From positions 10,411-74,410 of the forward strand of contig JBQCHO010000109.1 of the NCBI GenBank assembly GCA_051954635.1: a stretch of DNA of 64,000 nucleotides. The letters are read 5' to 3'. Source of the stretch: Sphingomonas sp. GTDB lineage: Bacteria > Pseudomonadota > Alphaproteobacteria > Sphingomonadales > Sphingomonadaceae. The number at the start of each line of letters is the position of its first letter. Within the stretch, counting starts at the first letter, position 1. Shown here one piece after another: positions 1 through 64,000 of this stretch. The position numbers and the translations under genes are program-made. The notes under the pieces were generated by a model. It searched no databases and was not told the DNA's origin. It worked only from the letters and a program-made list of their open reading frames with translations.

Positions 1-68
1 GGAGGGGAAGGAGGCTCTTCTCGATAGTCCGAGCGTGACGACCGGCGACACGGCTATCAAGGCCCGCG

Positions 69-139
69 GGTTCCCCCCAATTTGCTGCGCAAATCGGTTC
101 CCCCCACGTCCGCTGCGCGGCGCTTCGCTGACGCTGCGC
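69..139 (+). repeat. Iteron-like direct repeats upstream of the first ICE ORF
   Basis: GGTTCCCCCCA occurs at 69-79 and 96-106. Each copy is followed 4-5 nt later by GCTGCGC (84-90, 112-118), and a third GCTGCGC is at 133-139. Confidence 0.6.
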
Positions 140-217
140 GGCCCTGACAGCCGCGCCGCCGCCCGTCTTCAGGAACGCCGTTCTCGATGATGAGGACGCA
201 GCAAGCTGGAGGCAGTC

Positions 218-577
218 ATGGGCAATTTTCAAACCATCGGAACGGCGTCGGATCGGGTGCTGACGCGGCTAGTCGCCGGGCTCGAAATGGAGTTCGGGCG
301 CGGCGCTGGCGAGGCATTGGCGCAGCGATTTCTGGCAGCGGAAGATGCCGATTTCCACTGGGACGCGCGGATCGAGGAGCGCTGGCTCGGCTCTTATGAG
401 AGCACCGATGACCAGGATTTCGATCTCGATCGGATCGCAATTTGCGGTCGGTTGGATGGCTGCTGGTACGCGAGCGTGATGCTCGTAGATGGCGACGGCA
501 TGGCGCATGGGATGATCGCCAATCGGGTCTGTCGCGGCCGCAAAGCAGCAATCAGGGCGATGGCCGATGCCCATTGA
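218..577 (+). CDS. Hypothetical ICE-associated protein (119 aa)
   Basis: GGAGG lies 6 nt upstream of the ATG. The ORF reads protein-like and sits directly upstream of the relaxase region. I recognise no family. Confidence 0.5.
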   Translation: MGNFQTIGTASDRVLTRLVAGLEMEFGRGAGEALAQRFLAAEDADFHWDARIEERWLGSYESTDDQDFDLDRIAICGRLDGCWYASVMLVDGDGMAHGMIANRVCRGRKAAIRAMADAH

Positions 578-660
578 TGGGTCGGTCTTCGGTGGGGAAG
601 GGCGGCGCCGGCGCGGTGCTGCCCTTTTCCTTTGTCTGCACCGAGGAGCGCGCGCGCAAG

Positions 661-696
661 GGGGGAAGGGAAAACAAGGGGGAAAGGGAAAACAAG
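661..696 (+). repeat. Purine-rich 18-bp tandem repeat (2 copies) in the relaxase leader
   Basis: GGGGGAAGGGAAAACAAG (661-678) and GGGGAAAGGGAAAACAAG (679-696) match at 17/18 positions. They are flanked by TTGTCTGCAC at 632-641 and 731-740. Confidence 0.8.
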
Positions 697-837
697 ATAA
701 AGGCAATGTCTCGCGACCCTGCCCAAGTGATTGTCTGCACATCGTTTCTTCGAGAGACGCCAGGCTGTCGGCACGAGCTACCTCGGCGGCGAACCCCGCA
801 AAAGCGGGCAATTTTACCGAATTTCGCGAGACTCGCG

Positions 838-2808
838 GTGGATGATGAGGAATTCACGCCGAAGCTGGGCCGCTCAAGGAGGAAGGACGGCAAGAAGGTC
901 CTGCGCTACGGCAGCCGCGTCGTCATTGCGGCGCGTCTCGCTGGCGCAAAAACCGGCATTGTCGGCCGCCGATTCGACGGCAGCCGAATCGGCCGCGGCG
1001 CGAGTATCGGCAGACTGCTGTCGAGCGGCGATCGCTTTGCCGGCATGCGGACCCGCCGCGCGATCGTGAAAACCCGCCTCGTTCGATTGGGAGCGAAGGG
1101 CCTTCGCGGTGCCCGTGCTCACCTGCGCTACATCCAGCGCGACGGTGTGACGCGAGAAGGCGCAGCGGGTCAGCTGTATGGGCCTGGCGTCGACCGGGCG
1201 GACGGCAAGGCTTTCCTTGAGCGTTGTGATGGCGACCGCCATCAGTTCCGCTTCATCGTATCGGCAGAGGACGGTGCCGAATATGCCGATCTCAAACCCT
1301 ATGTCCGTCGCTTGATGGGCCAGGCTGAGCAGGATCTTGGTACCAAGCTCGAATGGGTCGCGGTTGATCATTTCAACACCGATCGGCCACACACCCATAT
1401 CATGTTACGCGGCGTCGACGATCGGGGCGATAATCTGATCATCGCCCGCGAATATATTGCGCATGGCTTTCGCGAGCGCGCCGCTGAACTGGCAACGCTC
1501 GATCTCGGCCCCCGGACCGACCGTGAAATCGAAGCAAGGTTGCGCCACGACGTCGACCAAGAAAGGTTGACTGCGATCGACCGTCGGCTGCTTGGGCGGA
1601 TGAACGCGGAACGTGTCGTCACCGTGGCAAGCGAGAATGCGCTACAGCAATCGGTCTCCGCTGGCCGGTTGCGCAAGCTGGGCAATATGGGCCTGGCCGA
1701 GAATTTGGGACAGGGTCGCTGGCGTCTCGCCGAAGGCCTCGATGACACGCTTCGGAGAATGGGAGAGCGCGGCGACATCGTCCGGATCATGCAGCGCGAG
1801 TTGACCGCTCGGAACCTGGATCGTGCCGGCGTCGACCGGCAAATACACGACAGGCTCGATCAGTCGATCGTGGGACGTGTCGTCCATCGCGGCTTTTCGG
1901 ACGAGCTTCGTGATCGCCACTATTTAATCGTCGATGGCCTCGACGGACGCGTCCATTATCTCGAGATCGGTCGCGGTGATCAAGGCGACGCCACCCCCGA
2001 GGGATCGATTGTCCGCGTACAGGCAAGAAGCGCCGGCGTACGTGAGGCCGATAGGACGGTGGCGGAGGTCGCCGCAGCCAATGGTGGCCGCTATTCTGTC
2101 GAGGCGCATCTGCGCTACGATGCGCGTGCAAGCCAGGCTTTTGCCGAGACCCATATTCGCCGACTGGAAGCGATGCGGCGCGCAGGAATCGGCGTCGCAC
2201 GCGACGCCGACGGAACTTGGTCGATCGCAGCAGACCATCTAGACCGCGCGGCGGTTCACGAAGCGCGAAGTCTGCGCGATCAGCCGGTGACGGTCGAGAT
2301 GGTATCGGCGCTTCCACTCGCTGGACTCGAAAAGCTTGACGCCGCGACATGGCTGGATCGTGAGTTGGTCTCCGCGACACCCTTGCCGATCCGCGACGTC
2401 GGCTTTGGTCGCCAGGTTCGCGCCGCACTTGACGCGCGGCGACAATGGTTGATCGAACAGGATCTCGCCGAGCTGGACGGCGCCAAGCTTCGTCTGAAAT
2501 CCAATGCGATCTTGCTTCTCCAGCGCCGCGAATTGATCGGCGCAGGGGAACAAATTGCCGCAGAGCTCGGCAAGCCGTTCGTCGAGGCTCAGGTGGGCGC
2601 TCCTGTCGAAGGTCGGCTCACGCGTCGCGTCGACCTTGCCAGCGGGCGCTTCGCGCTCGTCGAACGGTCACGTGATTTCACGCTTGTCCCGTGGCGGCCA
2701 GTGCTCGAACGGCGGATCGGCAGCAGTGTCAGCGGTCTGATGCGATCGGATGGAGTCAACTGGCGGTTCGGTCGACACCGGGATGGACCGACTATTTCGT
2801 GGCCGTAG
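838..2808 (+). CDS. Conjugative relaxase (VirD2-like relaxase/mobilisation nuclease with DUF3363-type C-terminal region)
   Basis: N-terminus VDDEEFTPKLGRSR is typical of this family, so I chose the GTG at 838 inside the longer ORF 442-2808. Also present: RAHLRYIQRDG and the histidine motif HTHIMLRG. The gene lies upstream of traG. Confidence 0.8.
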   Translation: MDDEEFTPKLGRSRRKDGKKVLRYGSRVVIAARLAGAKTGIVGRRFDGSRIGRGASIGRLLSSGDRFAGMRTRRAIVKTRLVRLGAKGLRGARAHLRYIQRDGVTREGAAGQLYGPGVDRADGKAFLERCDGDRHQFRFIVSAEDGAEYADLKPYVRRLMGQAEQDLGTKLEWVAVDHFNTDRPHTHIMLRGVDDRGDNLIIAREYIAHGFRERAAELATLDLGPRTDREIEARLRHDVDQERLTAIDRRLLGRMNAERVVTVASENALQQSVSAGRLRKLGNMGLAENLGQGRWRLAEGLDDTLRRMGERGDIVRIMQRELTARNLDRAGVDRQIHDRLDQSIVGRVVHRGFSDELRDRHYLIVDGLDGRVHYLEIGRGDQGDATPEGSIVRVQARSAGVREADRTVAEVAAANGGRYSVEAHLRYDARASQAFAETHIRRLEAMRRAGIGVARDADGTWSIAADHLDRAAVHEARSLRDQPVTVEMVSALPLAGLEKLDAATWLDRELVSATPLPIRDVGFGRQVRAALDARRQWLIEQDLAELDGAKLRLKSNAILLLQRRELIGAGEQIAAELGKPFVEAQVGAPVEGRLTRRVDLASGRFALVERSRDFTLVPWRPVLERRIGSSVSGLMRSDGVNWRFGRHRDGPTISWP

Positions 2809-3231
2809 CTCGCCACCTCGCCGGCATATTCTCGTCCGATGCGCTCATGCGATAAGCCGCCGTTATTATGTTTTCACCGACACTGGCCGACATAGTCGCT
2901 GCCAAGGGAATCGTTGGATTTCCCGGCGAACGGGGATAGGGGGCACCGCCGCGAACAGGGGCGTTCGGCGAGCGTTCGCAGACAATGCGGCCTCACGGCG
3001 TCGTGGACAAAGACGCATGCCTCGACTCGCGATCTAATTGTCACCGACTCGCCTCATTCAAGAGCGCTGATCAGCATGGCACGGTTCGCTTCGAATATGC
3101 TCGAACCGCCTTCGGCGCTTTGAATGGCCCCACATCGGTACCTGCGTGCCCCAGAGAGGGTCTGATCAAGCGATCGAGGAAGTGGGAGCTTAGCGCCCAG
3201 CCCGCAAAGAATGTGCGGGGCAGAGGTGCTC

Positions 3232-5259
3232 ATGACCCCTACAAAATTGCTTATTGGTCAAATCCTGATCGTTTTCGCGATCGTGCTCGCGGGAATCTGG
3301 GTTGCGACACAATGGGCTGCTGCTCAACTCGGCTACCAGCCGGAACTTGGCGCGCCTTGGTCCGCCGTTGCCGGCATACCAATTTATCGCCCGTGGGAGA
3401 TCTTTCCCTGGTGGTATAAGTTCGACGCTTATGCGCCGCGTATATTCGGGCGCGCGGGTGCGATTTCCGCTGCCAGCGGCTTTGCCGGCTGTGGCGCGGC
3501 GATCGCCGGTTCGTTATGGCGCGCCCGAGAGCGCCGAACGGTAACGACTTATGGCTCGGCGCATTGGGCGTCTTTTCTTGAAACGAAGGCGGCTGGCCTG
3601 TTCAGCGACGCCGGCATCTTTGTCGGCCGGCTCGGCGGACGCTATCTCCGACACGACGGTCCCGAGCATGTTATGGCCTTCGCGCCGACGCGCTCGGGCA
3701 AGGGTGTTGGTCTCGTGGTCCCGACATTGCTCGGTTGGTCGGGGTCGGCGGTCGTTCATGACATCAAGGGTGAAAACTGGCAGTTAACCGCCGGCTGGCG
3801 CGCACAATTCTCGCATTGTCTGCTGTTCAACCCCACCGACGAACGTTCTGCACGCTATAACCCTTTGCTCGAAGTGCGCCGCGGCACCGACGAAGTGCGT
3901 GACGTCCAGAATATCGCCGACGTCCTGGTCGATCCGGAAGGTGCGCTCGATCGGCGCAATCACTGGGAGAAGACCAGCCATTCGCTGCTGGTCGGTGCCA
4001 TTCTTCACATTCTGTATGCCGATGCAGAGAAGACGCTCAGTCGCGTCGCAACCTTTCTATCTGATCCGAAGCGTCCCTTTGTAGCGACGCTGGACGCCAT
4101 GATGACCACCAATCATCTAGGCACTCCCGAGGCGCCAGCAGTTCATCCTGTCGTGGCTTCGGCAGCTCGCGAACTGCTCAATAAGAGCGAAAACGAACGG
4201 TCCGGCGTCTTGTCGACGGCAATGTCGTTCCTTGGTCTTTATCGCGATCCGACAGTTGCTGCCGTCACCTCTGCATCCGACTGGCGGATCGCCGATCTTG
4301 TCGAAGGCGAACACCCGGTCTCCCTCTATCTGGTCGTCCCGCCTTCTGACATCAGTCGTACCAAGCCGCTGATCCGCCTCCTACTGAACCAGATCGGGCG
4401 TCGTCTCACCGAGCATCTCCAGGCCGACAATCAGCCGGACCGACATCGGCTGCTCCTGATGCTCGACGAATTCCCCGCGCTCGGCCGCCTCGATTTCTTC
4501 GAGACGAGCCTGGCCTTTCTAGCAGGCTACGGAGTTCGCGCTTTCCTGATCGCGCAAAGTCTCAATCAGATCGAGAAAGCCTATGGCGAGTACAACGCCA
4601 TTCTCGACAATTGCCATGTTCGCATCGCCTTTGCGACGAACGACGAGCGCACTGCCAAACGCATCTCCGACGCCCTCGGTACCGCCACGGAGCAGCGCGC
4701 GATGCGCAATTATGCCGGTCACCGCCTCGCGCCGTGGCTCGCCCATGTCATGGTCAGCCGGCAGGAGACCGCGCGGGCATTGCTGACGCCGGGCGAGGTC
4801 ATGCAGCTGCCACCGGTCGACGAATTGGTGCTGGTGGCGGGCCATGCACCGGTTCGCGCCCAGAAGCTGCGCTACTACGAAGATCGCACCTTCAAGGAGC
4901 GCCTTCTTTCCCCGCCGACGCTCGGGCGCGAGCGCTATCTCGATCTGCCAAAGGCGCGTCCCGATGATTGGCGAGATCTCGTTCGCGGCCCCGATACTCG
5001 CCTCGAACAATCCGTCGATCAAAACGTGGAAGAATTTGGCGGTAATCCCGAACAGGTTCGCCAACCGGTCCTCGAAGTCGTTCAAGCAGCACCTGTCGAT
5101 CTGCCGACTGCCGACATCCTCGGTCTCGGTGACGATGATGGGGACGCTGCTGCCGATCAGCGCGCGATGGACCAGGTGCGGGCGCTCGCAGCGCCGCGCA
5201 CGCTCTATGCCGTCGATGCGGCGTCCTGCCGCCCCGACGATCTGCAGTTGGACCTCTGA
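3232..5259 (+). CDS. traG: Type IV coupling protein TraG/VirD4
   Basis: N-terminal TM segment (MTPTKLLIGQILIVFAIVLAGIWVATQW). Walker A-like APTRSGKGVG and Walker B-like LLLMLDEF. An alternative start is at 3211. Confidence 0.9.
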   Translation: MTPTKLLIGQILIVFAIVLAGIWVATQWAAAQLGYQPELGAPWSAVAGIPIYRPWEIFPWWYKFDAYAPRIFGRAGAISAASGFAGCGAAIAGSLWRARERRTVTTYGSAHWASFLETKAAGLFSDAGIFVGRLGGRYLRHDGPEHVMAFAPTRSGKGVGLVVPTLLGWSGSAVVHDIKGENWQLTAGWRAQFSHCLLFNPTDERSARYNPLLEVRRGTDEVRDVQNIADVLVDPEGALDRRNHWEKTSHSLLVGAILHILYADAEKTLSRVATFLSDPKRPFVATLDAMMTTNHLGTPEAPAVHPVVASAARELLNKSENERSGVLSTAMSFLGLYRDPTVAAVTSASDWRIADLVEGEHPVSLYLVVPPSDISRTKPLIRLLLNQIGRRLTEHLQADNQPDRHRLLLMLDEFPALGRLDFFETSLAFLAGYGVRAFLIAQSLNQIEKAYGEYNAILDNCHVRIAFATNDERTAKRISDALGTATEQRAMRNYAGHRLAPWLAHVMVSRQETARALLTPGEVMQLPPVDELVLVAGHAPVRAQKLRYYEDRTFKERLLSPPTLGRERYLDLPKARPDDWRDLVRGPDTRLEQSVDQNVEEFGGNPEQVRQPVLEVVQAAPVDLPTADILGLGDDDGDAAADQRAMDQVRALAAPRTLYAVDAASCRPDDLQLDL

Positions 5260-5261
5260 CC

Positions 5262-5660
5262 ATGGTCGAGAAGGTCCGCCATCAGCTTTTTCTGCCGAAG
5301 CCCCTTAGCGACAGACTGGAAGCGCTCGCAGCAAAGCCGGGCGTGTCGAAGTCGGCACTCCTTGCAGACGCCCTGACAGCATCGCTCAATAGCCGGGGCG
5401 CGTGTGAGCTCGACCAACGGTTCGGACATCGCCTTGATCGCATCTCGTCCGCTCTCTCGCGGCTTGAGCGTGATGGTCATGTGATTCTCGAAACCTTGGC
5501 GCTGTTCGTCAGGTTTGAGTTGTCGATCCAGGTTCCGCTTGCCGAGAATGATCACGCGGGCCGCGCAATCGCCGCGAAGCGGTTCGAGGCTTTCGTCATG
5601 CAGGTCGGCAGGCAGATGGCTGCCGGCCGGCGCAGCATCGGCGCGGAGCAGGATCGATGA
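5262..5660 (+). CDS. CopG-family ribbon-helix-helix protein preceding trbB
   Basis: N-terminal RHH-like KVRHQLFLPKPLSDRLEALAAKPGVSKSALLADAL. It keeps the conserved position between traG and trbB. Its stop overlaps the trbB start (ATGA). Confidence 0.7.
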   Translation: MVEKVRHQLFLPKPLSDRLEALAAKPGVSKSALLADALTASLNSRGACELDQRFGHRLDRISSALSRLERDGHVILETLALFVRFELSIQVPLAENDHAGRAIAAKRFEAFVMQVGRQMAAGRRSIGAEQDR

Positions 5661-6646
5661 GCGGTCCGCTCGCCCATGACCGCCGACGCACAATGCTGCG
5701 AACTGCTTTGGGTTCGGAGATCTCGCTGGCCCTTGCCGAGGCCAAGGTCATCGAGATCATGGTCAACCCGGACGGTGCACTTCGCCTCGACCGTCTCGGC
5801 GAAGGGCGCGTCGATACCGGAATCAGGATCGCGCCTGACCAAGTCGAGCGCATTATCCGCCTCGTCGCGAGCCATGCCCGCACAGAGATTCATAACGAAC
5901 GACCAATCATCTCGGCGGAGCTGCCGCCACACGGGGAGGGGGCAGGGGAGCGCTTCGAGGGATTGCTCCCGCCTGTCTCGCTTGCGCCGTGCTTCTCGAT
6001 CCGCAAGCCCGCAACGCGCGCCTACACGCTGATGGATTATGTGACTGACGGCATCATGTCCGCCGACTCCGCGCGCCTGCTTTCGCTGGCGGTGGTCGAG
6101 CGGCGCAATATCCTCGTCGCCGGTGGGACCAGTTCGGGCAAGACGACGCTCGCCAACGCGCTCCTCGCCGAAATCGGCGCGCAAGACGAGCGCGTGATCC
6201 TGATCGAGGACACGCGCGAGCTGCAATCTCCAGCCGCCGACACCGTCGCCCTTCGTACCCGCGCCGGAGCGGTCAGCATGGCAGACCTGGTCCGCTCGAC
6301 GCTGCGCCTGCGCCCCGACCGGATCGTGGTCGGCGAAGTGCGCGGCCCCGAAGCGCTCGACATGCTCAAGGCGTGGAATACCGGGCATCCCGGCGGGATC
6401 GCCACCGTCCACGCCAACAGTGCGATCTCGGCGCTCTACCGGATCGAGCAGCTCGTCCAGGAAGCTGTCGTTACCGTGCCTGCGCGGCTGATCGCCGAGG
6501 CGATCGACATGATCGTCTTCATCACCGGCCGGGGCACCGCGCGCCGCATCGAGACGATCGCGCGCGTGACCGGCCTCGATCCCGACGGTGGCTACGCCGT
6601 CTTCGACATCACCCCGGAAACCCTAGTCGACTTGTCAGGAGATTGA
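5657..6646 (+). CDS. trbB: P-type conjugative transfer ATPase TrbB (VirB11 family)
   Basis: Walker A GGTSSGKTT and Walker B-like ERVILIEDTRE. Position in the trb operon. Confidence 0.9.
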   Translation: MSGPLAHDRRRTMLRTALGSEISLALAEAKVIEIMVNPDGALRLDRLGEGRVDTGIRIAPDQVERIIRLVASHARTEIHNERPIISAELPPHGEGAGERFEGLLPPVSLAPCFSIRKPATRAYTLMDYVTDGIMSADSARLLSLAVVERRNILVAGGTSSGKTTLANALLAEIGAQDERVILIEDTRELQSPAADTVALRTRAGAVSMADLVRSTLRLRPDRIVVGEVRGPEALDMLKAWNTGHPGGIATVHANSAISALYRIEQLVQEAVVTVPARLIAEAIDMIVFITGRGTARRIETIARVTGLDPDGGYAVFDITPETLVDLSGD

Positions 6647-6648
6647 TC

Positions 6649-6975
6649 ATGCCCGCATCCCAATTTCGCCGTCGCGCCGTCCTGGCGAGCCTCGCGCTTG
6701 GAGCGGCGTTGTGCGCCGCCCCGGCTCAAGCCTCGGGTACCGGCATGCCGTGGGAGCAACCGCTCCAGCAAGTCCTCGAGTCGGTGCAAGGCCCGGTCGC
6801 CAAGATCGTCGCGGTGCTGATTATCATCTCGACCGGCTTGGCGCTGGCCTTTGGCGAGACCGCCGGCGGCTTTCGCAAGCTCATCCAGATCATCTTCGGC
6901 CTGTCGATCGCTTTCGCGGCCTCATCCTTCTTTCTCACCTTCTTCAGCTTCGGTGGCGGGGCGTTGGTCGCATGA
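6649..6975 (+). CDS. trbC: Conjugal pilin TrbC (VirB2 family)
   Basis: 108 aa with a signal peptide (AVLASLALGAALCAAPAQA) and two hydrophobic helices. Internal ATG of ORF 6373-6975. Confidence 0.8.
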   Translation: MPASQFRRRAVLASLALGAALCAAPAQASGTGMPWEQPLQQVLESVQGPVAKIVAVLIIISTGLALAFGETAGGFRKLIQIIFGLSIAFAASSFFLTFFSFGGGALVA

Positions 6976-7241
6976 GCGATGGACGCTCCATCGAAGGTTT
7001 CGAGGTGGTGATCCATCCCAGTCTCGGCTCGCCGCTCCTGCTCGCGGGCGCGCCGCGCGGGCTCGCCATCCTCAACGGGACGCTCGCGGCGGCAATCGGG
7101 CTCGGTTTGCAGCAATGGCTGGTCGGCCTCGTGCTGTGGCTGCTCGGCCATAGTCTCGCGGTGTTCGCGGCGCGACGCGATCCCGATTTCGCGCCCGTCC
7201 TGCTGCGCCACCTGCGCCAGAAGGGACATCTCGGATGCTGA
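6972..7241 (+). CDS. trbD: TrbD (VirB3 family)
   Basis: 89 aa membrane protein between trbC and trbE. The start overlaps the trbC stop. Confidence 0.8.
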   Translation: MSDGRSIEGFEVVIHPSLGSPLLLAGAPRGLAILNGTLAAAIGLGLQQWLVGLVLWLLGHSLAVFAARRDPDFAPVLLRHLRQKGHLGC

Positions 7242-9673
7242 ACCTCGCCGAATACCGCCGGCATGCCGACCGTCTCGCCGATCATCTTCCCTGGGCCGCG
7301 TTAATCGCGCCGGGGGTGGTCCTCAACAAGGATGGCAGCTTTCTCTCGGTGCTCGCGTTCCGCGGCCCCGATCTGGAAAGCGCGACCGAGGCCGAGCTTG
7401 TCGGCACCTGCGCGCGGGCCAACAATGTGCTCAAGCGGTTCGAGTCGGGATGGGCGTTGTTCTTCGAAGCCGAGCGGCGCGAGGCGCCGGGCTATCCCGT
7501 CTCGACCTTCCCCGACTCCGCCTCGTGGTTGGTCGATGCCGAACGCCGCGCCGGGTTCGAGGCCGAAGGCCGTCATTTCGAGAGCCGCTTCCATCTCACG
7601 CTGACCTGGCTGCCCGGCCCCGACAGTAGCGACAAGGCCGGCCGATCGCTGGTCGCAAATCCAGATAGTGACGGCGCCCGCGACTGGCGCGCCAGCCTCG
7701 CCAGCTTCGTCGCCGAGACGGCGCGCGTTCTCGACCTCTTTGCCGGCTTCATGCCCGAAGTGCGCGCGCTCGCCTCGGCCGAGTTGCTGACCTACCTGCA
7801 CGGCACCGTCTCTCGCCGGCCCCACCGGGTCGCCGTTCCCGAAACGCCGATGTATCTCGACGCCTTGCTGGCCGACACGCCGCTCACCGGCGGGCTCGCA
7901 CCGATGCTCGGCGATCAGCATCTGCGCACGCTCACCGTGCTCGGTTTCCCCAATATGAGCCGGCCCGGCATCCTCGATGCCCTCAACGCGTGCGACTTCG
8001 GCTATCGCTGGGTGACCCGCTTCATTGCGCTCGACAAGGCCGAGGCGACCAGGACGCTGACCAAATTGCGGCGGCAGTGGTTCAACAAGCGCAAGTCGAT
8101 CACTGCGCTGCTGCGCGAGGTGATGTACAACCAGCCCGCGCAATTGCTCGACAGCGATGCCGACAATAAGGTCATCGATGCCGACCTCGCGCTGCAGGCA
8201 CTCGGCGGCGACCATGTCGCGTTCGGCTATCTCACCGCCACAGTCACCGTCGCCGACGCCGATCGTGCCCGCGCGGAGGACAAGGTCCGCAGCATCGAGC
8301 GGATCGTCAACGGCCTCGGCTTCACCTGCGTGCGCGAAGGCGTCAATGCGGTCGAAGCATGGCTATCGTCACTTCCCGGCCACGCCTATGCGAATGTCCG
8401 CCAGCCGCTCGTCCACACACTCAATCTCGCGCACCTCATGCCGCTATCGTCGGTCTGGGCCGGGCCGGTAGCAAACGACCATCTCGAAGGTCCGCCCCTG
8501 CTTTACGCCCAGACCGCGGGATCGACGCCGTTCCGGCTGTCGACCCATGTCGGCGACGTTGGTCATATGCTGCTGGTCGGTCCGACGGGCGCCGGCAAGT
8601 CGGTGCTGCTCGCGCTGATCGCGCTGCAGTTCCGACGCTATCCGAATGCGCAGATCTTCATCTTCGACAAGGGGAATTCGGCGCGCGCCGCGGTGCTGGC
8701 GATGGGCGGCGCGCATCACGCGCTTGGCGACGCAGGCGAGGCAGCGGCGCTTGCCTTTCAACCGCTGCGCGCGATCGACGACGATGCTGAGCGCGCTTGG
8801 GCAGCCGAATGGCTGACCGCTCTTCTTGTCGCAGAGAACGTCCCGGTCACGCCCGAAATCAAGGTGTCACTTTGGTCTGCGCTGGCAAGCCTCGCGTCGG
8901 CGCCGCCTGACGAGCGAACCATGACCGGTCTCTCCTTGCTCCTGCAGTCCAACGCGCTGCGCAGCGCGCTCAGCCCCTACACGCTCGACGGGCCGCACGG
9001 CCGCTTGCTCGATGCTGCCGAACAGACATTTGCGCTTTCTGACATTCAGTGTTTCGAGACCGAAGCGCTGATGGGGCAGGCAGGCGTCGTCGCACCGGTG
9101 CTCACCTATCTATTCCATCGGCTCGAAGAGCGCTTCGATGGACGCCCGACGCTGTTGGTGCTCGACGAAGCATGGATTTTCCTCGACCATCCCTTGTTCG
9201 CCGCACGCATTCGCGAGTGGCTCAAGACGCTTCGCAAGAAGAACGTGGCGGTGCTGTTTGCGACGCAGAGCCTCGCCGACATCGCCGACAGCGCGATCGC
9301 TCCCGCCATCATCGAAAGCTGCCCGCAACGCCTCCTGTTGCCCAATGATCGTGCCATCGAGCCGCAATCTCGCGCAGCCTATGCGCGCTTCGGCCTCAAT
9401 GATCGGCAGGTCGAGCTGGTCGCGAGGGCCACCCCCAAGCGACATTATTATCTTCAATCGGCGCGCGGCAATCGCTTGTTCGAACTCGGTCTCGGTCCCC
9501 TCGCGCTGTCGCTTTGCGGGGCGTCGGACCCGGCCGCGCAGGCGCGGATCGATGCGCTGTTCGCCGAACACGGTACCGGCGACTTCGCTGCGCGCTGGTT
9601 CGATGCCGCCGACCTCGGTTGGGCCGCTTCCGCGCTTGCCGACTTTCCTCATTCGCCACCCAACAAGGAGTGA
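7235..9673 (+). CDS. trbE: Conjugal transfer ATPase TrbE (VirB4 family)
   Basis: 812 aa. Walker A GPTGAGKSV and Walker B LLVLDEAW. Confidence 0.92.
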   Translation: MLNLAEYRRHADRLADHLPWAALIAPGVVLNKDGSFLSVLAFRGPDLESATEAELVGTCARANNVLKRFESGWALFFEAERREAPGYPVSTFPDSASWLVDAERRAGFEAEGRHFESRFHLTLTWLPGPDSSDKAGRSLVANPDSDGARDWRASLASFVAETARVLDLFAGFMPEVRALASAELLTYLHGTVSRRPHRVAVPETPMYLDALLADTPLTGGLAPMLGDQHLRTLTVLGFPNMSRPGILDALNACDFGYRWVTRFIALDKAEATRTLTKLRRQWFNKRKSITALLREVMYNQPAQLLDSDADNKVIDADLALQALGGDHVAFGYLTATVTVADADRARAEDKVRSIERIVNGLGFTCVREGVNAVEAWLSSLPGHAYANVRQPLVHTLNLAHLMPLSSVWAGPVANDHLEGPPLLYAQTAGSTPFRLSTHVGDVGHMLLVGPTGAGKSVLLALIALQFRRYPNAQIFIFDKGNSARAAVLAMGGAHHALGDAGEAAALAFQPLRAIDDDAERAWAAEWLTALLVAENVPVTPEIKVSLWSALASLASAPPDERTMTGLSLLLQSNALRSALSPYTLDGPHGRLLDAAEQTFALSDIQCFETEALMGQAGVVAPVLTYLFHRLEERFDGRPTLLVLDEAWIFLDHPLFAARIREWLKTLRKKNVAVLFATQSLADIADSAIAPAIIESCPQRLLLPNDRAIEPQSRAAYARFGLNDRQVELVARATPKRHYYLQSARGNRLFELGLGPLALSLCGASDPAAQARIDALFAEHGTGDFAARWFDAADLGWAASALADFPHSPPNKE

Positions 9674-9678
9674 CTGCC

Positions 9679-10443
9679 ATGAAACGTGTCGCCTTTCTCA
9701 TTCGCCGGATCGTGCTGCGCAAATTTCTGATCGCCTCGGTGCTGGCGCTCGGCTCGACCGGGGCGCTGGCGATGGCACTGGCCGTCACCCCGGCGCACGC
9801 GCAGATCAGCGTGTTCGATCCGGGCAATTATTCGCAGAACTTGCTGACCGCGGCGCGCTCGCTCCAGCAGATCAACAATCAGATTCAGTCGCTCCAGAAC
9901 CAAGCGACCATGCTCGGCAATCAGGCGCGCAATCTCAGCCGGATCGACTTTCCGGAAGTCGAGGCGCTGACCCAAACGATCCAGCAGGTCGACCGGCTGA
10001 TGAGGCAGGCGCAGTCGATCAATTACCGGGTCGATTCGGCAGGCGCCGAGTTCCGCCAGCTCTTCCCGACGAGCTTCGATCAAGCGCAGACCGCCAACGC
10101 GCATGTGATTGAGGCAAACGCCCGGCTCGATGCCGCGCGCGCTGCCTTTGGGCGGACGATGACCGTTCAAGCGCAGATCGTCGGCAATGTCGGCAAGGAT
10201 GCCCAGACGCTCGACCGGATCGTCGGACGCAGCCAGGGCGCCGAAGGTGCGGTCCAGGTCGGGCAGGCGACCAACCAATTGCTCGCCCTCGTCGCCAAGC
10301 AGCAATTCCAGCTCCAGCAGATGATGGCGGCGCAATATCATGCCGACGCGATCGCCGCGGCGACGAGGTTGCAGGCCAAGACCGACGCGCACGCCACCAC
10401 CACCAAATTCCTCGGCACAGGCAGCGCATACACTGCCGATTGA
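9679..10443 (+). CDS. trbJ: TrbJ (VirB5-like)
   Basis: Signal peptide ending AHAQISVFDP and a coiled-coil Q/N-rich body. Internal ATG of ORF 9514-10443, with GGAG upstream. Confidence 0.8.
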   Translation: MKRVAFLIRRIVLRKFLIASVLALGSTGALAMALAVTPAHAQISVFDPGNYSQNLLTAARSLQQINNQIQSLQNQATMLGNQARNLSRIDFPEVEALTQTIQQVDRLMRQAQSINYRVDSAGAEFRQLFPTSFDQAQTANAHVIEANARLDAARAAFGRTMTVQAQIVGNVGKDAQTLDRIVGRSQGAEGAVQVGQATNQLLALVAKQQFQLQQMMAAQYHADAIAAATRLQAKTDAHATTTKFLGTGSAYTAD

Positions 10444-10454
10444 TCGAGCGAGTT

Positions 10455-10498
10455 GAGGCAGCGCCGGTCCCGCCCTCCCTACGGCCGGACGCTGCCTC
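10455..10498 (+). repeat. Strong inverted repeat (stem-loop) in the trbJ-trbL spacer
   Basis: GAGGCAGCG (10455-10463) pairs with CGCTGCCTC (10490-10498). An inner CCGG/CCGG extension is possible. Confidence 0.6.
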
Positions 10499-10575
10499 GT
10501 CGCGGGGCCTCGATGGGTCAGCCCCCTTCAAGGCCAGCGGGGCTCCGCGACACATTTTCAGTGACCTGAAGGACA

Positions 10576-11886
10576 ATGTTGATGGGTAACCTCAACGTCA
10601 TCGATCGGTTCATGGCGATCTTTATCCGCTATATCGACAGCGGCTTCGGGTTGCTCGGCGGGGACGTCGCGTTTCTGGCGACGACCCTGATCGGCATCGA
10701 TATCACGCTTGCCGGCCTGTTCTGGGCGATGGGTGGCGAGCAGGACATCATCGGCCGCTTCCTCAAGAAAATTCTCTATGTCGGCGCTTTCGCCTTCATC
10801 CTGAACCGTTTCTCGACCCTCGCCGACGTCATCTTCCGCTCGTTCGCCGCTGCCGGAATCACCGCTGGCGGGGGCACGCTCTCGGCTGAGGACCTGCTCA
10901 AACCGGGGCGCCTCGCCGGTACCGGCTTTTCGGCTGCCTGGCCGCTATTGCATCAGGCCTCGCAGCTGATGGGGTTTGCCGGCTTCTTTGATAATTTCCT
11001 GACGATCGCCGTGCTGCTGTTCGCCTGGGTGGTCGTCATTCTCGCCTTCTTCGTCCTCGCGGTGCAGCTGTTCGTCACCATCATCGAGTTCAAGCTCACG
11101 ACACTCGCTGGCTTTATGCTGGTGCCATTTGCGCTGTGGAACCGCACCAGCTTTCTGGCCGAACGCGTGCTCGGCAATGTCGTCAGCTCGGGCATCAAGG
11201 TGATGGTACTCGCGGTGATCGTCGGCATCGGTTCGGGCTTTTTCGATCAGTTCAGCAGCGCGCTGCAAGGTCAGCAGCCCGATATTGGTCAGGCGTTGAG
11301 CCTGATGCTCGCCTCGCTCACCTTGTTCGGGCTTGGCATCTTCGGTCCGGGTATTGCCTCGGGGCTCGTCTCCGGCGGCCCACAGTTAGGCGCCGGAGCC
11401 GCGCTCGGCACGACGATCGGTGCGGGCGGTGCGGTTGCCCTGGGTGGCGGTGCGGCGGTCGGCGCGGCACGGATTGCGGGCGGCGCCGCGCTCGGTGCGG
11501 TACGTGCCGGTACGGCAATGGGCTCGGCTGCTTCGGCCTCTTACCAACTTGGCCAATCGGCTGCAGGCACGTCGAGCCTCGGCGCCGGGCTTGGCGGGAT
11601 GGCACAGGCCGCTGTCGGCGCTGCGCGCAACAAGGCTGGCAATGCGCTTGGCCTGTCCGGCGCCGCAAAGTCCGGACGCGACGCTGCATGGTCGGGATTC
11701 AATCACGACAAGGCGGCCGTGCCCGGCGCCGACCAGGTTGGCAGCGATGGCGCGCCGGCCTGGGCGCAATCGCTGCGTCGCCAGCAGGATGCCCGTCACC
11801 ACCGCAATGTCGCCTTGCAAACCCTCAAGGAGGGCGACCGCGGCGGCGCCGCTGCGACCCCCGATCTCGACCAGAAGGAGGACTGA
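10576..11886 (+). CDS. trbL: TrbL (VirB6-like polytopic membrane protein)
   Basis: Multiple TM segments and a Gly/Ala-rich C-terminal tail typical of TrbL. Operon position. Confidence 0.85.
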   Translation: MLMGNLNVIDRFMAIFIRYIDSGFGLLGGDVAFLATTLIGIDITLAGLFWAMGGEQDIIGRFLKKILYVGAFAFILNRFSTLADVIFRSFAAAGITAGGGTLSAEDLLKPGRLAGTGFSAAWPLLHQASQLMGFAGFFDNFLTIAVLLFAWVVVILAFFVLAVQLFVTIIEFKLTTLAGFMLVPFALWNRTSFLAERVLGNVVSSGIKVMVLAVIVGIGSGFFDQFSSALQGQQPDIGQALSLMLASLTLFGLGIFGPGIASGLVSGGPQLGAGAALGTTIGAGGAVALGGGAAVGAARIAGGAALGAVRAGTAMGSAASASYQLGQSAAGTSSLGAGLGGMAQAAVGAARNKAGNALGLSGAAKSGRDAAWSGFNHDKAAVPGADQVGSDGAPAWAQSLRRQQDARHHRNVALQTLKEGDRGGAAATPDLDQKED

Positions 11887-11890
11887 TCCG

Positions 11891-12664
11891 ATGCCTTTCA
11901 AGCGCAGCGTCCAGCGTTACGGGCGCACTCCCGAGCCCTCGACGCCGTTCCAGCGCGCCGGACAATTATGGGACGAGCGGATCGGCTCGGCGCGCGTCCA
12001 GGCGCGCAACTGGCGGCTGATCGCGTTCGGCCTGCTCGCGGCATCGGGCGCGATGACCGGCGGCCTGATCTGGCAATCGCTGCAAAGCCGGATCGTCCCC
12101 TATGTCGTCGAGGTCGACCGATTGGGCGAGGCGAGGGCCGTCAACCCGGCGGAGGCGGCCTATCAGCCGACCGATCCGCAGGTCGCGTGGCACCTTGCCC
12201 GGTTCGTCGAGCATGTTCGCTCGCTTTCGCTCGATCCGGTTCTGATGCGCAGCAATTGGCTATCGGCTTACGACTTCGTGACCGACCGCGGCCGGCGCTT
12301 CCTCGATGCCTATGCGCGCGCAGCCGATCCGTTCGGCCATATCGGCGAAAAGACCGTGTCGGTCCAGGTCGACAGCGTGTTGCGCGCGTCGGATCGCTCG
12401 TTTCAGATCGATTGGACTGAGACCGCGTTCGAACGCGGCACCCCCGCCGGCGTCTCGCACTGGACCGGCATTTTCACCGTTGCGATCAAGCCGCCGACCT
12501 CGGCCGACACGCTGCGCAAGAATCCGCTCGGTGTCTATGTCGACGCGATTGACTGGAGCCGCGATCTCGACCCCGTGCCGATCGCGCCGCCGTCGTCGAG
12601 GGCAGCCACGTCGAACCCGAAGCCCGCCGACCGCCCCAATATCGATCCGGAGACGCAGTCATGA
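11891..12664 (+). CDS. trbF: TrbF (VirB8-like)
   Basis: MPFKRSVQRYGRTPEPSTPFQRAGQLWDERIG N-terminus and a single TM (WRLIAFGLLAASGAM). Internal ATG of ORF 11420-12664. Confidence 0.85.
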   Translation: MPFKRSVQRYGRTPEPSTPFQRAGQLWDERIGSARVQARNWRLIAFGLLAASGAMTGGLIWQSLQSRIVPYVVEVDRLGEARAVNPAEAAYQPTDPQVAWHLARFVEHVRSLSLDPVLMRSNWLSAYDFVTDRGRRFLDAYARAADPFGHIGEKTVSVQVDSVLRASDRSFQIDWTETAFERGTPAGVSHWTGIFTVAIKPPTSADTLRKNPLGVYVDAIDWSRDLDPVPIAPPSSRAATSNPKPADRPNIDPETQS

Positions 12665-13515
12665 CCCATTTCGTCCTCAGCGCCATCGGCGCTTCGAGCG
12701 CACTTCTGCTGACAGTCCCCTGCTGCGCGCATCCGCACGCGCGCTCGCACGCACGTCAGGGCATGTCGGCGGCGGCGCGCGTCGCCGCGGCCGATCGCGC
12801 AGCGATGCTCGGTCCTGAGCGCAACGCGTCCGATGCCACACAGGTTTATTCCTATACAGAAGGATCGATCTACCATGTCGTCACCGCGCCGGGGCGCGTC
12901 ACCGATATCGCGCTCGAGCCCGGCGAGACGCTCGGCTCGGTCGCGAGTGGCGACACCGTGCGCTGGATCATCGGCGACACTACCAGCGGCGCCGGCGCCG
13001 GCCAGCGAAGCCATGTCCTGGTCAAGCCGGTCGCTAGCGGCCTATCGACCAATCTCGTCGTCACCACCGATCGGCGTACCTATCACCTCCTGCTGACGAG
13101 CAATGCCCACGACGCGGCGACTTCGATCGCATGGCGCTACCCCGCCGACGCGCTGATCGCAGTGCAGACAGCCCCAAAAACCGTCGCTAAAACCACGCCT
13201 GCCTCGACCGGATTCGATGTCGCGGCGTTGCGGTTCGATTACGTCATTTCCGGGGACCATCCGACCTGGCGACCGCTACGCGCCTTCGACGACGGCGTGC
13301 GAACCTATATCGAATTTCCAGCGGCGCTCGCTACCGACGAGGCACCGCCCTTGTTCGTCATCACCGACGGGCAGGCTGAACTCGTCAACTATCGTGTCGA
13401 TCGACGCTATTATGTCGTCGATCGGCTGTTCGACGTTGCCGAGTTAAGGCTCGGCACGCGCCATCAGCAGGTCGTCCGAATTTCGCGCGCAACGCGCGGA
13501 AAGGGCGGGGCATGA
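12661..13515 (+). CDS. trbG: TrbG (VirB9-like)
   Basis: Signal peptide and a beta-rich body. ATGA overlap with trbF. Operon position. Confidence 0.85.
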   Translation: MTHFVLSAIGASSALLLTVPCCAHPHARSHARQGMSAAARVAAADRAAMLGPERNASDATQVYSYTEGSIYHVVTAPGRVTDIALEPGETLGSVASGDTVRWIIGDTTSGAGAGQRSHVLVKPVASGLSTNLVVTTDRRTYHLLLTSNAHDAATSIAWRYPADALIAVQTAPKTVAKTTPASTGFDVAALRFDYVISGDHPTWRPLRAFDDGVRTYIEFPAALATDEAPPLFVITDGQAELVNYRVDRRYYVVDRLFDVAELRLGTRHQQVVRISRATRGKGGA

Positions 13516-14702
13516 CCGCGGCCGCGATGGAGCCGGCGGGGGACGAGGAAGCGTCGCCGGCGATTGCAGACAAGGTCCCGCCCGAAGCGCTTCGACTTCG
13601 CGCACCTGCAGCGCCGATCACCCGCTTTCAGCGCGGCCGAATCATCCTCCTCGCCGCCGCCGCGGCGTTCGCTGTCGCATTGGTCGCTGGCATGGCGCTG
13701 CGCTCACCCCATGCGTCGACCGCGGTGCCCCAGGTCGATGCGGAAATTCCAGCCAAAGGATCGAGCGAAGCGCTTGCCGGCCTCCCTAAGAGCTACGGTG
13801 ACGTACCGCGTCTGGGACCACCGCTCCCGGGCGATCTGGGCGAGCCGATCCTCGATCGCGCGCGCCAAATCGACGATGGTGCTCCTACGGCTCCGGTCGT
13901 GCCCAACGCCGCTGCAACCGCGCGCCAGGCGCGCCAACAAGCGCTAGAAGCGGCTCGTCGTTCGGCACTGCTTGTGACGCCGATGCGAGGGGAACCTGGG
14001 GCAGGGCGGGCGATGTCGTCATCACCGCGACTCTCCCAAGACCAATCGACCACCAGCCCTGGTATTGGCGGAAGCCAGCCGATTCCTGCCCGGAAAAAAA
14101 TGGACGAGACGACCGATCCTGCGCGGCTGACAGCGCCGGTCTCTCCCTATACGCTCAGCGCCGGCAGCATCATTGCTGCCAGTCTGATCACTGGGGTCAA
14201 TTCGGACTTGCCGGGTATGGTCGTCGCTCAGGTGACCCAGCGCGTGTTCGATAGCGCGACCGGCCGGGTGGTGTTGATCCCTCAGGGTTCGCGCCTGATC
14301 GGACGCTATGATCATGACGTCGTCTTCGGCCAGCAGCGTGCCCTGATTGTCTGGGACCGGCTGATCCTTCCCGATGGCCGCTCACTGCAACTCGACGACG
14401 AACCGGCGACCGACCGGTCCGGCTTTGCCGGGCTCAGCGATCGTGTCGATTCGCACGGCGGCGCCCTGGTCAAGGGCGCGGTGTTGTCGACGCTGCTCGG
14501 CGTCGGCAGCGATCTCAGCTTCAACGGTGGCAGCAAACTCGTCGATGCGCTCCGTCAGGCTGCCGGGCAGAATGTCGCCAATGCCGGCAATCGGCTCGTT
14601 TCCAAGTCGCTCGACATCAAGCCGACCCTCACCATCCGCCCCGGCGCGCGCGTTCTGGTCGTGTTGCACCGCGACCTCGTGCTTGCCCCCTGGCGCCAAT
14701 AG
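13512..14702 (+). CDS. trbI: TrbI (VirB10-like)
   Basis: N-terminal TM, a Pro-rich linker and a conserved C-terminal domain (GTRIPAxL-like SAGSIIAASLITGVNSDLPG). Overlaps the trbG stop. Confidence 0.85.
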   Translation: MTAAAMEPAGDEEASPAIADKVPPEALRLRAPAAPITRFQRGRIILLAAAAAFAVALVAGMALRSPHASTAVPQVDAEIPAKGSSEALAGLPKSYGDVPRLGPPLPGDLGEPILDRARQIDDGAPTAPVVPNAAATARQARQQALEAARRSALLVTPMRGEPGAGRAMSSSPRLSQDQSTTSPGIGGSQPIPARKKMDETTDPARLTAPVSPYTLSAGSIIAASLITGVNSDLPGMVVAQVTQRVFDSATGRVVLIPQGSRLIGRYDHDVVFGQQRALIVWDRLILPDGRSLQLDDEPATDRSGFAGLSDRVDSHGGALVKGAVLSTLLGVGSDLSFNGGSKLVDALRQAAGQNVANAGNRLVSKSLDIKPTLTIRPGARVLVVLHRDLVLAPWRQ

Positions 14703-14712
14703 GAGACGTCAC

Positions 14713-14940
14713 ATGCCCGACATCAAGCTTTCCTGCCTGCCCGACCGCACTCCCGTCAGACTGACTTTGAACTTCCTGCCCGAGCTCCACGACGCGCTCG
14801 TCGACTATGCCCGCTTCTATGCCCAGGCTTATGGGCGCGAGGAAAAGATCAGCGATCTCGTGCCCCACATGCTCAGTGCCTGGCTCGACGCCGATCGCGC
14901 CTTCGCGGCCTTTCGAAAGGAACGAGCCGGACGAGCGTGA
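14713..14940 (+). CDS. DUF2274-family small protein
   Basis: 75 aa. MPDIKLSCLPDRTPVRLTLNFLPELHDALVDYARFYAQAYG matches the small protein that routinely follows trbI. GGAG upstream. Confidence 0.7.
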   Translation: MPDIKLSCLPDRTPVRLTLNFLPELHDALVDYARFYAQAYGREEKISDLVPHMLSAWLDADRAFAAFRKERAGRA

Positions 14941-15027
14941 TCGCCGTCGCCGCTGGTCATCGGTGCACGTCAATGCGAGCCGTTGAGGAGAATGACATGG
15001 GCTACACGGGAAAGTTGGGCCGGACCG

Positions 15028-15246
15028 ATGATTGAGAACAAGGGCGCGCTTGTTGAGCCGCATTTCATCACCGTGACCGAATTTGCTCATCTGGCGCGCG
15101 TGTCGCGGCGCACGATCGATCGCTATCGGCGCGCGCGACCGCCGGGATTCCCGAGTGAATTTGACATCGGACGGGGCAACATGCCGCGACCGCGCTTTCG
15201 TCTCATCGACGTCCGCAAGTGGCTGGATTCGCGGGCTCTGTGGTGA
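15028..15246 (+). CDS. AlpA/excisionase-like helix-turn-helix protein
   Basis: FITVTEFAHLARVSRRTIDRYRR...RFRLIDVRKWL resembles HTH_17/AlpA-type DNA-binding proteins. Start chosen at the internal ATG (MIENKG). Confidence 0.55.
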   Translation: MIENKGALVEPHFITVTEFAHLARVSRRTIDRYRRARPPGFPSEFDIGRGNMPRPRFRLIDVRKWLDSRALW

Positions 15247-15311
15247 TCCTGCTTCACTGCTCACAACCCTAGGCAATAACCGAAGTTGCTGAAATAAAAG
15301 CGCGGCTAGGG

Positions 15312-15338
15312 GAAACTTGGTCGCGTCAGTCTTCGTTC
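15312..15338 (+). promoter_or_regulatory. Near-consensus sigma-EcfG-type promoter candidate
   Basis: GGAAAC-N17-CGTT, which has one extra A in the -35 compared with GGAAC. It lies ~150 nt upstream of the SDR gene at 15487. Confidence 0.25.
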
Positions 15339-15486
15339 TGGCAGTACGTCGGATGCGGTGGTGCGCCCCCCGCCTGCCGTGTCCGGCGCCCATTGCGCGT
15401 CTCCGGCCCGGGGGCGGGCGGCCCGTGCTGTCCCCTGCGACCACGAGGCCGGGCGCGGGCTATAACTGCGGGGGCGAGGAGCATGA

Positions 15487-16344
15487 ATGAGCGACGAACC
15501 GACGCCGCCCCATCCCGAGCAGCAGCAGTCGATGCCCGGCGAGACCGAGAAGATGATTCCGCGACCCGACCACGGCGAGCAGAGTTACACCGGTCACGGC
15601 CGACTGAGCGGCAAAAAGGCAGTCATTACCGGCGGCGACAGCGGCATCGGCCGCGCGGTCGCGATCGCATTTGCGCGAGAAGGCGCAGATGTCCTCATTG
15701 CCTATCTGTGCGAAGATGATGACGCGCACGAGACCGCCCGGCTCGTCGAAGAGGCTGGCCAACAGGCCGTGCTTGTTTCCGGCGATCTCAGCGAACCCGC
15801 GCATTGCCGCGCGGTCATCGCCGAGGCGGTCGAGTCATTCGGCGCGATCGACATTCTGGTCAGCAACGCAGCCCACCAGGCCAGCTTCGAGAAGCTCGAG
15901 GATATTACCGATGAGGAGTGGCGGCTGACCTTCGCTACAAATGTCGACCCCTTGTTCTACCTGACCAAGGCAGCGTTGCCCCATCTCGCGGCCGGCGCGT
16001 CAATTATCGCGACGGCGTCGATCAATTCCGATCAGCCGAGCCCGCATCTGCTGCCTTATGCCACCACCAAGGGCACGGTCCGCGACTTTGTCGCAGGTCT
16101 TGCCCAAATGCTCGGCAAACGCGGCATTCGGGTCAATTGCGTCGCGCCCGGACCGGTCTGGACGCCGCTCATTCCCTCGACGATGCCCCCCGAGGCGGTC
16201 AAGGATTTCGGCAAAAATACGCCCCTCGGCCGTGCTGCCCAGCCGAAGGAACTCGCGCCGCCTTATGTTTTGCTGGCAAGCGACGAGGCGAGCTACATCA
16301 CCGGCGCGACGATCCCGGTGACCGGCGGCAGGCCGTTCCTCTAG
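15487..16344 (+). CDS. SDR-family oxidoreductase, YhdF/YdaD general-stress-protein-39-like subfamily
   Basis: Extended N-terminus (PGETEKMIPRPDHGEQSYTGHGRL), then TGGDSGIGRA, NAA, and an active-site Y..K region. Confidence 0.85.
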   Translation: MSDEPTPPHPEQQQSMPGETEKMIPRPDHGEQSYTGHGRLSGKKAVITGGDSGIGRAVAIAFAREGADVLIAYLCEDDDAHETARLVEEAGQQAVLVSGDLSEPAHCRAVIAEAVESFGAIDILVSNAAHQASFEKLEDITDEEWRLTFATNVDPLFYLTKAALPHLAAGASIIATASINSDQPSPHLLPYATTKGTVRDFVAGLAQMLGKRGIRVNCVAPGPVWTPLIPSTMPPEAVKDFGKNTPLGRAAQPKELAPPYVLLASDEASYITGATIPVTGGRPFL

Positions 16345-16351
16345 GGGCCGG

Positions 16352-17374
16352 ATGAATTGCATGAAGCTCAAGGCACTCTCGGAGCAGGTCATCCTCATAA
16401 CGGGCGCGAGCTCCGGTATCGGACTCGTCACGGCTCGTCATGCGGCGCGCAAAGGCGCGCGCGTCGTTCTCGTAGCGCGCAACGAAGGTGCGCTCCAAAA
16501 GATTGCGGCGGAGATCGAAGCGGAAGGAGGAAAAGCACTCGCAGTCGCAGCTGATGTCGGCGATGTCACTCAACTTGCTGCCGCGGCGGAGCAGGCGATC
16601 GTGGCTTTCGGTCGGATCGATACCTGGGTGAACGATGCCGGCGTCGCGATCTACGGTCGCCTCGTCGACACGCCCGACGACGAGCATCGCAAGCTTTTCG
16701 AGACGAACTATTTCGGCATGGTTCATGGTTGCTGCGTCGCAGTCCGGCACTTGCGGGAACGGGGCGGCGCACTGATCACCATCGGTTCGATCGCGTCGGA
16801 CCTGCCTTCACCGGTGCTTGGTGCCTATGCGGCCTCGAAACACGCGATCAAGGCTTATGTCGAGGCGCTTCGAATGGAACTTCACGCCGATGATGTGCCC
16901 ATCTCGGTGACCCTGATAAAACCCTCGGGCATCGATACCCCGATCGCCCAGCATGCCGCCAACCACGGACCTGGACGCGCGTTCGTGCCGCCGCCCGTTT
17001 ATGCGCCCGAACTGGTCGCTGACGCGATCCTTTATGCCGCCGAGCATCCGCGGCGGACTATCACCGTCGGCGGCAAGGGGCGCGCTCAGGTGCTTGTAGG
17101 CCAGTATTTTCCCTGGCTCGTCGACAAGCTGACGCCGCTGATGCGTCGGGTGCTTTTCGATGTGGACCGAGCGAAGGTGGCCGACAATGCGTTGGTCGCG
17201 CCTGCCCGCGATGGGCGTGAGCGCTCAGGCGAGGAGGTGCCCCAGAAGCGAAGCCTCTACACCGCGATCGAGCTGCATCCAGTGAAGGCGGTTTGTGCGA
17301 TCGCCATCGCGGTGGCTCTGGCTTCGACACTGCGCGCCTCGCGCCAGCGACAAGGCCTCAGCCGGCTCGTTTGA
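16352..17374 (+). CDS. SDR-family oxidoreductase with C-terminal membrane anchor
   Basis: TGASSGIGL motif, YAASKHA catalytic motif and a C-terminal hydrophobic segment (VKAVCAIAIAVALASTL). Confidence 0.8.
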   Translation: MNCMKLKALSEQVILITGASSGIGLVTARHAARKGARVVLVARNEGALQKIAAEIEAEGGKALAVAADVGDVTQLAAAAEQAIVAFGRIDTWVNDAGVAIYGRLVDTPDDEHRKLFETNYFGMVHGCCVAVRHLRERGGALITIGSIASDLPSPVLGAYAASKHAIKAYVEALRMELHADDVPISVTLIKPSGIDTPIAQHAANHGPGRAFVPPPVYAPELVADAILYAAEHPRRTITVGGKGRAQVLVGQYFPWLVDKLTPLMRRVLFDVDRAKVADNALVAPARDGRERSGEEVPQKRSLYTAIELHPVKAVCAIAIAVALASTLRASRQRQGLSRLV

Positions 17375-17408
17375 GCGCGCCTGCTGGCGCGAGCTAGGAT
17401 CTGCACAG

Positions 17409-17429
17409 TGCACTGCTCGTCCCAGTGCA
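17409..17429. terminator. Hairpin between convergent genes (weak candidate terminator)
   Basis: TGCACTG (17409-17415) pairs with CAGTGCA (17423-17429). It overlaps the palindrome CAGTGCACTG (17406-17415). A T-run follows only after ~11 nt. Confidence 0.3.
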
Positions 17430-17480
17430 GTACCATTACGTTTTGGCGGGGCTTTTCTGCGCTACGGTCGGCATCGGCGC

Positions 17481-19058
17481 TCAGATACCCTGACCGAAAT
17501 TGTGCAGCGGAAGACGGATTTTGCACCGAGCGCCGTCAGGACCGATCGTCAGGCTTGTCTCAGCATCGAGATCGTAGACCAGGCTGCGTTCGATCAAGTC
17601 CCGCCCGAAACCCTGGACCTGCTCGGTTTCGGCGACGGCGACGCCGTCCGGGCCGGCATCAAACCACGAGAAGGCGAGTACTGGGCATTCCGCCCCGTCT
17701 TCGATCCGCCAGCTCACATCGACTCGTCCGAGATCATTGCTTAGGCCGCCATATTTGACGGCATTGACCACCAGCTCATGGATGGCGAGGCCAAGCGTGT
17801 CAGCGATCTTGGGTGGAAGGCGCACTGTCGGTCCGGCGACGACTAGCCGATCATTCTCACGCGCATGATGGGCAAGCAGTTCATCCGCGACGAGCGTGGC
17901 TAAGTCGACTCCGGCGTGTGGGTTTCTGGTCATCAGCGATTGCGATCTTGCAAACGCATCGAGCCTCCCTTCAAAATTCATCTGAAAGTCCGCAACACTG
18001 GCGCTGCGCTCGAGTGTCCGGCGCGCGATCGACCGAACCATCGCCAAGGTATTGCGTACCCGGTGCTGCAGCTCGGCGACCAGCAAGCGTTCCTGGTCGC
18101 GGAGGGCCCGGAGATCGTTCACGTCCGACGAGGACCCGAGCCATTCGATGATGGCGCCTTGGCGGTTGCGCACGGGCGAGGCGCGTGTCTGGTACCAGCG
18201 GTAGCGGTCAGCTGCCATATCGTACACGCGATATTCAACGCTGAAAGCTATCGCGCTTTTGGCCAACCGCCAAGCTCGGTGCGCGCGCAGCCGATCGTCG
18301 GGGTGAACGCGTTCAAGCCACCCTTGCCCGAGGCTTGCATCACGCGGCTGGCCGGTGATCTCGCTCCATTGCGGACTAGCCCAAGTCCAGTTTCCATCCT
18401 CCTGGGCGCGCCAGAGGAGGAGCGGAACACCTTCCACCAATTGACTGAGCGCGTCTTTGGCCGTCTCGAGGTCATTAAGTGCAGCGCCGCGCTCGTCTTG
18501 GGACCGGCCGAGTTCTTCATCGAGCCGATAGGCAACCGATGCCAGGGTGCTGAGACGAAGCAGCAACCGCGCGTCCTCGCGCTGAAAGCGGCGCTGTTTA
18601 TCGTGTGAGACTGCCCATATCGCGCCGACTGCGGTTCCGTCGCAGCGAAGCGGCACCATCAGAATTTCGCAGATGCCCGGTTCGACTTTCGGTTCGGCAA
18701 AATATCGGCCAGGATCTTCGAACAGCAGCACGGTGTTGCGCGCCACGACGACGCCGCAGGGCGTTTCGTCAAGCTTGGCGGTTTTCCCGACATAGCCGGA
18801 CCATCTGCCTGAAACGGCGCGCCACAAGCAGCGCACTCCATCTTCTTGTGTGATACCTAGGCTGACGCCCGCGGACTCCGCGATTCCTGCTCTTACAATT
18901 GTATCGGCCAAAGCCTGCAGCGGGTCGCATTCCACTTGTCCCAAAACGGCGGAGAGGCCGGCCATCGCATCGGCCTCAAGCCGGTAGTCCGGCTCTCGCG
19001 TCGATCGAGACGCCAATTGGTCGGTGATCAAGACGTCGTCGAGCGTGGCGGACACCAT
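17481..19058 (-). CDS. Sensor histidine kinase, GAF-PAS-HWE/HisKA_2 type
   Basis: N-terminal GAF-like region, a PAS region (WRAQEDGNWTWASPQWSEITG...VHPDD) and an HWE-type phosphoacceptor ELQHRVRNTLAMV. The ATP-binding part is SWFDAGPDG...GFGRDLIE. Confidence 0.85.
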   Translation of the reverse strand: MVSATLDDVLITDQLASRSTREPDYRLEADAMAGLSAVLGQVECDPLQALADTIVRAGIAESAGVSLGITQEDGVRCLWRAVSGRWSGYVGKTAKLDETPCGVVVARNTVLLFEDPGRYFAEPKVEPGICEILMVPLRCDGTAVGAIWAVSHDKQRRFQREDARLLLRLSTLASVAYRLDEELGRSQDERGAALNDLETAKDALSQLVEGVPLLLWRAQEDGNWTWASPQWSEITGQPRDASLGQGWLERVHPDDRLRAHRAWRLAKSAIAFSVEYRVYDMAADRYRWYQTRASPVRNRQGAIIEWLGSSSDVNDLRALRDQERLLVAELQHRVRNTLAMVRSIARRTLERSASVADFQMNFEGRLDAFARSQSLMTRNPHAGVDLATLVADELLAHHARENDRLVVAGPTVRLPPKIADTLGLAIHELVVNAVKYGGLSNDLGRVDVSWRIEDGAECPVLAFSWFDAGPDGVAVAETEQVQGFGRDLIERSLVYDLDAETSLTIGPDGARCKIRLPLHNFGQGI

Positions 19059-19061
19059 GTC

Positions 19062-19811
19062 CTACCCCATAGCAGCAGACGGCACGGGCTCACACTTCGG
19101 ATTGAGGTGATGGAGATAGGAGGGGTTGAACATCGCGATGCGGTGCAGTGCCGGAAGGTCCGGGATTGTCAGGATGCGGTTGTTGAGGGCGATGAGATTT
19201 TCGCGCCTGAGTTCCTGGAGCGTCCGGTTTACATGGACGGCGGTCATGCCCGTCGCTTCGGCCAGGTCGATCTGGGTGAGCGGCATTTCGCAGCGATCAT
19301 CCTCGGTCAGATGAACCGAATCCAGCCGCTCGAATAGTTCGGAGAACAGATGCGCGATCCGTTCGCGTGCGGTTCTCTGACCCAGGCTGACGGTCCATTC
19401 GCGCTGGATCGCGGCAACGACGAGACTCTCCATCCATAAAGCCCGCGAGATGGCAGGCCGGTGGGTGCACATATGCTCGACCAGATTTCGCGGCATCTCG
19501 GCGTAGGTAACCGGCGTCAGCGCACAGATCGAGTGATCCATTTCGTCGAGGAGGAAGACGTTCAAATCGCACAAGTCGCCGGGGAGGAGAAACGAGACGA
19601 TCTGGCGACGACCGTCGGGAAGCATCTTGTAGCGAAACGCCCAGCCGTCGACGACCAATTTGACGTGATGCGGCGTATCACCCTCGCGTATCAAATCTCG
19701 ACGTGCGCGCGCAGTGCGAACCGTCTGTCGGCAGATTTGAGCTATTGCATCCAGGTCGGCCTGGGAGAGCGGCGCGAACCGTTGCAGCTTCAAGGCCAGC
19801 AGGTCGTGCAA
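19062..19811 (-). CDS. Crp/Fnr-family transcriptional regulator
   Basis: A cNMP-binding-like N-terminal domain and a C-terminal HTH (LTQIDLAEATGMTAVHVNRTLQELR). Only 3 nt separate it from the downstream kinase gene. Confidence 0.85.
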   Translation of the reverse strand: MHDLLALKLQRFAPLSQADLDAIAQICRQTVRTARARRDLIREGDTPHHVKLVVDGWAFRYKMLPDGRRQIVSFLLPGDLCDLNVFLLDEMDHSICALTPVTYAEMPRNLVEHMCTHRPAISRALWMESLVVAAIQREWTVSLGQRTARERIAHLFSELFERLDSVHLTEDDRCEMPLTQIDLAEATGMTAVHVNRTLQELRRENLIALNNRILTIPDLPALHRIAMFNPSYLHHLNPKCEPVPSAAMG

Positions 19812-19941
19812 ATCTCATCTCCGCGCTCAGTTCTCGGGAACAAAACGCCTGACACTGAACTTGGTCGCTCACTTATGTTATTCGACGCAGGGCCAGCCAG
19901 TTTGTATCCGTCTCGTCCACCTCGCGGGGGCTCGACACCAG

Positions 19942-20364
19942 ATGAACCAACCACTTGCCATTGCTGGTAGCACGGTCCTACTCGTCGAAGACGAGTATCT
20001 GATCGCCGACGATCTAGCTCGCGATCTGACGGCGCATGGACTCACCGTTTTCGGTCCCGTGGCAACCGTCGAAGCGGCGGTCGAAGCGCTCGCGCAGAGC
20101 AACCCGGATTTTGCGATTCTCGACATCAACCTGCGCGGAGACCGCGTCTTCCCGCTTGCCGACCATCTGTCGGGGCGCGACATTCCTTATGTCTTCGCCA
20201 CCGGCTATGACGGCGACGCCATTCCGCCGCGGTTCGCAGATGTCGCGCGGCTCGAGAAACCGATCAGGACAGGCGACCTTCTCGTCACGCTCGAGAATCT
20301 CAGTTGCCGGTCGAGCGGATCGCCCACTCCCGAAATCCCCCCGCTGGGCGATCATCGCCACTGA
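19942..20364 (+). CDS. Single-domain response regulator of the FATGUY (PFxFATGY, SdrG/MrrA-like) family
   Basis: Receiver features VLLVEDEYLIADD and FAILDINL (phospho-Asp), with IPYVFATGY matching the PFxFATG[G/Y] signature. No output domain. Confidence 0.8.
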   Translation: MNQPLAIAGSTVLLVEDEYLIADDLARDLTAHGLTVFGPVATVEAAVEALAQSNPDFAILDINLRGDRVFPLADHLSGRDIPYVFATGYDGDAIPPRFADVARLEKPIRTGDLLVTLENLSCRSSGSPTPEIPPLGDHRH

Positions 20365-20419
20365 AGTTTTCGATTGATTGGATAAATGCCGTCACCTCGT
20401 CGCAAACTCGGCGAGGCGT

Positions 20420-20444
20420 GGAACATGCCCGCTTTCCAGCGGTT
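20420..20444 (+). promoter_or_regulatory. Near-consensus sigma-EcfG-type promoter candidate
   Basis: GGAAC-N16-GGTT, with one mismatch in the -10 compared with CGTT. It lies upstream of the small ORF/SRPBCC/ADH/SDR gene string. Confidence 0.3.
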
Positions 20445-20514
20445 GGCTAGCAATCGCGATGACCCGATATTCGCGGTTGAAATCCAGCAACATAGATTAG
20501 TGGGCAGGTGTGCG

Positions 20515-20703
20515 ATGGACGATGGAAAGAGGCTCGGCGAAGGCGGCGCAAAGGATCGACGTTCATCCTTGCGAGACGGTGATGATGATCCCGCGTTGCG
20601 CCACGAAAGTCGCCAGGCAGTTCTGAACCAGGGCAGCGCGACCCCTGAGGACTATCCCGATCGCGGCGTGTCGACACCGGCTGCGCCAGATGGAGATCGG
20701 TGA
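20515..20703 (+). CDS. Possible small acidic/hydrophilic protein (62 aa)
   Basis: Internal ATG of ORF 20386-20703, downstream of the promoter-like motif. The stop overlaps the next gene's start. No homology recognised. Confidence 0.3.
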   Translation: MDDGKRLGEGGAKDRRSSLRDGDDDPALRHESRQAVLNQGSATPEDYPDRGVSTPAAPDGDR

Positions 20704-21245
20704 TGACACAGACAGATGACGCACCCGCCCATGTCGCAAAATCCGATGACGTCCGGGCGGCGGTTGGCGAAGGCTCGGTCACCGGGCACACCGAAACCAT
20801 CAACCGCCCGCGTAAAGAACTTTATGCATTCTGGCGAAATTTCTCGAACCTTGCTGGTCTGATGGAGAATGTCGTCTCGGTGACCGAGATAGATGGCAAG
20901 CGTTCTCACTGGGTGGTTGCAGGCCCGACAGGCAATCTCGAATGGGATGCCGAGATCACCGAAGATGAGCCCGATCGGCTCATCGCGTGGCGATCGGTAA
21001 AAGGCGCGGATGTCGAACATTCGGGTCGGGTCGAATTCCGCGACGCTCCGCCAGGGCGCGGATCGTGGATCACCGCGACGATCGCCTACAAGCCTCCGGC
21101 GGGTTTTATCGGCAAGGCCGTCGCCAAGGTCACGCAGAAGGAGCCCGCCATACAGGCACGGCGAGACCTTCGCCGGTTCAAGCAATATTGCGAAACCGGC
21201 GAAATCGCGACGTCGACCCCGCCCAATCCCCAACCGAAATCCTGA
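20703..21245 (+). CDS. SRPBCC-family (cyclase/dehydrase-like) protein
   Basis: INRPRKELYAFWRNFSNLAGLMENVVSV...WRSVKGADVEHSGRVEFRDAPPGRG is typical of the SRPBCC/polyketide-cyclase fold family. Confidence 0.75.
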   Translation: MTQTDDAPAHVAKSDDVRAAVGEGSVTGHTETINRPRKELYAFWRNFSNLAGLMENVVSVTEIDGKRSHWVVAGPTGNLEWDAEITEDEPDRLIAWRSVKGADVEHSGRVEFRDAPPGRGSWITATIAYKPPAGFIGKAVAKVTQKEPAIQARRDLRRFKQYCETGEIATSTPPNPQPKS

Positions 21246-21257
21246 AGGAGTCCGGCT

Positions 21258-22439
21258 ATGCGTGCGCTCACCTGGCACGGCAAGCACGACGTCCGCGTCG
21301 ACAGCCATCCCGATCCCGAAATCATCAACCCCCGCGACGCGATCATCAAGGTCACCTCGACCGCGATCTGCGGTTCCGACCTCCATCTGTACGATGCCTA
21401 TATTCCAACCCTCGAAAAGGGCGATATTCTGGGCCACGAGTTCATGGGCGAGGTTGTCGATGTCGGGCCCGGCAGCTCACTCAAAAAGGGCCAGCGGGTC
21501 GTGGTTCCGTTCACCATTTCGTGCGGGAAATGCTTCTTTTGCGAGAAGCAGCAGTTTTCAGCCTGTGCGAATTCGATTCCCGCCGATAATGCCGATCTTG
21601 GGCAGGAACTCTACGGTCACCCCATGACCGGCCTGTTCGGCTATTCGCACCTGACCGGCGGCTATCCGGGCGGTCAGGCTGAATATGCTCGCGTTCCCTA
21701 TTCGGACATCGGGCCGATCGTTATTCCAGACGGGCTCGACGATGATACGGTGTTGTTTCTTTCCGATATCCTCCCGACGGGCTGGATGGCTGCGGAGAAT
21801 TGCGACATCGAGCCTGGCGACACGGTCGCGGTATGGGGCTGCGGTCCGGTCGGCCTGTTCGCTGTACAATCGGCGTTCAAGCTCGGGGCTCACCGCGTAA
21901 TTGCTGTCGACCATTTCCCACATCGGCTCGATCTCGCCAAGCGCTTCGGCGCCGAGACGATCAATTACAAGGAAACCGACACCTATCATGCGCTGATGGA
22001 GATGACTGGCGGCATCGGCCCCGACGCCTGCATCGATGCAGTTGGACTCGAGAGCCACGGCTTCTTTCTCGACAATGTCTGGGACCAGGTGAAGGTCTCG
22101 ACCTTCATGGGTACAGACCGCGCTCATGTTCTTCGCCAGGTCATTATTGCCTGTCGCAAGGGCGGACGAGTTTCCCTGCCTGGCGTTTATGGCGGCTTCG
22201 TCGACAAGTTCCCGATCGGTGCGCTGATGGAGAAGGGGCTGCAGGTGAAGAGCGGTCAGACCCATGTGCAGAAATATCTGCCCAAGCTTCTGAAGATGAT
22301 CGGTGAGGGCGAGCTCGACACCACCTTCCTGATCTCGCACCGGCTGCCGCTCGAAGAAGCGCCCAAGGGCTACGAAATGTTCAAGAACGAACAGAACGAA
22401 TGCACCAAAGTCGTGCTGAAACCGGGGATGGCGGCCTGA
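21258..22439 (+). CDS. Zinc-dependent alcohol dehydrogenase (glutathione-independent formaldehyde dehydrogenase-like)
   Basis: [14 protein letters not shown], structural-zinc Cys cluster ([15 protein letters not shown]) and GCGPVG Rossmann motif. AAGGAG RBS. Confidence 0.9.
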
Positions 22440-22456
22440 CCCTAAGGAGAGCGACA

Positions 22457-23230
22457 ATGCCCGATAAACTTGCAGTAATCACCGGCGCTTCGACCGGCAT
22501 CGGCAGAGAAATTGCCAAGCTCGCAGCGCAAGACGGTTTCGATCTCATCACCGTTGCCGACGAGCCGGGACTCGAAGCGGCAGCCGCCGACCTTCGCGCC
22601 GAGGGTGGGCAGATCGAGACGGTCGAAGCCGATTTGGCGACGTTCGAGGGCAATGACGCGCTGCTCGCCGCGATCGGCGACAGGAATGTGGATATCCTGG
22701 TCGCCAATGCCGGACGCGGCCTCGGCCATGCATTTATCGATCAGGACCCGGCGGACTGGCGCCACGTCATCGACACGAATGTCACCGGAACGACCTATCT
22801 GCTGCAGAAAATCGCCCGGAAGATGGTCCAGCAGAGAGGCGGTAAGATCCTTATCACGGGCTCGATCGCCGGATTGATTCCCGGCAGCTTCCAGGCCGTC
22901 TACAATGCGACCAAGGCTTACCTCGACAGCTTCTCCTACGCGCTGCGCGAGGAACTCAAAGATACCGGCGTATCGGTCACCGTGCTCATGCCCGGGCTGA
23001 CTGAGACCGAGTTCTTTCGCCGGGCCGGGATGCTCGACACGCCCGTCGGCGAAGACGAGAAAGCCGATCCTGCGAAGGTCGCCGCCGATGGCTGGAAAGC
23101 AATGAACGACGGTTCCGCCCATATCGTCTCGGGCTTCCAGAACAAGCTGCAGGCAGCGTTGTCGCACATCACGCCGGATACGATCTTGGCGAAAATGCAT
23201 AGCAGATTGGCAGACCCGCAGCGCGGCTGA
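22457..23230 (+). CDS. SDR-family oxidoreductase
   Basis: TGASTGIGRE, NAG and YNATKAY motifs. Internal ATG of ORF 22400-23230, preceded by AAGGAGAG. Confidence 0.85.
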   Translation: MPDKLAVITGASTGIGREIAKLAAQDGFDLITVADEPGLEAAAADLRAEGGQIETVEADLATFEGNDALLAAIGDRNVDILVANAGRGLGHAFIDQDPADWRHVIDTNVTGTTYLLQKIARKMVQQRGGKILITGSIAGLIPGSFQAVYNATKAYLDSFSYALREELKDTGVSVTVLMPGLTETEFFRRAGMLDTPVGEDEKADPAKVAADGWKAMNDGSAHIVSGFQNKLQAALSHITPDTILAKMHSRLADPQRG

Positions 23231-23791
23231 TCAGTCGCTATTTTGCCACTCAGCAAGAGAACGTGAATTGGCGGCACCCGTATCTGCGCCAAAGCTGTTG
23301 CGCATGATCTCGAGCGCCCAGCGTGTGCGTTCGGGGTGCTCGCCGGCCACCGCGTCCTCGGGCACCCACAGACGGTACTCGCGCATATGCGCATCGGCGG
23401 CAGTGAAGAGGACGCAAATGTCGGCGGCAATTCCGGTCAGGATTAGTCGGTCGACGCCCAGGCGCGGCAGAAGTGCTGGAAGCGTCGTTGCGTAAAATCC
23501 GGAGACCTGTGGTTTGATGACCAGATAATCGCAGCGGCGTGGCTGAAGCGCGCGCGCGATCGCCGCTCCCGGGGCATCGCTCTTCGTGACGTGTGCGAGA
23601 AGATCGTCGCGATCGGCTCGCCACGCGCCATAGTGGTCGTTGACATACACTACGGGCGCGCCCGCCGCATCGGCCTGGTCGCGCAACTCCGAAATGGGCG
23701 CTACTATGGTTTCAGCTGATTGCAGGAGCGGCGCTGCACCCTCGAAGTCCAGCGGATTGATCGCATCGATGATGAGCAGTACCACCGCCAT
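23231..23791 (-). CDS. Isochorismatase-family cysteine hydrolase
   Basis: VLLIIDAINPLDFEG..., VVYVNDHYG and ILTGIAADICVLFTA (catalytic Cys context). Confidence 0.85.
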   Translation of the reverse strand: MAVVLLIIDAINPLDFEGAAPLLQSAETIVAPISELRDQADAAGAPVVYVNDHYGAWRADRDDLLAHVTKSDAPGAAIARALQPRRCDYLVIKPQVSGFYATTLPALLPRLGVDRLILTGIAADICVLFTAADAHMREYRLWVPEDAVAGEHPERTRWALEIMRNSFGADTGAANSRSLAEWQNSD

Positions 23792-23979
23792 GGTCGTTCT
23801 CGTTATCGTTTAGCCCGCAGCAAAGGGTGAACCTATCGGGCAAGCGATCACAAATGTAAGGAAAGCTGGCAAAGTGGCAATCGGCTATGGTGTCGCGCTG
23901 GACCCATTGGGGTTATCGCCACGTCTTGTTCGGGGAGGAGCCGCCGGTGTCCAAAAAAAACCGGTCGCCGGACATCTTG

Positions 23980-24290
23980 CGGATCTTTCCACGATCAATC
24001 GCTTGACATGATGGCGACCGTTTCGTCCGACGACTTGACCTCGCGCAGCGTCAATCCGGCGTTCGAGCGGATCCTTCGGCTCGACTGAAGACACTTTGCT
24101 GGGGCGCACCTTCGTCGAGTTTGTCCATCCTGACGAGCGCGACGATCTTGGCATAGCGATCGCGGCGATCGACAGAAGAAACAATCCGATCGGCGTCGAG
24201 CACCGACCTGTCGCATCGATGCGCCTACCGCCGGGCTGCGTGGTTATGGCGCGGGCCGCGTCGGCTATGCCGAGGACTTGAGTGACGGGA
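23980..24290 (+). pseudogene. Degraded PAS-domain sensor fragment (multiple frame changes)
   Basis: VNPAFERIL, then a stop at 24086, then in another frame LLGRTFVEFVHPDERDD...GVEHR, then a further shift (AYRRAAWLW). No kinase or output domain follows. Confidence 0.4.
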
Positions 24291-24902
24291 ACCCACGTCG
24301 AACTGCTACGCGACTGGACCGACGGCGCCCCGAGCATTTGTCGGCGTTTATCGATATTCTGACAACGGCGCGGAACTATGCAGGCGCTGTTGGCGGGTCG
24401 CCCATGTGTACGTCCCGATATTCAGCGCGGCAAGATGATGACTGAGGCCGAAAAGTCTTCCCAGGCGGCGGTCGGTCTCTGTGCGACACTGAACATTCCG
24501 CCGGTCAAGCAGGGTCAGTCGGTAGCGATTTTGGCGGTCAACTGCGCCGGGGCCCCACACCTGCAGCGACAACGAGATCGCGCTTGTCGAGGCTCCCGCC
24601 GAACGAACCTCGCCGGCAGTCGAGCGAGCTTGAGCCGAGACAGCGCTCAGGACAAATGGGGTCAAGTATCGCGACCTCTTCAATTTCATGGACCAGGGTT
24701 ATCATCCAGCTTTTGTAGATGATGGCCGAGCGACCGCCTTGCAGGCCGCACTGACCGCGGGCCGAATGGCAATGCGTCCATAGCGCTAACAAGACAAAAC
24801 GCGCTCACATGGGTTAGCCGCTTCATTCGCTGCCCCCGAAACGACCGAGTAAATCCGCCAAAATTTTTCAAATCAGCCGGCATTTCTCGGGTCGGCGACC
24901 GC

Positions 24903-24927
24903 GGAACGGCGGCGGGGCGTACCCGTT
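24903..24927 (+). promoter_or_regulatory. Perfect sigma-EcfG-type (general stress response) promoter motif
   Basis: GGAAC (24903-24907), 16 nt, CGTT (24924-24927). It is followed by AGGAG and the ATG at 24947. Confidence 0.55.
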
Positions 24928-24946
24928 GCTAGGTCCAGGAGACCGT

Positions 24947-25249
24947 ATGACCGACAAACAGAATTACAAAGATCTTCCCCCCGAAGCTGGGGTAAAGCCC
25001 CGCTATACCGAGCCCGATCCGCCGCCCGGAGAAGTCGGCGCGCACGGCCATTATTCTGGACAGGAATATGACGCTCCTGGCCAGGCGGAGTGGCGCAGAA
25101 AGGCTGACAGGTCGCCGCCGCCCGGTGAGTTGAGCGGATCAGGCATCGGCGCCGGCGGCGGACAGGATGGCGAGGACTATGACAGCGATCCGCAAGGTGG
25201 CAGCGGCGTCCTGCCGGCTGCTGGAACGGGGTCAAAAGGGGAAGCCTGA
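24947..25249 (+). CDS. Small hydrophilic Gly/Pro/Asp-rich protein (100 aa)
   Basis: AGGAGA lies 5 nt upstream of the ATG, directly downstream of the EcfG-type motif. Predicted disordered and charged. No family recognised. Confidence 0.5.
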   Translation: MTDKQNYKDLPPEAGVKPRYTEPDPPPGEVGAHGHYSGQEYDAPGQAEWRRKADRSPPPGELSGSGIGAGGGQDGEDYDSDPQGGSGVLPAAGTGSKGEA

Positions 25250-25325
25250 TTTTTGCCGTGACCTCGCTGCGCTTTCGTGAGGGCGGCAGTGGACGGTGTC
25301 TCGATACCTACGCGACCGGGGAACC

Positions 25326-26873
25326 ATGCCAATGGGTCTGCTGCAGCCCCAGCTCATCATCGACGCCGCCGAACGCGAGCGGGGGTTGCGACTCCTGGTC
25401 AATGAGGCTTTGTTTTCGGGCGGGGCAGCAGCACTCACGACGGGCACCATCCTCACAGCCTTTGCTCTGCATCTCGACGCTTCGAACGTTATGATCGGAC
25501 TGCTCGCAAGCGTCCCGTTTGCAGCGCAGCTATTGCAGCTTCCAGCCATTCTGCTGGTTGAGCGGACTCGTCGTCGCAAGCTGATCGCAGTCCTGACCAG
25601 CATCATCGGCCGGCTGATGCTGGGCGTCATGGCCGTCACGGCGTTCTTGAAAGGCTCCTTTGCTCTTGCTCTCTTTCTGGGGGCGCAATTCATCCTCGCC
25701 GGGCTCGGTGCAATCGGCAGCTGCGCCTGGAACGCTTGGTTACGCGATCTCGCGCCAATAGAGCGTCTTGGCGTCGTGTTTGCCCGTCGCACGATGTGGC
25801 TGACTGCAGTGAACCTGGCATTGGGCCTCGCGGCTGCGCTTGCGCTGGCTCTGTCGCCCGAAGGGTCGATCGCTCGCAGCTGGGTTTTTGCCGGCATGTT
25901 CGCGATCGGTTGCCTGACGGGATTGATCAGTGCCCGAATAGTCTCCCAGATGCCCGAACCGCTGATGGCGCCTGCCGAAGGGCCGTTGCACCTCGCGGCG
26001 CTGTTGCGCCGCCCGCTGGGCGACGCCAATTTCAGGCGACTGCTTGCGTTCGTCGCGAGCTGGCAATTCGCGGTCAATCTGGCGACGCCGTTCTTCACTG
26101 TCTTCATCGTTCGCCAACTCGGGTTCGACGTGTCGTTCGTCATGATCCTGAGCGTCGTCAGTCAGGCTGCAAATATCCTCGCCCTTCGCCTCTGGGGCCG
26201 GCTCAGCGACCGGTTTGCGAACAAATCGGTGATGGCAGTCTGCGCTCCGGCTTATATTTTCTCGATCGTCGCGATGATCGGCGCATCGCAAATCCAGTCC
26301 CGGCTCGGGATCATGATCTGGCTGGGCGCGCTTCACGTCGCGATGGGCGTGTCGGTCGCGGGGGTCACGCTAGGGTCGACCAATATCGCGTTGAAACTAT
26401 CACCCAGCGGGTCGGCTACATCCTATGTCGCGGCCAATGCGATGGCGACCGCCGCGGCCGCCGGCTTGGCCCCGATCCTCGGTGGGTTGCTCGCGCAGTT
26501 CTTTGCTCAGCGGCGCTTTGAATTGCTGATGCGCTGGGCGGGACCGCACGGCTTGCTGAGCTTTTCCTTCGGCCTGACCCATTGGGATTTCTATTTTCTG
26601 TTGGCCGGCGTGATCGGCCTTTACGCGGTCCACCGCCTCTCTCTGGTCGCCGAACAGGGAGAAATCGAACGACGCGAAATGGTCAACCAGATGCTCGGCG
26701 AGACTCGCCGCACGATCCGCAATATCTCGACCGTAGCTGGCCTGCGCGCAGCGACCGATTTGCCGGCTACGCTGCTGCGCGATGCCCGCAAACGACTGCG
26801 TCGGCGTCTCCCAACGGCGCCGCGCTCCAACCGTCACCTATCGACACCGGCAAAAAAGGAGGAGCATCAATGA
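25326..26873 (+). CDS. MFS transporter
   Basis: About 12 hydrophobic segments with the MFS-like loop LLVERTRRRK, and a cytoplasmic C-terminal tail. An alternative GTG start is at 25296. Confidence 0.8.
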   Translation: MPMGLLQPQLIIDAAERERGLRLLVNEALFSGGAAALTTGTILTAFALHLDASNVMIGLLASVPFAAQLLQLPAILLVERTRRRKLIAVLTSIIGRLMLGVMAVTAFLKGSFALALFLGAQFILAGLGAIGSCAWNAWLRDLAPIERLGVVFARRTMWLTAVNLALGLAAALALALSPEGSIARSWVFAGMFAIGCLTGLISARIVSQMPEPLMAPAEGPLHLAALLRRPLGDANFRRLLAFVASWQFAVNLATPFFTVFIVRQLGFDVSFVMILSVVSQAANILALRLWGRLSDRFANKSVMAVCAPAYIFSIVAMIGASQIQSRLGIMIWLGALHVAMGVSVAGVTLGSTNIALKLSPSGSATSYVAANAMATAAAAGLAPILGGLLAQFFAQRRFELLMRWAGPHGLLSFSFGLTHWDFYFLLAGVIGLYAVHRLSLVAEQGEIERREMVNQMLGETRRTIRNISTVAGLRAATDLPATLLRDARKRLRRRLPTAPRSNRHLSTPAKKEEHQ

Positions 26874-29125
26874 CGACCACCGCACAAGCAGAGCGCAGCG
26901 ACGCTTCCGGCAACCGCAAGGCAGAAGCAAAAAACGCGGCAACTGCAAGTCTTTATGTGCTGGCACTGCGCCAGGAGCTGGCAAATGGGCTGAAGCATAT
27001 CGGCAGTCTGTCGATCGGCGATCATCGTATCGAAGTCGCAGGCGGAGACGACTCGCTGTGGGCGATCATCCGGCGGCCCGGTCGCGGTGGTCTCGCGGTG
27101 CGCGCAGCTTTTGCCCCCGGTGGTTTTCGCGAGCTGAGCAAAGGGCGCTGCGACAACAGCAGGTTCGAGCTCGAATGCATCAGCGCGCTCGGCCGCCATC
27201 ATCTCTGCTTCGACGCGGGCGGTGCCGACGTGCGCCGATTTCACCTGCAAGCTTGGCTGACGCCGTCGCATGCCATGCTCGTTCCCTTTGCGCCGCGCGA
27301 CCTGTACCCATTAGACAGCAACGACGACCCTCTGGCGGCGACCGGTCGCGTCGAGGCTGCGCAGCGCGGTCCGAATTCGGGGCTTATCTACTTTTCGATC
27401 GACGATCCGGCGTTCGGACACGTCCTCTATTTCCAGGACCTCACCAATCTCAACCCGTACTTCCGCGCGACCGATACGACGCCGATGGGCGCCGTCGGCG
27501 GCGAATGGCCGGAGCTTGGTTATCTGCCGCCGACGCCACCGCAAAGCGGAACGCCGCCGGTTCGACCGTTACCTGCAAATCGAAAGACGATGCTCTCCGA
27601 CGCGGTCATCGTCCTGCGCGACGAAGCTGCGGCAAGTGAAGTCGAAAAGGCGCAGCAATTCATTCAGATGCTCGGCGTCGCGTACAAAACGATACAGCTT
27701 CCAAAGATCGAGTATCGCGATTGGGTCGGACGGGCGGATCAGACGCTAGCCGATCTCGGCAGCGCCTCGAGTGCAACATGCCGAGCTTATGGGCACCGCT
27801 ATATTCGTCCCTACACCGATGCGGAATATCCCGACAGCATGGTGCAGATGACGCTGATTGCCTCGCTCCACGACTTCGCGTCTTGGAGCGGTCGCGACGT
27901 GCCGCTGCTGGGCGAACTCGCTGCTGGAATGTCAAAATTCTACGATAGGCGGTTGAAGACGCTGCGGCGCTATTTGCCAAATGTCGGCAAGGACAAGAAC
28001 GCGAATGCGGTCGATTCCTGGTACCTGCTTCACCCCTTGCGTAACCTCGCTCGGCTTGCGCTCGCCGGCGAGCAATGGGCCAAGCGACTCCTGTTGCGCT
28101 CGATCGAATTTCCGATCCGGTCTGCGCACCATTTCAACTATATTTGGCCCATTCAATATGATGTCCGCGACTTTTCGGTGATCACCGAAACCCGCGGGGA
28201 CGAGGAACATGGTCAGACCGATGTCGGTGGCTTCTATGCTTTTGTCATGTTGCAAATGTTCGAGCTTACCGAAGATGACCGGTATCTAAATGAAGCGCGT
28301 GCGGCGATCGACGCTGCGATGGGTATGCGCTTCGAGCTCGAATATCAGGCCAATCTGACGGCTTGGGGGGCGGCAGCGTGCCTCCGCTTATGGCGCATTA
28401 CCAACGACGAACGGTACCGCGATCAGAGCTATGCTTATCTCGCGAGCTTCTTCCATAATTGCGAAATTTGGGAGTCCGAAATTAAAGCGGCTGAACATTA
28501 CAGCAATTTTCTTGGCGCGACCGCACTCCACGATTCTCCTTACATGGCGATGTACGAATGCTTCGACAGCTTTGCGGCGTTTGAACACCTCCTGCGCGAT
28601 TGCGGTCCAGAGATTGAACCCGCTGCGCGGATGCTGGTCAGCGAATACTGCAAATATGTACTGTACCGCGCCTGGTTCTATTATCCAGACGCTCTTCCAG
28701 CGGGCATCCTGGCCGATGAAATCCGCAACGGATTTATCGATCGCAAGCTGTCGTTCCCGCTCGAGGATCTCTATGCAGATGGCAGCCCTCCTGGGCGGGT
28801 CGGGCAGGAGATTTACGGCGCGGGAGCGCCCTTTATCTTCGCGTCGCGCGCCTTCCATACGATCGATGAGGCACCTTTCCTATTATTCTGTAATCATTTT
28901 ATATTAAGCAAAGAACGGACCGGCGAACGGGCGGTTAGCGTGCAGCTGACCGGCGGCGAAACGTGTATGGCATTGCTCGCCGTGATCCGGACCGGGCGAA
29001 AAAAGCTGCCGACGGTCACGCTCGTTGCACCCGACGGCGACCAATTCCGACCGAGCTGCGTCGCAGAAGACCGTATCGAGTTTCGCGTACCTGCTGATGC
29101 CCGCGTCGTTCTGAACTGGCATTGA
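26870..29125 (+). CDS. Large cytoplasmic protein of unknown function (751 aa)
   Basis: AAGGAGGAG RBS and ATGA overlap with the MFS stop. No signal peptide, TM segment or P-loop. Aromatic-rich helical segments. The ORF is long and uninterrupted in its frame. Confidence 0.8.
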   Translation: MTTTAQAERSDASGNRKAEAKNAATASLYVLALRQELANGLKHIGSLSIGDHRIEVAGGDDSLWAIIRRPGRGGLAVRAAFAPGGFRELSKGRCDNSRFELECISALGRHHLCFDAGGADVRRFHLQAWLTPSHAMLVPFAPRDLYPLDSNDDPLAATGRVEAAQRGPNSGLIYFSIDDPAFGHVLYFQDLTNLNPYFRATDTTPMGAVGGEWPELGYLPPTPPQSGTPPVRPLPANRKTMLSDAVIVLRDEAAASEVEKAQQFIQMLGVAYKTIQLPKIEYRDWVGRADQTLADLGSASSATCRAYGHRYIRPYTDAEYPDSMVQMTLIASLHDFASWSGRDVPLLGELAAGMSKFYDRRLKTLRRYLPNVGKDKNANAVDSWYLLHPLRNLARLALAGEQWAKRLLLRSIEFPIRSAHHFNYIWPIQYDVRDFSVITETRGDEEHGQTDVGGFYAFVMLQMFELTEDDRYLNEARAAIDAAMGMRFELEYQANLTAWGAAACLRLWRITNDERYRDQSYAYLASFFHNCEIWESEIKAAEHYSNFLGATALHDSPYMAMYECFDSFAAFEHLLRDCGPEIEPAARMLVSEYCKYVLYRAWFYYPDALPAGILADEIRNGFIDRKLSFPLEDLYADGSPPGRVGQEIYGAGAPFIFASRAFHTIDEAPFLLFCNHFILSKERTGERAVSVQLTGGETCMALLAVIRTGRKKLPTVTLVAPDGDQFRPSCVAEDRIEFRVPADARVVLNWH

Positions 29126-29351
29126 CGGTGGGCGTGCTTCGACCCTCCAAGGGGTTTGCCTCGCTCGGGATGATCGCCCCCGCTCGGCAGAGTTCTGGGC
29201 CGCCACGAGCTCAGTGTCGGGTGCGTAGCCGCCCTTCGCTCGCGAACTGTCTGCTTGTAGGCGATGGTGCCGAAGATCGCCGAAACATCCGCTCGCACCA
29301 CCCCATCACGATGCCGGGTGCAGACGCTCGCCATTCACGGAGCGGTTGCTA

Positions 29352-30398
29352 ATGGTCCGGACGAACCAGTTGCTGCCAGACGAAGCACGACCGATGGAGG
29401 CAAAACTCGTCGGCGAGCTGCCGCAAACCGGGCAATTGCAATTTGAACCGAAATGGGATGGCTTCCGAGCACTGGTTGCGCGCGACGGCGATACCGTCGA
29501 GATCCGCTCGAAGTCTGGCAAATCGCTGGCGCGCTTCTTTCCTGAAATCGTCACGATGGTTCTGGAGCTACCGAAGCGACGTTTCGTCGTCGATGGCGAG
29601 CTTCTCCTTCCGATCGGACCGACACTTTCATTCGACGCTCTGCAACAACGGCTTCATCCCGCAGCGAGCCGCATTGCCCGACTGTCGCGTGAAACGCCTG
29701 CTGAGTTCATGATGTTCGATTGCCTGGCCGTCGACAACGATGACTTGACCGGGGCGTCGCTTATCGAGCGTCGGCACAGCCTCGAGGCCTTTTTCGCCAA
29801 GTGTTGCCGACCGGGGCTCCGGCTATCGCCCAAGACCGAAGATCCGGCGGTCGCGCTTCAATGGCTTGCTAGCAGTGGCGGCGCGCTCGATGGAATCGTC
29901 GCAAAGCGGCTGGAGGAACACTACAAATTCGGTGAGCGTGCAATGCTCAAGCTCAAGCTGCAGCGGACTGCCGACTGCGTCCTAGGCGGTTTCAGGCGAT
30001 CGAAGGAGGGGAAGGTGGTCTCGCTGCTCCTCGGGCTCTTCAACGAACAGGGGCATCTCGACCATGTCGGCTTTTGCTCGGCCTTTGGCGAGGTCGATAT
30101 GGCGGCCCTTAGCCTCAAGCTAGCGAAGAACGCCGGCGGCGCAGGCTTCACCGGTAAGACGCCGGGTGGCCCTAGTCGCTGGAACGGTGGGCGCGAAAAG
30201 CCCTGGGAGCCCTTACAGCCGCAGTTGGTCGTCGAAGTTTCCTACGACCAGGTGACCGGGCAAAGATTTCGCCATGGCACTCGGTTCCTTCGCTGGCGTC
30301 CCGACAAGGCGCCCGCTCAATGTACCGTTGACCAGCTCGAGCACGAGATGCGCCCTGCAGAAATGAAGGGTCTGCTCGAGGCAAGCTCTAGTATCTAA
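29352..30398 (+). CDS. ATP-dependent DNA ligase (stand-alone LigC/LigD-ligase-domain type)
   Basis: Adenylation motif I FEPKWDGFRAL (KxDG), then EGIVAK-like DGIVAKR, KLK and an OB-fold C-terminus (RFLRWRPDK). Confidence 0.85.
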   Translation: MVRTNQLLPDEARPMEAKLVGELPQTGQLQFEPKWDGFRALVARDGDTVEIRSKSGKSLARFFPEIVTMVLELPKRRFVVDGELLLPIGPTLSFDALQQRLHPAASRIARLSRETPAEFMMFDCLAVDNDDLTGASLIERRHSLEAFFAKCCRPGLRLSPKTEDPAVALQWLASSGGALDGIVAKRLEEHYKFGERAMLKLKLQRTADCVLGGFRRSKEGKVVSLLLGLFNEQGHLDHVGFCSAFGEVDMAALSLKLAKNAGGAGFTGKTPGGPSRWNGGREKPWEPLQPQLVVEVSYDQVTGQRFRHGTRFLRWRPDKAPAQCTVDQLEHEMRPAEMKGLLEASSSI

Positions 30399-30432
30399 CC
30401 TCCAAGGACTTGTCCGCCGCAGGAGACTCAAT

Positions 30433-30458
30433 GGCACTGTAGCGACCATTCAAGCGTT
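30433..30458 (+). promoter_or_regulatory. Near-consensus sigma-EcfG-type promoter candidate
   Basis: GGCAC-N17-CGTT (one -35 mismatch), ~30 nt upstream of the GTG at 30489. Confidence 0.3.
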
Positions 30459-30488
30459 ATCCTCTCTCCAGTTAGATCGGAGTTTGCA

Positions 30489-30899
30489 GTGGGTAGCGCA
30501 TTCACCAGGATTGCGACGCGAAGCGCGAACCTAATGGGCCAGCCTATGGCGTTCTCGATCGCGGTGTTCGCATGCCTGATATGGGGAGTAACCGGCCCGG
30601 CCTTCCACTACTCCGACACTTGGCAACTCGTGATCAACACCGGCACAACGGTGCTGACGTTTCTGGCCGTGTTCCTCATTCAGAACGCCCAAAACCGAGA
30701 CGGCGCAGCAATTCAGGCGAAGCTCGACGAGTTGATGCGCGCTATTCCCAAGGCACGTCCCACTTTCATCGGCATCGAGCATCTTACCGACGCCGAAATT
30801 TGCGCAATCCGCGATGCGCTCGAGCGCGAAGCCGGCGGCGGGGCGCCGACCGCAAAATCGGCTGACAAGAGTGTGGACGAGCTGCTTGAACGGCGGTGA
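30489..30899 (+). CDS. Low-affinity iron permease family protein
   Basis: Two TM segments followed by IQNAQNRDGAAIQAKLDELMRA, the characteristic motif of this small family. Confidence 0.75.
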   Translation: MGSAFTRIATRSANLMGQPMAFSIAVFACLIWGVTGPAFHYSDTWQLVINTGTTVLTFLAVFLIQNAQNRDGAAIQAKLDELMRAIPKARPTFIGIEHLTDAEICAIRDALEREAGGGAPTAKSADKSVDELLERR

Positions 30900-31018
30900 T
30901 CAGGCGGTCGAGGACCTGCCGGCCTAGATATGGACCGGATTGGACAATTCGCTGAGCCATGCGAGTTTTCTCGTCTTGAGCCGCGGTGATTTGACGCTGC
31001 TGCGTCAGTCCAGAGCGG

Positions 31019-31273
31019 TTGCGCCATTTTAATGTCATTTCTGAGCGGCGCGCCTATGATCATTGTGTGACCGGAGAACGCACGACGATCGAACGCGCTA
31101 TCGAACTCGCCAAAAGCGGAAGCTGCGCGACTATCAACGATATACGCAAAGCGCTCAGAGCCGAGCGCTTTGACGCCGTCGATGCGAACCTCAGCGGTCA
31201 TTTTACCAAACACCAATTGAACGGCCTGATAAATGAAGCTCGCCGCAGCGCAGGCGATATCGGTCGCGATTGA
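31019..31273 (+). CDS. Hypothetical small protein
   Basis: ORF with a plausible GTG start at 31067 (VTGERTTIERAIELAKSG...). It resembles small conserved alphaproteobacterial hypotheticals from memory only. Confidence 0.35.
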   Translation: MRHFNVISERRAYDHCVTGERTTIERAIELAKSGSCATINDIRKALRAERFDAVDANLSGHFTKHQLNGLINEARRSAGDIGRD

Positions 31274-31416
31274 GACGATTTCGACAGGCTTATCGCGCGC
31301 GCCCGTCGGTGGAGTAGGCGCCGCGTCTTCGTCAGCCTCATAAGCTTAATGTCGATTGCAACGATTTGGCGCAACTCGGAAAAACCATTGCGCGTTGTTG
31401 CTTCTGGAGATGACCC

Positions 31417-31611
31417 ATGCCGGACCGAATGAACAAGCCACTCAACGTCGCGATTGAAGCCGACGACGTGTTTATCGATGGTCCGGCGGGGATAGTGGCA
31501 CACCTCAGCGCCGATGCCGCTCTCGAAACAGCCGAGAAGTTGAACGATGGCGCAGCGAAGGCTCTTGGGCATCGGCATATCGCAGCTTCGATCCGCAAGC
31601 CTCCTGTCTAG
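31417..31611 (+). CDS. Hypothetical small protein (64 aa)
   Basis: ORF with an ATG start and protein-like composition. No family recognised. Confidence 0.3.
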   Translation: MPDRMNKPLNVAIEADDVFIDGPAGIVAHLSADAALETAEKLNDGAAKALGHRHIAASIRKPPV

Positions 31612-31623
31612 CTTCCGCGTCGC

Positions 31624-32122
31624 GTGAATGCCCAAGAGCTCAAGTTCACGAAGACCTATGCTGCGTCGATTTTACTCGGCTTGGTCGTGGGCCAGAGATC
31701 GATGACGCCGCTCGCCGCAATTGCGGGGACGGCACGTCATGGCTCGTTGCCCTATGACAATCCCGCTGCCCGCCTGATGCCGCATTCGCTGCCCGCCGCG
31801 GGAGGTATAATGCTTGCTGCAGGCGAAGTCGCGGGCGATAAGATGAAGAACTTACCCGGTCGCACGGTCGCGCCCGGACTGATCGCCCGTGATCATGGGC
31901 AGTTTTGCAAGGGCCGCGATGGTGCCGCCAAAGCGACAGGCGGTCGGCGCGGTACTCGGCCTCGGCGCGGGGCTGACGTCTTCATTCTTGGCATTCGCCC
32001 CCCGTAAACGCGCGATCAGGCGCTGGGGCCAGACGCTAACCGGCTTCGCTGAGGGCGCGATCACGACAGGTGCAGCCAACGCGATCGCTCACGCTAGACT
32101 GTCTGGCGGCGCGAGCGCTTGA
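31624..32122 (+). pseudogene. DUF4126-like membrane protein, frameshifted
   Basis: Two overlapping ORFs (31624-32007 and 31889-32122) together read like one DUF4126 protein (GQRSMTPLAA...AGEVAGDKMKNLPGRTVAPGLIAR / ...GAVLGLGAGLTSSF). The frame change is near 31880-31890. Confidence 0.45.
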
Positions 32123-32217
32123 GTTGCCGTGTTCGTCGCGCGTACGGCAATTTGCGAGAGAAGCGGGTCATTTGCGCTGATAGGCGGCACCAATCGCGCC
32201 GACGCGCATTTGCATGC

Positions 32218-33897
32218 ATGATGCCGTGCACAATCGCTTTCGTCGGCGCTGGTCCGACGACAATCTATACGTTGCGCGCCTTCGTGGCGAACGCTGCCGG
32301 CCCGGCGAGCGTCACGATCTTCGAACGACAGCCACGCGCAGGCCTTGGCACGCCGTATCGGCCCGGGTGGAACGATCCGGCGATGCTCTCCAACATCGCC
32401 AGCATCGAGATCCCGCCGATCGAGGAGTCTCTGATCGCTTGGCTGGAGCGACAGCCCCGTGCGCGGTTGATCCGTCTCGGAATCGATCCCGACACGATAG
32501 ACGAACATGCTTTTTATCCGCGTCTCGCCCTTGGTGAATACTTCCTCGATCAATTCAACGCGCTGATCGACCGCGCCCGGGCGCTGGGCATCGAAGTCGC
32601 CGTCATCGCCAGTTCCGGTGTCGCTGATATCCGTGCTGTCGATGCTGGCTTTACGTTGACGGTGGAACGCGCAAATTCCCAGCCGGTCGAGCAAACCTTC
32701 GATCAGGTCGTTCTGGCGACCGGTCATCAATGGCCCGAGGATCCGGAGGCGCAGCCCGGCTACTTTCTCAGCCCGTGGCCCGCGAGTGCATTGCGGCGCA
32801 TCCCCGCCGACCAGATCGGCATCCGGGGCAGCTCGCTGACGGCGATTGACGCGGCGGTGGCGCTCGCTTGCGCCAACGGTACCTTTATTGAGACGGATGG
32901 CCAGTCACTAACTTACCGCCTCAACCCAGGTGCCGAGGCGCTGCATATGACGATGATGTCGCGCAAGGGGCTGCTGCCTGAAGCCGACTTCTTCCATCCG
33001 GTGCCTTATGAGCCACTGGCGATCTGCACGCCCGAGGCAATCGACAAGCTAATTGCTGACGAGTCCGACAAATTGCTCGAGCACGCTTTCGATTTATTCA
33101 AGGCGGAGCTGGCGCGCGACGATCCCACCTATGCCAAACAGGTATGTCTCGAAGATCTCGTGATCGAAGACTTTGCCGATCGGTATTTTGCCGATCGTGT
33201 CGCCGCTGACCCGTTCGACTGGGCGGTGGCCAATCTCGACGAGGCGCGTACCAATTTCGAACGCGCGTTCACCGTGCCATGGCGTTATGCGATCCTGCGC
33301 ATGCATGAGGTTTTGGCGCTGATCACGCCGCATCTCGACGAGGATGCGCTGCAACGCTTCAACCAATTTCTTAAGCCGGTGTTCGTCGACGAATATGCGA
33401 CAGTGCCGCACCTCTCGATCGAGCGCCTCCTTGCCTTGCATCGCGCCGGCGTTCTCGACGTCACGGCTCTCGGCGAGGATTACCGGATCGATACCCGCAG
33501 CGTCGAGCGGGGTGCGTTGGTAATAGTCGATGGGGAGCGACGACATTTCTCCGTCTTTATCGACGCTACCGGACAGCGGCCGCTCGCGATCGACAAATTC
33601 CCCTTCCAGACACTCATTGACCAGGGCGTCGTTCTTGATGCCGCGAGCGGAGAGGGGGAGGGGCCCAAGGGGGTCGAAGTTGATGATTGCTACCACCCTG
33701 TGTCGGCCCACGAAACCGCCGGCAATCTCTACTGTTTGAGCATCCCGTTCATCCTCGGTCGCCATCCCTTCATCCAAGGTATCACGAGCTCGTACGAAAT
33801 GGGCGAGGTTGTGGGCGCCGAGATTGCGGCGATGGCAGCAATGCCAGTGCAGCAAGGTGGCCTCGAGGGCGCGGATTGGACGGACAATTGCAAATGA
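32218..33897 (+). CDS. FAD/NAD(P)-binding domain protein (COG4529-like)
   Basis: N-terminal dinucleotide-binding motif IAFVGAGPTTIY and a second GSSLTAIDAA motif. Internal ATG of ORF 32119-33897. Confidence 0.8.
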   Translation: MMPCTIAFVGAGPTTIYTLRAFVANAAGPASVTIFERQPRAGLGTPYRPGWNDPAMLSNIASIEIPPIEESLIAWLERQPRARLIRLGIDPDTIDEHAFYPRLALGEYFLDQFNALIDRARALGIEVAVIASSGVADIRAVDAGFTLTVERANSQPVEQTFDQVVLATGHQWPEDPEAQPGYFLSPWPASALRRIPADQIGIRGSSLTAIDAAVALACANGTFIETDGQSLTYRLNPGAEALHMTMMSRKGLLPEADFFHPVPYEPLAICTPEAIDKLIADESDKLLEHAFDLFKAELARDDPTYAKQVCLEDLVIEDFADRYFADRVAADPFDWAVANLDEARTNFERAFTVPWRYAILRMHEVLALITPHLDEDALQRFNQFLKPVFVDEYATVPHLSIERLLALHRAGVLDVTALGEDYRIDTRSVERGALVIVDGERRHFSVFIDATGQRPLAIDKFPFQTLIDQGVVLDAASGEGEGPKGVEVDDCYHPVSAHETAGNLYCLSIPFILGRHPFIQGITSSYEMGEVVGAEIAAMAAMPVQQGGLEGADWTDNCK

Positions 33898-34024
33898 AGT
33901 TGTTCGCGATCTGCGTCCGTAGCGTGCCGATGTGCTGACCGCTGAATGCTAGACGGTAGCTAAGCTGATGTGACTTTCGCGGCATACCAATCGGCGTAAG
34001 GCGTATTCCTGATCATGTGCCGGT

Positions 34025-34474
34025 TTAGGTCGGGGCACCATCCGTCCACCAAGGCGGGCCCCGTTCGCCTAATTTCACTTTTGCCTGATTCACGGCGTCA
34101 TGCGCCTGCTTTTCGCTGATCGAATTGCCGGCGCGTCGCGCCGCTGCGATCGTTCGGCGCGCCGCCATGAGTTCCTGCACCAGCTTGTCCCGATCCTCGT
34201 TGGACAGCGCAGGATTCGACGCCCGCCATAGTCGCTCTCGGACTACGATATAGCGACCGTCAGGCGTTCGAGGTGGTTGAGGCTTCGAAGGCGACGCGTC
34301 ACGCTTTGGTCCGGCACTTCGGTGGCTTGGAGGCGACATAGGCGTCCAACTATCGACGACAGCGAACGAGCCATCTGGACGCTGGCGAGGGGAAAAACTG
34401 CTCCTCAAACTTGAACGCAAAGAACCGCCTGATGCAGCGGCCTTGCGAAACTCTTGTGTGATTGACTTCGCCAA
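34025..34474 (-). CDS. Conserved hypothetical protein (149 aa)
   Basis: The C-terminal half (GRYIVVRERLWRASNPALSNEDRDKLVQELMAARR...LGERGPPWWTDGAP) resembles a widespread uncharacterised alphaproteobacterial family, from memory only. Confidence 0.55.
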   Translation of the reverse strand: MAKSITQEFRKAAASGGSLRSSLRSSFSPRQRPDGSFAVVDSWTPMSPPSHRSAGPKRDASPSKPQPPRTPDGRYIVVRERLWRASNPALSNEDRDKLVQELMAARRTIAAARRAGNSISEKQAHDAVNQAKVKLGERGPPWWTDGAPT

Positions 34475-34546
34475 CTCACCTGGGTAAGGCGAATAAGTGG
34501 CTGTGTTTCAGTCACTTCGCCGCGAGGCGATGGCTAGGTTGTCGAC

Positions 34547-34591
34547 ATCATAATCCGCGTGTCGGGGGTTCAAGTCCCTCCTCCGCTACCA
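34547..34591 (+). other. Orphan 3' fragment of a CAT-anticodon tRNA (Met/Ile2 type); candidate attR
   Basis: atCATaa TCCGC GTGTC GGGGG-TTCAAGT-CCCTC CTCCGCT-A-CCA is present. The 5' anticodon-stem strand, D-arm and 5' acceptor strand (AGCGGAG) are absent upstream. Confidence 0.6.
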
Positions 34592-34816
34592 CCGTTGATT
34601 TCAGTTAGCGCAACATTCCGATCGTGCTGCGATGCGGCAATGACGGATCGATGGCGGCGCAAATGCCTGGCCATTGCAATCCGTCGCCGACTGTTCGCTA
34701 AATCAATGGACTTTGCGTTTGGCAAATCTCGGCCGACCACCGTACACCTCGAACCAGCCTGCGAGATCGCAGCACGGCTTGCCGAGGCTGGCTTCGTGCG
34801 CATCCATCGATGGGCC

Positions 34817-34846
34817 GTTGTCTGCCTCGCGGTTGTCTGCCTCGCG
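34817..34846 (+). repeat. Perfect 15-bp tandem duplication
   Basis: GTTGTCTGCCTCGCG at 34817-34831 and again at 34832-34846. Confidence 0.9.
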
Positions 34847-35040
34847 GCGATCGAACGCATCGAGCCGCGCGGTGATCGAGCCTGGCGTCTTTTTACTGAG
34901 CAGCGGTGCCCGCATCGACGCGAGCCCGCGCTTCGTCGCTGCCCTGCGGAAATTCTGACTAGAGGACTGGTTGCGCGATTAGCGAACTAGGGATTGAAGA
35001 GCCGAAATGGGCGTAGCGCTGCCATTGTCCTGATCAGTTT

Positions 35041-35382
35041 TCAAACTGATAGCTTCGCGTCGCCCTCGAGTACGCGCTGCTCCAGCTTCGGCGGTGTGCC
35101 CGGTTGCCAGATGCCGGCACGGTGCGAGACGCGATAGCGTAACGGACCGCCGTCGGGCGTCGTCGCGCGCGTGATCGGGCGGACGACGCAGACGAATTCG
35201 GTGTCGATCGCGTTCGGCCCGGCGCTGACGACGGCGTAGCCGTGCCCGGCCATGTCGACGAACTCCAGATGCGGCGCGACGTCTGGATTGGTCAGCGCGC
35301 GCGCCGTCGTGATGTCGCCGTTCGCTGCGTAGTCGAGCGCTGTGCGCACGCCGTGCTTGAGCGCGCAGGGAAACCAGGGCAA
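35041..35382 (-). pseudogene. C-terminal fragment of a PhoD-like alkaline phosphatase (family assignment tentative)
   Basis: Only ~110 C-terminal residues are present (APHLEFVDMAGHGYAVV...EFVCVVRPI...GGPLRYRV). The upstream part is replaced by an unrelated gene fragment. Confidence 0.5.
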
Positions 35383-36314
35383 CTATCGTTTACGCGCGGC
35401 AATCGCGCATCACGTTGCGGTGACCCGGGCGGTCGCGTGCGACCCCGATGAGATGGGGGTCACCGCGGGCGCTCATCAGGCGTTCGACTTGCTCGCGCGC
35501 ACGCTGGTCATCCCGGGGCAGACCGTCGTTGCGGTCGAGGATCCGGGCTATCCGCCCCTGCGCGTGCCCTTTATCGCTGCGGGAGCCAGGATCGTGCCTG
35601 TTCCCGTGGACCACGAAGGCTTGCGGATCGATCGATTGCCGCCAGACGCCGACATCGTCTGCGTTTGCCCGTCGCATCACTTTCCCCCTGGCATGACGAT
35701 GACGGCCTCGCGCCGCGAGGCGTTGTTCGCGTTTGGGCGCGACTATCGTCGAGGACGATTACGACGGCGAATTTCGTTACGACGGTGCCCCGATCGCGGC
35801 GCTTCGCAGCGCGGAAAATGCCGATGTCGTCGCCTATGTCGGCACTTTTTCGAAAAGCATGCTGCCGTCGCTGCGGCTGGGCTTTGCCGTGTTACCCGAT
35901 GTCGTCCGGCGTAACTTCGTGACGGCGAAGAATGCACTCGATTGGCACCTGCCGACGCCGATGCAGCGCGCCGTCGCGGCGTTCATCACCGATGGCGAAC
36001 TGAGCAGGCATATCCGCAAGATGCGGACGATCTATCGGCAGCGAAGGCGGCGCCTAGCCGATTTGATGGTTGTTGCCTCTCCTTGGCTGGAGCCGATCCC
36101 ATCGACCTACGGCATGCACATCTCAGCGCTCGAACGGCAGCCCGGCTATGCTGCTGCGCTGGCCGAACAGGGCGCGATGGACGGCATCGCACTTCACACG
36201 CTCGATCGCTATTGCATCGAAGCCAACCACTCGGGGGTCGTCCTGGGGTTCGGTGTAGCGGATGATCACGCGATCGCCGTGTTGCAACGGACAATCTTAA
36301 ACACGTCACGTTGA
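35369..36314 (+). pseudogene. MocR/PdxR-type PLP-dependent aminotransferase-like regulator, 5'-truncated and frameshifted
   Basis: It starts within the aminotransferase domain (LRAAIAHHVA...EDPGYPP) and has no GntR wHTH. The frame changes near 35730 (…FGRDY / GATIVEDDYDGEFRY). SKS (PLP Lys) is present. Confidence 0.65.
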
Positions 36315-36328
36315 CAAGGGGGGCGGGC

Positions 36329-36404
36329 TGGTGGAGCCGTGGGGAATCGAACCCCTGACCTCTGCAGTGCGATTGCAGCGCTCTCCCATCTGAGCTACGG
36401 CCCC
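36329..36404 (-). tRNA. tRNA-Ala (anticodon CGC)
   Basis: The reverse complement folds as a cloverleaf: GGGGCCG acceptor with G3:U70, GCTC/GAGC D-stem, CTGCA-ATCGCAC-TGCAG anticodon arm, GGGGTTCGATTCCCC T-arm, and encoded CCA. Confidence 0.9.
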
Positions 36405-36538
36405 GCGCCCGGCCCGGCATCGCCGGGAGGCACGCCTGTAGCGGCACTTTTCGGGCGATGCAACACGATGGTTGGGGCTGCGGCAAACTTTGCTGCGCCG
36501 GGCCGCGCGCCGGTTGCGACGCGTCGTCGCAAAGGCCG

Positions 36539-36563
36539 GGAACATCGCCGCTTTCCTCCCGTT
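36539..36563 (+). promoter_or_regulatory. Perfect sigma-EcfG-type promoter motif
   Basis: GGAAC (36539-36543), 16 nt, CGTT (36560-36563). It lies 70 nt upstream of the ATG at 36633. Confidence 0.55.
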
Positions 36564-36632
36564 GAAACAGCAGAGTGCGCCGCCGGCAGGCCCCGCGGCG
36601 TCAGGGCATGTTGACGCGTAAGGAGAGATGCG

Positions 36633-37601
36633 ATGGGCTACGAACGATATCCGCGAAACACCGACCCGCAAGGCGACTATTACGGCCGCCGCGATCCGCA
36701 GGATTACGGCGCCGACTACGGCTCGGGTCGCGACTTCAGCTATTCGAGCGCGCGCGACTATGAAGCCGCGGGCGAGATCGGCCGCAACGATTGGCGCGGC
36801 AGCCGTCGGGCGACCTATGGCTATGGCGACGATGGCTATGCCAATACCGGCACCTATTATGGCGGTCGTCGAGCGACCTATTCGCGCGACCGCTCGGCCG
36901 ATCGGCCTTATTATGGTAGCTATGCCGCCGATCGCGATCGTCTTGGCGATACCGACCGCAGCCGGCGGTCGCTGAGCGGCAATTATGGCCGTCAGCCGCA
37001 GGGTTACGACTATGACGAGCGCGGCTTCATGGCGCGCGCCGGCGACGAGGTCCGCTCGTGGTTCGGCGACGACGAGGCCGAGCGCCGCCGCGAGATGGAC
37101 CAGCGCTACGACGAACGCTACGGTGATCGCTGGGGCAGCCCCTATGGTCGCGACCAGGACTATCACGGCTGGCGCAAGCAGCAGATCGACGCGCTCGACC
37201 GCGACTATGACGAATATCGCCGTGAGAACCATCAGAAGTTCCATAACGAGTTCGGCGCCTGGCGCTCGGAGCGCCAGGGTCAGCGCACCGCGCTCGGCCG
37301 CGTCGCCGAACATATGGACGTGGTCGGCTCGGACGGCGCGCATGTCGGCACTGTCGACAAGGTGCGCGGCGATCGGATCTTGCTGACCAAGAGCGATCCC
37401 GACGCCGGCGGCCACCATCATTCGATCCCTTCACGCTGGATCCAGTCGGTCGACGACAAGGTGACGATCCGCAAGACGGCGGACGAAGCGCACAAGCAGT
37501 GGAAGGACGAGGAGCGCAACCAGGCGATGTTCGGCGACGACAATCGCTACGACGTCGGCACCTCGCACAATCTCAACCGGAGTTTCTCCGGCACCTATTG
37601 A
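36633..37601 (+). CDS. SWFGD-motif / DUF2171-domain protein with a Tyr/Arg/Asp/Gly-rich low-complexity N-terminal half
   Basis: SWFGDDEAERRR motif. The C-terminal part (HMDVVGSDGAHVGTVDKVRGDRILLTKSDPDAGGHHHSIP) is typical of DUF2171. AAGGAGAG RBS. Confidence 0.8.
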   Translation: MGYERYPRNTDPQGDYYGRRDPQDYGADYGSGRDFSYSSARDYEAAGEIGRNDWRGSRRATYGYGDDGYANTGTYYGGRRATYSRDRSADRPYYGSYAADRDRLGDTDRSRRSLSGNYGRQPQGYDYDERGFMARAGDEVRSWFGDDEAERRREMDQRYDERYGDRWGSPYGRDQDYHGWRKQQIDALDRDYDEYRRENHQKFHNEFGAWRSERQGQRTALGRVAEHMDVVGSDGAHVGTVDKVRGDRILLTKSDPDAGGHHHSIPSRWIQSVDDKVTIRKTADEAHKQWKDEERNQAMFGDDNRYDVGTSHNLNRSFSGTY

Positions 37602-37626
37602 TCGTCGCTGATGGTCACGCAGGGAA

Positions 37627-37656
37627 GGGCCCGGGCGGCGACGTCCGGGCCCTTTT
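37627..37656 (+). terminator. Rho-independent terminator
   Basis: GGGCCCGG (37627-37634) pairs with CCGGGCCC (37645-37652), followed by TTTT. Confidence 0.65.
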
Positions 37657-37736
37657 CGTAATAGGCAGGCCGGGTTGCATTTCGCAACGCATCTGCCATA
37701 CCCGAAACTCGAAAATAAAATTTGGGAGAGTCGCTC

Positions 37737-38729
37737 ATGGCACGCGCCTGGACGCTGAAATCACGCCCGCAGGGCAAGCCCGATCACGACAATTTCGCGC
37801 TGGTCGATCTCGAATCGACCCCGCTCGGCGACGGGCAGATCCGCGTGCGCAACCGCTGGCTGTCGGTCGATCCGTATATGCGCGGCCGGATGAACGACAT
37901 GAAGAGCTATGTCCCGCCCTTTCAGCTCGGCGCGCCAATGGAAGGCGGCGCGATCGGCGAGGTGCTCGAGAGCAAAGCCGAGGGCTTTTCGCCGGGTGAC
38001 CGCGTCCAGCACATGCTCGGCTGGCGTGACGAGGCGGTGGTCGATGCGGGCCAGGTGCAGAAGCTGCCCGATCTCGGCGTCGACGATCAGGCATTTCTCG
38101 GCCAGCTCGGGATGCCGGGGATGACCGCTTATTTCGGGCTGCTCGACGTCGCGAGCGCGAAGCCCGGCGACATCGTGTTCGTCTCGGCGGCGGCGGGCGC
38201 GGTCGGCTCGACGGTGGTGCAGATTGCCAAGGCCAAGGGCATGACCGTGATCGGCTCGGCGGGCGGCGCGGACAAATGCGCCTGGGTCAAGTCGCTCGGC
38301 GCCGATGCGGTGATCGATTACAAGGAAGGCGGCACGCCGCTGGTCAAGAAGCTGATGGACGCGGCGCCGCAGGGCATCGACGTCTATTTCGACAATGTCG
38401 GCAGCGATCATCTCGATGCCGCGCTCGCCGTCGCGCGCGAGCACGCGCGCTTCGCGATTTGCGGCATGATCGACATCTACAACGACATGAAGCCAACCGA
38501 GCTGCGCTACCTCGCCCGCGTCATCCAGGCGCGCATCCGCGTGCAGGGCTTCATCGTCACCGATTTCATGAGCCGGATGGGCGAATTCTATCAGGACATG
38601 GGCGGCATGCTGCAGGCCGGCAAGCTGCAGCGCCAGGAGACGGTGCATGACGGGCTCGACGCGATGCCCGATGCGTTCCTCGGGCTGTTCTCGGGCGGCA
38701 ACACCGGCAAGATGCTGGTGCGGCTCTGA
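37737..38729 (+). CDS. NADP-dependent oxidoreductase, medium-chain reductase family (YncB/CurA, alkenal-reductase-like)
   Basis: Family-typical N-terminus (W.LKSRPQGKPDHDNFALV) and the nucleotide motif AAAGAVGS. Confidence 0.85.
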   Translation: MARAWTLKSRPQGKPDHDNFALVDLESTPLGDGQIRVRNRWLSVDPYMRGRMNDMKSYVPPFQLGAPMEGGAIGEVLESKAEGFSPGDRVQHMLGWRDEAVVDAGQVQKLPDLGVDDQAFLGQLGMPGMTAYFGLLDVASAKPGDIVFVSAAAGAVGSTVVQIAKAKGMTVIGSAGGADKCAWVKSLGADAVIDYKEGGTPLVKKLMDAAPQGIDVYFDNVGSDHLDAALAVAREHARFAICGMIDIYNDMKPTELRYLARVIQARIRVQGFIVTDFMSRMGEFYQDMGGMLQAGKLQRQETVHDGLDAMPDAFLGLFSGGNTGKMLVRL

Positions 38730-38759
38730 TCGAACCGCACGCTTGCAAACCGATTACGC

Positions 38760-40160
38760 TTACCATCCCCCGCCCAGCGCCTCGAACAGGTTGATCTGGT
38801 CGTCGGCGATTTGCGCGTCGGCATCGGCGAGGGCGGCCTGGGCGTCGGCGAAGGTGCGTTCGGCGTCGAGCAGGTCGAGCGAGTTGACCGCGCCCTCGCG
38901 CTGCTGTGCGCGAGTGATGACCGCGGCACGCTCGGCCTGGTCGTAGGCGGCCTTGAGCGCGGTGCGGCGGTCGAGGTCGTGGCCATAGGCGGAGAGCGCG
39001 GTTTCGGTTTCGCGTAATGCTGTCAGCACGGTGCCGTCGAACGTCGCGAGCGCGGCCTGGGTGTCGGCCTTGGCGCCGGCGATCTTGGCGCGGGCGGCGC
39101 TCTGGTTGGGGAACGCCCAGGAGATCAGCGGGCCGAGCAGCCAGCGCAGCGGCCCCGCACCGAACAGGTCGCTGATCGAATTGCTCGTCGAGCCGACCGA
39201 GGCGCCGAGCGAGATGTGCGGATAGAGGTCGGCCGTCGCGACGCCGATCCGCGCGGTGTCGGCGGCGAGACGACGCTCGGCGGCGCGGACGTCGGGCCGG
39301 CGCGCGATCAGCGCCTGGCCGTCGCCGACCGGGATCGGCCGGGCGATTTCGAGCGTCGTGGTTCGCTCGCCGGCGATCGGTGGCAGATCGGCCGGCGCGC
39401 GTCCGGTGAGCGTCGCGAGGCGGAACAGTGCCGCGTCGCGCTCGGCCTGGATGGTCGGCACGTCGGCGGCGCGCTGGTCGCGCAGCGCGGCGATGCGGGC
39501 GGTGTCGAGGCCGTTGGCGAGTCCGGCCGAATGACGGCGCTCGGTCAGCGTCAGCGACTGGTCAAGCAACTCGACCGTGTGCCGCGCCACCGCCAGCCGT
39601 GCCGCGGCCGACGCGGCGTCGGCATAGGCGCGCGTCGTATCGGCGACCACCGCGACGCGCACCGCGTCCGCGTCATATTGTGCGGCGGCGACGTCACCCT
39701 TGGCCGCTTGGACATCGCGGCGGACGCGACCGAACAGATCGACCTCGTATGACACGTCGAGCCCGGCATCGATCGTCCAGTCTTCGCGCTCGCTGCCGGG
39801 CAGGCGCTGGCCGGCGGGCAATCGGCCGTAGGTCGGGTCGGCGCTGAGCGTGGTCTGCGGCAGCTCGTCGACGCGCGCGGCCTTCAGCCCGGCGCGCGCC
39901 TTGGCGATGTTCGCGACCGCGACGCGGATGTCGGTATTGGCCTCGAGCGCATCGGCGACGAGGCCGTCGAGCACCGGATCGTCATAGAGCCGCCACCAAT
40001 CCTGATCGATCGGTGCGGTCGACACAGCTGGCGTCGTGGCAGCGACGAAGGGGCCGGACGCCGCCGCTGGAGGGGCAGGCGCGACATAGTCCGGCCCCAC
40101 CGCGCACGCGGCGAGCGCCAGCGCGGATAACGAGGCGAGCGAAGCACGAAGACGTGACAT
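38760..40160 (-). CDS. RND efflux outer-membrane factor lipoprotein, NodT family
   Basis: Lipobox LALAACAVGPDY and two TolC-like repeats. It is the last gene of the MFP-RND-OMF string. Confidence 0.9.
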   Translation of the reverse strand: MSRLRASLASLSALALAACAVGPDYVAPAPPAAASGPFVAATTPAVSTAPIDQDWWRLYDDPVLDGLVADALEANTDIRVAVANIAKARAGLKAARVDELPQTTLSADPTYGRLPAGQRLPGSEREDWTIDAGLDVSYEVDLFGRVRRDVQAAKGDVAAAQYDADAVRVAVVADTTRAYADAASAAARLAVARHTVELLDQSLTLTERRHSAGLANGLDTARIAALRDQRAADVPTIQAERDAALFRLATLTGRAPADLPPIAGERTTTLEIARPIPVGDGQALIARRPDVRAAERRLAADTARIGVATADLYPHISLGASVGSTSNSISDLFGAGPLRWLLGPLISWAFPNQSAARAKIAGAKADTQAALATFDGTVLTALRETETALSAYGHDLDRRTALKAAYDQAERAAVITRAQQREGAVNSLDLLDAERTFADAQAALADADAQIADDQINLFEALGGGW

Positions 40161-40172
40161 GGATTTCAGTCC

Positions 40173-43100
40173 TTATTCGGCAGGCAGCAGCACCGGCTCC
40201 GCATCGGGCCGGCGACGGCGGCGTGCGAAGCGGTCGCCGAGCGCGCGGCAGACGACGTAGAAGGTCGGCGTGAAGAGCAGCCCGAAGCCGGTGACGCCGA
40301 GCATCCCGAACACCACCGCGGTGCCGAGCGCCTGGCGCAATTCGGCACCTGCGCCGCTCGCGACCATCAGCGGGACCGAGCCGAGCACGAAGGCGAAGCT
40401 GGTCATCAGGATCGGCCGCAGGCGATCGCGTGCTGCGCGCACCGCGGCCTCGACCGGCGACAGCCCGTCTTCCTGCTCGCCCTGCCGCGCGAACTCGACC
40501 ACCAGGATCGCGTTTTTCGCGGCGAGCGCGATCAGCACGACCAGCCCGATCTGCGTCAGCACATTGTTGTCCATGCCGCGCAGATTGACGCCGATCATCG
40601 CCGCCAACAGGCACATCGGCACGATCAGGATGATCGCCACCGGCAGCACCACGCTTTCATATTGCGCGGCAAGCACCAGGAAGACGAACACCACCGACAG
40701 CGCGAACACCAGCCCCGCTGTGTTGCCGGCGAGCTTCTGCTGGAAGGCCACGTCGGTCCATTCGTGGCCATAGCCTGCGGGCAGCGTTTGGTCGGCGAGC
40801 TTCTCCATCGTCGTCAGCGACGCGCCCGACGAATAGCCCGGCGCGGTATCGCCATCGATCGCGACCGCCGGGTGGAGGTTGTAGCGCTGCACGCGATACG
40901 GCCCGGTCTTGCTGTCGAACGTCGCGACCGATCCGATCGGCACCATCGCGCCGGAGTCCGACCGCGTCTTCAAATTGGCGATATCGGCAGGCGTGCGGCG
41001 AGCATCGGCCTCGGCCTGCGCGGTCACATGATAAGTCCGGCCGAGCAAGTTGAAATCGTTGACATAAGCCGAGCCGAGATAGACTTGGAGCGCCTCGAAC
41101 ACGCGCTCCGGGGGCGCGCCGAGCATGTCCGACTTGCGGCGATCGATATCGGCGAAGATGCGCGGCGTCGCGGTGTTGAAAAAGGTATAGACTTGGCGAA
41201 GCCCCTTAGTCTGGTTCGCCTTGCCGATCAGCCCGAAGGCGTTCTTGCCGAGCGCGTCGTAGCCGTGGTCGCCCAAATCCTCGATCATCATGCGATAGCC
41301 GCCGGCCGAGCCGATCCCCTGGATTAGGGGCGGCGGCACCACCATGATCCGCGCCTCGTTGATGTCGGCGGTACGCTTCATCGCCTCGGCCATGATCTGC
41401 TTGAAGCTGACGCCGAGCTTCTCACGCTCCTCGAACGATTTGAGCGGGACGTAGGCGGCGGCGGCATTGGGCGCGAGCGTCTGTGACGGGCCGTCGAAGC
41501 CGGCGAGCATCACCGAACCCTTGACGCCCGGGATCGGAAGGATGCGCTTGGCGACCTTTTGCAGCACCGCATCAGTGCGTTCGAGCGACGAGCCCGGCGG
41601 CAACTGGACGACGGTGAGGAAATAGCCCTGGTCCTGCGCCGGGATGAAGCCCGATGGCGTCACCCAGAACAGCCCGATCGTCGCGGCGATCAGCCCCGCA
41701 TAGGTGATCATCACCGATTTGGGCCGCGACACCAGCCAGCGGGTGAGCCGCGAATAGCCGTCGCTCAGCCGCTCGAAGCCCCGGTTGAAGCGATCACCCG
41801 CGCGGTGGAGGAAGCGCACCACCGCATGCCGCTCGCCGCGATGATCGTGCGGGCGCAGCAGCAATGCGGCAAGCGCGGGCGAGAGGGTGAGCGACAGCGT
41901 CAGCGAGATGATCGTCGCGCTGGAGATCGTCACCGCGAACTGCTGGTAGAACGCGCCCGACAGACCGGTGAGGAACAGCGTCGGCACGAACACCGCGCAC
42001 AGCACCAGCACGATCGCGACGAGCGCAGTCGACACCTCGTCCATCGAGGTCTTGGCCGCCTCCATCGCGGAGAGCCCGCGTTCGAGGTTGCGCTCGACAT
42101 TCTCGACCACGACGATCGCATCGTCGACCACCACGCCGATCGCCAGCACCATCGCGAACAGCGACAGATTGTTGAGCGAGTAGCCGAACGCCGCGAGAAC
42201 CGCGCAACTGCCAAGCAGCGACACAGGAATCGCCACGACCGGGATCAGCGCCGCGCGCCACTTCTGCAGGAACACCAGGATCACCAGGACGACCAGCAGC
42301 ACCGCTTCGAGCAGCGTGTGCATCACCGCGTCGATCGACTGCGAGATGAACTGGGTGGGGTTGTAGATGACGCGATATTCGAGGCCCTTGGGGAAGGTCT
42401 TGGAGATCGTCTTCATCTCCTTTTCGACCGTCTGAGCGGCGGCGAGCGCGTTCGATCCGGGACGCTGGAACACCGCGAGCAGCACGGTTGGTTGACCCGA
42501 GAGGTAAGTATTCGACGAATAATCGTCGGCGCCGAGCTCGACCCGCGCGACATCCGAAACGCGGACCTGGTGGCCGTCGGAATCGGTACGGATGACGATG
42601 TTCGCGAATTGCTGGGAGTCGACGAAGCGGCCCTGCGCTTCGACGCTCAACTGGAAGGCGTTGCCTTGCGAATAAGGCGGCGCACCGAGCGTACCCGCGG
42701 CGACCTGCACATTCTGCGCGCGCAGCGCCGAGACGATGTCGCCCGCTGTGAGGTTCAGCGCGGCGGCCCGGCCGGGATCGATCCATACGCGCATCGCGTA
42801 ATCGCGATTGCCGAACAGCCGCACGTCGCCGACGCCGTCGATCCGGCTCAGCCGGTCGCGGATCCGGGTCAGTGCGTAGTTCGAGATATAGCCGCGATCG
42901 AGCGAGTTGTCGGGCGAGACGAGGTTGACGATCAGCAGGAAGTCGGGCGACGTCTTCTGCGTCACAACGCCCAATCGCTGGACTTCCTCGGGCAGCGTCG
43001 GCACCGCGATCGCGACACGGTTCTGCACCAGCACCTGCGCGGCATCGAGATCGGTGCCGATCTTGAAGGTGACGGTGATCGTCACGCGCCCGTCGCCGGT

Positions 43101-43352
43101 CGATTGCGACGACATGTAGAGCATGTTGTCGACGCCGTTGATCTGCTGCTCGATGGGGGCAGCGACGGTATCGGCCACCGTCTGCGCGGTGGCGCCGGGA
43201 TAGCTCGCCGTCACCGTCACCGTCGGCGGCACGATGTTGGGATATTGCGACACCGGCAGCCCGAAATAGGCGATGGCGCCGACGATCGTGATGACGACCG
43301 CGATCACCGCGGCGAAGATCGGCCGCGTGATGAAGAACCGCGAGAGGCGCAT
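40173..43352 (-). CDS. RND multidrug efflux permease (AcrB/MexB, HAE1 type)
   Basis: 1059 aa. MRLSRFFITRPIFAAVIAVVITIVGAIAYFGLPVSQYPNIVPPTVTVTASYPGA is a canonical HAE1 N-terminus. 12 TM segments. Confidence 0.95.
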   Translation of the reverse strand: MRLSRFFITRPIFAAVIAVVITIVGAIAYFGLPVSQYPNIVPPTVTVTASYPGATAQTVADTVAAPIEQQINGVDNMLYMSSQSTGDGRVTITVTFKIGTDLDAAQVLVQNRVAIAVPTLPEEVQRLGVVTQKTSPDFLLIVNLVSPDNSLDRGYISNYALTRIRDRLSRIDGVGDVRLFGNRDYAMRVWIDPGRAAALNLTAGDIVSALRAQNVQVAAGTLGAPPYSQGNAFQLSVEAQGRFVDSQQFANIVIRTDSDGHQVRVSDVARVELGADDYSSNTYLSGQPTVLLAVFQRPGSNALAAAQTVEKEMKTISKTFPKGLEYRVIYNPTQFISQSIDAVMHTLLEAVLLVVLVILVFLQKWRAALIPVVAIPVSLLGSCAVLAAFGYSLNNLSLFAMVLAIGVVVDDAIVVVENVERNLERGLSAMEAAKTSMDEVSTALVAIVLVLCAVFVPTLFLTGLSGAFYQQFAVTISSATIISLTLSLTLSPALAALLLRPHDHRGERHAVVRFLHRAGDRFNRGFERLSDGYSRLTRWLVSRPKSVMITYAGLIAATIGLFWVTPSGFIPAQDQGYFLTVVQLPPGSSLERTDAVLQKVAKRILPIPGVKGSVMLAGFDGPSQTLAPNAAAAYVPLKSFEEREKLGVSFKQIMAEAMKRTADINEARIMVVPPPLIQGIGSAGGYRMMIEDLGDHGYDALGKNAFGLIGKANQTKGLRQVYTFFNTATPRIFADIDRRKSDMLGAPPERVFEALQVYLGSAYVNDFNLLGRTYHVTAQAEADARRTPADIANLKTRSDSGAMVPIGSVATFDSKTGPYRVQRYNLHPAVAIDGDTAPGYSSGASLTTMEKLADQTLPAGYGHEWTDVAFQQKLAGNTAGLVFALSVVFVFLVLAAQYESVVLPVAIILIVPMCLLAAMIGVNLRGMDNNVLTQIGLVVLIALAAKNAILVVEFARQGEQEDGLSPVEAAVRAARDRLRPILMTSFAFVLGSVPLMVASGAGAELRQALGTAVVFGMLGVTGFGLLFTPTFYVVCRALGDRFARRRRRPDAEPVLLPAE

Positions 43353-43482
43353 GTGCCTGCTCCTGATTGGGGCTGACGAGCCCTGAGAAGATTTCCCCGT
43401 TCGCCCTGAGCTTGTCGAAGGGCGTGCGCCGCTCGGGCACGGGCTTCGACAAGCTCAGCCCGAACGGTGTGGCGGGGGTCCG

Positions 43483-44751
43483 CTAATTCACCGCGAAGGT
43501 CGCTTCGCCGCTCGAAGAATCGCTGACCGCGGGCGGTGGCGCGTCAGCCTCGACTGGCACGATCTTGCCCGCCTTGACGACGACTCTGCCGCCGGGCTGG
43601 GCCAGCTCGGGATCGCTGATGATCACGCGGTCCTGCGCCGTCAGCCCGCTCTTGATTACCCGCAGGCCGTTCACCACCGGGCCGAGCTCGACCGGCTTCG
43701 ACTGCGCCGTCCCGTCCTTGCCGACCACCATCACCAGCTTGCGCGTCTGGTCGGTGGTGATCGCGGCATCCGGGACCAGCATCGCCTGGACGTTGCCGCC
43801 GCTCGACAGTCGCGCATTGCCGAACATGCCGGGGGTGAGGAACAGCCCCGGATTGTTCACTACCGCCCGCACCCGGATCGTCCCCGATTTGGGGTCGAGC
43901 CCGTTATCGGTGAAATCGAGCTTGCCGTGCCAGCGATAGGCGGTCTCGTCCTGCAGCTTGACCTCGACCGGCGAGGTCGCGTGCCCCGCCTGCTGATCGC
44001 GCTTGGTCTTGAGGAACTCGGCTTCCGAGGCGTCGAAGCTGAAATAGATCGGATCGAGCGCGTTGATCGTCGTCAGCAGCGTCGCCGCTGCGCCGTCGCC
44101 GCCCGCGACCAGATTGCCGGCATCGATCTTGCGGTCCGAAATGCGGCCGCTGATCGGCGCGCGAACCTGGGTAAAGCTGAGGTCGAGCGCGCGCGCGCGA
44201 ACTTGCGCTTCGGCGCCCGCCAGCGCGACCTGCGCCGCCTGCTGCTTGGCGCGCAACTGGTCGACATCGCTCTTCGACACCGCGTCGACATCGATCAGCT
44301 TCATCGCACGGGCGAGATTGGCGTGCGCCAGGCTGAGGTCGCTCTGCGCCGACGCCACGCTCGCCCGCGCTTCGGCCAGCGCCGCGGCGAACGGGAGCGG
44401 GTCGATCGTGAACAACAGGTCGCCCTTATGGACCACCGCGCCGTCCCTGAAATGCACCGCCGTCACCTCTCCCGAGACACGCGGGCGCACCTCGACCGTC
44501 TTGGTCGCCTCGAAGCGGCCGACATAATCGTCCCACTGGTCGATCGAGCGTGTGATCGGCGTCGCCACAGTGACGACGGGCGGCGGCGGTGCGGCAGCTG
44601 CCGGGTGGCCGTGATGCGCGATCGAATAGCCGCCCCATGCGACGAGCGCGAGCGGCACGCCGATCAGCAGTCCCTTGCGCCAGCCCGCATTGCGCGGTTC
44701 GGCATCGGGCGCGTCCTGGTCGGCGCGCCCTTGTGTCGTAATCATGTCCAT
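43483..44751 (-). CDS. RND efflux periplasmic adaptor (MFP, AcrA-like)
   Basis: Internal ATG (MDMITTQ) of ORF 43483-45042. TM anchor, then VEVRPRVSGEV...GDLLFTIDP lipoyl/hairpin motifs. Confidence 0.9.
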   Translation of the reverse strand: MDMITTQGRADQDAPDAEPRNAGWRKGLLIGVPLALVAWGGYSIAHHGHPAAAAPPPPVVTVATPITRSIDQWDDYVGRFEATKTVEVRPRVSGEVTAVHFRDGAVVHKGDLLFTIDPLPFAAALAEARASVASAQSDLSLAHANLARAMKLIDVDAVSKSDVDQLRAKQQAAQVALAGAEAQVRARALDLSFTQVRAPISGRISDRKIDAGNLVAGGDGAAATLLTTINALDPIYFSFDASEAEFLKTKRDQQAGHATSPVEVKLQDETAYRWHGKLDFTDNGLDPKSGTIRVRAVVNNPGLFLTPGMFGNARLSSGGNVQAMLVPDAAITTDQTRKLVMVVGKDGTAQSKPVELGPVVNGLRVIKSGLTAQDRVIISDPELAQPGGRVVVKAGKIVPVEADAPPPAVSDSSSGEATFAVN

Positions 44752-45143
44752 CAATGCACTCGCTGATTGATCGCGTCGCGGCCGCGGCTGATGCTGGCGA
44801 GCACGAGTTCGTACTGCGCCATGGTGAAGCCGGCATGCTTGAACGCATGAATTTCGGAAGAATGGACGGCATAGCCGCGATGCCACGCGATCACCGCCAG
44901 CCGCCGCAGTGCCTCGAGCCGCGGATCGGCGAGCTCGTTGGCATGTTTGAGCCCGAACAGCCGATGCATCGCCACCGCGACGCGGCCGGGCCGGTTGATG
45001 CTCGACAGTTTCTCGGTCTGCGCCAACGCGACGACCGACCATTCGAGCGGGGAGAGCTTGGCGGGTACCGGATCGGCGACCGGCGCGGCGAGGCGGGGGG
45101 CGAGCATCGCGTCGTGCGGCTCGGCGAAATTACGATAGGCCAT
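44751..45143 (-). CDS. Hypothetical 130-aa protein translationally coupled to the MFP gene
   Basis: Internal ATG (MAYRNFAEPHD) of ORF 44751-45269. Its TGA shares one base with the MFP ATG (TGATG). No TM segment or signal peptide. Family not recognised. Confidence 0.5.
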   Translation of the reverse strand: MAYRNFAEPHDAMLAPRLAAPVADPVPAKLSPLEWSVVALAQTEKLSSINRPGRVAVAMHRLFGLKHANELADPRLEALRRLAVIAWHRGYAVHSSEIHAFKHAGFTMAQYELVLASISRGRDAINQRVH

Positions 45144-45438
45144 GATCTGTCTCCCTGCTGCGGCGCGGATCGGGCAAATCCCTCCCGCGCGCCGAACCGG
45201 CCCCTCGGCCGCCCGGCGATGAATTTGGTCAGACGCTCCCTGATCGCGCGCACGCCGTGCTCGCGACAAAAGAACTATTCGAACTGTCGAAGATGACCGG
45301 CGTGATACGCCACATGGCCGGTCGTTTGGGGTGCCGGACGCGCCCGCCGCTTCATGCGACGGATCAGCCGATCCGGAACCCGTGCCGCCCCTCTCCGGGC
45401 GGCGACGCTATGCGACTACCCCTTCGCTGTTCCGTACT

Positions 45439-45458
45439 GACCGGTATATAAATACCAG
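45439..45458. promoter_or_regulatory. Candidate TetR operator (imperfect palindrome)
   Basis: GACCGGTATATAAATACCAG. Its core CCGGTATATAAATACCAG is 7/9 self-complementary. It shares GACCGGTAT(A/G)TAA with 46146-46158. Confidence 0.3.
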
Positions 45459-45530
45459 ATGAACTGCGTCAAGGCGCTTTTCTATACCGATCGATATTTT
45501 TTGTCGAGCCCGTGTTTCGCAAGCGCCCGA

Positions 45531-46142
45531 TCAGCGCCCCGGCCACATCATCAGGCTGGTTTCGAGCACGCGCTCAAGATCCTCTCGCTTCGCCCCCGCG
45601 CCGGCCTGCACGGCCATCCCCTGCATCACCGCGAAGATGTAGCCGGTGAGGCCGTCGATATCGGCATCGGCGGCGAGATCGCCCTCGGCCTTGGCCCGCT
45701 CGAACCGTTCGACCAGCGCTTTGTGCGACGATTGCCGCCGCTTGATCACTTCTTCGCGGATCGCCTCGGCCTCTTCGCCGCAGGCCACCGAGCTGATCAC
45801 GCCCAGGCACCCCTTGGGCTCGCAGTCCGAACATTGATTGGCGAGTGACCCGCGCAACAATCGCTCTGCGACGCCCTTTGCGGTCGGCGCGTCGAGCGCG
45901 CCGCGCATATAAGCCAGCTTTTCCTGCTCGTAGAGATCGAGCGCCTTGCGAAACAGCGCTTCCTTGTTGCCGAACGCGGCATAGAGGCTCGGGCGCGTGA
46001 TCCCCATCGCCTCGGTGAGGTCGGTCAGCGACGCGCCCTCATAGCCCTTGCTCCAGAACACGCGCAGCGCCGCGGCGAGCGCGTCGTCGACGTCGAACTC
46101 GCGCGGGCGACCCTTGGTCGCGGTGCAGACTTTCATATCCAT
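45531..46142 (-). CDS. TetR/AcrR-family transcriptional regulator
   Basis: N-terminal HTH (GRPREFDVDDALAAALRVFWSKGYEGASLTDLTEAMGITRPSLYAAFGNKEALF). Start at 46142 or 46136. Confidence 0.85.
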   Translation of the reverse strand: MDMKVCTATKGRPREFDVDDALAAALRVFWSKGYEGASLTDLTEAMGITRPSLYAAFGNKEALFRKALDLYEQEKLAYMRGALDAPTAKGVAERLLRGSLANQCSDCEPKGCLGVISSVACGEEAEAIREEVIKRRQSSHKALVERFERAKAEGDLAADADIDGLTGYIFAVMQGMAVQAGAGAKREDLERVLETSLMMWPGR

Positions 46143-46145
46143 AAC

Positions 46146-46158
46146 GACCGGTATGTAA
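46146..46158. promoter_or_regulatory. Second copy of the GACCGGTAT(A/G)TAA motif, at the tetR start / divergent intergenic region
   Basis: GACCGGTATGTAA lies immediately upstream of the tetR ATG, within the spacer to the divergent 1148-aa gene. Confidence 0.3.
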
Positions 46159-46231
46159 TGATTGGATGGCCGAACGTCGAGTCGCATAATCGTGCAAACC
46201 CCATTCATCAAACCAGTGCTAGTGCGCGGGC

Positions 46232-49200
46232 ATGGCGACACGCTATGGAGGCGCGTTGCCCGCAGAGAGCCCCGCCCGAATGGCTGATTCCCCGGTTTTT
46301 TACGATGCGTCAGGGCGCCGCCGTCGCCGCTTCCGGCTGGGCGTGGTCGCGTTCGTCCTGCTGATCTTTCTTGCCGCGATCGTCTTCGTGCTGTCGGTCG
46401 GTGCGGTGCCGAGCGCGCCGCTGCTGCCGTTCCGATCGGAAGCGCCGGCGCTGCACAAGCTGCATCCGCCGCATCAGGGCGTGTTCAGCCGGACCCGGCG
46501 GAGCATCGACTGGTACGCGCGGGCGATCTTCGGCACCGGATCGGCGCAGCAGACCGCGGCGGCGAATGCGCCGCTGGCAATTGCCTTCCACGCGCCTTGG
46601 GATTCATCGAGCACCGCGTCGCTGCAACGGCATATCGATCAGCTCGACTGGCTGATACCGGGCTGGCTGTCGATTACCGGCCCCGATCACCGCATCACCG
46701 AATTTCAGGACAATGCCGGCCGCGCGATCATAAACCAGGCCGCGCATCGGCCGGTGATCCTGCCGATGCTGCAGAACGCGCTCAACGATCAGTGGGACAG
46801 CAGGGATACCGCGGCGCTGCTGCACGATCCCGCCGCCCGCGGCGCGCTGCTCGACAAGCTGGCCGGGTTCCTCGCGCGCAACCATGCCGGCGGCATGTTC
46901 TTCGACTTCGAGGAATTGCCGCCGTCCGCCCAGCACGATTATCGCACCTTCCTCGCCGAGGCGCATCAGCGCTTCGCGCCGCATGGCTGGATCGTCGCGA
47001 TCGCGGTCCCGGTCGGCGATCCTGATTGGAATCTGCCGGCCTATGCCAAGGTCGTCGATAAGCTGTTCCTGATGACCTATGACGAGCACGAAACGAGCGG
47101 GGCGGCGGGGCCGATCGCCTCGCAGCGCTGGTTCGCGCAGGAAGTCGCGCGTGCCGCCCACGGCATTCCGCGCGCCAAGCTGGTCGTCGCGTTCGGCAAC
47201 TATGCCTATGATTGGCACGACAAGGGCGGCGACTCGCTCGACGTCGAGGAGGCGTGGCAGGAAGCCGCGGATTCGGGCGCCACGCCGGTCTGGGACAAGG
47301 TCAGCGGCAATTCGGGATTCGCGTTCCAGGATGGCGGCAGCCGGCACGTCGTCTGGCTGCTCGATGCCGCGTCCGCCTACAACCAGATGCACTTCCTGCA
47401 CGAAGCCGGTATTGGCGGCATGGCGCTGTGGCGGATGGGATCTGAGGATCCCGGCGTGTGGTCGATGTTCGGGCGCGATCATCGTACGCTGCCGCCGCCG
47501 TCGGTCATCGACCAGATCCCGGCCGGCACCAATGTCGACATCGAAGGCGCGGGCGAAATCCTGAAGATCACCGCGTCGCCGGTGACCGGATTGCGTACTG
47601 CCGTCGCCGCGCCCGACGGCACCATCGGCGATGTCGCGTTCCGCCGGCTGCCGTCGCCGTACGTCGTTCAGCGCACCGGCAACATCCACGGCGACGTCGC
47701 GCTGACCTTCGACGATGGCCCCGATCCCGATTGGACCCCCAAGATCCTTTCGGTGCTGGAAGCCAAGCACGTGCCGGGGACTTTCTTCATCGTCGGCGAG
47801 AATGCGCTGACCCAACGGTCGCTGCTCAAGCGCATGGTGAGGGACGGCGACGAGATCGGCAGCCACACCTACACGCACCCCAATTTGGCCAACGTCTCGC
47901 ATCGCCAGGTCTCGCTCGAACTCAATGCCAACCAGCGGCTGTTCCAGGCCTTTACCGGCCGATCGCTCCGACTGTTCCGCGCGCCCTATTTCGGCGATGC
48001 CGAGCCGACCACCGCCGACGAAATCGATCCGGCGCTCGCCGCGCAGAACCGGGGCTATATCTCGGTCGGCCTGCACGTCGATCCCGACGACTGGAAGCGC
48101 CCCGGGGTCGACGCAATCATTCGAAGGGCGCTTGCCGGCGTGACCAGCGCGCCGGCGAGCTGCGGTCCTGACGCCGACGCCAATTGCAGCCGCAATGTCA
48201 TCCTCCTCCATGATGGCGGCGGCAATCGCGCGCAGACGGTCGCGGCGCTGCCCGTCATCATCGATCAATTGCGCGCGCGCGGCTATCGCCTCGTGCCCGT
48301 CTCGACGCTTGCGGGCCTCTCGCATGATGCCGTGATGCCGCCGATCTCGGCGAGTGACCGTTTCATGGCGGGAGCCGACCTCGCCTTGTTCACCACTTTG
48401 GGCGGCATCGTCATCGCGCTGCGCTGGCTGTTCGTCTTTGCGATCACGATCGGCATCCTGCGCGCGATCGCGCTCTCGGCCTTGGCGCTGATCCAGGCCC
48501 GCCGCGAAAATCGCGAAATCTTCCCGCCGATCGATCCCGACCGATCGGTCACCGTGCTGATCCCCGCTTTCAACGAGGAGCGGGTGATCGAGCGGGCGGT
48601 GCGCGGCGTGCTCGCCTCGAGCGAGGTCCATGTCGAGGTGATCGTGATCGACGATGGATCGAGCGACGCGACCAGCGCGGTCGTCGCCGCCGCCTTCGCT
48701 GACGAATCGCGCGTGCGGCTGCTGACGCTCGAAAACGGCGGCAAGGCGCGCGCACTCAACCGCGCGCTGGAGCTCGTCAATTCGGAGATCGTCATCGCGC
48801 TCGATGCTGACACTCAGTTCGAGCCGACCACGATCGCCCGCCTCGCGCGCTGGTTCGAAGACCCGCGGCTCGGCGCGGTCGCGGGCAACGCCAAGGTCGG
48901 CAATCGCGTCAACCTCGTCACCCGCTGGCAGGCGCTCGAATATATCACGGCGCAGAATCTGGAACGTCGCGCGCTCGGCCGCCTCAATGCGATCACGGTC
49001 GTGCCCGGCGCGGTCGGCGCGTGGCGGCTCGAGGCGATCCGCGCGGTTGGCGGCTATCCGCACGATACGCTGGCCGAGGATCAGGACCTCACGATCGCGA
49101 TCCAGCGGGCCGGCTGGAGCGTGCGATACGACCAGTTCGCGGTCGCCTGGACCGAGGCGCCCGAGACCTTCCGCGCGCTCGCCAAGCAGCGCTTCCGCTG

Positions 49201-49678
49201 GGCCTATGGCACGCTGCAATGCCTGTGGAAGCATGGCGGGGTGATGGCGTCGGGCCGTCCGCGCGGCCTCGCCTGGATCGGCCTGCCGCAGGCGATCGTG
49301 TTCCAGATCGTGCTCGCCGCGATCTCGCCGATCATCGATCTCGCGCTGCTGGTCAGCTTCTTCACCACCTATCTCGCGGTCGAGGCGCATGGCTGGGCGC
49401 AGACCTCGCACGATGTCGAGAAGATGCTGGCTTATTGGCTCGTCTTCACCGCGATCGACATGCTTGCCGCGACGATCGCTTTCGCGCTCGAACGGCGTGA
49501 GCGCTGGCGCCTGCTCTGGCTGCTGATCCCGCAGCGTATCGGCTATCGCCAGGTGATGTATTACGTCGTCGTCAAGGCGATCGCCCAAGCGCTGCGCGGC
49601 CCCCAAGTCGGCTGGGGCAAGTTCCAACGCACCGGTCGCGCCGTCGCGCAACCGACGCGGGCGGGCAGGAAGTCCTGA
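46232..49678 (+). CDS. Tri-domain membrane protein: GH18-like domain, NodB/CE4 polysaccharide deacetylase and family-2 glycosyltransferase (PgaC/Ica-like synthase)
   Basis: N-terminal TM. GH18-like GGMFFDFEELP (DxE) and GGMALWRMGSEDP. CE4 motifs TFDDGPDP and HTYTHP. GT2 motifs VLIPAFNEE, DADTQ and the processive-synthase motif QRFRWAYG. TM segments flank the GT2 domain. An alternative start is at 46280. Confidence 0.85.
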   Translation: MATRYGGALPAESPARMADSPVFYDASGRRRRRFRLGVVAFVLLIFLAAIVFVLSVGAVPSAPLLPFRSEAPALHKLHPPHQGVFSRTRRSIDWYARAIFGTGSAQQTAAANAPLAIAFHAPWDSSSTASLQRHIDQLDWLIPGWLSITGPDHRITEFQDNAGRAIINQAAHRPVILPMLQNALNDQWDSRDTAALLHDPAARGALLDKLAGFLARNHAGGMFFDFEELPPSAQHDYRTFLAEAHQRFAPHGWIVAIAVPVGDPDWNLPAYAKVVDKLFLMTYDEHETSGAAGPIASQRWFAQEVARAAHGIPRAKLVVAFGNYAYDWHDKGGDSLDVEEAWQEAADSGATPVWDKVSGNSGFAFQDGGSRHVVWLLDAASAYNQMHFLHEAGIGGMALWRMGSEDPGVWSMFGRDHRTLPPPSVIDQIPAGTNVDIEGAGEILKITASPVTGLRTAVAAPDGTIGDVAFRRLPSPYVVQRTGNIHGDVALTFDDGPDPDWTPKILSVLEAKHVPGTFFIVGENALTQRSLLKRMVRDGDEIGSHTYTHPNLANVSHRQVSLELNANQRLFQAFTGRSLRLFRAPYFGDAEPTTADEIDPALAAQNRGYISVGLHVDPDDWKRPGVDAIIRRALAGVTSAPASCGPDADANCSRNVILLHDGGGNRAQTVAALPVIIDQLRARGYRLVPVSTLAGLSHDAVMPPISASDRFMAGADLALFTTLGGIVIALRWLFVFAITIGILRAIALSALALIQARRENREIFPPIDPDRSVTVLIPAFNEERVIERAVRGVLASSEVHVEVIVIDDGSSDATSAVVAAAFADESRVRLLTLENGGKARALNRALELVNSEIVIALDADTQFEPTTIARLARWFEDPRLGAVAGNAKVGNRVNLVTRWQALEYITAQNLERRALGRLNAITVVPGAVGAWRLEAIRAVGGYPHDTLAEDQDLTIAIQRAGWSVRYDQFAVAWTEAPETFRALAKQRFRWAYGTLQCLWKHGGVMASGRPRGLAWIGLPQAIVFQIVLAAISPIIDLALLVSFFTTYLAVEAHGWAQTSHDVEKMLAYWLVFTAIDMLAATIAFALERRERWRLLWLLIPQRIGYRQVMYYVVVKAIAQALRGPQVGWGKFQRTGRAVAQPTRAGRKS

Positions 49679-49850
49679 CGTCGGCAGCGCCCTCGCTGCG
49701 CTTAGAAGACGAATCCGCTTTGCAGGATCGAAATCTCAAACCATAAGCTTGTCGCTTGGGACCAAAGATATGTCCCAGGCCCGCATCAGGGCCGCGGCGG
49801 CGTGCGCAGCCCTCGACAGGGTCGTCGCGATTATGAACCAAGACATCGTG

Positions 49851-50149
49851 CTAAACGGCGGCGCTCGCCCCGCGCTCGATGTTGGCCACGGTGCCACGAG
49901 ACAGTCCCGACCGCGCGGCTACTTGGGCCAGCGACAATGATCGCTTGAGCCGGCGGTTGCGCAGCTGCTCGGCAAGCGTTGAACCCGGCCCTAGCCCCGT
50001 CAGACGGAAGTCGAGCGCGGTTATTGCGGCGCCAAAGTGGCCATCGACCCGATACCCTTCTCCAGCCGCTTAATGGTCTGAGCGTCGACCCCGATGCGAC
50101 CCGCCAGTGTGTGCTGCGACCAGCCTGCCGAACGTTGGGCCTCTCTCAT
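49851..50149 (-). pseudogene. Tandem XRE-type HTH regulator disrupted by a frameshift
   Basis: MREAQRSAGWSQHTLAGRIGVDAQTIKRLEKGIGSMATLAPQ*, then in another frame ...LTGLGPGSTLAEQLRNRRLKRSLSLAQVAARSGLSRGTVANIERGASAAV*. Each piece is below the 60-aa track cut-off. Confidence 0.4.
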
Positions 50150-50368
50150 TTCGTCGATCAATATCTGAACCCATTTGGTATCACATTTTGATGGCGCTGA
50201 CGGAAGCGGCCGTTAGGGTCAAGGCAGATGTTCGTATAGCTCGTGTTTGTCATCGCGAGGCTGCGCCATCGCCTACGAACGGCTGGCATTGGGCCGCTAG
50301 CCGACCGGCAGGTTCCAGCAGTTTGACTATAAGGAGCGGTCATTAGAGAAATCCGCAACCGGCTCTGC

Positions 50369-51382
50369 TCAATCGCCGACGACCAAGATACGGAACGTGC
50401 CTGCTTGGTAGGCGTGATGTTGGCCGGGGGGCGGGGTCGTCGAGGTTGCGGTGGGCAAGTATATCGTGGCCGTGTTCGGATCGATTGCGCCGGTGCGGGC
50501 ACCCGAAGCGGTTGTGATCGTCGTCACTCCATGCGCCCCCTGAGGACCATCGAGCGCGACTTCAATCAGCGTCCCGCTGCGCCCGCAGGGAATGTAGGCG
50601 CGACGATGCGGCGCATCCATGATCACCGCATCGGGGCCGGCGCCGATATCGATCAGGTGTGTCAGCTTCATGGTACGCGCGTCGACCACCGCCGCCTTGC
50701 CGTTGTCGCACGCGCTGATCAATTGCGCTGTCTTCTCGTCATACCCCAGGCCCGACGGCCCGGTGCAGCCCGGCAGCGCGATGGTGCGACCGGCCGTGCC
50801 ACTGGCTGCGTCAGCCGTCTCGATGACGTTCTCGTCCTCGTTGTTGACGAACAGCTTCCCGCCATAGCCGAACTGCGCGAATTCGAGTCCCGGCTTGAGG
50901 GTGATCGTCCGCGCGACGTTGCGGGTCGCGACGTCGATGATCGACACCGTGCCTGATTTGGCGTTCATCACCGCAGCCTTGTCCATCGAGGCGTCATAGA
51001 TCGCGGCATCGGGGTCTTCGCCGACGGGGATCGACGCGAGTTGCTTGTGCGTCCGCGTATCGAACAGCCGCACGGTTCCGTCCTGGCCGCTGGTGACGAG
51101 CAGCAGCGGACGGCCGGTAATCGGCACCACGGCATGCGCATGGGCGACAGTGCCGAAGTTGGCGACGCGATCGCCGTCCGCCAGCGCCATCGACATCACG
51201 CTATCGCCGTGCGCCACATACAGCATGCGGCCTGCCGGATCGACCGATGCATAATCCCATCCGCCATCGGGGGCAGGCACTTGCTTGGTGACCTTGTAGC
51301 TCGACGGTGCCGCGACGGCGGCGCTGGCGAGAAACGTTGCGATTGCGGCAAGCGCGAAGCGGCGGGCGATCGATGAACGCAT
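50369..51382 (-). CDS. Secreted YncE-like (YVTN-repeat) beta-propeller protein
   Basis: Signal peptide MRSSIARRFALAAIATFLASAAVAAP. Repeated ...G..P.G.A.D..... blades (DGGWDYASVDPAGRMLYVAH; GEDPDAAIYD; GAGPDAVIMD). Internal ATG of ORF 50369-52009. Confidence 0.7.
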   Translation of the reverse strand: MRSSIARRFALAAIATFLASAAVAAPSSYKVTKQVPAPDGGWDYASVDPAGRMLYVAHGDSVMSMALADGDRVANFGTVAHAHAVVPITGRPLLLVTSGQDGTVRLFDTRTHKQLASIPVGEDPDAAIYDASMDKAAVMNAKSGTVSIIDVATRNVARTITLKPGLEFAQFGYGGKLFVNNEDENVIETADAASGTAGRTIALPGCTGPSGLGYDEKTAQLISACDNGKAAVVDARTMKLTHLIDIGAGPDAVIMDAPHRRAYIPCGRSGTLIEVALDGPQGAHGVTTITTASGARTGAIDPNTATIYLPTATSTTPPPGQHHAYQAGTFRILVVGD

Positions 51383-51510
51383 GGGCGAAATCTCCGGTGA
51401 TCGGTGTGGTGCGATCATGTCGGTTGTCGCCGGTGGAGGGAACAGCCGATCCATGCTCGCCGGCAACATTGCGAAAATATAATGTTGATGAGCAGCTTGG
51501 GCGTCGCGGA

Positions 51511-52212
51511 TCAGTCCGGCTCGCCGCCGCGCCAGCGCAGCCATTCGGCGATCAACCAGGTGCCGAGCGCCCAGGCCGCGCCGATCGTCCAGCCGGCCAG
51601 CACATCGGTCGGCCAGTGCACGCCCAGATACACGCGGCTGGCGCCGATCAGCAGCGTGATCGCGACGCTGACGATCAGCACGAACAAGCGCACGCGCTGC
51701 CGCGTCTCGGCGCGCGCGAGCAACGCGCCGAGCGTCAGATAGGTGAATGCCGATAATGTGGCGTGGCCGCTGGGAAAACTCTGCGAATGCACCGAGACCA
51801 GATGCGGCACGATCTCCGGACGGGCGCGATCGAATGCCAGCTTGAGCGACTTTTCGAGGATCGCGCCGAGCACGATCGACGCGGCAACCAGCGTCCCCAG
51901 CCGACGCTCGCCGGCAAGCGCGAGATAGAGCACCGCGATCACTGTCACCACGGTGATGATCGTCGGGCTGCCCAGGCCTGTGACGTCGACCGCCGATTGC
52001 GCCAGCCACGCAGGGCCGGCCGGGATCGACGGATCGCCCGAAACGCGTAGCGCCATCAGCACACTACGGTCGAAGCTGCCCGATTCGTGATTGACGACAT
52101 CCTCGATGATTTTCGCCAGCCCGAGCAGCAGCGTTCCGAGGACCAGCAGGCCCGCGAGAAGCTTCGGCTCGGCTGCAGCGTAGTAGGATCGCAAACCGCG
52201 TCCATCGGCCAT
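51511..52212 (-). CDS. PAP2-family (type 2 phosphatidic acid / lipid phosphate) phosphatase
   Basis: All three PAP2 motifs are present: KLAFDRARP, PSGH and SRVYLGVHWPTD. It has 5-6 TM segments and starts 2 nt after the RND stop. Confidence 0.85.
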   Translation of the reverse strand: MADGRGLRSYYAAAEPKLLAGLLVLGTLLLGLAKIIEDVVNHESGSFDRSVLMALRVSGDPSIPAGPAWLAQSAVDVTGLGSPTIITVVTVIAVLYLALAGERRLGTLVAASIVLGAILEKSLKLAFDRARPEIVPHLVSVHSQSFPSGHATLSAFTYLTLGALLARAETRQRVRLFVLIVSVAITLLIGASRVYLGVHWPTDVLAGWTIGAAWALGTWLIAEWLRWRGGEPD

Positions 52213-52214
52213 CG

Positions 52215-55200
52215 CTAGTTATCCTCGCCGAGGCTTGTGCGCGCGATCGGTTCGGGCTCGCCCCGGGGCCTTTGCAGCCCTAGCATCATCGCCGGGAGGA
52301 ACAGCAGCACAAGCGGCACGGCGGCGGTGAGGCCGAAGATGATCGCGGTCGCAAGCGGCTTCTGCAGCCCCGCGCCGCGGCTGATGCCGAGCGCGAGCGG
52401 GGCGAGGGTGAGGATCGCGATCAGCGCCGACATCAGGATCGGGCGCAGCCGCTTCGCGCCCGCCTCGCGCAGCTGGTCGAGGTCGAGCGGCTTGGTCGCG
52501 TCGAGCTCGGCCATGAAGAAGATGACCAGCTCGGTGACCATGCCGACCACCATTGTCAGCCCCATCAGCGCAGAGATGTCGAGCTCGATGCCGGTGATCC
52601 ACAGGCCGAGCAGCACCGCCGCAGCCGACAGCAGCACCGTGGCGATCGCCGACAGCGTCCACGCCAGCCGTTCATACAGGAACGTCAGCAGCAGTGCCGA
52701 CAGGAGCAACGCAGCCGCGAACACCATCGACAGGTCGGCGAAGCTCTTCTGCTGTTGCTGATAGAGCCCGCCATATTCGACGCGAATTGATGATGGCAGG
52801 TGCAGCCCCGTGATCGCCGAACGCACTGCCTTCATGCCGGAGCCGAGATCGCGGCCTTCGAGCCGCGCCGTCACATCGATGAACGGCGCGAGGTTCTCGC
52901 GCGTCAACTGTTTTTGGCCGGCCTCGACCGACACCTGCGCCACCTGCGCCACGCGCACGCCGTGCCCGTCGGGGGCGACCAGCACCAGCTGGCCGAGTTG
53001 CTCGGCGCGCGAGCGAAGGTCGGCGGGCGCGCGCACGCGCACCGTGACGAGCTGTTCGCCGATGCGAATTTGGGTGGCAAGGTTGCCGCCGATCATCGTC
53101 TCGAGCTGGCTGCCCACCGCATCGGGATCGAGCCCCTGCTGCGCGGCGCGTGCGGGATCGACCTTGATCGAGATATCGTCGCCCGCCACGCGCAAGCCGT
53201 CGACCACTTCGACGACGCCCTGCACCTTGCCGATCGCGTCGCCGACCCGCTTCGCGGCCTGCTGCAACGCGGCGTCGTTATCACCGAACAACTTCACCTC
53301 GACAGGCTGCGGGACCGCAGTCAGATCGCCGATCAGATCCTCCATTAGTTGCGCTGTTTCTATCTCGACCCCGGGCACCTTCGCTTCGATGCGCTGGCGG
53401 ATGTCCGCCATCACTTCCTCGATCGGCCTGCGCGATCCACCCTTCAGGCGGATAAAGATATCGCCCTCGTCGGCCTCGGTCAGGCCGCCGCCAAGCTGCA
53501 GGCCAGTGCGCCGCGAATAGCTCGCGACCTCGGGGGTGGCGATTATCTCCCGCTCTACCTGCTTGAGGATGCGATCGGTGTCGCTCAGCGCCGCGCCCGA
53601 TTGCGCTTTGTAATCGAGGATGAACCCGCCTTCGTCCATCGCCGGCATGAACCCCGACGGGACGTGCTGCCAAGCGACGTAGCCGAGCGCGGCGAGCCCC
53701 AGGCCGAGCACCAACGCGAACAACCCCGGTCGCGCCATCGAGCGTTCGAACGCGCTGTGATAGCCATTGCTGAGGCGACCCATGAATCCGCCGGCGCGCT
53801 CGGCCGCAGCGGCATCCTTGTCGCGCAGCCAGTAAGCCGAGACGAGCGGAATGATGAACCGCGCGTAGAGTAGCGACAATCCGAGCGCGGCGACCATCGT
53901 CAGCGCCAGCGCCTTGAAAAACCCCCCGGTCACGCCGCTGATGAACGCCAGCGGCAGGAATACGATGATCGTCGCCGAGGTCGATCCGAGCAGCGGCTTG
54001 CCCATCTCGCGCGCCGCGCCCAGGATGCCGCGCACGCCCTTGGCGCTGCCTTCCTGCATACGCCGCATGATATGCTCGAGCATGACGACGGCGTCGTCGA
54101 CGACGAGCCCGACCGCGGCGGCCATGCCGCCCAGCGTCATCATGTTGAAGCTCATCCCGAACGCAAGCAGCACCAGGCAGGTGCCGGCGAGCACCATCGG
54201 CAGCATCAGCCCGGTGATCACCATCAACCGGCCCGAACGCAGGAACAGGAACAGCACCACTCCGGCAAGGAACGCGCCGAGCAGGATCGCGTCGCGCACC
54301 GCATTGGCGGCCCCCGTCACCAACTCGGACTGGTCGTAGAACGGCGTCACCTTGACGCTCGGCGGCAGCCCCAGGCTGGCGAGCTTGGCGTTGACGTCGT
54401 TGGCGATGCGCACGGTATCGCCGGTCAGCGACTGGCGAATGTTGACCAGCACCGCGCGCTGGCCGTTCGAAGTGACTGCGGTGAAATTGGGCTCGACCGA
54501 CGGCTTGATCGTCGCGATCTGGCCGAGCGTCGCGACACCCGCATTCTTGCCGGTCGCCGCCTTGATGGGCGTGGCGGCGAGGTCGGCGATCGACGCGATC
54601 CGGTTCTGTGCGAGTACCAGATAGAGCCGATGCTTGTCCTCGATCCGCCCGAGCCCGCGCACGACATTCGCCTTGCCCAATGTCGTGGCGATGTCGTCGA
54701 TGCTGACGCCCAGGGCCTGCGCGCGCGCGGGATCGATATCGACCGCGAACTCGCGCGGCGCACCACCGAGCACGTCGACCGCGGCGACGCCCGGCACCGC
54801 AGTCAACGCCGGCCTGATCTTGAGGTCGGCGATCTGACGCAATGCCTCCTGATCGAGCGAGTTCGAGGTGAGCGCGATGCCGAGGATCGGGAAGATTGTT
54901 GGATCGGATCGGCGCACGTCGAACCGCGTGCCGGTCGGCAGGTCGGGCAAGCTGGTCGCCAGCGCGCCCTGCGTCGCCAGCGTCGCCGCGACCATGTCCT
55001 GGCCCCAGTTGAAGTTGAGGTCGATCTCGGCCGAGCCGCGACTTGTGGTCGATCGGATCTGGGTGACACCGGGGACGGCGCGCAACGCCAGCTCGATCGG
55101 CCGCGTGATCTGCGCGGTCATCTGCGCGGGGTCGCGCTCGCCGGCGTCGATCGACACCACCACGCGCGGGTAATCGATATGCGGGAACAGGCTGACCGGC

Positions 55201-55289
55201 ATCTTGAGCCCGGCGACCAGGCCGCCCAGCGTCAGCAGGATCGCCGCGAGCCACAGCGCGCGCGAGTGATCGGCGATCGAGCGCCTCAC
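52215..55289 (-). CDS. RND efflux permease (in a czcCBA-like OMF-MFP-RND gene order; substrate not inferable)
   Basis: 1024 aa. N-terminus ...LFPHIDYPRVVVSIDAGERDP..ITRPIE. 12 TM segments and two large periplasmic loops. Confidence 0.9.
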   Translation of the reverse strand: MRRSIADHSRALWLAAILLTLGGLVAGLKMPVSLFPHIDYPRVVVSIDAGERDPAQMTAQITRPIELALRAVPGVTQIRSTTSRGSAEIDLNFNWGQDMVAATLATQGALATSLPDLPTGTRFDVRRSDPTIFPILGIALTSNSLDQEALRQIADLKIRPALTAVPGVAAVDVLGGAPREFAVDIDPARAQALGVSIDDIATTLGKANVVRGLGRIEDKHRLYLVLAQNRIASIADLAATPIKAATGKNAGVATLGQIATIKPSVEPNFTAVTSNGQRAVLVNIRQSLTGDTVRIANDVNAKLASLGLPPSVKVTPFYDQSELVTGAANAVRDAILLGAFLAGVVLFLFLRSGRLMVITGLMLPMVLAGTCLVLLAFGMSFNMMTLGGMAAAVGLVVDDAVVMLEHIMRRMQEGSAKGVRGILGAAREMGKPLLGSTSATIIVFLPLAFISGVTGGFFKALALTMVAALGLSLLYARFIIPLVSAYWLRDKDAAAAERAGGFMGRLSNGYHSAFERSMARPGLFALVLGLGLAALGYVAWQHVPSGFMPAMDEGGFILDYKAQSGAALSDTDRILKQVEREIIATPEVASYSRRTGLQLGGGLTEADEGDIFIRLKGGSRRPIEEVMADIRQRIEAKVPGVEIETAQLMEDLIGDLTAVPQPVEVKLFGDNDAALQQAAKRVGDAIGKVQGVVEVVDGLRVAGDDISIKVDPARAAQQGLDPDAVGSQLETMIGGNLATQIRIGEQLVTVRVRAPADLRSRAEQLGQLVLVAPDGHGVRVAQVAQVSVEAGQKQLTRENLAPFIDVTARLEGRDLGSGMKAVRSAITGLHLPSSIRVEYGGLYQQQQKSFADLSMVFAAALLLSALLLTFLYERLAWTLSAIATVLLSAAAVLLGLWITGIELDISALMGLTMVVGMVTELVIFFMAELDATKPLDLDQLREAGAKRLRPILMSALIAILTLAPLALGISRGAGLQKPLATAIIFGLTAAVPLVLLFLPAMMLGLQRPRGEPEPIARTSLGEDN

Positions 55290-56320
55290 TTGGTGCGCAC
55301 CTTCATGCCGTCCTCGAGCGCGGTGCCGCCCTGCGTCACCACCTTGTCCCCGGCATGCACGCCCTTAGTGATCGCGATGCGATCACCGCTGGCCGCGCCG
55401 GTGTCGACATCATGGCGATGCGCGACGCCACCGGCGATGACGAACACATAAGGCTGCCCGCCATCGTCGAGCAGCGCGGCATAAGGCACCGTCATTGCAT
55501 TGCCGCTCGATCCGGCGTCGATCGTGCCGCTCAACGTCTCGCCCGCCGCGAGACCGGCATTGCCGGGCAACCGCGCATAGATCGACGCGAGCCGGGTCGA
55601 CGGATCGACCACCGGATCGACCGATTGCACCGCGACCTCGATCGGCGCGGCGGCTCCATTGACCGTTATGCGGATGGGTGTGCCGGCGTGAATTTGTCGG
55701 GCGACGGCGGGATCGACGCCAAATTGCGCGCGCAGGTCACCCAGCCGCGCGATCGTCGCCACGCCCGTTCCTGCCGGCACCAGATCGCCGACTTGGCTGG
55801 CGATCGCCTGCACCACGCCAGCCGCCGGCGCGCGCAGCGTCAGCGCCCCGGTTCGCGCGCGCATCGAGCGGGCCAGTGCATCGGCGCTTTGCGCGGCGGC
55901 ACGTGCGGTCTCTACATCGGCATTGCTGGCAAGCCCGTCGCCGCGCAACCGCTGCGCCCGAGCCAGCGCCTTGTCCGCCGCGGCCGCGTCCGACGCCGCC
56001 TTGGCGAGATCGACCCGCGTGGTCGGGCTCGGCGACAACAAAGCGACCGCCTGGCCCGCGCCGACATGCGTACCGACCGGCGCGAAGATCCGCGTCACCG
56101 TCGCTTCGGCCGGCGCGGCGAGCGCGATCGTCCCAGACGGCCCGGCATCGACCGTGCCGTAGAGCGTCACCGTCTTCGTCACCGGTCCTTGCTCGACGGT
56201 GCCGACCGAGACCAGCGCAACTGGATCGGGCGCGTTGTCGGACTGGTCGCCGCCGCCGCTTGAACAGGCGGCGACCAGCAGCAACGGGGTAAGCAAGGCA
56301 AAACGGATCATTGCGGCCAT
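55286..56320 (-). CDS. RND efflux periplasmic adaptor (MFP), lipoprotein
   Basis: Lipobox LLVAACSSGG, with barrel-sandwich/hairpin-type sequence. Overlaps both neighbouring genes. Confidence 0.85.
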   Translation of the reverse strand: MAAMIRFALLTPLLLVAACSSGGGDQSDNAPDPVALVSVGTVEQGPVTKTVTLYGTVDAGPSGTIALAAPAEATVTRIFAPVGTHVGAGQAVALLSPSPTTRVDLAKAASDAAAADKALARAQRLRGDGLASNADVETARAAAQSADALARSMRARTGALTLRAPAAGVVQAIASQVGDLVPAGTGVATIARLGDLRAQFGVDPAVARQIHAGTPIRITVNGAAAPIEVAVQSVDPVVDPSTRLASIYARLPGNAGLAAGETLSGTIDAGSSGNAMTVPYAALLDDGGQPYVFVIAGGVAHRHDVDTGAASGDRIAITKGVHAGDKVVTQGGTALEDGMKVRTK

Positions 56321-57648
56321 GCCTGTCTCGGGGTTCCGGTGAGGAGTTCCAGTGCGATCGTCTGTTCGCGGATCGATTCGTCGCTCTGCGCGAGCAGCGC
56401 CTGCTGATCGCGGAGCGCCTGCTCGGCGGTCGCAGCAGCGGCGTCGGCGAGGTCGCCGCGATCCGCCGCGCGCCGGGTCGCCACCGCATAGCGTTCGAGC
56501 GACGGCAGCCCAGCCGCCGCCGCGTCGTGCTGTTTCCGGGCGATCGCGATGCCATCCACCGCCGCCGCGATCTCGGCGCGCGTCTGGAACAGCCGCGCGT
56601 CATATTCGGCCTTGAGCTGTTCGCGCGTCGCGCGCTCGATCGCGATGCCGCCGCGATTGCGGTTCCACAGCGGCAAGGTGAAGTCGACCGTTGGCCCCAC
56701 GATCTTGTTGCCGGTGGTGTCGCGCGTCGCGTCGAGCGTCAGGTTGAGCGCGGAAAACTGATCGAGGATCGCCTTGTGAACCGCCGCCTCCTGCGCGTCG
56801 TAACCGGCACGCAGGGCGGCGAGATCGGCGCGCTTGTCCCGCGCAACCGCAAACAGCGCGGCCGGGTAGGGCGGCGGCGCGGGCAACGCCGCTTCGGTGA
56901 GTTGGAGCCGCGTCGCCGGCGGCAGGCCGAGCAGCTTGTCGAGCTCGCTTTGCGCGGTGGCGAGGCTCGCCTCGTCGGTCCGCAGCTTGGTTTCGGCGTC
57001 ATAGGCCGCGGTGCGCGCCGCCTGCGCCCGGTCGGCGGCGATATCGCCACGGCCGAGCGCGTCGAGCGTGTGGCGGAGCAGCGTCTCCTGCGCCGTGAGC
57101 GTCCGCCGGTCGAGCGTCACGCTGCACTCGAAGCCGATCACGCGCGCTGCCTGGATGCGTGCCTGCCCTGCCGTCTGCCATTCGGCCCAGGCGAGGTCGA
57201 GCCGCGCCTGTTCGGCCTGCGCGCGCGCCTGCTGCACTTTCACCCCGCGCGTGCGCAGCGCGTTGATGTCGAGCCCCAGCGCCCCGACCAGCTCGGTGAG
57301 CGGGTCAGGTCCGGACAGCACCGGATGCACGCCGAGGCTGAAGGTCGGATCGGGCATCAGTCGCGCGGCGAACACCTGCGCGTCGCTCACGCCGGCTTTG
57401 GCCCGCAATGCCTTAAGGTCGGGATTGGCGATCACCGCGATCGTCGCCACCGCATTGGGATCGAGCGGCGCGGCGAGGTCGATCGTCGTCGGCGTCAAAT
57501 ATGGCCGCGCGATCGTCGCGGCGGCCGCGCTCAGCGTCGCCGAGGTCGGCGCGTCGAGCACCGCCGGCGCAGCGCCCAGCGGATGCGGCGTATAGCTGGC
57601 GCAGGCGGCCAGCGGGCAGGCGAGCAGGATCGGCCAGAACCGCATCAT
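56308..57648 (-). CDS. TolC-family outer-membrane efflux protein
   Basis: Lipobox-like PLAACASYTPHP and duplicated OEP repeats. ATGA overlap with the upstream kinase gene. Confidence 0.85.
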   Translation of the reverse strand: MMRFWPILLACPLAACASYTPHPLGAAPAVLDAPTSATLSAAAATIARPYLTPTTIDLAAPLDPNAVATIAVIANPDLKALRAKAGVSDAQVFAARLMPDPTFSLGVHPVLSGPDPLTELVGALGLDINALRTRGVKVQQARAQAEQARLDLAWAEWQTAGQARIQAARVIGFECSVTLDRRTLTAQETLLRHTLDALGRGDIAADRAQAARTAAYDAETKLRTDEASLATAQSELDKLLGLPPATRLQLTEAALPAPPPYPAALFAVARDKRADLAALRAGYDAQEAAVHKAILDQFSALNLTLDATRDTTGNKIVGPTVDFTLPLWNRNRGGIAIERATREQLKAEYDARLFQTRAEIAAAVDGIAIARKQHDAAAAGLPSLERYAVATRRAADRGDLADAAAATAEQALRDQQALLAQSDESIREQTIALELLTGTPRQAWPQ

Positions 57649-58997
57649 GCGGCCAGCCTCGGCAAGATCATCGTCACACGCAATCCCGGATGGTTATCGT
57701 CGATCGTCACCGCGCCGCCATGCACCTGCGCCACCGCGACGACGAGGTTGAGGCCGAGGCCATGTCCCGGCGTTCCCCGGCTGCTGTCGAGCCGCGCGAA
57801 ACGGCGCGTGATGCGCGCGCGATCCTCGGGCGCGACCCCGGGGCCGTCATCCGCTACCGTCAGGCGCACGGTCCCGCCATCGCCAGCGGCCTCGACGACG
57901 ATATGCGTTTCGGCCGGCGTGTGGTGCTGGGCATTGTCGAGCAGGTTGATCAGCGCCTGCGCGAGCAACTCACGGTCGCCGTTCAGCGCTAGGCCCGGCG
58001 CGGCGGTGCAGGACAGCCTGCGGCAGCCATCAGCCACCGCCGGCGCGAAGCTGTCGCACAGATCGGCGACGAGATCGGTGATGTCGACCCGCGCGAAGGT
58101 GCGCTTGACCGTCCCACCTTCGACCTCGGAAATGCGCAGGATCGCGGCAAACAGTCGGAGCAGATCGTCGCTCTGCGCGATCGCGCGCTTGAGCCCGGAG
58201 CGATATGCGGCGATCTCGCGCGGGCCGTCGAGCGCGGCTTCGAGTTGCCCGCGCAACCGGGCCAGCGGCGTGCGCAGATCATGCGCGACGTCGCTCGACA
58301 CCTGGCGCAAATTCTCGAGCAATTGCGCGATGCGATCGAGCATCGCGTTCAAAGCGAGCGCGAGCTGATCGAATTCGTCATGGCCGGCACCGACCGGCAT
58401 CCGCCTGTCCAGATCACCGCCGACGATCGCGCGCGCCGGTGCGCTCAACCGCTCCAGCCGGCGGCGCAAATAGTTGCCGAGCAGCAGCGCCGCGCCGATG
58501 CCGAGCAACACGATCAGCCCGAACGCAACACCGAATAGGCTGAGGATCGTGCGATCGAGCCGCTCCACATCCTCGCTGTCCTGCGCGACGACGAGGCGGT
58601 AGCCGCCGGGCAGGTCAGTGGCCAGCGCCCGCGCCACATCCGGGCCCTCGCGCGGATCGATGAAAGTGATCGTGTCGAGGCCGGCCACAGGGCGTCGCGT
58701 CTGCAGCGCGCCCGCGATGCGCCGCCCGCCAGAATCGAACAGAGCATAACCATAGCCGTTGGTCGCGCTCGATTGCTCGCGCGTCGCGATCGTCTCGGCG
58801 AGATCGTTTAACCCTTCTTCGTGATAACTGGCGCCGAGATCGCGCGCCTCCGCCGTCAAACCTACGTCCTGCTGGTGCCGGAAATCAGCGTCGGCGGCGA
58901 TGTATACGATCGCTCCAAGCAAAACGATCGCCAGCGCGAAGGCGGCGGAATAGGTGAAAGCAATGCGATAAGCGGCGCTGCCGAGCGGTCTGATCAT
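57645..58997 (-). CDS. Sensor histidine kinase (HAMP-HisKA-HATPase, EnvZ/QseC-like)
   Basis: Two TM segments, HAMP, H-box SSDVAHDLRTPLARL, N-box LINLLDNAQHH and G-box GHGLGL. Internal ATG (MIRPLGS) of ORF 57645-59240. Confidence 0.85.
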   Translation of the reverse strand: MIRPLGSAAYRIAFTYSAAFALAIVLLGAIVYIAADADFRHQQDVGLTAEARDLGASYHEEGLNDLAETIATREQSSATNGYGYALFDSGGRRIAGALQTRRPVAGLDTITFIDPREGPDVARALATDLPGGYRLVVAQDSEDVERLDRTILSLFGVAFGLIVLLGIGAALLLGNYLRRRLERLSAPARAIVGGDLDRRMPVGAGHDEFDQLALALNAMLDRIAQLLENLRQVSSDVAHDLRTPLARLRGQLEAALDGPREIAAYRSGLKRAIAQSDDLLRLFAAILRISEVEGGTVKRTFARVDITDLVADLCDSFAPAVADGCRRLSCTAAPGLALNGDRELLAQALINLLDNAQHHTPAETHIVVEAAGDGGTVRLTVADDGPGVAPEDRARITRRFARLDSSRGTPGHGLGLNLVVAVAQVHGGAVTIDDNHPGLRVTMILPRLAA

Positions 58998-59665
58998 ACG
59001 CGCATCCGATAACCGACGCCGCGCAGCGTCTCGATCGGATCGGGTGCGCCGTCGCCCTTCAGTTTGGTGCGCAGGCGGCTGAGATGCGTTTCGACGATGT
59101 TGGTTTGCGGATCGAAATGAAAATCCCACACCTGTTCGAGGAACATGGTCCGCGTCACCACATTGCCGGCATGACGCATCAGCAATTCTAGCAGAGAGAA
59201 TTCGCGCGGCTGGAGGTGGATTTCCCTGCCGCCACGCCAAACCTGCCGCTTGAGCGCGTCGAGCGCGATGTCGCCCACTTCCAGCCGCGTCGCCACCTCG
59301 CTGATCGGCGGCCGCCGCCGCAATGCCGCGAGCCGCGCGGCGAGTTCGGCAAAGGCGAACGGCTTGACCAGATAATCGTCAGCGCCGGCATCGAGCCCCG
59401 ACACGCGATCGGCGATCCCGCCCAGCGCCGTCAGCATCAAGACCGGCGCCGTAACCCCCGCCGCGCGCCACCGCTTGAGCACCTCGATCCCGTCGATCCC
59501 CGGCATCATGCGATCGAGCACGATGACGTCGAACGCCTCGACGGTACCCAGGTGAAGCGCGTCCTCCCCTGTCGCGACGGGGGTCACGACATGACCGAGT
59601 TCGCCGAGTCCGTGCGCGACGAACCCGGCGGTCTCGGCGTCATCCTCGGCAAGCAGGACGCGCAT
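58994..59665 (-). CDS. OmpR-family response regulator
   Basis: Receiver (MRVLLAEDD..., VIVLDRMMPGIDG) and winged-helix output (THLSRLRTKL...TLRGVGYRM). ATGA overlap with the kinase gene. Confidence 0.9.
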   Translation of the reverse strand: MRVLLAEDDAETAGFVAHGLGELGHVVTPVATGEDALHLGTVEAFDVIVLDRMMPGIDGIEVLKRWRAAGVTAPVLMLTALGGIADRVSGLDAGADDYLVKPFAFAELAARLAALRRRPPISEVATRLEVGDIALDALKRQVWRGGREIHLQPREFSLLELLMRHAGNVVTRTMFLEQVWDFHFDPQTNIVETHLSRLRTKLKGDGAPDPIETLRGVGYRMRV

Positions 59666-59674
59666 TGGTCGGTA

Positions 59675-59968
59675 TCAGTCCTTGTCGTTCGCGGATTCGA
59701 ACGAGTTCTCGATGATCTTGCCGGTATTGGGATCGACCCCGATCTCGTGGATCCGCTTGCCCTGGCGAATGTCGAACGAATAGCGCCAAGCGCCGTTTTC
59801 CTTCTCATATTCCGCCTCGGCGACCTTGCCCGGCGCCGTCTGGAGCGCGATCCGCTCGGCTTGCGCCTTGGTGAGCTTGGCGTGCGGGCCGGCCTGTGGC
59901 GCCGCAAAGGCGATGCTCGTTCCCAGCGCAGCGACGGGCAGAATAGCAAGAATAGCAATCGGTCGCAT
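59675..59968 (-). CDS. PepSY-domain periplasmic protein
   Basis: Signal peptide, then KLTKAQAERIALQTAPGKVAEAEYEKENGAWRYSFDIRQGKRIHEIGVDPNTGKI. Confidence 0.75.
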   Translation of the reverse strand: MRPIAILAILPVAALGTSIAFAAPQAGPHAKLTKAQAERIALQTAPGKVAEAEYEKENGAWRYSFDIRQGKRIHEIGVDPNTGKIIENSFESANDKD

Positions 59969-60022
59969 GATAATCGTCTCCTGTACGTGGGGCTGACCGT
60001 CAGCCCATGCACAGCCTCTAGC

Positions 60023-60121
60023 TGTTCCTAGATTGGATCAGGCTGGAGCGGTCTATATTAAATCCCAATGTTCCTGAACGGGAGCGGCGACGAGCGACAA
60101 TTGGGAAATCTCAATGTTACC
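60023..60121. repeat. Three TGTT(C/A)C(T/C) boxes at exactly 46-bp spacing upstream of the PepSY operon
   Basis: TGTTCCT at 60023 and 60069, and TGTTACC at 60115. Copies 2 and 3 share CAATGTTnCnGAA. Confidence 0.4.
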
Positions 60122-60367
60122 GAAACGCAGTCGTCACCGATCGGTCACCCGAAACTCGCGTAAATCCGCAGGACACCGTACGTAGCGTGACGCTTGATCG
60201 CATGCAGCAGCTTTGAAAAAAGGCGACGGCAGGTTTTGGGAGCGACGATCGCACCGCTGAGCGTCCGCAAATGGGGCGCGAAGCGGCCATCTCAAAGATC
60301 TGGGATGGCGCGATTCGTGTCGCGCTGGACTATCACACAACTGTGTGGCAATATCCGCGTTAAGTCG

Positions 60368-60388
60368 CAGAAAACCGTTCTTTTTCTG
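60368..60388 (-). terminator. Weak hairpin downstream of tRNA-Pro
   Basis: On the minus strand, CAGAAAA-AGAACGG-TTTTCTG. The stem is AU-rich and no clear U-tract follows. Confidence 0.25.
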
Positions 60389-60410
60389 TCAGCTACAATC
60401 GCTGAGAAAG

Positions 60411-60487
60411 TGGTCGGGGAGAGAGGATTCGAACCTCCGGCCCCTGCCTCCCGAAGGCAGTGCTCTACCAGGCTGAGCTACTCCCCG
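60411..60487 (-). tRNA. tRNA-Pro (anticodon CGG)
   Basis: Reverse complement: CGGGGAG acceptor, GCTC/GAGC D-stem, CTGCC-TTCGGGA-GGCAG anticodon arm, GGAGGTTCGAATCCTCT T-arm, and encoded CCA. Confidence 0.9.
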
Positions 60488-60591
60488 ACGGAGTATGACG
60501 GTGCGGGCGTGCCGGCGATCCGTCAGCTGGAGGCGCGCCTATAACCAGCCCTTGGCGGGCACGCAAGCGCCGTCGCGCGGGTTTTGCGCGG

Positions 60592-62229
60592 TCAGGTCGA
60601 TTGCGGGCGGAAACTGTCCGCGCTCGCCTGTTTCCACCAATAAGCGAGCTTTGGATCGCGCGAGCCGTCGAGCAATTCGCCGGGCTCGGCGAAGTGGTAG
60701 ATTTCGGTCAGCGAGCGCATTTCGGCGACGTTGACGCGCTGGCGCAAATGGTGCGGGTCGAGCTGGTCGGGCCGCTTTACACCCGCCGCGACGACGATGT
60801 CGTGGAGGGCCTTCAGCGTCGCCTTGTGATAGCGCGCGACCCGCTCGGCCTTGTCGGGGATGACGAGGCCGCGCTGCCGCGCCGGCGACTGCGTCGCGAT
60901 GCCGGTCGGGCAGGTATCGGTATGACAGCGCATCGATTGCACGCAGCCCAGCGAGAACATGAACGCGCGCGCCGCGTTGCACCAGTCGGCGCCCAGCGCG
61001 GCGTTCATCGCGATCGCCGCACCGCTCGCGACCTTGCCCGATGCGGCGAGCCTGATCTTGTCCTTGAGCCCGCTGCCGACCAGCGCGTTGCGCGCCAGGA
61101 TGAGCCCCTCGCGCAGCGGCATGCCGACGCGGTCGGAAAGCTCGGTCGGGGCGGCGCCGGTGCCGCCCTCGGCGCCGTCGATGACGATGAAGTCGAGTAA
61201 GGTCCCGCTTTCGAGCATCGCCTTCATCACCGCGAACAATTCGTGCGGATAGCCGACGCACAGCTTGATCCCGATTGGCTTGCCGCCCGACATCTCGCGC
61301 ATCCGCGCGGCGAACTCGATCATCTCGCGCGGGGTCGAGAAGGCCGAATGCCCGGGCGGCGACAGACAATCCTTTCCCGCCTCGACGTCGCGCGTCCTCG
61401 CGATCTCCTCTGTCACCTTGGCGCCGGGCAGCAGGCCGCCATGCCCCGGCTTGGCGCCCTGGCTCAGCTTGATCTCGGTCATCACGACCTGATCCTGCTT
61501 CGCCTTCTCGGCGAATTCGCCGGCGTCGAACTTGCCGTCCTTGGTGCGGCAGCCGAAATAGCCCGAGCCTATTTCCCACACCACGTCGCCGCCATGCTTG
61601 AGGTGATAGGGCGACAGGCCGCCTTCGCCGGTGTCGTGATAGAAGCCGCCGATCTTCGCGCCCCAGTTGAGCGCTTCGATCGCGTTGGCGCCTAACGCCC
61701 CGAAGCTCATCGCCGAGATGTTGAGCCGCGACGCCGAATAGGGTTTCGAACATTGCTCGGTGCCGACGTGCACGCGGCTATCCTTCGGCGCGTCTGCATT
61801 GGGCGCGATCGAATGGGCGAGCCACTCATATTCGCCCGAATAGACGTCGAGCTCGGTGCCGAACGGATGCGCGTCCTCCTCGCCCTTGGCGCGTTCGTAG
61901 ACAAGAGCGCGCTCGTCATGGCTATAGGGGCGCCCGTCGAGATCGCTCTCTACGATGTACGATCGCAGGAACGGCCACAGCCATTCGAACAGCCAGCGGA
62001 AGCGCGCCGACGCGGGATAGTTGCGGCGCAGCGAATGATGGCGCTGGATCAGATCGATCGTCGCGATCAGCAGCACCGGCAACGTGACGATCAGGCCCCA
62101 CAACCACGCGCGGTGAAGCACCCCCAGCGCAACCAGCGCGATCGTCGCGGCGAGCGACAGCCAGAACAGGATGTTGCGGGAAATCGGCCGGTCGGTGAAC
62201 AGGCTTGCGCCGATAGTGCCGTCGGCCAT
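60592..62229 (-). CDS. FMN-binding glutamate synthase-family (GltB domain 2-like) protein with N-terminal membrane anchor
   Basis: ISAMSFGALG, HDTGEGGLSPYH, QGAKPGHGG and IVIDGAEGGTGAAP motifs. Two N-terminal TM helices. Confidence 0.85.
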   Translation of the reverse strand: MADGTIGASLFTDRPISRNILFWLSLAATIALVALGVLHRAWLWGLIVTLPVLLIATIDLIQRHHSLRRNYPASARFRWLFEWLWPFLRSYIVESDLDGRPYSHDERALVYERAKGEEDAHPFGTELDVYSGEYEWLAHSIAPNADAPKDSRVHVGTEQCSKPYSASRLNISAMSFGALGANAIEALNWGAKIGGFYHDTGEGGLSPYHLKHGGDVVWEIGSGYFGCRTKDGKFDAGEFAEKAKQDQVVMTEIKLSQGAKPGHGGLLPGAKVTEEIARTRDVEAGKDCLSPPGHSAFSTPREMIEFAARMREMSGGKPIGIKLCVGYPHELFAVMKAMLESGTLLDFIVIDGAEGGTGAAPTELSDRVGMPLREGLILARNALVGSGLKDKIRLAASGKVASGAAIAMNAALGADWCNAARAFMFSLGCVQSMRCHTDTCPTGIATQSPARQRGLVIPDKAERVARYHKATLKALHDIVVAAGVKRPDQLDPHHLRQRVNVAEMRSLTEIYHFAEPGELLDGSRDPKLAYWWKQASADSFRPQST

Positions 62230-62392
62230 TCATGTCGCTCCTCGATATATCGCCCGATCGCCCAACGTCTCGGTTCCGTTTCGGGTCCAATCGGCGCGCA
62301 CCCGGCACGTCCGGTCGCAGCGGGGGACTTGTTTTCGCCAGGCGGTGCGCGCAGCGTGACGATCGGAAGTCGCAAGTGGGGGAAGGCGAGGG

Positions 62393-62827
62393 ATGGCGTT
62401 CGTCAGGCAACGGCCGCCCGGCTGGTTCTGGAGCGTAGCGGCGCTGCTGGCGCTATGGGGGCTGCTCGGCTGCTATTTCTGCGCGCGCCAGTTCGTCCAC
62501 GGCGCCAACGCGATGGGGCCGGCGGACGCGTATCAGCGGTCGCTCTACGCCTCGCTGCCCGGCTGGTACAATTACGACTATGCGCTCGCGACCGGCGCGG
62601 CTCTGCTCGGTGGGCTGGCGCTGCTGCGCCGCTCGGTCGTCGCGCACGCGCTGTTCATCGTCTCGCTGGTCGCGGTGATCGTCCAGTTCGGCTGGCTGTT
62701 CGCAACGACCGACATCCTCGGCGTCAAGGGATTGGCGACCGCGATCTTCCCGCTGGTGATCCTCGGCATCGCGATCTACTCGATCACCTTCGCCGCCAAG
62801 GCCCGCCGCCACGGCTGGATCTGCTAG
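62393..62827 (+). CDS. Hypothetical 4-TM membrane protein
   Basis: 144 aa with four hydrophobic segments. No family recognised. Confidence 0.5.
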   Translation: MAFVRQRPPGWFWSVAALLALWGLLGCYFCARQFVHGANAMGPADAYQRSLYASLPGWYNYDYALATGAALLGGLALLRRSVVAHALFIVSLVAVIVQFGWLFATTDILGVKGLATAIFPLVILGIAIYSITFAAKARRHGWIC

Positions 62828-63039
62828 CTTTCGTCCCAGCGGAACACGTCTTCGAGCGGCTTGCCGAACACCCGCGCGATCCGGAACGCGGCTTCCAGCG
62901 TCGGGGAGTATTTCCCCGCCTCGATCGCCGCGATCGTCTGGCGCGTGACGCCGATCCTGTCGCCGAGCTCGCCCTGGGTCATCTCGCCGGCGAGGAAGCG
63001 CAGCGTGCGGATGTCGTTGCTGATCGGGGGCTTAGCCAT
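62824..63039 (-). CDS. Small XRE-family HTH transcriptional regulator
   Basis: LRFLAGEMTQGELGDRIGVTRQTIAAIEAGKYSPTLEAAFRIARVFG is a canonical HTH_3 sequence. Overlaps the upstream membrane-protein gene. Confidence 0.8.
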   Translation of the reverse strand: MAKPPISNDIRTLRFLAGEMTQGELGDRIGVTRQTIAAIEAGKYSPTLEAAFRIARVFGKPLEDVFRWDES

Positions 63040-63469
63040 GCCAGCCGCGCCGATAGCTTAGGATGATCAGGATGTAGCGCACCGCCTCGGCCAGCACCAA
63101 TGACAGCAACGCGGCATTGGTGATCTTCCACCGCGGATCACCGAACGGCATGACGACGCCGACCAGGATCATGCAGACCATCAGCACGAAATAGGCGACG
63201 CTCGCGCCCCGCCTTGCGATGGCGCGATCCCGTTCGTCGGGCTTGGCTTGCGCCTCGCGCCGCGCCCGGATGCCGAGCACCGCGCTGACGATCGCGACGA
63301 CGATCGCCTGGACGATCGTCACCCCGCCGAACAGCGAGAGCATCTGCAACGTGCGCGGTCCCGCGGGCAGGGTCGGGTCGAAATAGGCCGCGAGCAGCGC
63401 GAAATAGATCGAATAGGCGATGAGCATCGACCCCAACGTCACCCATGCCAGCTTTTCCCGGAACGCCAT
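63032..63469 (-). CDS. Membrane protein (DUF2178-like) co-transcribed with the XRE regulator
   Basis: 145 aa with four TM segments. The 8-nt overlap with the HTH gene matches a common membrane-protein/XRE pairing. Confidence 0.55.
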   Translation of the reverse strand: MAFREKLAWVTLGSMLIAYSIYFALLAAYFDPTLPAGPRTLQMLSLFGGVTIVQAIVVAIVSAVLGIRARREAQAKPDERDRAIARRGASVAYFVLMVCMILVGVVMPFGDPRWKITNAALLSLVLAEAVRYILIILSYRRGWHG

Positions 63470-63597
63470 TGAACCGACTCCATGTCAGCGATTGATGACG
63501 CAATGTTAAAGATAGCGAACATAGAGTCAAGCGGACGCAACATGTACTGGTCAACTTCGCTGGCGCCTCCTTGAGCGACCGGCTAAGGAGCCGGGCC

Positions 63598-64000
63598 ATG
63601 TCCACCACCTATACGATCGACAGCTCGACCAGCCGCGCGACCCCGGTCTCCGCGCCGATGAAGCGACTGACGGTGCCCGCGATCCGCAAGCGCAAGGCCG
63701 AGATGAGCGAGGGCGGCAAGCCGCTGGTGATGCTCACCGCTTATACGGTGCGGATGGCGCAACTGCTCGATCCGCATTGCGATATGTTGCTGGTCGGCGA
63801 CAGCCTGGGGCAGGTGATCTACGGCCTGCCGTCGACGATCCCGGTCACGCTGGAGATGATGGCCGCGCACGGCGCGGCGGTGGTGCGCGGCAGCTATCAC
63901 AGCCTGGTCGTCATCGACATGCCGTTCGGCAGCTACGAAGCGTCGCCGCACCAGGCGTTCGAAAGCGCGTCGTGGCTGCTCAAGCAGACCGGTGCGGCGG
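63598..64000 (+). CDS. panB: 3-methyl-2-oxobutanoate hydroxymethyltransferase (ketopantoate hydroxymethyltransferase), 5' partial at window end
   Basis: [54 protein letters not shown]... is typical PanB. It runs off the window, so it is not in the ORF track. Confidence 0.85.

Follow-up and report, generated by a model that had tools for sequence, protein, structure and literature searches.

A Crp-kinase-receiver cassette beside a conjugative backbone in Sphingomonas and its candidate links to the general stress response

Introduction

Does a mobile element of Sphingomonas bring its own regulators to the general stress response (GSR) of its host? This question is raised by a stretch of 64,000 nucleotides (hereafter the window), in which a Crp/Fnr-family regulator gene, an HWE histidine kinase gene and a divergent gene for a single-domain receiver lie between a conjugative backbone and a tRNA gene. 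A sequence-only reading had proposed that the trio is cargo of an ICE, that such an arrangement is not known to have been described for these elements and that it could feed signals into the PhyR-NepR-EcfG switch of the host. The outputs of FATGUY receivers and the wiring of many alphaproteobacterial HWE kinases are only partly understood, and a locus combining both with a candidate transcription factor is of corresponding interest. Here, we analyzed the three proteins, their spread, the surrounding promoters and operators and the genomic context of the locus.

Results and discussion

The three genes of the cassette

The kinase gene (17481-19058, minus strand) encodes a protein of 525 aa with the Pfam domains GAF, PAS_3 and HWE_HK, the latter (PF07536) scoring 78 bits against a Pfam cutoff of 22.8. 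Its HRxxN box, as defined for HWE kinases (PMC5898713), reads ELQHRVRNTL, and the residues H332, R335 and N336 are invariant across 14 orthologues. Full-length orthologues share 53–73% identity. The HWE family is described as carrying a W-x-E motif in the catalytic domain; in the kinase subfamily, W465 is invariant and is followed by F and D467, which reads W-x-D. The closest solved structure is that of Brucella LOV-HK (6ph4, E=2e-30), deposited as ‘Blue-light-activated histidine kinase’, a kinase which acts in the GSR.

The regulator gene (19062-19811, minus strand, 249 aa) directly precedes the kinase gene. With its stop codon at 19062-19064 and the kinase ATG at 19058, the gap is 3 nt, indicating a shared operon, and the junction is equally tight in the orthologues (gaps of 2–5 nt). 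Both Pfam domains, cNMP_binding (PF00027, 45 bits) and HTH_Crp_2 (PF13545, 57 bits), exceed their cutoffs and the protein falls into the FixK/Fnr branch. Among the named NCBIfam equivalogs, the regulator remained under every cutoff (FnrL/FixK/Fnr, 42–92 bits vs. cutoffs of 228–300). FixK2 is the closest solved relative (4i2o, E=3e-12) and shares the two-domain Crp fold. However, the cassette regulator differs from FixK2/FnrL-type proteins in being always co-transcribed with an HWE kinase, and its recognition helix reads AVHVNR instead of LETVSR as in FixK2. The base-contacting Glu and Ser are thereby changed and the E--SR motif of the FixK/FNR proteins reading TTGAT-N4-ATCAA is absent, which fits a non-FNR box. 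An FNR-type cysteine cluster was likewise absent from the N-terminus, where reading of the sequence revealed a single Cys.

Divergent from the regulator gene, positions 19942-20364 (plus strand) encode a receiver of 140 aa, with Response_reg as the sole Pfam domain (28.5 bits, slightly below the Pfam cutoff of 30.2, over profile positions 1–84 of 111). Its motif IPYVFATGY shows one conservative departure (Y for F) from the PFxFATG[G/Y] signature, while its orthologues read PFVFATGY. The gene order and the protein types described so far, including the 3-nt junction, the H-box of the kinase and the divergent receiver-only protein, had been proposed by the sequence-only reading and were borne out by the coordinates and the Pfam searches.

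The best solved relatives of the receiver are SdrG of Sphingomonas melonis (5ieb, E=1.5e-16) and, with about equal similarity, Sma0114 of Sinorhizobium meliloti (2lpm, E=2.7e-15). The resemblance is therefore one of homology and not a chance motif. Like SdrG and MrrA of Caulobacter, the protein consists of a receiver only and carries a PFxFATG[G/Y]-type motif; IPYVFATGY aligns with IPFVFATGG of SdrG, the acidic pocket, the phospho-Asp and the Lys are conserved in the alignment with SdrG, and the gene lies near an HWE kinase gene in the genus that also hosts SdrG. However, the identity to SdrG of the same genus amounts to 44%, below the 48–57% shared with the Crp-linked receivers of other orders, and a neighbour-joining tree (about 110 columns, without support values) placed the receiver among the Crp-linked receivers, with SdrG, Sma0114 and Swit_5346 outside that group. 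Judged by these comparisons, the receiver and SdrG are paralogues and not orthologues. The proposed SdrG/MrrA class thus holds for the FATGUY single-domain type and its motif, but not for orthology, for which reciprocal best hits serve as the criterion in PMC5964349. A further difference from SdrG and MrrA is the divergent pairing with a Crp gene and a conserved operator, an association which we did not find in the literature searched.

Spread of the cassette

Next, we examined 80 loci that had been collected with related HWE kinases as seeds. A Crp homologue was found within 3.5 kb in 56/80 loci, a receiver as well in 43/80, and Trb genes in none (0/80). The divergent Crp/receiver layout occurs in about 29 distinct loci of Sphingomonadales, Hyphomicrobiales and Acetobacteraceae, and nearly all receivers of these loci read PFxFATGY. 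The trio is a widespread chromosomal cassette of the alphaproteobacteria and is not ICE-specific. No gene downstream of the receiver is common to all cassette loci beyond the Sphingomonas clade, whose closest orthologues share a larger block comprising the trio and the genes for a small ORF, SRPBCC, Zn-ADH and SDR. Standalone Crp homologues encoded on plasmids (42–47% identity) have no adjacent receiver gene and mostly lack both the kinase gene and the operator box described below, and hence this box cannot be taken as a feature of the Crp subfamily at large.

Several known systems resemble the cassette in part. Sma0113/Sma0114 on pSymA represents a dedicated HWE kinase-FATGUY pair on an accessory replicon, with a described role in catabolite repression and PHB, but there both genes lie on one strand, with the kinase gene first. 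The same kinase-then-receiver order without an adjacent Crp gene was seen in survey loci of Rhizobium and Sinorhizobium (L027, L029, L033). The conjugative replicon pSWIT01 of Rhizorhabdus wittichii RW1 (Swit_5344-5346) carries SRPBCC-ZnADH genes behind a perfect GGAAC-N16-CGTT, adjoining a FATGUY-like receiver with IPFVLATGG. However, there is no adjacent Crp gene or HWE kinase, and the receiver groups with SdrG and not with the cassette receivers. Two further candidates were rejected as instances of the cassette: the EcfG-regulated Crp-like gene #0072 of S. melonis, whose neighbour #0073 encodes a phospholipase-D-type enzyme, and CstR of M. extorquens (2026 preprint), whose description speaks of an orphan receiver and names neither Crp nor HWE proteins.

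Operators and promoters around the receiver gene

Between the Crp and receiver genes lies a putative operator, box 1 (19867-19882, GCTCACTTATGTTATT), with the palindrome TCAC-N4-GTTA. It scored 19.1 with a position weight matrix (PWM) and is the sole site of the window reaching at least 14. The motif was found in 22/28 cassette intergenic regions, with a mean score of 13.6 vs. 3.3 in shuffled sequences, the matrix having been trained on the same regions that it scored. The strict palindrome T[A/C]AC-N4-GTTA was present in 12/28 loci, whereas shuffling predicts 0.18, and none of 1000 shuffles yielded more than 2. When sequences were anchored at the box, its core positions were near-invariant, while at no -10 position did the information content become high over the full set of loci. 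The box centre is about 30 nt away from a -10-like hexamer, a geometry which, judged by eye, fits class II activation. FNR/FixK promoters have such class II spacing, and in this respect the cassette resembles FixK2/FnrL-type systems, from which it differs in its box (TAAC-N4-GTTA and not TTGAT-N4-ATCAA). By association only, we infer that the palindromes belong to the Crp-family protein.

Upstream of the receiver gene, box 1 is preceded by a candidate EcfG-type promoter, P1 (19837-19862, plus strand), consisting of GGAAC and a weak -10 (AACTT). The P1 sequence GGAACAAA is kept in each of the six orthologous loci of sphingomonads. L003, L006 and L096 have a GTT -10, which the window copy lacks. 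Downstream of the receiver gene, a second EcfG-type promoter, P2 (20420-20444, plus strand, GGAACATGCCCGCTTTCCAGCGGTT), reads GGAAC-N17-GTT, in agreement with GGAAC-N17-20-GTT, the EcfG motif of S. melonis (PMC6599016). In an alignment of three orthologues, GGAAC and GTTGG of P2 are invariant, with a variable spacer between them, and a GGAAC...GTT follows the receiver in 5/6 loci, the exception being L097, whose region ends just beyond the receiver. The putative box 2 (20486-20501, AGCAACATAGATTAGT), within a conserved sequence block of the orthologue alignment, follows the predicted P2 start at a distance of about 43 nt. Its score is 10.1 in the window, 14.3 in L003, L095 and L096 and 12.8 in L006.

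Within the 64 kb, GGAAC-N17-20-GTT has six matches, three of which are intergenic and correctly oriented, two of these in the segment that contains the block. The exact motif GGAAC-N16/17-CGTT was found twice in the window vs. 0.85 expected from shuffles and is not enriched, and consequently the relaxed Sphingomonas motif and the cross-species alignment are needed. A scan of the block for sigma-70 promoters and terminators was uninformative.

The downstream stress-gene block

P2 and box 2 lie 5' of a gene for a conserved hydrophilic protein of 62 aa (20515-20703, plus strand; four orthologues, mean column identity 78%), whose stop overlaps the SRPBCC start (20700-21245). Genes for a Zn-dependent alcohol dehydrogenase (21258-22439) and an SDR (about 22457-23230) follow on the plus strand, and a convergent gene for an isochorismatase-family hydrolase (23231-23791, minus strand) ends the conserved block; these four families were assigned by Pfam. 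The SRPBCC-ZnADH-SDR order is the same in L003, L006 and L096, the loci which show synteny over the entire block of 6.3 kb, and the isochorismatase-family gene is syntenic in L003, L095, L096 and L097. In the Sphingomonas clade, the cassette is thus fused to a small ORF-SRPBCC-ZnADH-SDR operon with a GGAAC-N17-GTT promoter followed by a second palindrome. All eight block genes are intact and of full length compared with their orthologues. The 62-aa ORF had no match in Pfam and NCBIfam; an identity as a NepR-like protein was rejected, since no family was matched and visual inspection showed no resemblance. A frameshifted PAS-domain fragment is located about 200 bp past the block. Further downstream, another EcfG-type promoter (24903-24927, plus strand, GGAAC-N16-CGTT) precedes a hydrophilic ORF of 100 aa (24947-25249, plus strand), again with no family match in Pfam and NCBIfam, and an MFS gene.

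Genomic context of the block

On the left, the window contains a Tn4371-like conjugative backbone (442-15246, plus strand), in which Pfam identified RlxS, TraG, TrbB/C/D/E/J/L/F/G/I, DUF2274 and a small HTH_17 protein (14983-15246, plus strand). The Tn4371-type gene set of RlxS, TraG and trbBCDEJLFGI is thereby present in the window, and the RlxS relaxase scored 982 bits against a cutoff of 850 (NCBIfam NF041267). The left end of the element lies beyond the window; contigs reaching further to the left additionally carry DUF736, HTH_17, TraF peptidase and SLT genes. Between the end of the ICE genes and the kinase gene, there are two short-chain dehydrogenase genes (15487-16344 and 16352-17374, plus strand; Pfam adh_short, adh_short_C2).

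The right boundary of the acquired segment is formed by a tRNA-Ala(cgc) gene (36329-36404, minus strand; ARAGORN). Homology to the near-identical chromosome L098 begins about 5 nt beyond the 3' end of the tRNA gene, which sets the right-hand break within the window, and the GC content rises there from about 0.60 to 0.65–0.70. The whole block lies inside a 21-kb segment of lower GC content (0.58–0.63 vs. 0.62–0.675 for the ICE backbone) between the RlxS/Trb backbone and tRNA-Ala. A frameshifted aminotransferase gene adjoins the tRNA gene.

Physically, the block is joined to the RlxS/Trb backbone, and to this extent the description as ICE cargo stands. In another Sphingomonas (L003), however, the same block in the same orientation adjoins tRNA-Ala-DUF2171, with no conjugation genes for 10 kb beyond the kinase. 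The block may therefore be either ICE cargo or an accreted island. That the block represents a separate island or an older resident segment at a tRNA-Ala hotspot, abutted by an ICE that ends at about 15.3–15.4 kb (tandem accretion), is a serious possibility, though we lean against it. Besides the arrangement in L003 and the lower GC content of the segment, it draws on a related ICE in S. paeninsulae, which ends at most 1.6 kb from DUF2274, at a tRNA, and on the 10-mer GGGGGCGGGC, which occurs only at 15410 and 36319, the latter position abutting the tRNA, but has a chance expectation of about 4%. A general search for direct repeats that might represent att sites returned nothing beyond GC-rich matches expected by chance. 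Neither the 25-mer nor the 16-mer of the tRNA-Ala 3' end has another copy in the window, so that, as the sequence stands, backbone and segment share one right-hand boundary, which argues against a separate island. The same holds for the TrbI-to-block junction, which recurs in contigs of two further samples. ICE3 of Sphingopyxis granuli TFA is likewise an ICE of a sphingomonad located at a tRNA site, and its cargo reportedly responds to stress conditions, but the paper names neither histidine kinases nor Crp regulators nor EcfG promoters for this cargo (bioRxiv 10.64898/2025.12.11.693706).

Direction of the link to the general stress response

As the sequence-only reading had stated, neither phyR nor nepR nor ecfG was detected in the window when its large ORFs were scanned against Pfam and when RpoE and SdrG served as weak tblastn probes. 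P2 and the promoter at 24903-24927 give the segment promoters of the GSR type, and the sequence supports a control of the block by the host GSR. This promoter evidence is for the host GSR acting on the block, and not for the block feeding the GSR. Phosphotransfer from the trio to PhyR or PhyT is plausible by analogy with the promiscuity of the family (PMC5964349).

Overall, we consider it slightly more probable than an even chance that the block represents a portable stress sub-regulon that carries its controller with it, transcribed via the general stress sigma factor of the host, beside or together with the ICE. In this circuit, a FixK-like Crp-family factor, co-transcribed with a cytoplasmic PAS/GAF-HWE kinase, would bind the palindromes. 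Its effector domain probably does not bind cNMP, and its sequence has no FNR cysteine cluster. From a class II position, the factor would activate the divergent FATGUY receiver gene, and from a site beyond the transcription start, it would gate the stress operon that is driven by EcfG of the host. The kinase would phosphorylate the receiver, whose targets in the phosphorylated state may be either the Crp-family factor or other partners of the HWE/HisKA2 type. Points against this explanation are the missing GTT -10 of the window P1, the low score of the window box 2, the standalone plasmid homologues, which mostly lack the kinase and the box, and the lack of enrichment of the exact EcfG motif.

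A different emphasis, which we regard as rather unlikely, would make kinase and receiver mainly an extra phosphate input to PhyT/PhyK-PhyR of the host, with the element rewiring when the host GSR fires; this reading could coexist with the portable sub-regulon. FATGUY receivers and HWE/HisKA2 kinases are promiscuous, the best solved relatives of receiver and kinase are SdrG and Brucella LOV-HK (the latter a GSR kinase), the orthologues carry GGAAC elements 5' of the receiver gene, and positive feedback of EcfG on GSR signalling genes is known. However, the receiver is by comparison a paralogue of SdrG, and the about equally similar Sma0114 works in catabolite repression with no demonstrated GSR role. 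A PhyR, PhyT, NepR or EcfG partner is missing from the window, and a transcription factor and operator of its own are always part of the cassette. This co-conservation of the Crp gene with its own palindromic operator argues for a self-contained circuit rather than a bare PhyR input branch.

More speculative still, and in our view improbable, is a ‘three-component’ system, in which the phosphorylated FATGUY receiver would bind the co-encoded, ligand-less Crp factor and switch its activity at TAAC-N4-GTTA operators. If true, single-domain receivers would thereby act directly on transcription, and the cassette would be a controller that can spread by horizontal transfer and is superimposed on EcfG-dependent promoters.

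The conserved cassette with its candidate operator, candidate partner factor and a small stress operon behind an EcfG-type promoter represents a compact, testable system. Its position beside a conjugative backbone, together with the related pieces on pSWIT01, suggests that parts of the GSR regulon move among sphingomonads with local controllers, which is relevant to the spread of stress tolerance in soil and plant-surface communities.

Finally, the trio could be a decaying passenger without current function on the element, as might be suspected from the two frameshifted genes near the block and the tRNA, the Y for F in the receiver motif and the degenerate -10 of P1. We consider this very improbable, since the block genes are all intact, 99%-identical copies occur in several samples and box 1 is the top-scoring site of the whole window.

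Composition and distribution of the regulatory cassette

Judged by sequence, the three regulatory genes analyzed here constitute a conserved, operator-bearing cassette associated with an EcfG-type stress operon. The window belongs to an 80,427-bp Sphingomonas MAG contig, and its copy of the cassette is linked to a conjugative element. The HWE kinase gene (17481-19058, minus strand) encodes a protein of 525 aa with GAF, PAS and HWE_HK domains (Pfam). The HWE_HK match is well above threshold, and the protein contains ELQHRVRNTL, the HRxxN box that is a defining feature of HWE/HisKA2 kinases (PMC5898713). A gap of 3 nt separates the stop of the Crp/Fnr regulator gene (19062-19811, minus strand) from the kinase start. 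Divergent from the regulator gene is the receiver-only gene (19942-20364, plus strand), whose product contains IPYVFATGY. The location of the trio, the families, the 3-nt gap and the motif had been noted in a sequence-only reading, which proposed that the trio could feed signals into the general stress response (GSR; PhyR-NepR-EcfG switch). Pfam and the sequence bore out the observation in full, but the interpretation only in part.

The receiver scores slightly below the Pfam receiver cutoff, and its match covers no more than profile positions 1-84 of 111. Its top solved relatives are SdrG (E=1.5e-16) and Sma0114 (E=2.7e-15), the two structurally characterised FATGUY proteins. The earlier assignment to the SdrG/MrrA class thus stands at the level of the FATGUY family, but the protein does not group with SdrG: it shares 44% identity with SdrG of the same genus versus 48-57% with Crp-linked receivers of other orders, and a neighbour-joining tree (low resolution, no support values) leaves SdrG, Sma0114 and the receiver of plasmid pSWIT01 outside the large group holding the Crp-linked receivers. 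Because of these identities and the tree position, we treat it as a FATGUY paralogue rather than SdrG itself. Given the known promiscuity of FATGUY receivers and HWE/HisKA2 kinases (PMC5964349), crosstalk of the trio to PhyR or PhyT is still plausible.

As a cassette, the trio is widespread. Full-length kinase orthologues (53-73% identity) are mostly metagenomic. Five independent orthologous loci have the same neighbours: the receiver is divergent from Crp-kinase in each, and downstream of it there is usually an ORF of 56-62 aa, then SRPBCC, Zn-ADH, SDR and an isochorismatase-family hydrolase in convergent orientation. Conjugation genes are absent from all five. In a survey seeded with the kinase (one genome per species; 80 loci), a Crp homologue (45-58% identity) lies within 3.5 kb of the kinase at 56/80 loci, and 43/80 have both a Crp and a receiver homologue. 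Location on an integrative and conjugative element (ICE) may apply to the copy in the window, which lies beside a conjugative backbone, but not to the cassette at large, as TrbI/TrbG were found at 0/80 loci. Divergent Crp/receiver pairs with a gap of 107-250 bp occur at about 29 distinct loci in Sphingomonas, Roseomonas, Methylobacteriaceae, Mesorhizobium, Devosia, Bradyrhizobium and others, and almost all of their receivers carry PFxFATGY. Outside the Sphingomonas clade, no other gene is conserved beside the trio among the cassette loci compared. The combination of Crp, HWE and FATGUY was not found in any of the open-access papers searched.

Of note, four plasmids of Methylobacterium, Sphingomonas and Aureimonas (L099-L102) carry homologues of the Crp-family regulator (42-47% identity) that stand alone, none with an adjacent kinase or receiver. 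Catalase or DUF4142 genes are found near two of these homologues (L100, L101).

A candidate operator between the divergent genes

A palindrome with the consensus cTTAACcTATGTTAtT recurs in the regions between the Crp and receiver genes. Using a matrix trained on the same 28 regions that were scored, 22/28 exceed a score of 9.5, and the mean is 13.6 versus 3.3 in shuffles. The strict pattern T[AC]AC-N4-GT[TG]A was found in 12 regions, where 0.18 were expected (maximum of 2 in 1000 shuffles). Box 1, the copy at 19867-19882, is the top-scoring palindrome site of the entire 64 kb window. The closest solved relative of the regulator is FixK2; its base-reading residues are LETVSR, whereas the regulator has AVHVNR, which fits a candidate box unlike the FNR/FixK consensus. 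By eye, a weak -10-like hexamer (TATCCG, CATCCG, TATTCG, CATAAT) is seen on the receiver side in many loci and starts 29-31 nt from the box centre, corresponding to class II spacing, with no single strongly conserved column across all loci. A second copy of the palindrome (box 2, 20486-20501), AGCAACATAG(G/A)TTAGT, lies about 43 nt downstream of the start predicted for the EcfG-type promoter at 20420. Among the stand-alone plasmid Crp loci, the box is present in only one of four.

Link to the general stress response

The EcfG motif of S. melonis is GGAAC-N17-20-GTT (PMC6599016). Six matches were found in the window, three of them intergenic and correctly oriented: at 20420 (plus strand) between the receiver and the small ORF, at 24903 (plus strand) ahead of a 100-aa hydrophilic ORF and an MFS gene, and at 36539 ahead of the chromosomal DUF2171 gene. 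At the 20420 site, three aligned orthologues agree fully in GGAAC and GTTGG but not in the spacer, and a GGAAC...GTT match is present in 5/6 loci. In each of the six Sphingomonas loci, a GGAACAAA element adjoins box 1 on its upstream side; three of these loci have the GTT -10, which is missing in the window copy. The conjugative plasmid pSWIT01 of R. wittichii RW1 (L009 8493-10685) has SRPBCC-ZnADH behind a perfect GGAAC-N16-CGTT, adjoined by the FATGUY-like receiver Swit_5346 (IPFVLATGG); here, too, a FATGUY receiver and this stress cassette are paired on mobile DNA.

The S. melonis EcfG regulon includes nicotinamidase-type amidases, SDRs, Zn-ADH and an ATP-dependent ligase (PMC6599016), and the low-GC segment of the window holds the same kinds of genes. 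Together, the motifs and this regulon-like content support the host GSR acting on the block (the trio with its downstream genes and the hydrolase); they bear directly on this direction only, not on action of the block on the GSR. A stress-responsive ICE was described in Sphingopyxis granuli (2025 preprint), but its cargo is presented without mention of kinases, Crp regulators or EcfG promoters.

Several further features were observed. The low-GC segment encodes a stand-alone ATP-dependent DNA ligase (29346-30398, plus strand; NCBIfam PRK08224, above cutoff), with no Ku gene seen nearby. At 24947-29125 (plus strand), the 100-aa ORF, preceded by a perfect GGAAC-N16-CGTT, is followed by the MFS transporter and by a protein of 751 aa that matched nothing in Pfam or NCBIfam. 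In one orthologous locus (L095 6453-6645), the EcfG-type promoter and box 2 are retained, while the small ORF, SRPBCC, ZnADH and most of the SDR are deleted, leaving a 33-aa SDR C-terminal fragment.

Genomic context of the block

The Tn4371-like conjugative backbone (442-15246, plus strand) comprises RlxS, TraG, TrbB to TrbI, DUF2274 and a small HTH protein; the RlxS relaxase is above the NCBIfam cutoff, and contigs reaching further left add DUF736, TraF and SLT. The G+C content is 0.58-0.63 across 15.4-36.3 kb and 0.65-0.70 past tRNA-Ala(cgc) (36329-36404, minus strand), the right edge of the low-GC segment. In a metagenome contig (L098), the right flank is about 97% identical from tRNA-Ala through DUF2171, and similarity ends altogether some 5 nt beyond the 3' end of the tRNA, which places the edge of an acquired segment at this gene. 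In a related ICE of S. paeninsulae, the Trb end likewise faces a tRNA 3' end, but only 1.6 kb away.

We consider it fairly probable that the block is ICE cargo: the segment break falls at the tRNA, the 3' end of the tRNA has no second copy within the window, and the TrbI-to-block junction recurs in two other samples. The same observations speak against a separate island accreted beside the ICE, a reading we regard as possible but less probable. It draws on an orthologous locus (L003), where the block lies in the same orientation near tRNA-Ala-DUF2171 with only an ion-channel gene intervening, ordinary glycosidase genes follow beyond the kinase, and the G+C content of the block is close to that of its host. 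In addition, the 10-mer GGGGGCGGGC occurs only at 15410-15419, in the gap past the last ICE gene, and at 36319-36328, abutting the tRNA-Ala 3' end. These direct repeats bound a 20.9-kb segment and may be att-like remnants flanking an island, with a chance expectation of about 4%.

Whether the block is cargo or an accreted island, tRNA-Ala is a hotspot, since its left flank is wholly different in each of three related genomes (window 36329-36660, L003 1100-1520, L098 2700-3330). The right flank is conserved in all three, including the GGAAC-N17-GTT promoter of DUF2171.

Directly beside the tRNA, two overlapping ORFs (35342-36314, plus strand) make up an interrupted class I/II aminotransferase gene, probably a frameshifted pseudogene at the island edge. 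A PAS-domain gene remnant with stops or a frameshift (23990-24310, plus strand; …VNPAFERILRLD, a stop, then FVEFVHPDERDD…), situated past the isochorismatase gene and ahead of the second EcfG-type promoter, may be a decayed second sensor kinase. The chromosomal part encodes a 1148-aa fusion of glycoside hydrolase 18, polysaccharide deacetylase and family-2 glycosyltransferase (46232-49678, plus strand).

Follow-up and report, generated by a model that had tools for sequence, protein, structure and literature searches.

In sphingomonads, GGAAC-N16/17-CGTT has been established experimentally as the consensus of EcfG promoters (PMC6599016; PMC7083833), and GCAAC variants of the -35 box are listed among the EcfG-dependent genes of Sphingomonas melonis Fr1 (PMC6599016 Table 1). 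Known EcfG targets code for small hydrophilic and hypothetical proteins, SDRs, Zn-ADHs, a CRP-type regulator, an ATP-dependent DNA ligase and PRC-barrel/DUF2171-type proteins (PMC6599016; PMC7083833). A comparable mobile setting has been described with ICE3 of Sphingopyxis granuli TFA, a tRNA-integrated, stress-activated conjugative element whose cargo includes MFS transporters and stress genes (bioRxiv 10.64898/2025.12.11.693706).

The locus studied here bears the identical consensus. It lies in a 64-kb stretch of Sphingomonas sp. DNA, hereafter the window, and is followed by genes for a mini-protein, an MFS transporter and a 751-aa protein (Table 1). From sequence comparisons and structure models, we infer that a sigma-EcfG promoter with a hydrophilin-like cassette probably drives one stress-induced mini-MFS-751 transcript, and that the 751-aa product is carbohydrate-enzyme-like.

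Sequence features of the locus

The original prediction had placed an exact EcfG consensus about 20 nt before an AGGAG-preceded ATG, followed by a 100-aa Gly/Pro/Asp-rich reading frame, an MFS gene 46-76 nt further on and a 751-aa gene whose ATG overlaps the MFS stop codon. We found all these elements on the plus strand (Table 1), with the mini-gene ATG 19 nt past the -10 box and a 5′ leader that would span only about 12 nt. The MFS gene could start at GTG 25296, ATG 25326 or ATG 25332, i.e., 46, 76 or 82 nt past the mini stop codon. The last of these is favored by an alignment with the orthologues, which share a conserved M-x-L-x-PQ N-terminus. The proposed ICE cargo setting is also supported, as a Trb/VirB-type conjugation module occupies 3.2-14.7 kb of the window, GC3 is lowered up to about 36.3 kb and a tRNA-Ala gene is present.

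Table 1. Features of the locus and its surroundings, in window coordinates
Feature	Position	Strand	Description and basis
Candidate EcfG-type promoter	24903-24927	+	-35 GGAAC 24903-24907, 16-nt spacer, -10 CGTT 24924-24927; exact consensus match
Shine-Dalgarno of mini gene	24939-24943	+	AGGAG; read off the sequence
Mini gene	24947-25249	+	100-aa acidic, Gly/Pro-rich hydrophilic protein; translation
Mini-MFS spacer	25250-25331	+	no terminator, no EcfG-like motif
MFS transporter gene	25332-26873	+	513 aa from ATG 25332, basic cytoplasmic C-terminal tail; PF07690, E = 5e-21
Translational coupling site	26858-26873	+	Shine-Dalgarno GGAGGAG 26858-26864; ATGA 26870-26873 (751-aa start overlaps MFS stop); read off the sequence
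751-aa protein gene	26870-29125	+	predicted cytoplasmic protein from a large family of uncharacterised proteins; translation, homologue search
Predicted domains of the 751-aa protein	aa 28-190; aa ~250-661; aa 662-751		N-terminal beta-sandwich; (alpha/alpha)6 barrel; C-terminal beta-sandwich; AlphaFold
tRNA-Ala gene	36329-36404

The mini protein contains 20% Gly (hydrophilin criterion >6%) and 13% Pro, with a GRAVY of -1.22 and a pI of 4.5. Its composition is thus that of a hydrophilin. Like LEA-like and small general-stress proteins, it is acidic, probably disordered and located under a candidate stress promoter. In contrast to these groups, it shows no sequence kinship to any family described in Pfam or NCBIfam. 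Its homologues (34 clusters, 86-125 aa) instead share the motifs DIPPEAGKRP, YSGQEYD..GQAEWR and GSGxGAGGG..GEDYDSD.

Promoters in related loci

The promoter travels with the mini gene. In about 13 of about 17 distinct mini-homologue loci, which have unrelated contexts, the motif ends 19-28 nt before the ATG, where about 0.13 occurrences would be expected. It is exact in three distinct loci (L078/L086, L079 and L093) and carries one mismatch in about ten (L085, L087, L091, L092, L094-96, L098). The layout is kept as well, with CGTT followed after 8-12 nt by AGGAG and after another 5-7 nt by ATG. Elsewhere, the promoter is accompanied by the mini gene alone, and the genes that come next are unrelated or convergent.

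Similar promoters are enriched upstream of the 751-aa family. At least 31 of 66 genomes have GGAAC-N16/17-xxTT ending 29-37 nt before the ATG. When GGAAC is combined with a -10 box that has at most one mismatch, 30 of 66 loci have such a motif ending 9-46 nt ahead of the start. About 0.6 would be expected in either case, but the related loci are phylogenetically non-independent, which inflates such enrichment statistics. Four further loci bear the GGAAC and -10 motif where the start was mis-called. Within 260 nt upstream of the family's genes, plain GGAAC occurs 62 times, 44 of them in one 40-nt bin, compared with 12-30 scattered occurrences of control pentamers. In the promoter alignment, in which the GGAAC anchor fixes the -35 columns, the spacer columns carry about 0.1-0.3 bits each, and a single T column of the -10 box carries 1.1 bits. 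As the spacers are divergent, selection would act on the promoter boxes themselves. Exact motifs precede a patatin-MFS-751-SDR-ADH cluster (L076) and a 751-SDR-GH130 cluster on Novosphingobium pP6W1.

Orthologues of the MFS protein, which has several hydrophobic segments, are 55-84% identical and annotated merely as 'MFS transporter'. They have a promoter of their own, GCAAC/CGAAC/GGCAC-N16/17-CGTT, located 10-14 nt before the ATG. A search for orthologues of the locus in the published EcfG regulon tables of S. melonis and S. granuli identified none. Since the motif travels with the mini gene and both downstream families bear like promoters in other sphingomonads, it is very probably a real general-stress promoter of the EcfG type, as had been proposed.

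The 751-aa protein and its gene neighborhood

The 751-aa protein had been called an orphan. This no longer applies, because homologue searches returned more than 1,625 clusters (875 representatives at 50% clustering). As judged by these searches, it belongs to a large, undescribed Sphingomonadales family without a Pfam model; the protein itself gave no Pfam, NCBIfam or PADLOC match. It has neither a TM-like hydrophobic segment nor a hydrophobic N-terminal stretch and is predicted to be cytoplasmic. AlphaFold models (pTM 0.86 and 0.87) predict an (alpha/alpha)6 six-hairpin fold between beta-sandwiches, which makes the protein look like a carbohydrate enzyme. Foldseek matched the model to six-hairpin enzymes with a probability of 1.0 and TM scores of 0.5-0.64 at about 10-14% identity; the target-normalised TM score reached 0.64 for GH76 and about 0.5 for AGE enzymes. 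D382, E475, E563 and E632-D633 are invariant even among relatives of 22-27% identity, and distant relatives bear CBM96 or T9SS sorting domains.

The predicted barrel resembles those of GH76 alpha-mannanases, the sugar isomerases and epimerases of the AGE superfamily (YihS, mannose isomerase, cellobiose 2-epimerase) and GH88, and the beta-sandwich/barrel/beta-sandwich layout that of the multidomain GH94/GH65-type phosphorylases. Unlike these enzymes, the 751-aa protein gave no profile match and is, by prediction, cytoplasmic and putatively stress-regulated. The catalytic Asp-Asp pair of GH76 aligns to Ala-Asn, and the family's invariants are carboxylates, whereas AGE enzymes have paired histidines. 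With no CAZy-type family matched by sequence, the GH76 pair not conserved and TM scores of only about 0.5-0.64 at about 11% identity, both the enzyme role and the carbohydrate substrate are putative.

Mannan catabolism follows a logic of epimerase, GH130 enzyme and transporter, and the 751-aa family is likewise genomically paired with GH130 and a transporter. Over 72 loci, its neighbors are SDR (43), Zn-ADH (32), MFS (25-30) and GH130 (12) genes. The commonest partner is a translationally coupled SDR gene, which is absent at the position following the 751-aa gene in the window. The original prediction had suggested a co-occurrence check, and its outcome is mixed: MFS and 751-aa genes adjoin each other in 30 of 73 genomes, where their orientation may be co-directional, convergent or divergent, but the three-gene unit as such is not conserved, since none of the 73 has a mini-protein homologue within 6 kb of its 751-aa gene.

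Promoter identity and operon structure

About one motif match per 64 kb had been anticipated by chance. Indeed, we computed 0.85 exact GGAAC-N16/17-CGTT matches for both strands and observed two, and 25 of 100 shuffled windows contained at least two, so that the count taken alone is weak and non-significant. With a weak window statistic, the argument is carried by the comparative data. A chance match without promoter function would fit this count, yet we regard it as highly improbable, for position, orientation and ATG distance are kept in homologous loci with different flanks. Moreover, in a 99%-identical contig (L074) the motif is unchanged although nearby positions carry substitutions. Both exact motifs in the window are intergenic and correctly oriented, and each has a plausible stress gene downstream. 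For the one at 36539, this is a DUF2171 gene 69 nt further on. Many ECF sigma factors recognize AAC at -35 and CGT at -10, and a Pfam scan of the window ORFs up to 37.7 kb revealed no ecfG, nepR or phyR. The motif might thus be read by another ECF sigma factor, encoded by host or element, and the unit would then respond to some signal outside the PhyR-NepR-EcfG cascade. We consider this improbable, as the full motif is the experimental EcfG signature in sphingomonads (PMC6599016; PMC7083833) and precedes typical general stress response (GSR) genes both in related loci and in the window or its vicinity (DUF2171, Iron_permease; neighbors Ku, Hsp20, DUF892). The cargo also encodes two GSR-typical proteins, an HWE kinase and a FATGUY-type response regulator. 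With additional EcfG-like motifs at 20420, 30433 and 31371, it looks like a GSR regulon.

A real promoter could still serve the mini gene only, with MFS and 751-aa genes expressed separately, either by weak read-through or from an unrecognised promoter that lies in the 82-nt spacer or close to it, and hence no designed three-gene operon. The stand-alone cassettes of other genomes agree with this, as do the promoters that MFS and 751-aa orthologues normally have for themselves. The mini gene is never beside these genes in the 73 other genomes, so the juxtaposition could be incidental. Nevertheless, this reading appears rather unlikely to us. A terminator scan of the spacer found none, and the RNA folded from it does not exceed shuffled sequence in stability (z = +0.56). 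The spacer has no sigma-70-like site, and the usual GCAAC/CGAAC-N16/17-CGTT promoter of the MFS orthologues is missing together with its upstream AT-rich element. To judge from the sequence, MFS and 751-aa genes are without their own promoter in this lineage. L074 retains the mini-MFS-751 arrangement, and the ATGA coupling is seen in both L074 and L075. Given the missing promoters, the lack of a terminator, the short gaps and the ATGA overlap, mini, MFS and 751-aa genes likely form a composite stress-response operon and would be co-transcribed.

The hydrophilin-like gene, its short leader and its promoter make up a conserved cassette that stands alone elsewhere in Sphingomonas; on this conjugative element, the cassette lies directly 5′ of the MFS gene and its coupled 751-aa gene. 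The three genes would most likely be expressed as one transcript under stress. The solute that the MFS transporter may then carry across the membrane would be a glycoside or derived from a sugar, and the six-hairpin enzyme may cleave or isomerise this compound in the cytoplasm. The product might be processed by the coupled SDR that most genomes encode, often together with a Zn-ADH or GH130 enzyme.

Comparison with described systems

Beyond the shared consensus, the EcfG promoters of S. melonis Fr1 and S. granuli TFA likewise lie less than 100 bp from the coding sequence, with a short leader or none, and combine a conserved -35 box with a flexible -10 box, as seen among the 751-family loci. In contrast, those promoters were mapped and belong to the core chromosome, whereas the present one is known from its sequence and resides on conjugative-element cargo, where one promoter apparently replaces three separate ones. 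As in ICE3 of S. granuli TFA, a conjugative element at a tRNA gene carries MFS and stress genes; the ICE3 study did not analyze EcfG promoters on the cargo (bioRxiv 10.64898/2025.12.11.693706), and the cargo described here differs in carrying several EcfG-type promoters as well as the HWE kinase and the FATGUY response regulator of stress signalling. The three-gene unit would hence be a believable, fairly ordinary addition to the known EcfG regulon, placed on a mobile element.

The EcfG-type motif and the mini gene

The original prediction had placed an exact GGAAC-N16-CGTT motif, followed by AGGAG and an ATG, in front of the mini gene, and this arrangement is indeed present in the sequence. 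The end of the −10 box lies 19 nt from the ATG, in the orientation of the coding sequence and within 100 bp of it. [quoted passage not shown] As EcfG promoter we counted a −35 box GGAAC and a −10 box CGTT separated by 16–17 nt, with conservation of the boxes but not of the spacer. The warning, made together with the prediction, that one such match per 64 kb may arise by chance was justified: two exact matches were found versus 0.85 expected, and two or more were reached in 25 of 100 shuffles, so the motif count on its own is uninformative. In an upstream comparison, the boxes but not the spacer were conserved 5′ of mini-gene homologues, of the 751-aa family and of the MFS orthologues. In sphingomonads, each of the three gene families hence has the look of a regular EcfG target. 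Boxes and geometry make the putative promoter a textbook EcfG site, and EcfG targets typically include small hydrophilic proteins.

Features of the three-gene unit and of the surrounding element (window positions)
Feature	Position	Strand	Description and basis
Conjugation module	442–14702		DUF3363, TraG/VirD4, VirB11-like, TrbE/VirB4, VirB8, CagX/VirB9, TrbI/VirB10; Pfam scan
GAF-PAS-HWE histidine kinase	17481–19058	−	
CRP-type regulator	19062–19811	−	
Single-domain response regulator	~19942–20364	+	PYVFATGY, FATGUY/SdrG-like
GGAAC-N16-GGTT	20420–20444	+	before 62-aa hydrophilic ORF (ATG 20516)
EcfG-type motif	GGAAC 24903–24907, CGTT 24924–24927	+	16-nt spacer; exact match, read from sequence
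Shine-Dalgarno AGGAG	24939–24943	+	between CGTT and mini-gene ATG 24947
Mini gene	24947–25249	+	100-aa ORF; translation
MFS gene	candidate starts 25296, 25326, 25332	+	PF07690, E = 5e-21
Translational coupling	26870	+	751-aa ATG overlaps MFS TGA (ATGA), GGAGGAG before; read from sequence
751-aa gene	26870–29125	+	ORF
GGCAC-N17-CGTT	30433–30458	+	1 mismatch; 30 nt 5′ of Iron_permease (PF04120) gene
GCAAC-N17-CGTT	31371–31396	+	1 mismatch; 20 nt 5′ of 64-aa ORF
tRNA-Ala	36329–36404		coincides with GC3 shift
Second exact GGAAC-N16-CGTT	36539–36563	+	69 nt 5′ of DUF2171 gene 36633–37601 (PRC-barrel-like)

The encoded mini-protein contains 20% Gly and 13% Pro, has a GRAVY of −1.22 and a pI of 4.5, and thus falls within the hydrophilin definition (Gly >6%, hydrophilicity index >1). 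Pfam and NCBIfam searches gave no match for it. Its homologues form 34 clusters of 86–125 aa with 43–59% identity, plus one near-identical cluster, and share the invariant or nearly invariant motifs DIPPEAGKRP, YSGQEYD..GQAEWR and GSGxGAGGG..GEDYDSD; judged by these alignments, the family is real and conserved. The exact EcfG motif precedes the homologous genes at the comparison loci L078/L086, L079 and L093, and a one-mismatch version (GGAAC..GGTT or TGAAC..CGTT) those at L085, L087, L091, L092, L094–96 and L098. At every motif-bearing locus the motif ends 19–28 nt 5′ of the ATG, with AGGAG in between. About 0.13 matches are expected over these loci from a background of 2.5e-4 per nt and strand with at most one mismatch, an enrichment drawn from related, non-independent genomes with crudely predicted gene starts. 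The gene neighbourhoods of the homologues are unrelated. As the same motif stands in the same place in differing gene contexts, the putative promoter belongs to the mini gene as one cassette, and a new hydrophilin-like family appears to travel with it.

The motif is also quasi-palindromic (GGAACG...CGTTGC), so that the minus strand reads GCAAC-N16-CGTT at 24929–24905; no gene lies downstream of it in the window. Similar quasi-palindromes occur at the exact sites of loci L076, L079 and L104, in some cases together with a divergent gene. Directly 5′ of the motif lies a decayed PAS-type sensor gene (23885–24870, + strand) that, compared with L074, a contig 99% identical to this region, has lost 168 bp and acquired frameshifts and stop codons. 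An Rfam scan of the whole window returned two tRNAs only, and thus no riboswitch or known sRNA in leader or spacer.

The 751-aa family and its MFS partner

The 751-aa protein was originally regarded as an orphan. This does not hold, since its homologues make up more than 1,625 clusters, mostly in Sphingomonas and relatives and named 'hypothetical' wherever the source names them. A profile search yielded 875 representatives at 50% clustering (E ≤ 0.001). Homologues are present also on Asticcacaulis plasmids. When the plasmid collection was searched for the window region itself, it returned distant homologues only; the region is hence absent from that collection.

From 73 genome loci fetched for comparison, 66 could be evaluated for an upstream motif. 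In 30 of these, an exact GGAAC with a −10 box of at most one mismatch ends 9–46 nt, mostly 29–37 nt, before the predicted start, and four further loci have the motif after correction of mis-called starts; roughly 0.6 such loci would be expected, in genomes that are related and non-independent. Counting the pentamer GGAAC makes no assumption on the −10 box: within 260 nt 5′ of the 751-aa genes it is found 62 times, 44 of them in one 40-nt bin, versus 12–30 scattered occurrences for composition-matched control pentamers. In the GGAAC-anchored alignment, in which the −35 box is fixed by construction, spacer columns hold 0.1–0.3 bits and one −10 T holds 1.1 bits. This upstream motif fits the GGAAC-N17-20-GTT derived for S. 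melonis Fr1 (PMC6599016). Exact motifs precede a patatin-MFS-751-SDR-ADH arrangement in locus L076 and a 751-SDR-'glycosidase' arrangement on the Novosphingobium plasmid pP6W1, beside Ku and Hsp20.

Among 72 loci of the family, an SDR gene lies directly 3′ of the 751-aa gene in 43, often overlapping its stop, and further neighbours are a Zn-ADH (32 loci), GH130 (12), a lactonase (9) and a patatin (7). MFS genes accompany 25–30 of the 72 in co-directional, convergent and divergent arrangements. The proposed MFS-751 linkage is thus found again outside the window, the pair recurring in 30 of 73 loci, and its persistence through rearrangements supports a functional link between the two genes. In the window no coupled SDR gene follows the 751-aa gene; 3.6 kb upstream are genes for an SDR and for a Zn-ADH that shares 43% identity with the 751-linked ADH family.

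The transporter scores 75.4 bits against MFS_1 (curated cut-off 33.4), and neither the NCBIfam search nor the names of orthologues assigned a specific subfamily. In alignment, the orthologue N-terminus M-x-L-x-PQ favours the ATG at 25332 as start. Upstream of MFS orthologues, GCAAC, CGAAC or GGCAC followed by N16/17-CGTT ends 10–14 nt before the ATG; several EcfG-dependent genes of S. melonis are listed with −35 boxes of this GCAAC type (PMC6599016). About 25–30 nt 5′ of the MFS −35 box, a conserved AT-rich element, for example aaaactcaATGAtATaGATCAg and ctttctcgGTAACTTATGTTg, was seen at L014, L022, L025, L031, L033, L035, L036, L045, L049–L052, L068, L069, L072 and L073. It could be the operator of some regulator and is missing before the MFS gene of the window.

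A putative composite operon

The three same-strand genes and the overlap of the 751-aa ATG with the MFS stop stood up to inspection of the open reading frames. Between the mini gene and the MFS gene lie 82 nt (25250–25331). This spacer contains neither an EcfG-like motif nor the usual promoter of MFS orthologues, and its RNA fold is no stabler than that of shuffled sequence (z = +0.56). A scan of 24300–29600 found no sigma-70-like promoter and no intergenic terminator, and within 90 nt 5′ of the start of the 751-aa gene the best motif has three mismatches. A decayed ancestral promoter at this place (CCAAC-N16-CGTC, 26811–26835, 34 nt before the ATG) is not claimed, because with three mismatches about 0.2 chance occurrences are expected in such a stretch. 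In tightly coupled MFS-751 loci elsewhere (L001–L004, L006, L011, L058, L075, L076), an EcfG-like motif, where present, lies in front of the MFS gene or the entire operon; with some 90–100 nt between the two genes, a separate motif for each is usual. Separately, GAAAC-N16-GGTT ends 8–9 nt before the 751-aa ATG, within a gap of 15–40 nt, in L004, L006, L011 and L058, and could serve there as a weak, leaderless promoter of EcfG-like type inside the unit.

All this is most simply read as a composite operon, with all three genes now served by the mini-cassette promoter. The same mini-MFS-751 layout is found in L074, the only contig sharing this gene order. The promoter might also be real and serve the mini gene alone, in favour of which the three-gene order occurs in none of the 73 other genomes, none of the 73 loci with a 751-aa homologue having the mini gene; with the spacer and scan results on the other side, we consider this restricted role the less likely one. 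Only one other case was found of the two families close together, in a single metagenomic lineage (L081/L082, 399–4339). Here a stretch of 4 kb contains genes for a 741-aa homologue (57% identical and equipped with a GGAAC-N16-GGTT of its own), for an isochorismatase and for a mini-protein homologue, as well as a 77-aa ORF.

Predicted fold of the 751-aa protein

Pfam, NCBIfam and PADLOC searches gave no match for the 751-aa protein. AlphaFold predicted an N-terminal β-sandwich (aa 28–190), an (α/α)6 barrel (aa ~250–661) and a C-terminal β-sandwich with a pTM of 0.86; a second model reached 0.87, and the (α/α)6 fold is seen in the predicted structures. Foldseek matched the model with probability 1.0 to GH76, AGE, GH88, GH94 and GH127 structures at 9–14% identity. 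The TM scores of the domain model were 0.5–0.64 (target-normalised 0.64 to GH76, about 0.5 to the AGE superfamily and GH88). The barrel is thus predicted to belong among the six-hairpin carbohydrate enzymes.

Single-sequence and profile searches against solved structures yielded nothing beyond a marginal match to a GH76 hairpin (E 0.01–0.06). In this sole alignable stretch, the catalytic Asp-Asp of the GH76 α-1,6-mannanases aligns to the family-invariant A494-N495, and a GH76 assignment was therefore rejected. For the AGE superfamily, paired catalytic histidines and an arginine would be looked for at the barrel centre; close relatives all retain H388, H421 and H529, and no histidine is invariant across distant ones. 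A CBM96 module or T9SS sorting domains are found in relatives at 22–27% identity, which retain D382, E475, E563 and E632-D633 as invariant positions. These carboxylates would fit an enzyme that acts on carbohydrate by acid/base catalysis. As the protein has no transmembrane-like hydrophobic segment and no hydrophobic N-terminal stretch, it is probably cytoplasmic. A role in anti-phage defence was rejected, since none of the three proteins matched a PADLOC model. A structure search against viral proteins produced no informative match.

A mobile element with stress cargo

The conjugation module is, by its domains, of Trb/VirB type and contains both type IV secretion and coupling-protein genes. 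GC3 is 0.66–0.76 up to about 36.3 kb and 0.8–0.9 beyond, and this shift at the tRNA-Ala gene is a probable ICE boundary. Together, conjugation genes, GC3 and tRNA-Ala place the three-gene unit in the cargo of a conjugative element, as originally predicted. Its designation as an ICE is less firm: the Pfam scan, which covered part of the window ORFs, revealed no integrase, the window contains no att repeat, and the opposite end of the element lies outside it. The element is probably an ICE and may also be of plasmid origin.

The HWE kinase and the CRP-type and FATGUY/SdrG-like regulators are signalling proteins typical of the GSR, here on a mobile element. Further cargo genes encode an SRPBCC protein, Zn-ADH, SDRs, isochorismatase, an ATP-dependent DNA ligase and Iron_permease. 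The motif at 20420 and the genes at 20516–23230, in which the 62-aa ORF is followed by an SRPBCC/Polyketide_cyc gene, Zn-ADH and SDR, may form a second EcfG-driven operon. The DUF2171 locus lies just past the tRNA-Ala gene and hence probably in the host core genome. Its exact motif just outside the element suggests that the host itself uses the canonical EcfG consensus.

Proposed mechanism and comparison with known systems

The motif with its geometry and conservation, the gene linkage and the predicted fold were observed; the model that follows adds, by inference, which sigma factor acts, that the genes are co-transcribed, and what the enzyme does and to which substrate. Under stress, PhyR-NepR would release EcfG, and EcfG-RNA polymerase would start transcription about 6–8 nt past 24927. 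The resulting short-leader mRNA would encode the hydrophilin-like protein, the MFS transporter and, via translational coupling, the six-hairpin enzyme. The transporter might then move a glycoside or sugar-derived solute that the enzyme would cleave or isomerise, and the product would be processed by SDR, ADH or GH130 partners in most genomes.

Taken together, the element might be a portable extension of the GSR. In this joint reading, the cargo would come pre-wired with promoters for the host EcfG (at least those at 24903, 20420, 30433 and 31371) and with its own stress sensing by the GAF-PAS-HWE kinase, the FATGUY/SdrG-like regulator and the CRP-type regulator. The 751-aa protein and its MFS partner would represent a new stress-induced family of carbohydrate-active enzymes for some glycoside or compatible solute of sphingomonads. 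We put this forward tentatively, as a possibility somewhat short of an even chance. If true, the alphaproteobacterial GSR regulon would gain a hydrophilin-like family, an MFS transporter and an (α/α)6 family, and the 875-cluster family (50% identity, E ≤ 0.001) a regulatory context and a condition for its study. The conserved SDR, Zn-ADH, GH130 and MFS partners suggest a pathway for a sugar or solute that is linked to stress. Stress-regulon genes, promoters and some signalling parts could then move between sphingomonads by a conjugative element.

New in these comparisons is that a large family without Pfam model and its MFS partner appear as conserved in silico EcfG targets across Sphingomonadaceae. 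Equally new are a hydrophilin-like family that travels with its promoter and the location of these units on mobile cargo similar to a GSR regulon. In the regulon tables of S. melonis Fr1 and Sphingopyxis granuli TFA (PMC6599016, PMC7083833), which were compared without sequences by annotation, motif prefixes and neighbouring locus tags, the candidates #1483/#1484, #3278, #3087/#3088 and SGRAN_1403–1405 came up, foremost the pair of SDR #1483 and hypothetical protein #1484 with a log2 ratio of −5.1, and no orthologue was confirmed. A stress-responsive ICE with MFS and stress cargo has been described in Sphingopyxis granuli (2025 preprint, bioRxiv 10.64898/2025.12.11.693706), where EcfG promoters of the cargo were not analysed. 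The gene mix of the cargo described here closely mirrors the EcfG regulon list of S. melonis (PMC6599016).

Follow-up and report, generated by a model that had tools for sequence, protein, structure and literature searches.

Which reaction could be catalyzed, and on which substrate, by a protein that resembles no recognizable family is the question raised by a 751-codon gene that follows a transporter gene in the 64-kb window (the whole stretch of DNA analyzed, 64,000 nucleotides). The gene itself, the family of its product, the predicted fold and the gene neighborhoods of its relatives are considered below in turn.

The gene and its operon

The features of the locus are as follows.
24903 to 24927, forward strand: EcfG-type promoter motif GGAACGGCGGCGGGGCGTACCCGTT (exact GGAAC-N16-17-CGTT), probably the promoter of the operon whose last gene is the one under study.
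24947 to 25249, forward strand: 100-aa hydrophilic protein rich in Gly, Pro and Asp, with the RBS AGGAGA; first gene after the motif.
25296 to 26873, forward strand: MFS transporter of 525 aa (PF07690, E = 6e-21) with about 12 hydrophobic TM-like segments, translationally coupled to the gene under study.
26856 to 26864, forward strand: Shine-Dalgarno sequence AAGGAGGAG, 5 nt upstream of the ATG of the gene under study.
26870 to 29125, forward strand: the gene under study, encoding a cytoplasmic 751-aa protein with three domains, a member of an unnamed family with a predicted six-hairpin fold.

The reading frame is open over 751 codons and ends at a stop codon, and its start codon lies with the TGA of the MFS gene in a 4-nt overlap (ATGA). 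The sequence-only reading had described it as long, uninterrupted and preceded by a strong RBS, which is confirmed. It is a genuine gene and not a chance reading frame, because full-length homologs with 25–74% identity are found in several phyla and 15 alignment columns are invariant. The claim that the protein has no signal peptide, TM segment, Walker A motif or Cys cluster is also borne out. The N-terminus is charged and not signal-like, a TM segment is not expected since the highest 19-residue Kyte-Doolittle mean is only 1.49, and neither a Walker A motif nor a CxxC or other Cys cluster was found by the sequence scan. The gene had further been said to be lower in GC than its surroundings. 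It is so (GC 0.586, GC3 0.66) relative to the neighboring genes (GC 0.59–0.64, GC3 0.68–0.77) and to the window as a whole (GC 0.642); this dip is modest but real, and the entire 15–34 kb region has a GC3 below that of the core genes at 37–43 kb (0.87).

Together with the genes of the small hydrophilic protein and the MFS transporter ahead of it, the gene appears to form a three-gene operon, in which it comes last; no terminator-like sites were found in the intergenic gaps of the operon. The 100-aa protein has no match in Pfam, and its homologs adjoin genes of the family studied here in two loci (L052 and L064, tblastn).

The EcfG-type motif lies 20 nt ahead of the ATG of the first operon gene. 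In S. melonis, the EcfG motif is GGAAC-N17-20-GTT, located within 100 bp of a coding sequence (PMC6599016). If GGAAC-N16-20-(C)GTT is regarded as a promoter when the first gene of a transcription unit follows within about 100 bp, the window holds an exact motif in that position. The number of motifs in the window (two versus 1.97 expected) is at chance level on its own, and the weight of this motif comes from its position and from the enrichment observed family-wide. Of 80 loci of the family, 20 carry GGAAC-N17-18-GTT in the 300 nt upstream (1.1 expected), and the strict CGTT form is found 7 times in these loci (0.33 expected). At the other loci where an MFS gene precedes a family gene, no EcfG-type motif is present upstream of the MFS gene. 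Because an EcfG-type promoter precedes the operon, synthesis of the protein is proposed to belong to the general stress response of Alphaproteobacteria.

Family membership and predicted fold

The protein has no match in Pfam-A (2025) or NCBIfam (2026) at E <= 1, and no characterized family could be assigned to 51 diverse relatives by searches of Pfam-A, NCBIfam or PDB profiles, so the earlier statement that no family is recognizable is upheld. The only PDB sequence match is a 62-residue helical hairpin of GH76 (E = 0.011), and a family-profile search of PDB gives GH76 chains only at E 0.05–0.5 over about 25 residues. Weak Pfam matches, to GH88 and C5-epim_C, occur among 4 of the 51 relatives; PF07470 (GH88) is weakly matched by 4 of the 51 (best E 1e-3) and not by the protein itself. 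The protein is claimed by no characterized family and belongs to a conserved one, distributed in Sphingomonadales, Caulobacterales and Bacteroidota. At 90% identity this family falls into more than 1,600 clusters, at 50% identity into 704. Some distant homologs bear signal peptides, a CBM96 (a weak match in one homolog) or T9SS tails. Signal peptides, CBMs and T9SS tails are likewise carried by extracellular glycanases.

The AlphaFold model of the protein is confident (pLDDT 88, pTM 0.90), and DSSP of the model divides the chain into three domains.
26987 to 27619, forward strand: N-terminal beta-sandwich (residues about 40–250), in which Y187 is invariant and Q165 and Q189 are nearly invariant in the family.
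27638 to 28852, forward strand: (alpha/alpha)6 barrel of 12–13 helices (residues about 257–661).
28853 to 29119, forward strand: C-terminal beta-sandwich (residues about 662–750).

According to this model, the protein is a member of the six-hairpin (alpha/alpha)6 superfamily, with 12 helices predicted to form six hairpins. The sequence-only reading had placed a helical part rich in W, Y and F in the C-terminal two-thirds. Its aromatic enrichment is found (14% W+Y+F at residues 251–665 versus about 7% in each flanking domain), and the three peptides that it cited lie at residues 382, 453 and 495; the helical part, however, is the middle of the protein, since the last 90 residues are beta.

Foldseek comparison with PDB (E <= 1e-3) gives 127 matches for the full-length model and 87 for the barrel only. 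All 50 barrel-only matches listed are six-hairpin enzymes, and so are the full-length matches listed, except for three (SSV19 tail protein, TEP1r and complement C5). The relatives found (GH76, AGE isomerases, GH88) have TM scores of 0.5–0.57, rmsd of 6–7 A and 9–13% identity. Scores as high as those of hydrolases are reached by isomerases (AGE), hydratases (GH88) and a lyase (PL27), and the chemistry is not fixed by structure comparison because the similarity is only at the superfamily level. The guess of an alpha/alpha-toroid fold of carbohydrate-active or lyase type was right, given the predicted barrel and these superfamily-level relatives; neither profile nor structure searches revealed a confident match to a characterized family.

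Among 51 aligned family members (23–56% identity), the 15 invariant columns include D382, E475, E563, E632 and four Tyr. D451, D633 and Q646 are conserved in 98% of the members, N495 in 90% and H388 in 84%, the latter being the sole His kept at >=75%. The conserved polar residues of the barrel (Q326; D382-S-W-Y...H388; D451; Y492-Q-x-N495; Y558...E563; E632-D633; Q646-E-x-Y649) fall at the N-terminal ends of alternate helices when conservation is combined with DSSP of the model. In one short alignment, A494/N495 take the place of the catalytic pair of GH76A, D136/D137, which is Asn-Asn in the 6y8f mutant. On a map drawn from sequence periodicity and this alignment, the catalytic candidates would be D382, D451, E563 and E632/D633, carboxylates tentatively placed in the barrel funnel.

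These residues bear on whether the protein is an enzyme at all. A non-catalytic role in binding or as a scaffold could be considered, with a six-hairpin domain that resembles LanC or the thioester domain of alpha-2-macroglobulin, since LanCL1/2 are matched over a 60-residue hairpin in the profile search and TEP1r and complement C5 are among the weak Foldseek matches. Such a role is extremely improbable. The matches are confined to the generic "LTgDxxYL" hairpin motif, both the CGEQ thioester motif and the Zn-binding Cys/His set are absent from the protein, the invariant carboxylates and aromatics appear to gather at the canonical catalytic face as placed by sequence, and the operon partners are metabolic enzymes.

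Gene neighborhoods and the proposed function

Neighborhoods were compared for 80 genome loci of Sphingomonadales and 79 Bacteroidota-like metagenome loci. An NADP-type SDR adjoins the family gene across phyla, often in translational coupling. In Sphingomonadales this SDR is adjacent in 28 of the 80 loci (directly downstream in 25, with frequent start/stop overlaps) and a GH130 ortholog lies within 4 kb in 19; the recurring orders are family gene–SDR–GH130 and family gene–SDR–(ZnADH)–lactonase. At the Bacteroidota-like loci the SDR is adjacent in 21 of 79, and GH130 is nearby in 16, divergent and directly upstream in 10. Neither SDR nor GH130 is adjacent at about half of the loci sampled. The window contains no GH130 and no ortholog of this SDR, and the link to mannosides therefore rests on relatives.

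MFS orthologs (57–74% identity) adjoin the family gene in about 10 of the 80 loci and in the closest relatives, whose gene orders are MFS–family gene, MFS–family gene–SDR–ZnADH and family gene–SDR–lactonase. The sequence-only reading had suggested an enzyme coupled to the MFS transporter and acting on the carried solute. The coupling is seen in the 4-nt overlap and in the retention of the MFS gene in the closest relatives, but the family-wide partners are the SDR and GH130; an enzyme acting on the transported solute is plausible.

The GH130 partner in Bacteroidota matches Uhgb_MS (E = 6e-155), a characterized beta-1,2-mannoside phosphorylase (PMC12814180). The alphaproteobacterial partner is closest to Lin0857 and retains R47, E136, D137, R88 and R242 of Uhgb_MS. 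Distant secreted proteins that resemble the family are encoded in the order ABC-importer genes, family-like gene, GH130, and here GH130 is closest to 1,2-beta-oligomannan phosphorylase Teth514_1788 (E = 3e-59). The ZnADH partner is closest to sorbitol dehydrogenase and ketose reductase, the lactonase partner to (phospho)gluconolactonases.

With roughly even confidence, the protein is read as representing a new six-hairpin glycoside hydrolase/phosphorylase family acting on beta-mannoside-containing sugars. It would be a cytoplasmic carbohydrate-active enzyme that most likely splits a glycosidic bond, through hydrolysis or perhaps through phosphorolysis, and its substrate would probably be an oligosaccharide or glycoside that contains a beta-mannoside. 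Products formed in relatives could go on to the GH130 beta-1,2-mannoside phosphorylase and/or to the NADP-type SDR, after which a polyol-type dehydrogenase or an aldonolactonase would act; the SDR/lactonase route would lead from aldose via lactone to aldonate. In the window, the enzyme would act on the solute carried by the MFS transporter.

A lyase or hydrolase together with an SDR and an MFS transporter is also typical of uronate pathways. The protein might then act on uronic-acid sugars as a beta-eliminating lyase or a GH88-like hydratase, the SDR reducing 4-deoxy-hexosulose uronate like DEH reductase or KduD/DhuD. The best Foldseek matches listed include unsaturated glucuronyl hydrolases of GH88 and BACCELL_00875, a three-domain lyase whose alignment spans about 800 columns; the weak GH88 and C5-epim_C matches of the 4 relatives and the conservation of four Tyr plus Gln and Asn point in the same direction. 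So does the weak CBM96 match of one distant homolog, the founding member of CBM96 being a binder of alginate (PMC9971899). Action on uronates is nevertheless unlikely, as kdgK, kdgA/eda, kduI and uxu are absent from the recurrent neighbors at about 160 loci and the recurrent GH130 partners use neutral beta-mannosides, which are incapable of beta-elimination. Solved DEH/KduD reductases are not close to the SDR among its top PDB matches, and three or four invariant carboxylates suit a hydrolase better.

The similarity of ZnADH to sorbitol dehydrogenase and ketose reductase, together with the NADP-type SDR, would suit an AGE-like aldose-ketose isomerase or 2-epimerase (of mannose or mannobiose, for example). 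Mannose released by GH130 would be converted to fructose or glucose, and then to a polyol osmoprotectant by the polyol dehydrogenase/SDR. Pairing of an epimerase with GH130 is known from mannan catabolism, and the top barrel matches include D-mannose isomerase (5x32), YihS, cellobiose 2-epimerases and glucose 2-epimerase. However, the AGE mechanism needs a pair of essential His, and H388 is the only one conserved at >=75% in the family. The GlcNAc_2-epim Pfam model is not matched, and monosaccharide isomerases have neither extra N- and C-terminal beta-sandwiches nor secreted CBM- or T9SS-bearing paralogs, which makes this role very unlikely.

Loci of the family sit within islands of stress genes. 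Mn catalase, DUF892 and DUF4142 are neighbors in both phyla, and hemerythrin, KatE-like catalase, Ku and Hsp20 in alphaproteobacterial loci as well. In Bacteroidota the same gene set has Mn catalase, DUF892 and DUF4142 as neighbors, a hint that phyla may share one stress module. A purely catabolic glycosidase in a stress regulon is an unusual setting, which counts against the beta-mannoside-cleaving reading. The stress island behind EcfG-type promoters is consistent with a synthetic role, in which a transglycosylase or phosphorylase would build a stress-protective beta-mannoside with GH130, by reverse phosphorolysis or weak GDP-Man transferase activity, and the product would be kept or exported by the MFS transporter. 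The domain order is similar to that of GH65/GH94 phosphorylases, GH94 6ggy is among the Foldseek matches (E = 1.7e-6), and GH130 beta-1,2 enzymes show transferase activity besides making oligomannosides through reverse phosphorolysis (PMC12814180). The SDR–lactonase arm, in contrast, appears catabolic, and the secreted family members beside ABC importers weaken the synthetic role by pointing to degradation. We know of no bacterial beta-1,2-mannoside solute, and synthesis is regarded as rather improbable.

If the beta-mannoside-cleaving reading is true, these sequences would found a new CAZy-type family of more than 700 clusters at 50% identity with two forms, secreted polysaccharide-degrading and cytoplasmic stress-regulated. 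[quoted passage not shown] Among the EcfG targets of the general stress response in Alphaproteobacteria, many of them "hypothetical", it would also mark out a defined sugar pathway. A full-text search of a collection of papers found no endo-beta-1,2-mannanase. A far-reaching and rather improbable extension is that the enzymes still missing from beta-1,2-mannan breakdown (endo-/exo-beta-1,2-mannanases of a new GH family) are provided by the family, the cytoplasmic EcfG-controlled members serving, with GH130, SDR and MFS, the stress-induced build-up and draw-down of an intracellular beta-1,2-mannoside pool.

Comparison with known systems

The best structural match of the barrel is provided by GH76 alpha-1,6-mannanases (such as 6shd and 4v1s; TMq 0.53–0.57, TMt up to 0.66). 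They share with the protein the hairpin motif, and in both the active-site position falls where the equivalent helix begins. GH76 enzymes are single-domain proteins of about 350–400 aa, whereas the protein has three domains and 751 aa. Membership in GH76 is contradicted by 12% identity, the lack of a Pfam GH76 match and the presence of Ala494-Asn495 in place of the catalytic Asp-Asp. The (alpha/alpha)6 barrels of the AGE superfamily, acting on manno-configured sugars, match equally well (E ~1e-6, TM ~0.5); the protein does not look like a member, since it lacks a conserved His pair and carries extra beta-sandwiches, and neither Pfam nor NCBIfam gives a match (51 relatives included). GH88/GH105 unsaturated glycuronyl hydrolases share the barrel fold, and the invariant Asp residues D382 and D451 might correspond to their catalytic Asp, which hydrates the C4=C5 bond; a uronate-pathway context is missing at the family loci. 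A place among polysaccharide lyases that combine an (alpha/alpha)n toroid with a beta-sandwich (PL27, PL15, PL17 and others) and use a Tyr/His/Arg catalytic set finds no support, with no kdg, kdu or uxu genes among the recurrent neighbors and PL27 matched only at TM 0.24–0.27.

The same order of domains, beta-sandwich and barrel with or without a C-terminal beta-sandwich, is widespread in multi-domain glycoside hydrolases and phosphorylases; among six-hairpin enzymes it is seen in PL27 BACCELL_00875, GH81, GH94 laminaribiose phosphorylase, GH95, GH116 and GH133. Foldseek alignments to these multi-domain enzymes extend over 790–980 columns (E 1e-8 to 1e-5), but the global TM is just 0.17–0.32 at 8–11% identity, and there is no profile match. 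In domain order (DSSP of the model) and size (751 aa) the protein resembles GH65/GH94 phosphorylases, a likeness of architecture only; neither Pfam nor NCBIfam gives a match that would place it in these families.

A functional analogy for the protein and GH130 could be the beta-1,2-glucan pair of endo-beta-1,2-glucanase SGL (GH144/GH162, (alpha/alpha)6) and GH94 1,2-beta-oligoglucan phosphorylase. GH144 and GH162 are not among the 50 matches listed in either Foldseek search. The ABC importer is common to this system and the secreted family-like loci, whereas the phosphorylase at the family loci is GH130, acting on mannosides. If the improbable extension to an intracellular beta-1,2-mannoside pool holds, such a pool might parallel in bacteria the mannogen reserve of Leishmania, recycled there by GH130-related enzymes (PMC12814180).

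The T gene and its family

T (the 751-aa protein under study) is encoded by 751 uninterrupted codons, and its ATG overlaps the TGA of the preceding MFS gene as ATGA. The genes and signals leading up to it are as follows:

24903-24927: exact EcfG-type motif heading the apparent window operon, 20 nt 5' of the 100-aa gene
24947-25249 (+): gene of a 100-aa hydrophilic protein, Gly/Pro/Asp/Glu-rich, with no Pfam match
25296..26873 (+): MFS transporter gene (PF07690, E=6e-21; ~12 hydrophobic segments)
26856-26864 (+): RBS of T, AAGGAGGAG, 5 nt from the ATG
26870..29125 (+): T

The sequence-only reading, which saw neither a TM segment nor a signal peptide nor Walker A in T, was borne out: the top 19-residue hydropathy is 1.49, the N-terminus is charged and disordered, and Walker A is absent from the protein sequence, as is CxxC. 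The three peptides it quoted map to T residues 382, 453 and 495. The lower GC that it remarked on is a real but small dip (0.586 vs 0.59-0.64 for the neighbours and 0.642 for the window) and belongs to a broader low-GC3 region at ~15-34 kb of the window. Its statement that T falls into no recognisable family also stands, Pfam-A and NCBIfam giving no match at E<=1. No characterised family turned up as a confident match when one was looked for.

In the PDB, the sole sequence match of T was a 62-residue GH76 stretch (E=0.011), and a profile of 51 diverse relatives retrieved only a generic helical-hairpin motif of ~60 residues (LanC-like proteins/LanCL, GH76). Scanned singly against Pfam-A and NCBIfam, these relatives gave weak GH88 matches in four cases and weak C5-epimerase (C5-epim_C) matches in four. 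Beyond these, only accessory-domain matches (weak CBM96, T9SS tail) were obtained, on a few long or distant relatives.

The T family is real and widespread. A word-indexed search yielded 1,625 clusters at 90% identity among 8,000 scored candidates, every one unnamed or 'hypothetical'; an exhaustive HMMER search yielded 704 clusters at 50% identity, including 255 at E<=1e-30. T relatives were located in 303 stretches of species-representative genomes, from which 80 loci, nearly all of Sphingomonadales, were kept. Plasmid records extend the family to Asticcacaulis (Caulobacterales) and Spirosoma (Bacteroidota), and a metagenome scan with a distant-clade seed added 540 further loci, mainly of low GC.

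The 51 sequences (23-56% identity) share 15 invariant columns (Y187, G217, Y315, Q326, F357, D382, P427, E475, A476, Y492, E563, E632, G642, G645, Y649), and conservation is 96% or higher at D451, D633, Q646, W384, Y385 and W534. The only conserved His is H388 (84%).

Gene neighbourhoods and partner enzymes

Neighbourhoods were sampled over 8-10 kb on each side of T relatives. The recurrent partner is a short-chain dehydrogenase (T-type SDR), defined by orthology to the SDR of the Novosphingobium and Asticcacaulis loci. It adjoins T in 28/80 Sphingomonadales loci, lying directly 3' on the same strand in 25 of them, frequently with stop/start overlap. A single GH130 orthologue group (74-82% identity) is found within 4 kb of T in 19 of the 80 loci. 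Two gene orders recur, T-SDR-GH130 and T-SDR-(ZnADH)-lactonase. An MFS gene like that of the window stands beside T in ~10/80 loci; in ~7 it is the gene immediately upstream, in the orientation of T. The closest relatives of the window T show the orders MFS-T-DUF892, MFS-T-SDR-ZnADH and T-SDR-lactonase-OYE. One contig of Sphingomonas sp. JC676 (loci L010 and L031) bears two T paralogues ~18 kb apart, one preceded by GH130(-), SDR(-), the other followed by ZnADH-lactonase-SDR-GH130.

The pattern recurs on annotated plasmids: overlapping T-SDR-'glycosidase' genes adjoining Ku and Hsp20 in Novosphingobium sp. P6W, GH130(-), SDR-T in Asticcacaulis, and T-GH130 with an SDR close by in Spirosoma. 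Across these three orders of bacteria the GH130 partner is 60-76% identical, T just 31-51%. In Bacteroidota-like metagenome loci, the orthologous SDR adjoins T in 21/79, and GH130 is near T in 16/79 (divergent and directly upstream in 10 of the 16). The locus of a cytoplasmic member as remote as 25% identity again has DUF4142, T and an overlapping SDR, with ZnADH and DUF892 farther on.

Distant secreted members carry signal peptides, some with CBM96 or a T9SS tail. Their conserved cluster runs from PorV through an ABC sugar-binding protein and two permeases to an unknown gene, the T-like gene and finally GH130, and looks like an uncharacterised polysaccharide-utilisation locus. At loci L166, L167 and L169-L171 the secreted T-like proteins have 801-1183 aa and the unannotated protein of the cluster has 433-476 aa; L166 and L167 each contain two T paralogues.

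The GH130 partner of Bacteroidota matches Uhgb_MS (E=6e-155). The alphaproteobacterial one has Lin0857, a beta-1,2-mannobiose phosphorylase, as its closest match (E=4e-23) and scores far under the NCBIfam equivalog cut-off (110 vs 550 bits); it retains the Uhgb_MS equivalents of R47 and E136 (beta-1,2 specificity), D137, R88 and the phosphate-binding R242, and its loop L2 differs. For the GH130 adjoining secreted T-like genes, the closest enzyme is Teth514_1788, a 1,2-beta-oligomannan phosphorylase (E=3e-59, GH130_6). Thus, three GH130 lineages stand beside three T clades, each nearest to beta-1,2-mannoside phosphorylases.

The T-type SDR is a classical SDR whose nearest solved relatives are generic. 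Gly-Arg after strand beta2, which in SDRs goes with NADP(H) preference, is present, so the enzyme is read from its sequence as preferring NADP(H). The nearest enzymes are sorbitol dehydrogenase, ketose reductase and arabinitol dehydrogenase for the partner ZnADH, and (phospho)gluconolactonases for the lactonase. All T partners are sugar-metabolism enzymes.

Within the 64 kb of the window, neither GH130 (tblastn) nor an orthologue of the T-type SDR was found. The window SDRs (15487, 16352, 22400) and ZnADH (21258) were rejected as conserved T partners (identity 26-33%). For the window locus, the direct evidence is MFS coupling and the stress promoter only.

Proposed link to the general stress response

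T neighbours in both phyla include Mn catalase, DUF892 (YciE/F-like) and DUF4142, together with hemerythrin, KatE-like catalase, Crp-type regulators and HWE/PAS kinases in sphingomonad loci and CinA in Bacteroidota-like loci. In 20/80 Sphingomonadales loci, GGAAC-N17-18-GTT is present within 300 nt upstream of T (1.1 expected), and the strict CGTT-ending motif occurs 7 times (0.33 expected), expectations being taken from the remainder of the same loci. In the majority of copies the spacing to the coding region is short and constant. In Sphingomonas melonis, the motif of EcfG (alphaproteobacterial general stress response) is GGAAC-N17-20-GTT, no more than 100 bp from the CDS, and among the members of its regulon are catalases, Ku, ferritin-like proteins, a Crp-type protein and a Zn-ADH (PMC6599016). 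As a sequence pattern, the upstream motif of the T loci matches that of S. melonis.

In the window, the motif at 24903-24927 is followed by the 100-aa gene, a 46-nt gap, MFS and T, with no terminator-like sites in the intergenic gaps of the operon; motif matches in the window number two, equal to the chance prediction. A sigma-70 promoter/terminator scan of 24.7-29.5 kb was uninformative, and no EcfG-type motif was found upstream of MFS in other MFS-T loci. Homologues of the 100-aa protein (50-53% identity) lie close to family members at loci L052 and L064, so it could be a stress protein of the hydrophilin type.

The low-GC3 region (~15500-34000; genes 0.66-0.77 vs 0.87 for genes at 37700-43350) contains three SDRs. 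Other features of the region, and a third motif beyond it, are:

17481-19058 (-): HWE/GAF/PAS histidine kinase
19062-19811 (-): Crp-type regulator
19861-20364: receiver domain
20420-20444 (+): second EcfG-type motif, GGAACATGCCCGCTTTCCAGCGGTT, ~70 nt 5' of the 62-aa ORF
20515-20703 (+): 62-aa hydrophilic ORF, overlapping the SRPBCC gene
20700-21245 (+): SRPBCC/polyketide-cyclase-like gene
21258-22439 (+): Zn-ADH, after the SRPBCC gene
22400-23230 (+): SDR, after the Zn-ADH
23231-23791 (-): isochorismatase
29346-30398: LigC-type ATP-dependent DNA ligase
30489-30899: low-affinity iron permease
36539-36563 (+): third exact motif, GGAAC-N16-CGTT, inside or opposite a 371-aa minus-strand ORF with no Pfam match

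The region resembles a stress island and may have been acquired horizontally, and 20420-23230 (+) looks like another general-stress operon. The window SDR at 15487-16344 (+) is 50% identical to an SDR of a Spirosoma oryzicola plasmid (L084:3500-4507) that also bears a T homologue. Alphaproteobacteria and Bacteroidota appear to share the gene content of stress islands.

Predicted fold and proposed function

The AlphaFold model of T (pLDDT 88.3, pTM 0.90; 43-sequence alignment) is composed of:

residues ~40-250: N-terminal beta-sandwich
residues 257-661: barrel of 12-13 helices
residues 662-750: C-terminal beta-sandwich

Among the top 50 Foldseek matches listed from the PDB, all are six-hairpin proteins at 8-13% identity, bar the SSV19 tail and alpha-2-macroglobulin/TEP. 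They include D-mannose isomerase, YihS, AGE enzymes, GH76, GH81, GH88, GH94, GH95, GH116, GH127, GH133 and the lyase BACCELL_00875. Modelled alone (pLDDT 84), the barrel retrieves the same superfamily-level relatives, with best TM 0.51-0.57 and rmsd 6-7 A for GH76 mannanases, mannose isomerase, epimerases and GH88. The best full-length E-value (4.9e-9, TMt 0.50) belongs to 7xdi_F, a tail protein of SSV19, an archaeal virus; this protein is presumably a tail component resembling six-hairpin glycanases. The alpha-2-macroglobulin/TEP matches were judged a generic beta-sandwich and barrel resemblance.

In six-hairpin enzymes, the active site lies at the N-terminus of every second barrel helix. Conserved polar residues of T occupy such positions (326, 382-388, 451, 492-495, 558-563, 646-649), and their spatial clustering is inferred from this. 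T is probably a carbohydrate-active six-hairpin enzyme. Membership in GH76 was rejected since the catalytic Asp-Asp corresponds to A494-N495 in the sole alignable stretch.

T could alternatively be an AGE-like isomerase, as several structural matches are. The mechanism of these enzymes requires a His pair, however, and none is conserved in the 51 relatives; because of this loss and the existence of secreted, CBM-bearing paralogues, an isomerase is disfavoured. A beta-eliminating lyase, a type also present among the matches, is less favoured than hydrolysis or phosphorolysis, since the partners act on neutral mannosides and several carboxylates are invariant. The chances are about even that T takes part in beta-mannoside metabolism as a glycoside hydrolase or phosphorylase, and any specific substrate is less probable than that.

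The most economical reading is that T, as a member of a new six-hairpin family, cleaves a glycan or glycoside, and that its products pass to an arm of aldose dehydrogenase and lactonase, to a phosphorylase of beta-1,2-mannosides, or to both. Secreted members could depolymerise an extracellular mannoside-containing glycan whose fragments the ABC system would import; cytoplasmic members, the window T included, could act under stress on a transported or internal substrate.

The literature search returned no characterised homologue, endo-beta-1,2-mannanase or GH130-SDR-unknown-protein cluster. The fold class is known and the T family is new, with no curated model, solved structure or paper in the literature searched. 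As judged from the predicted model, T resembles known enzymes at the superfamily, not the family, level.
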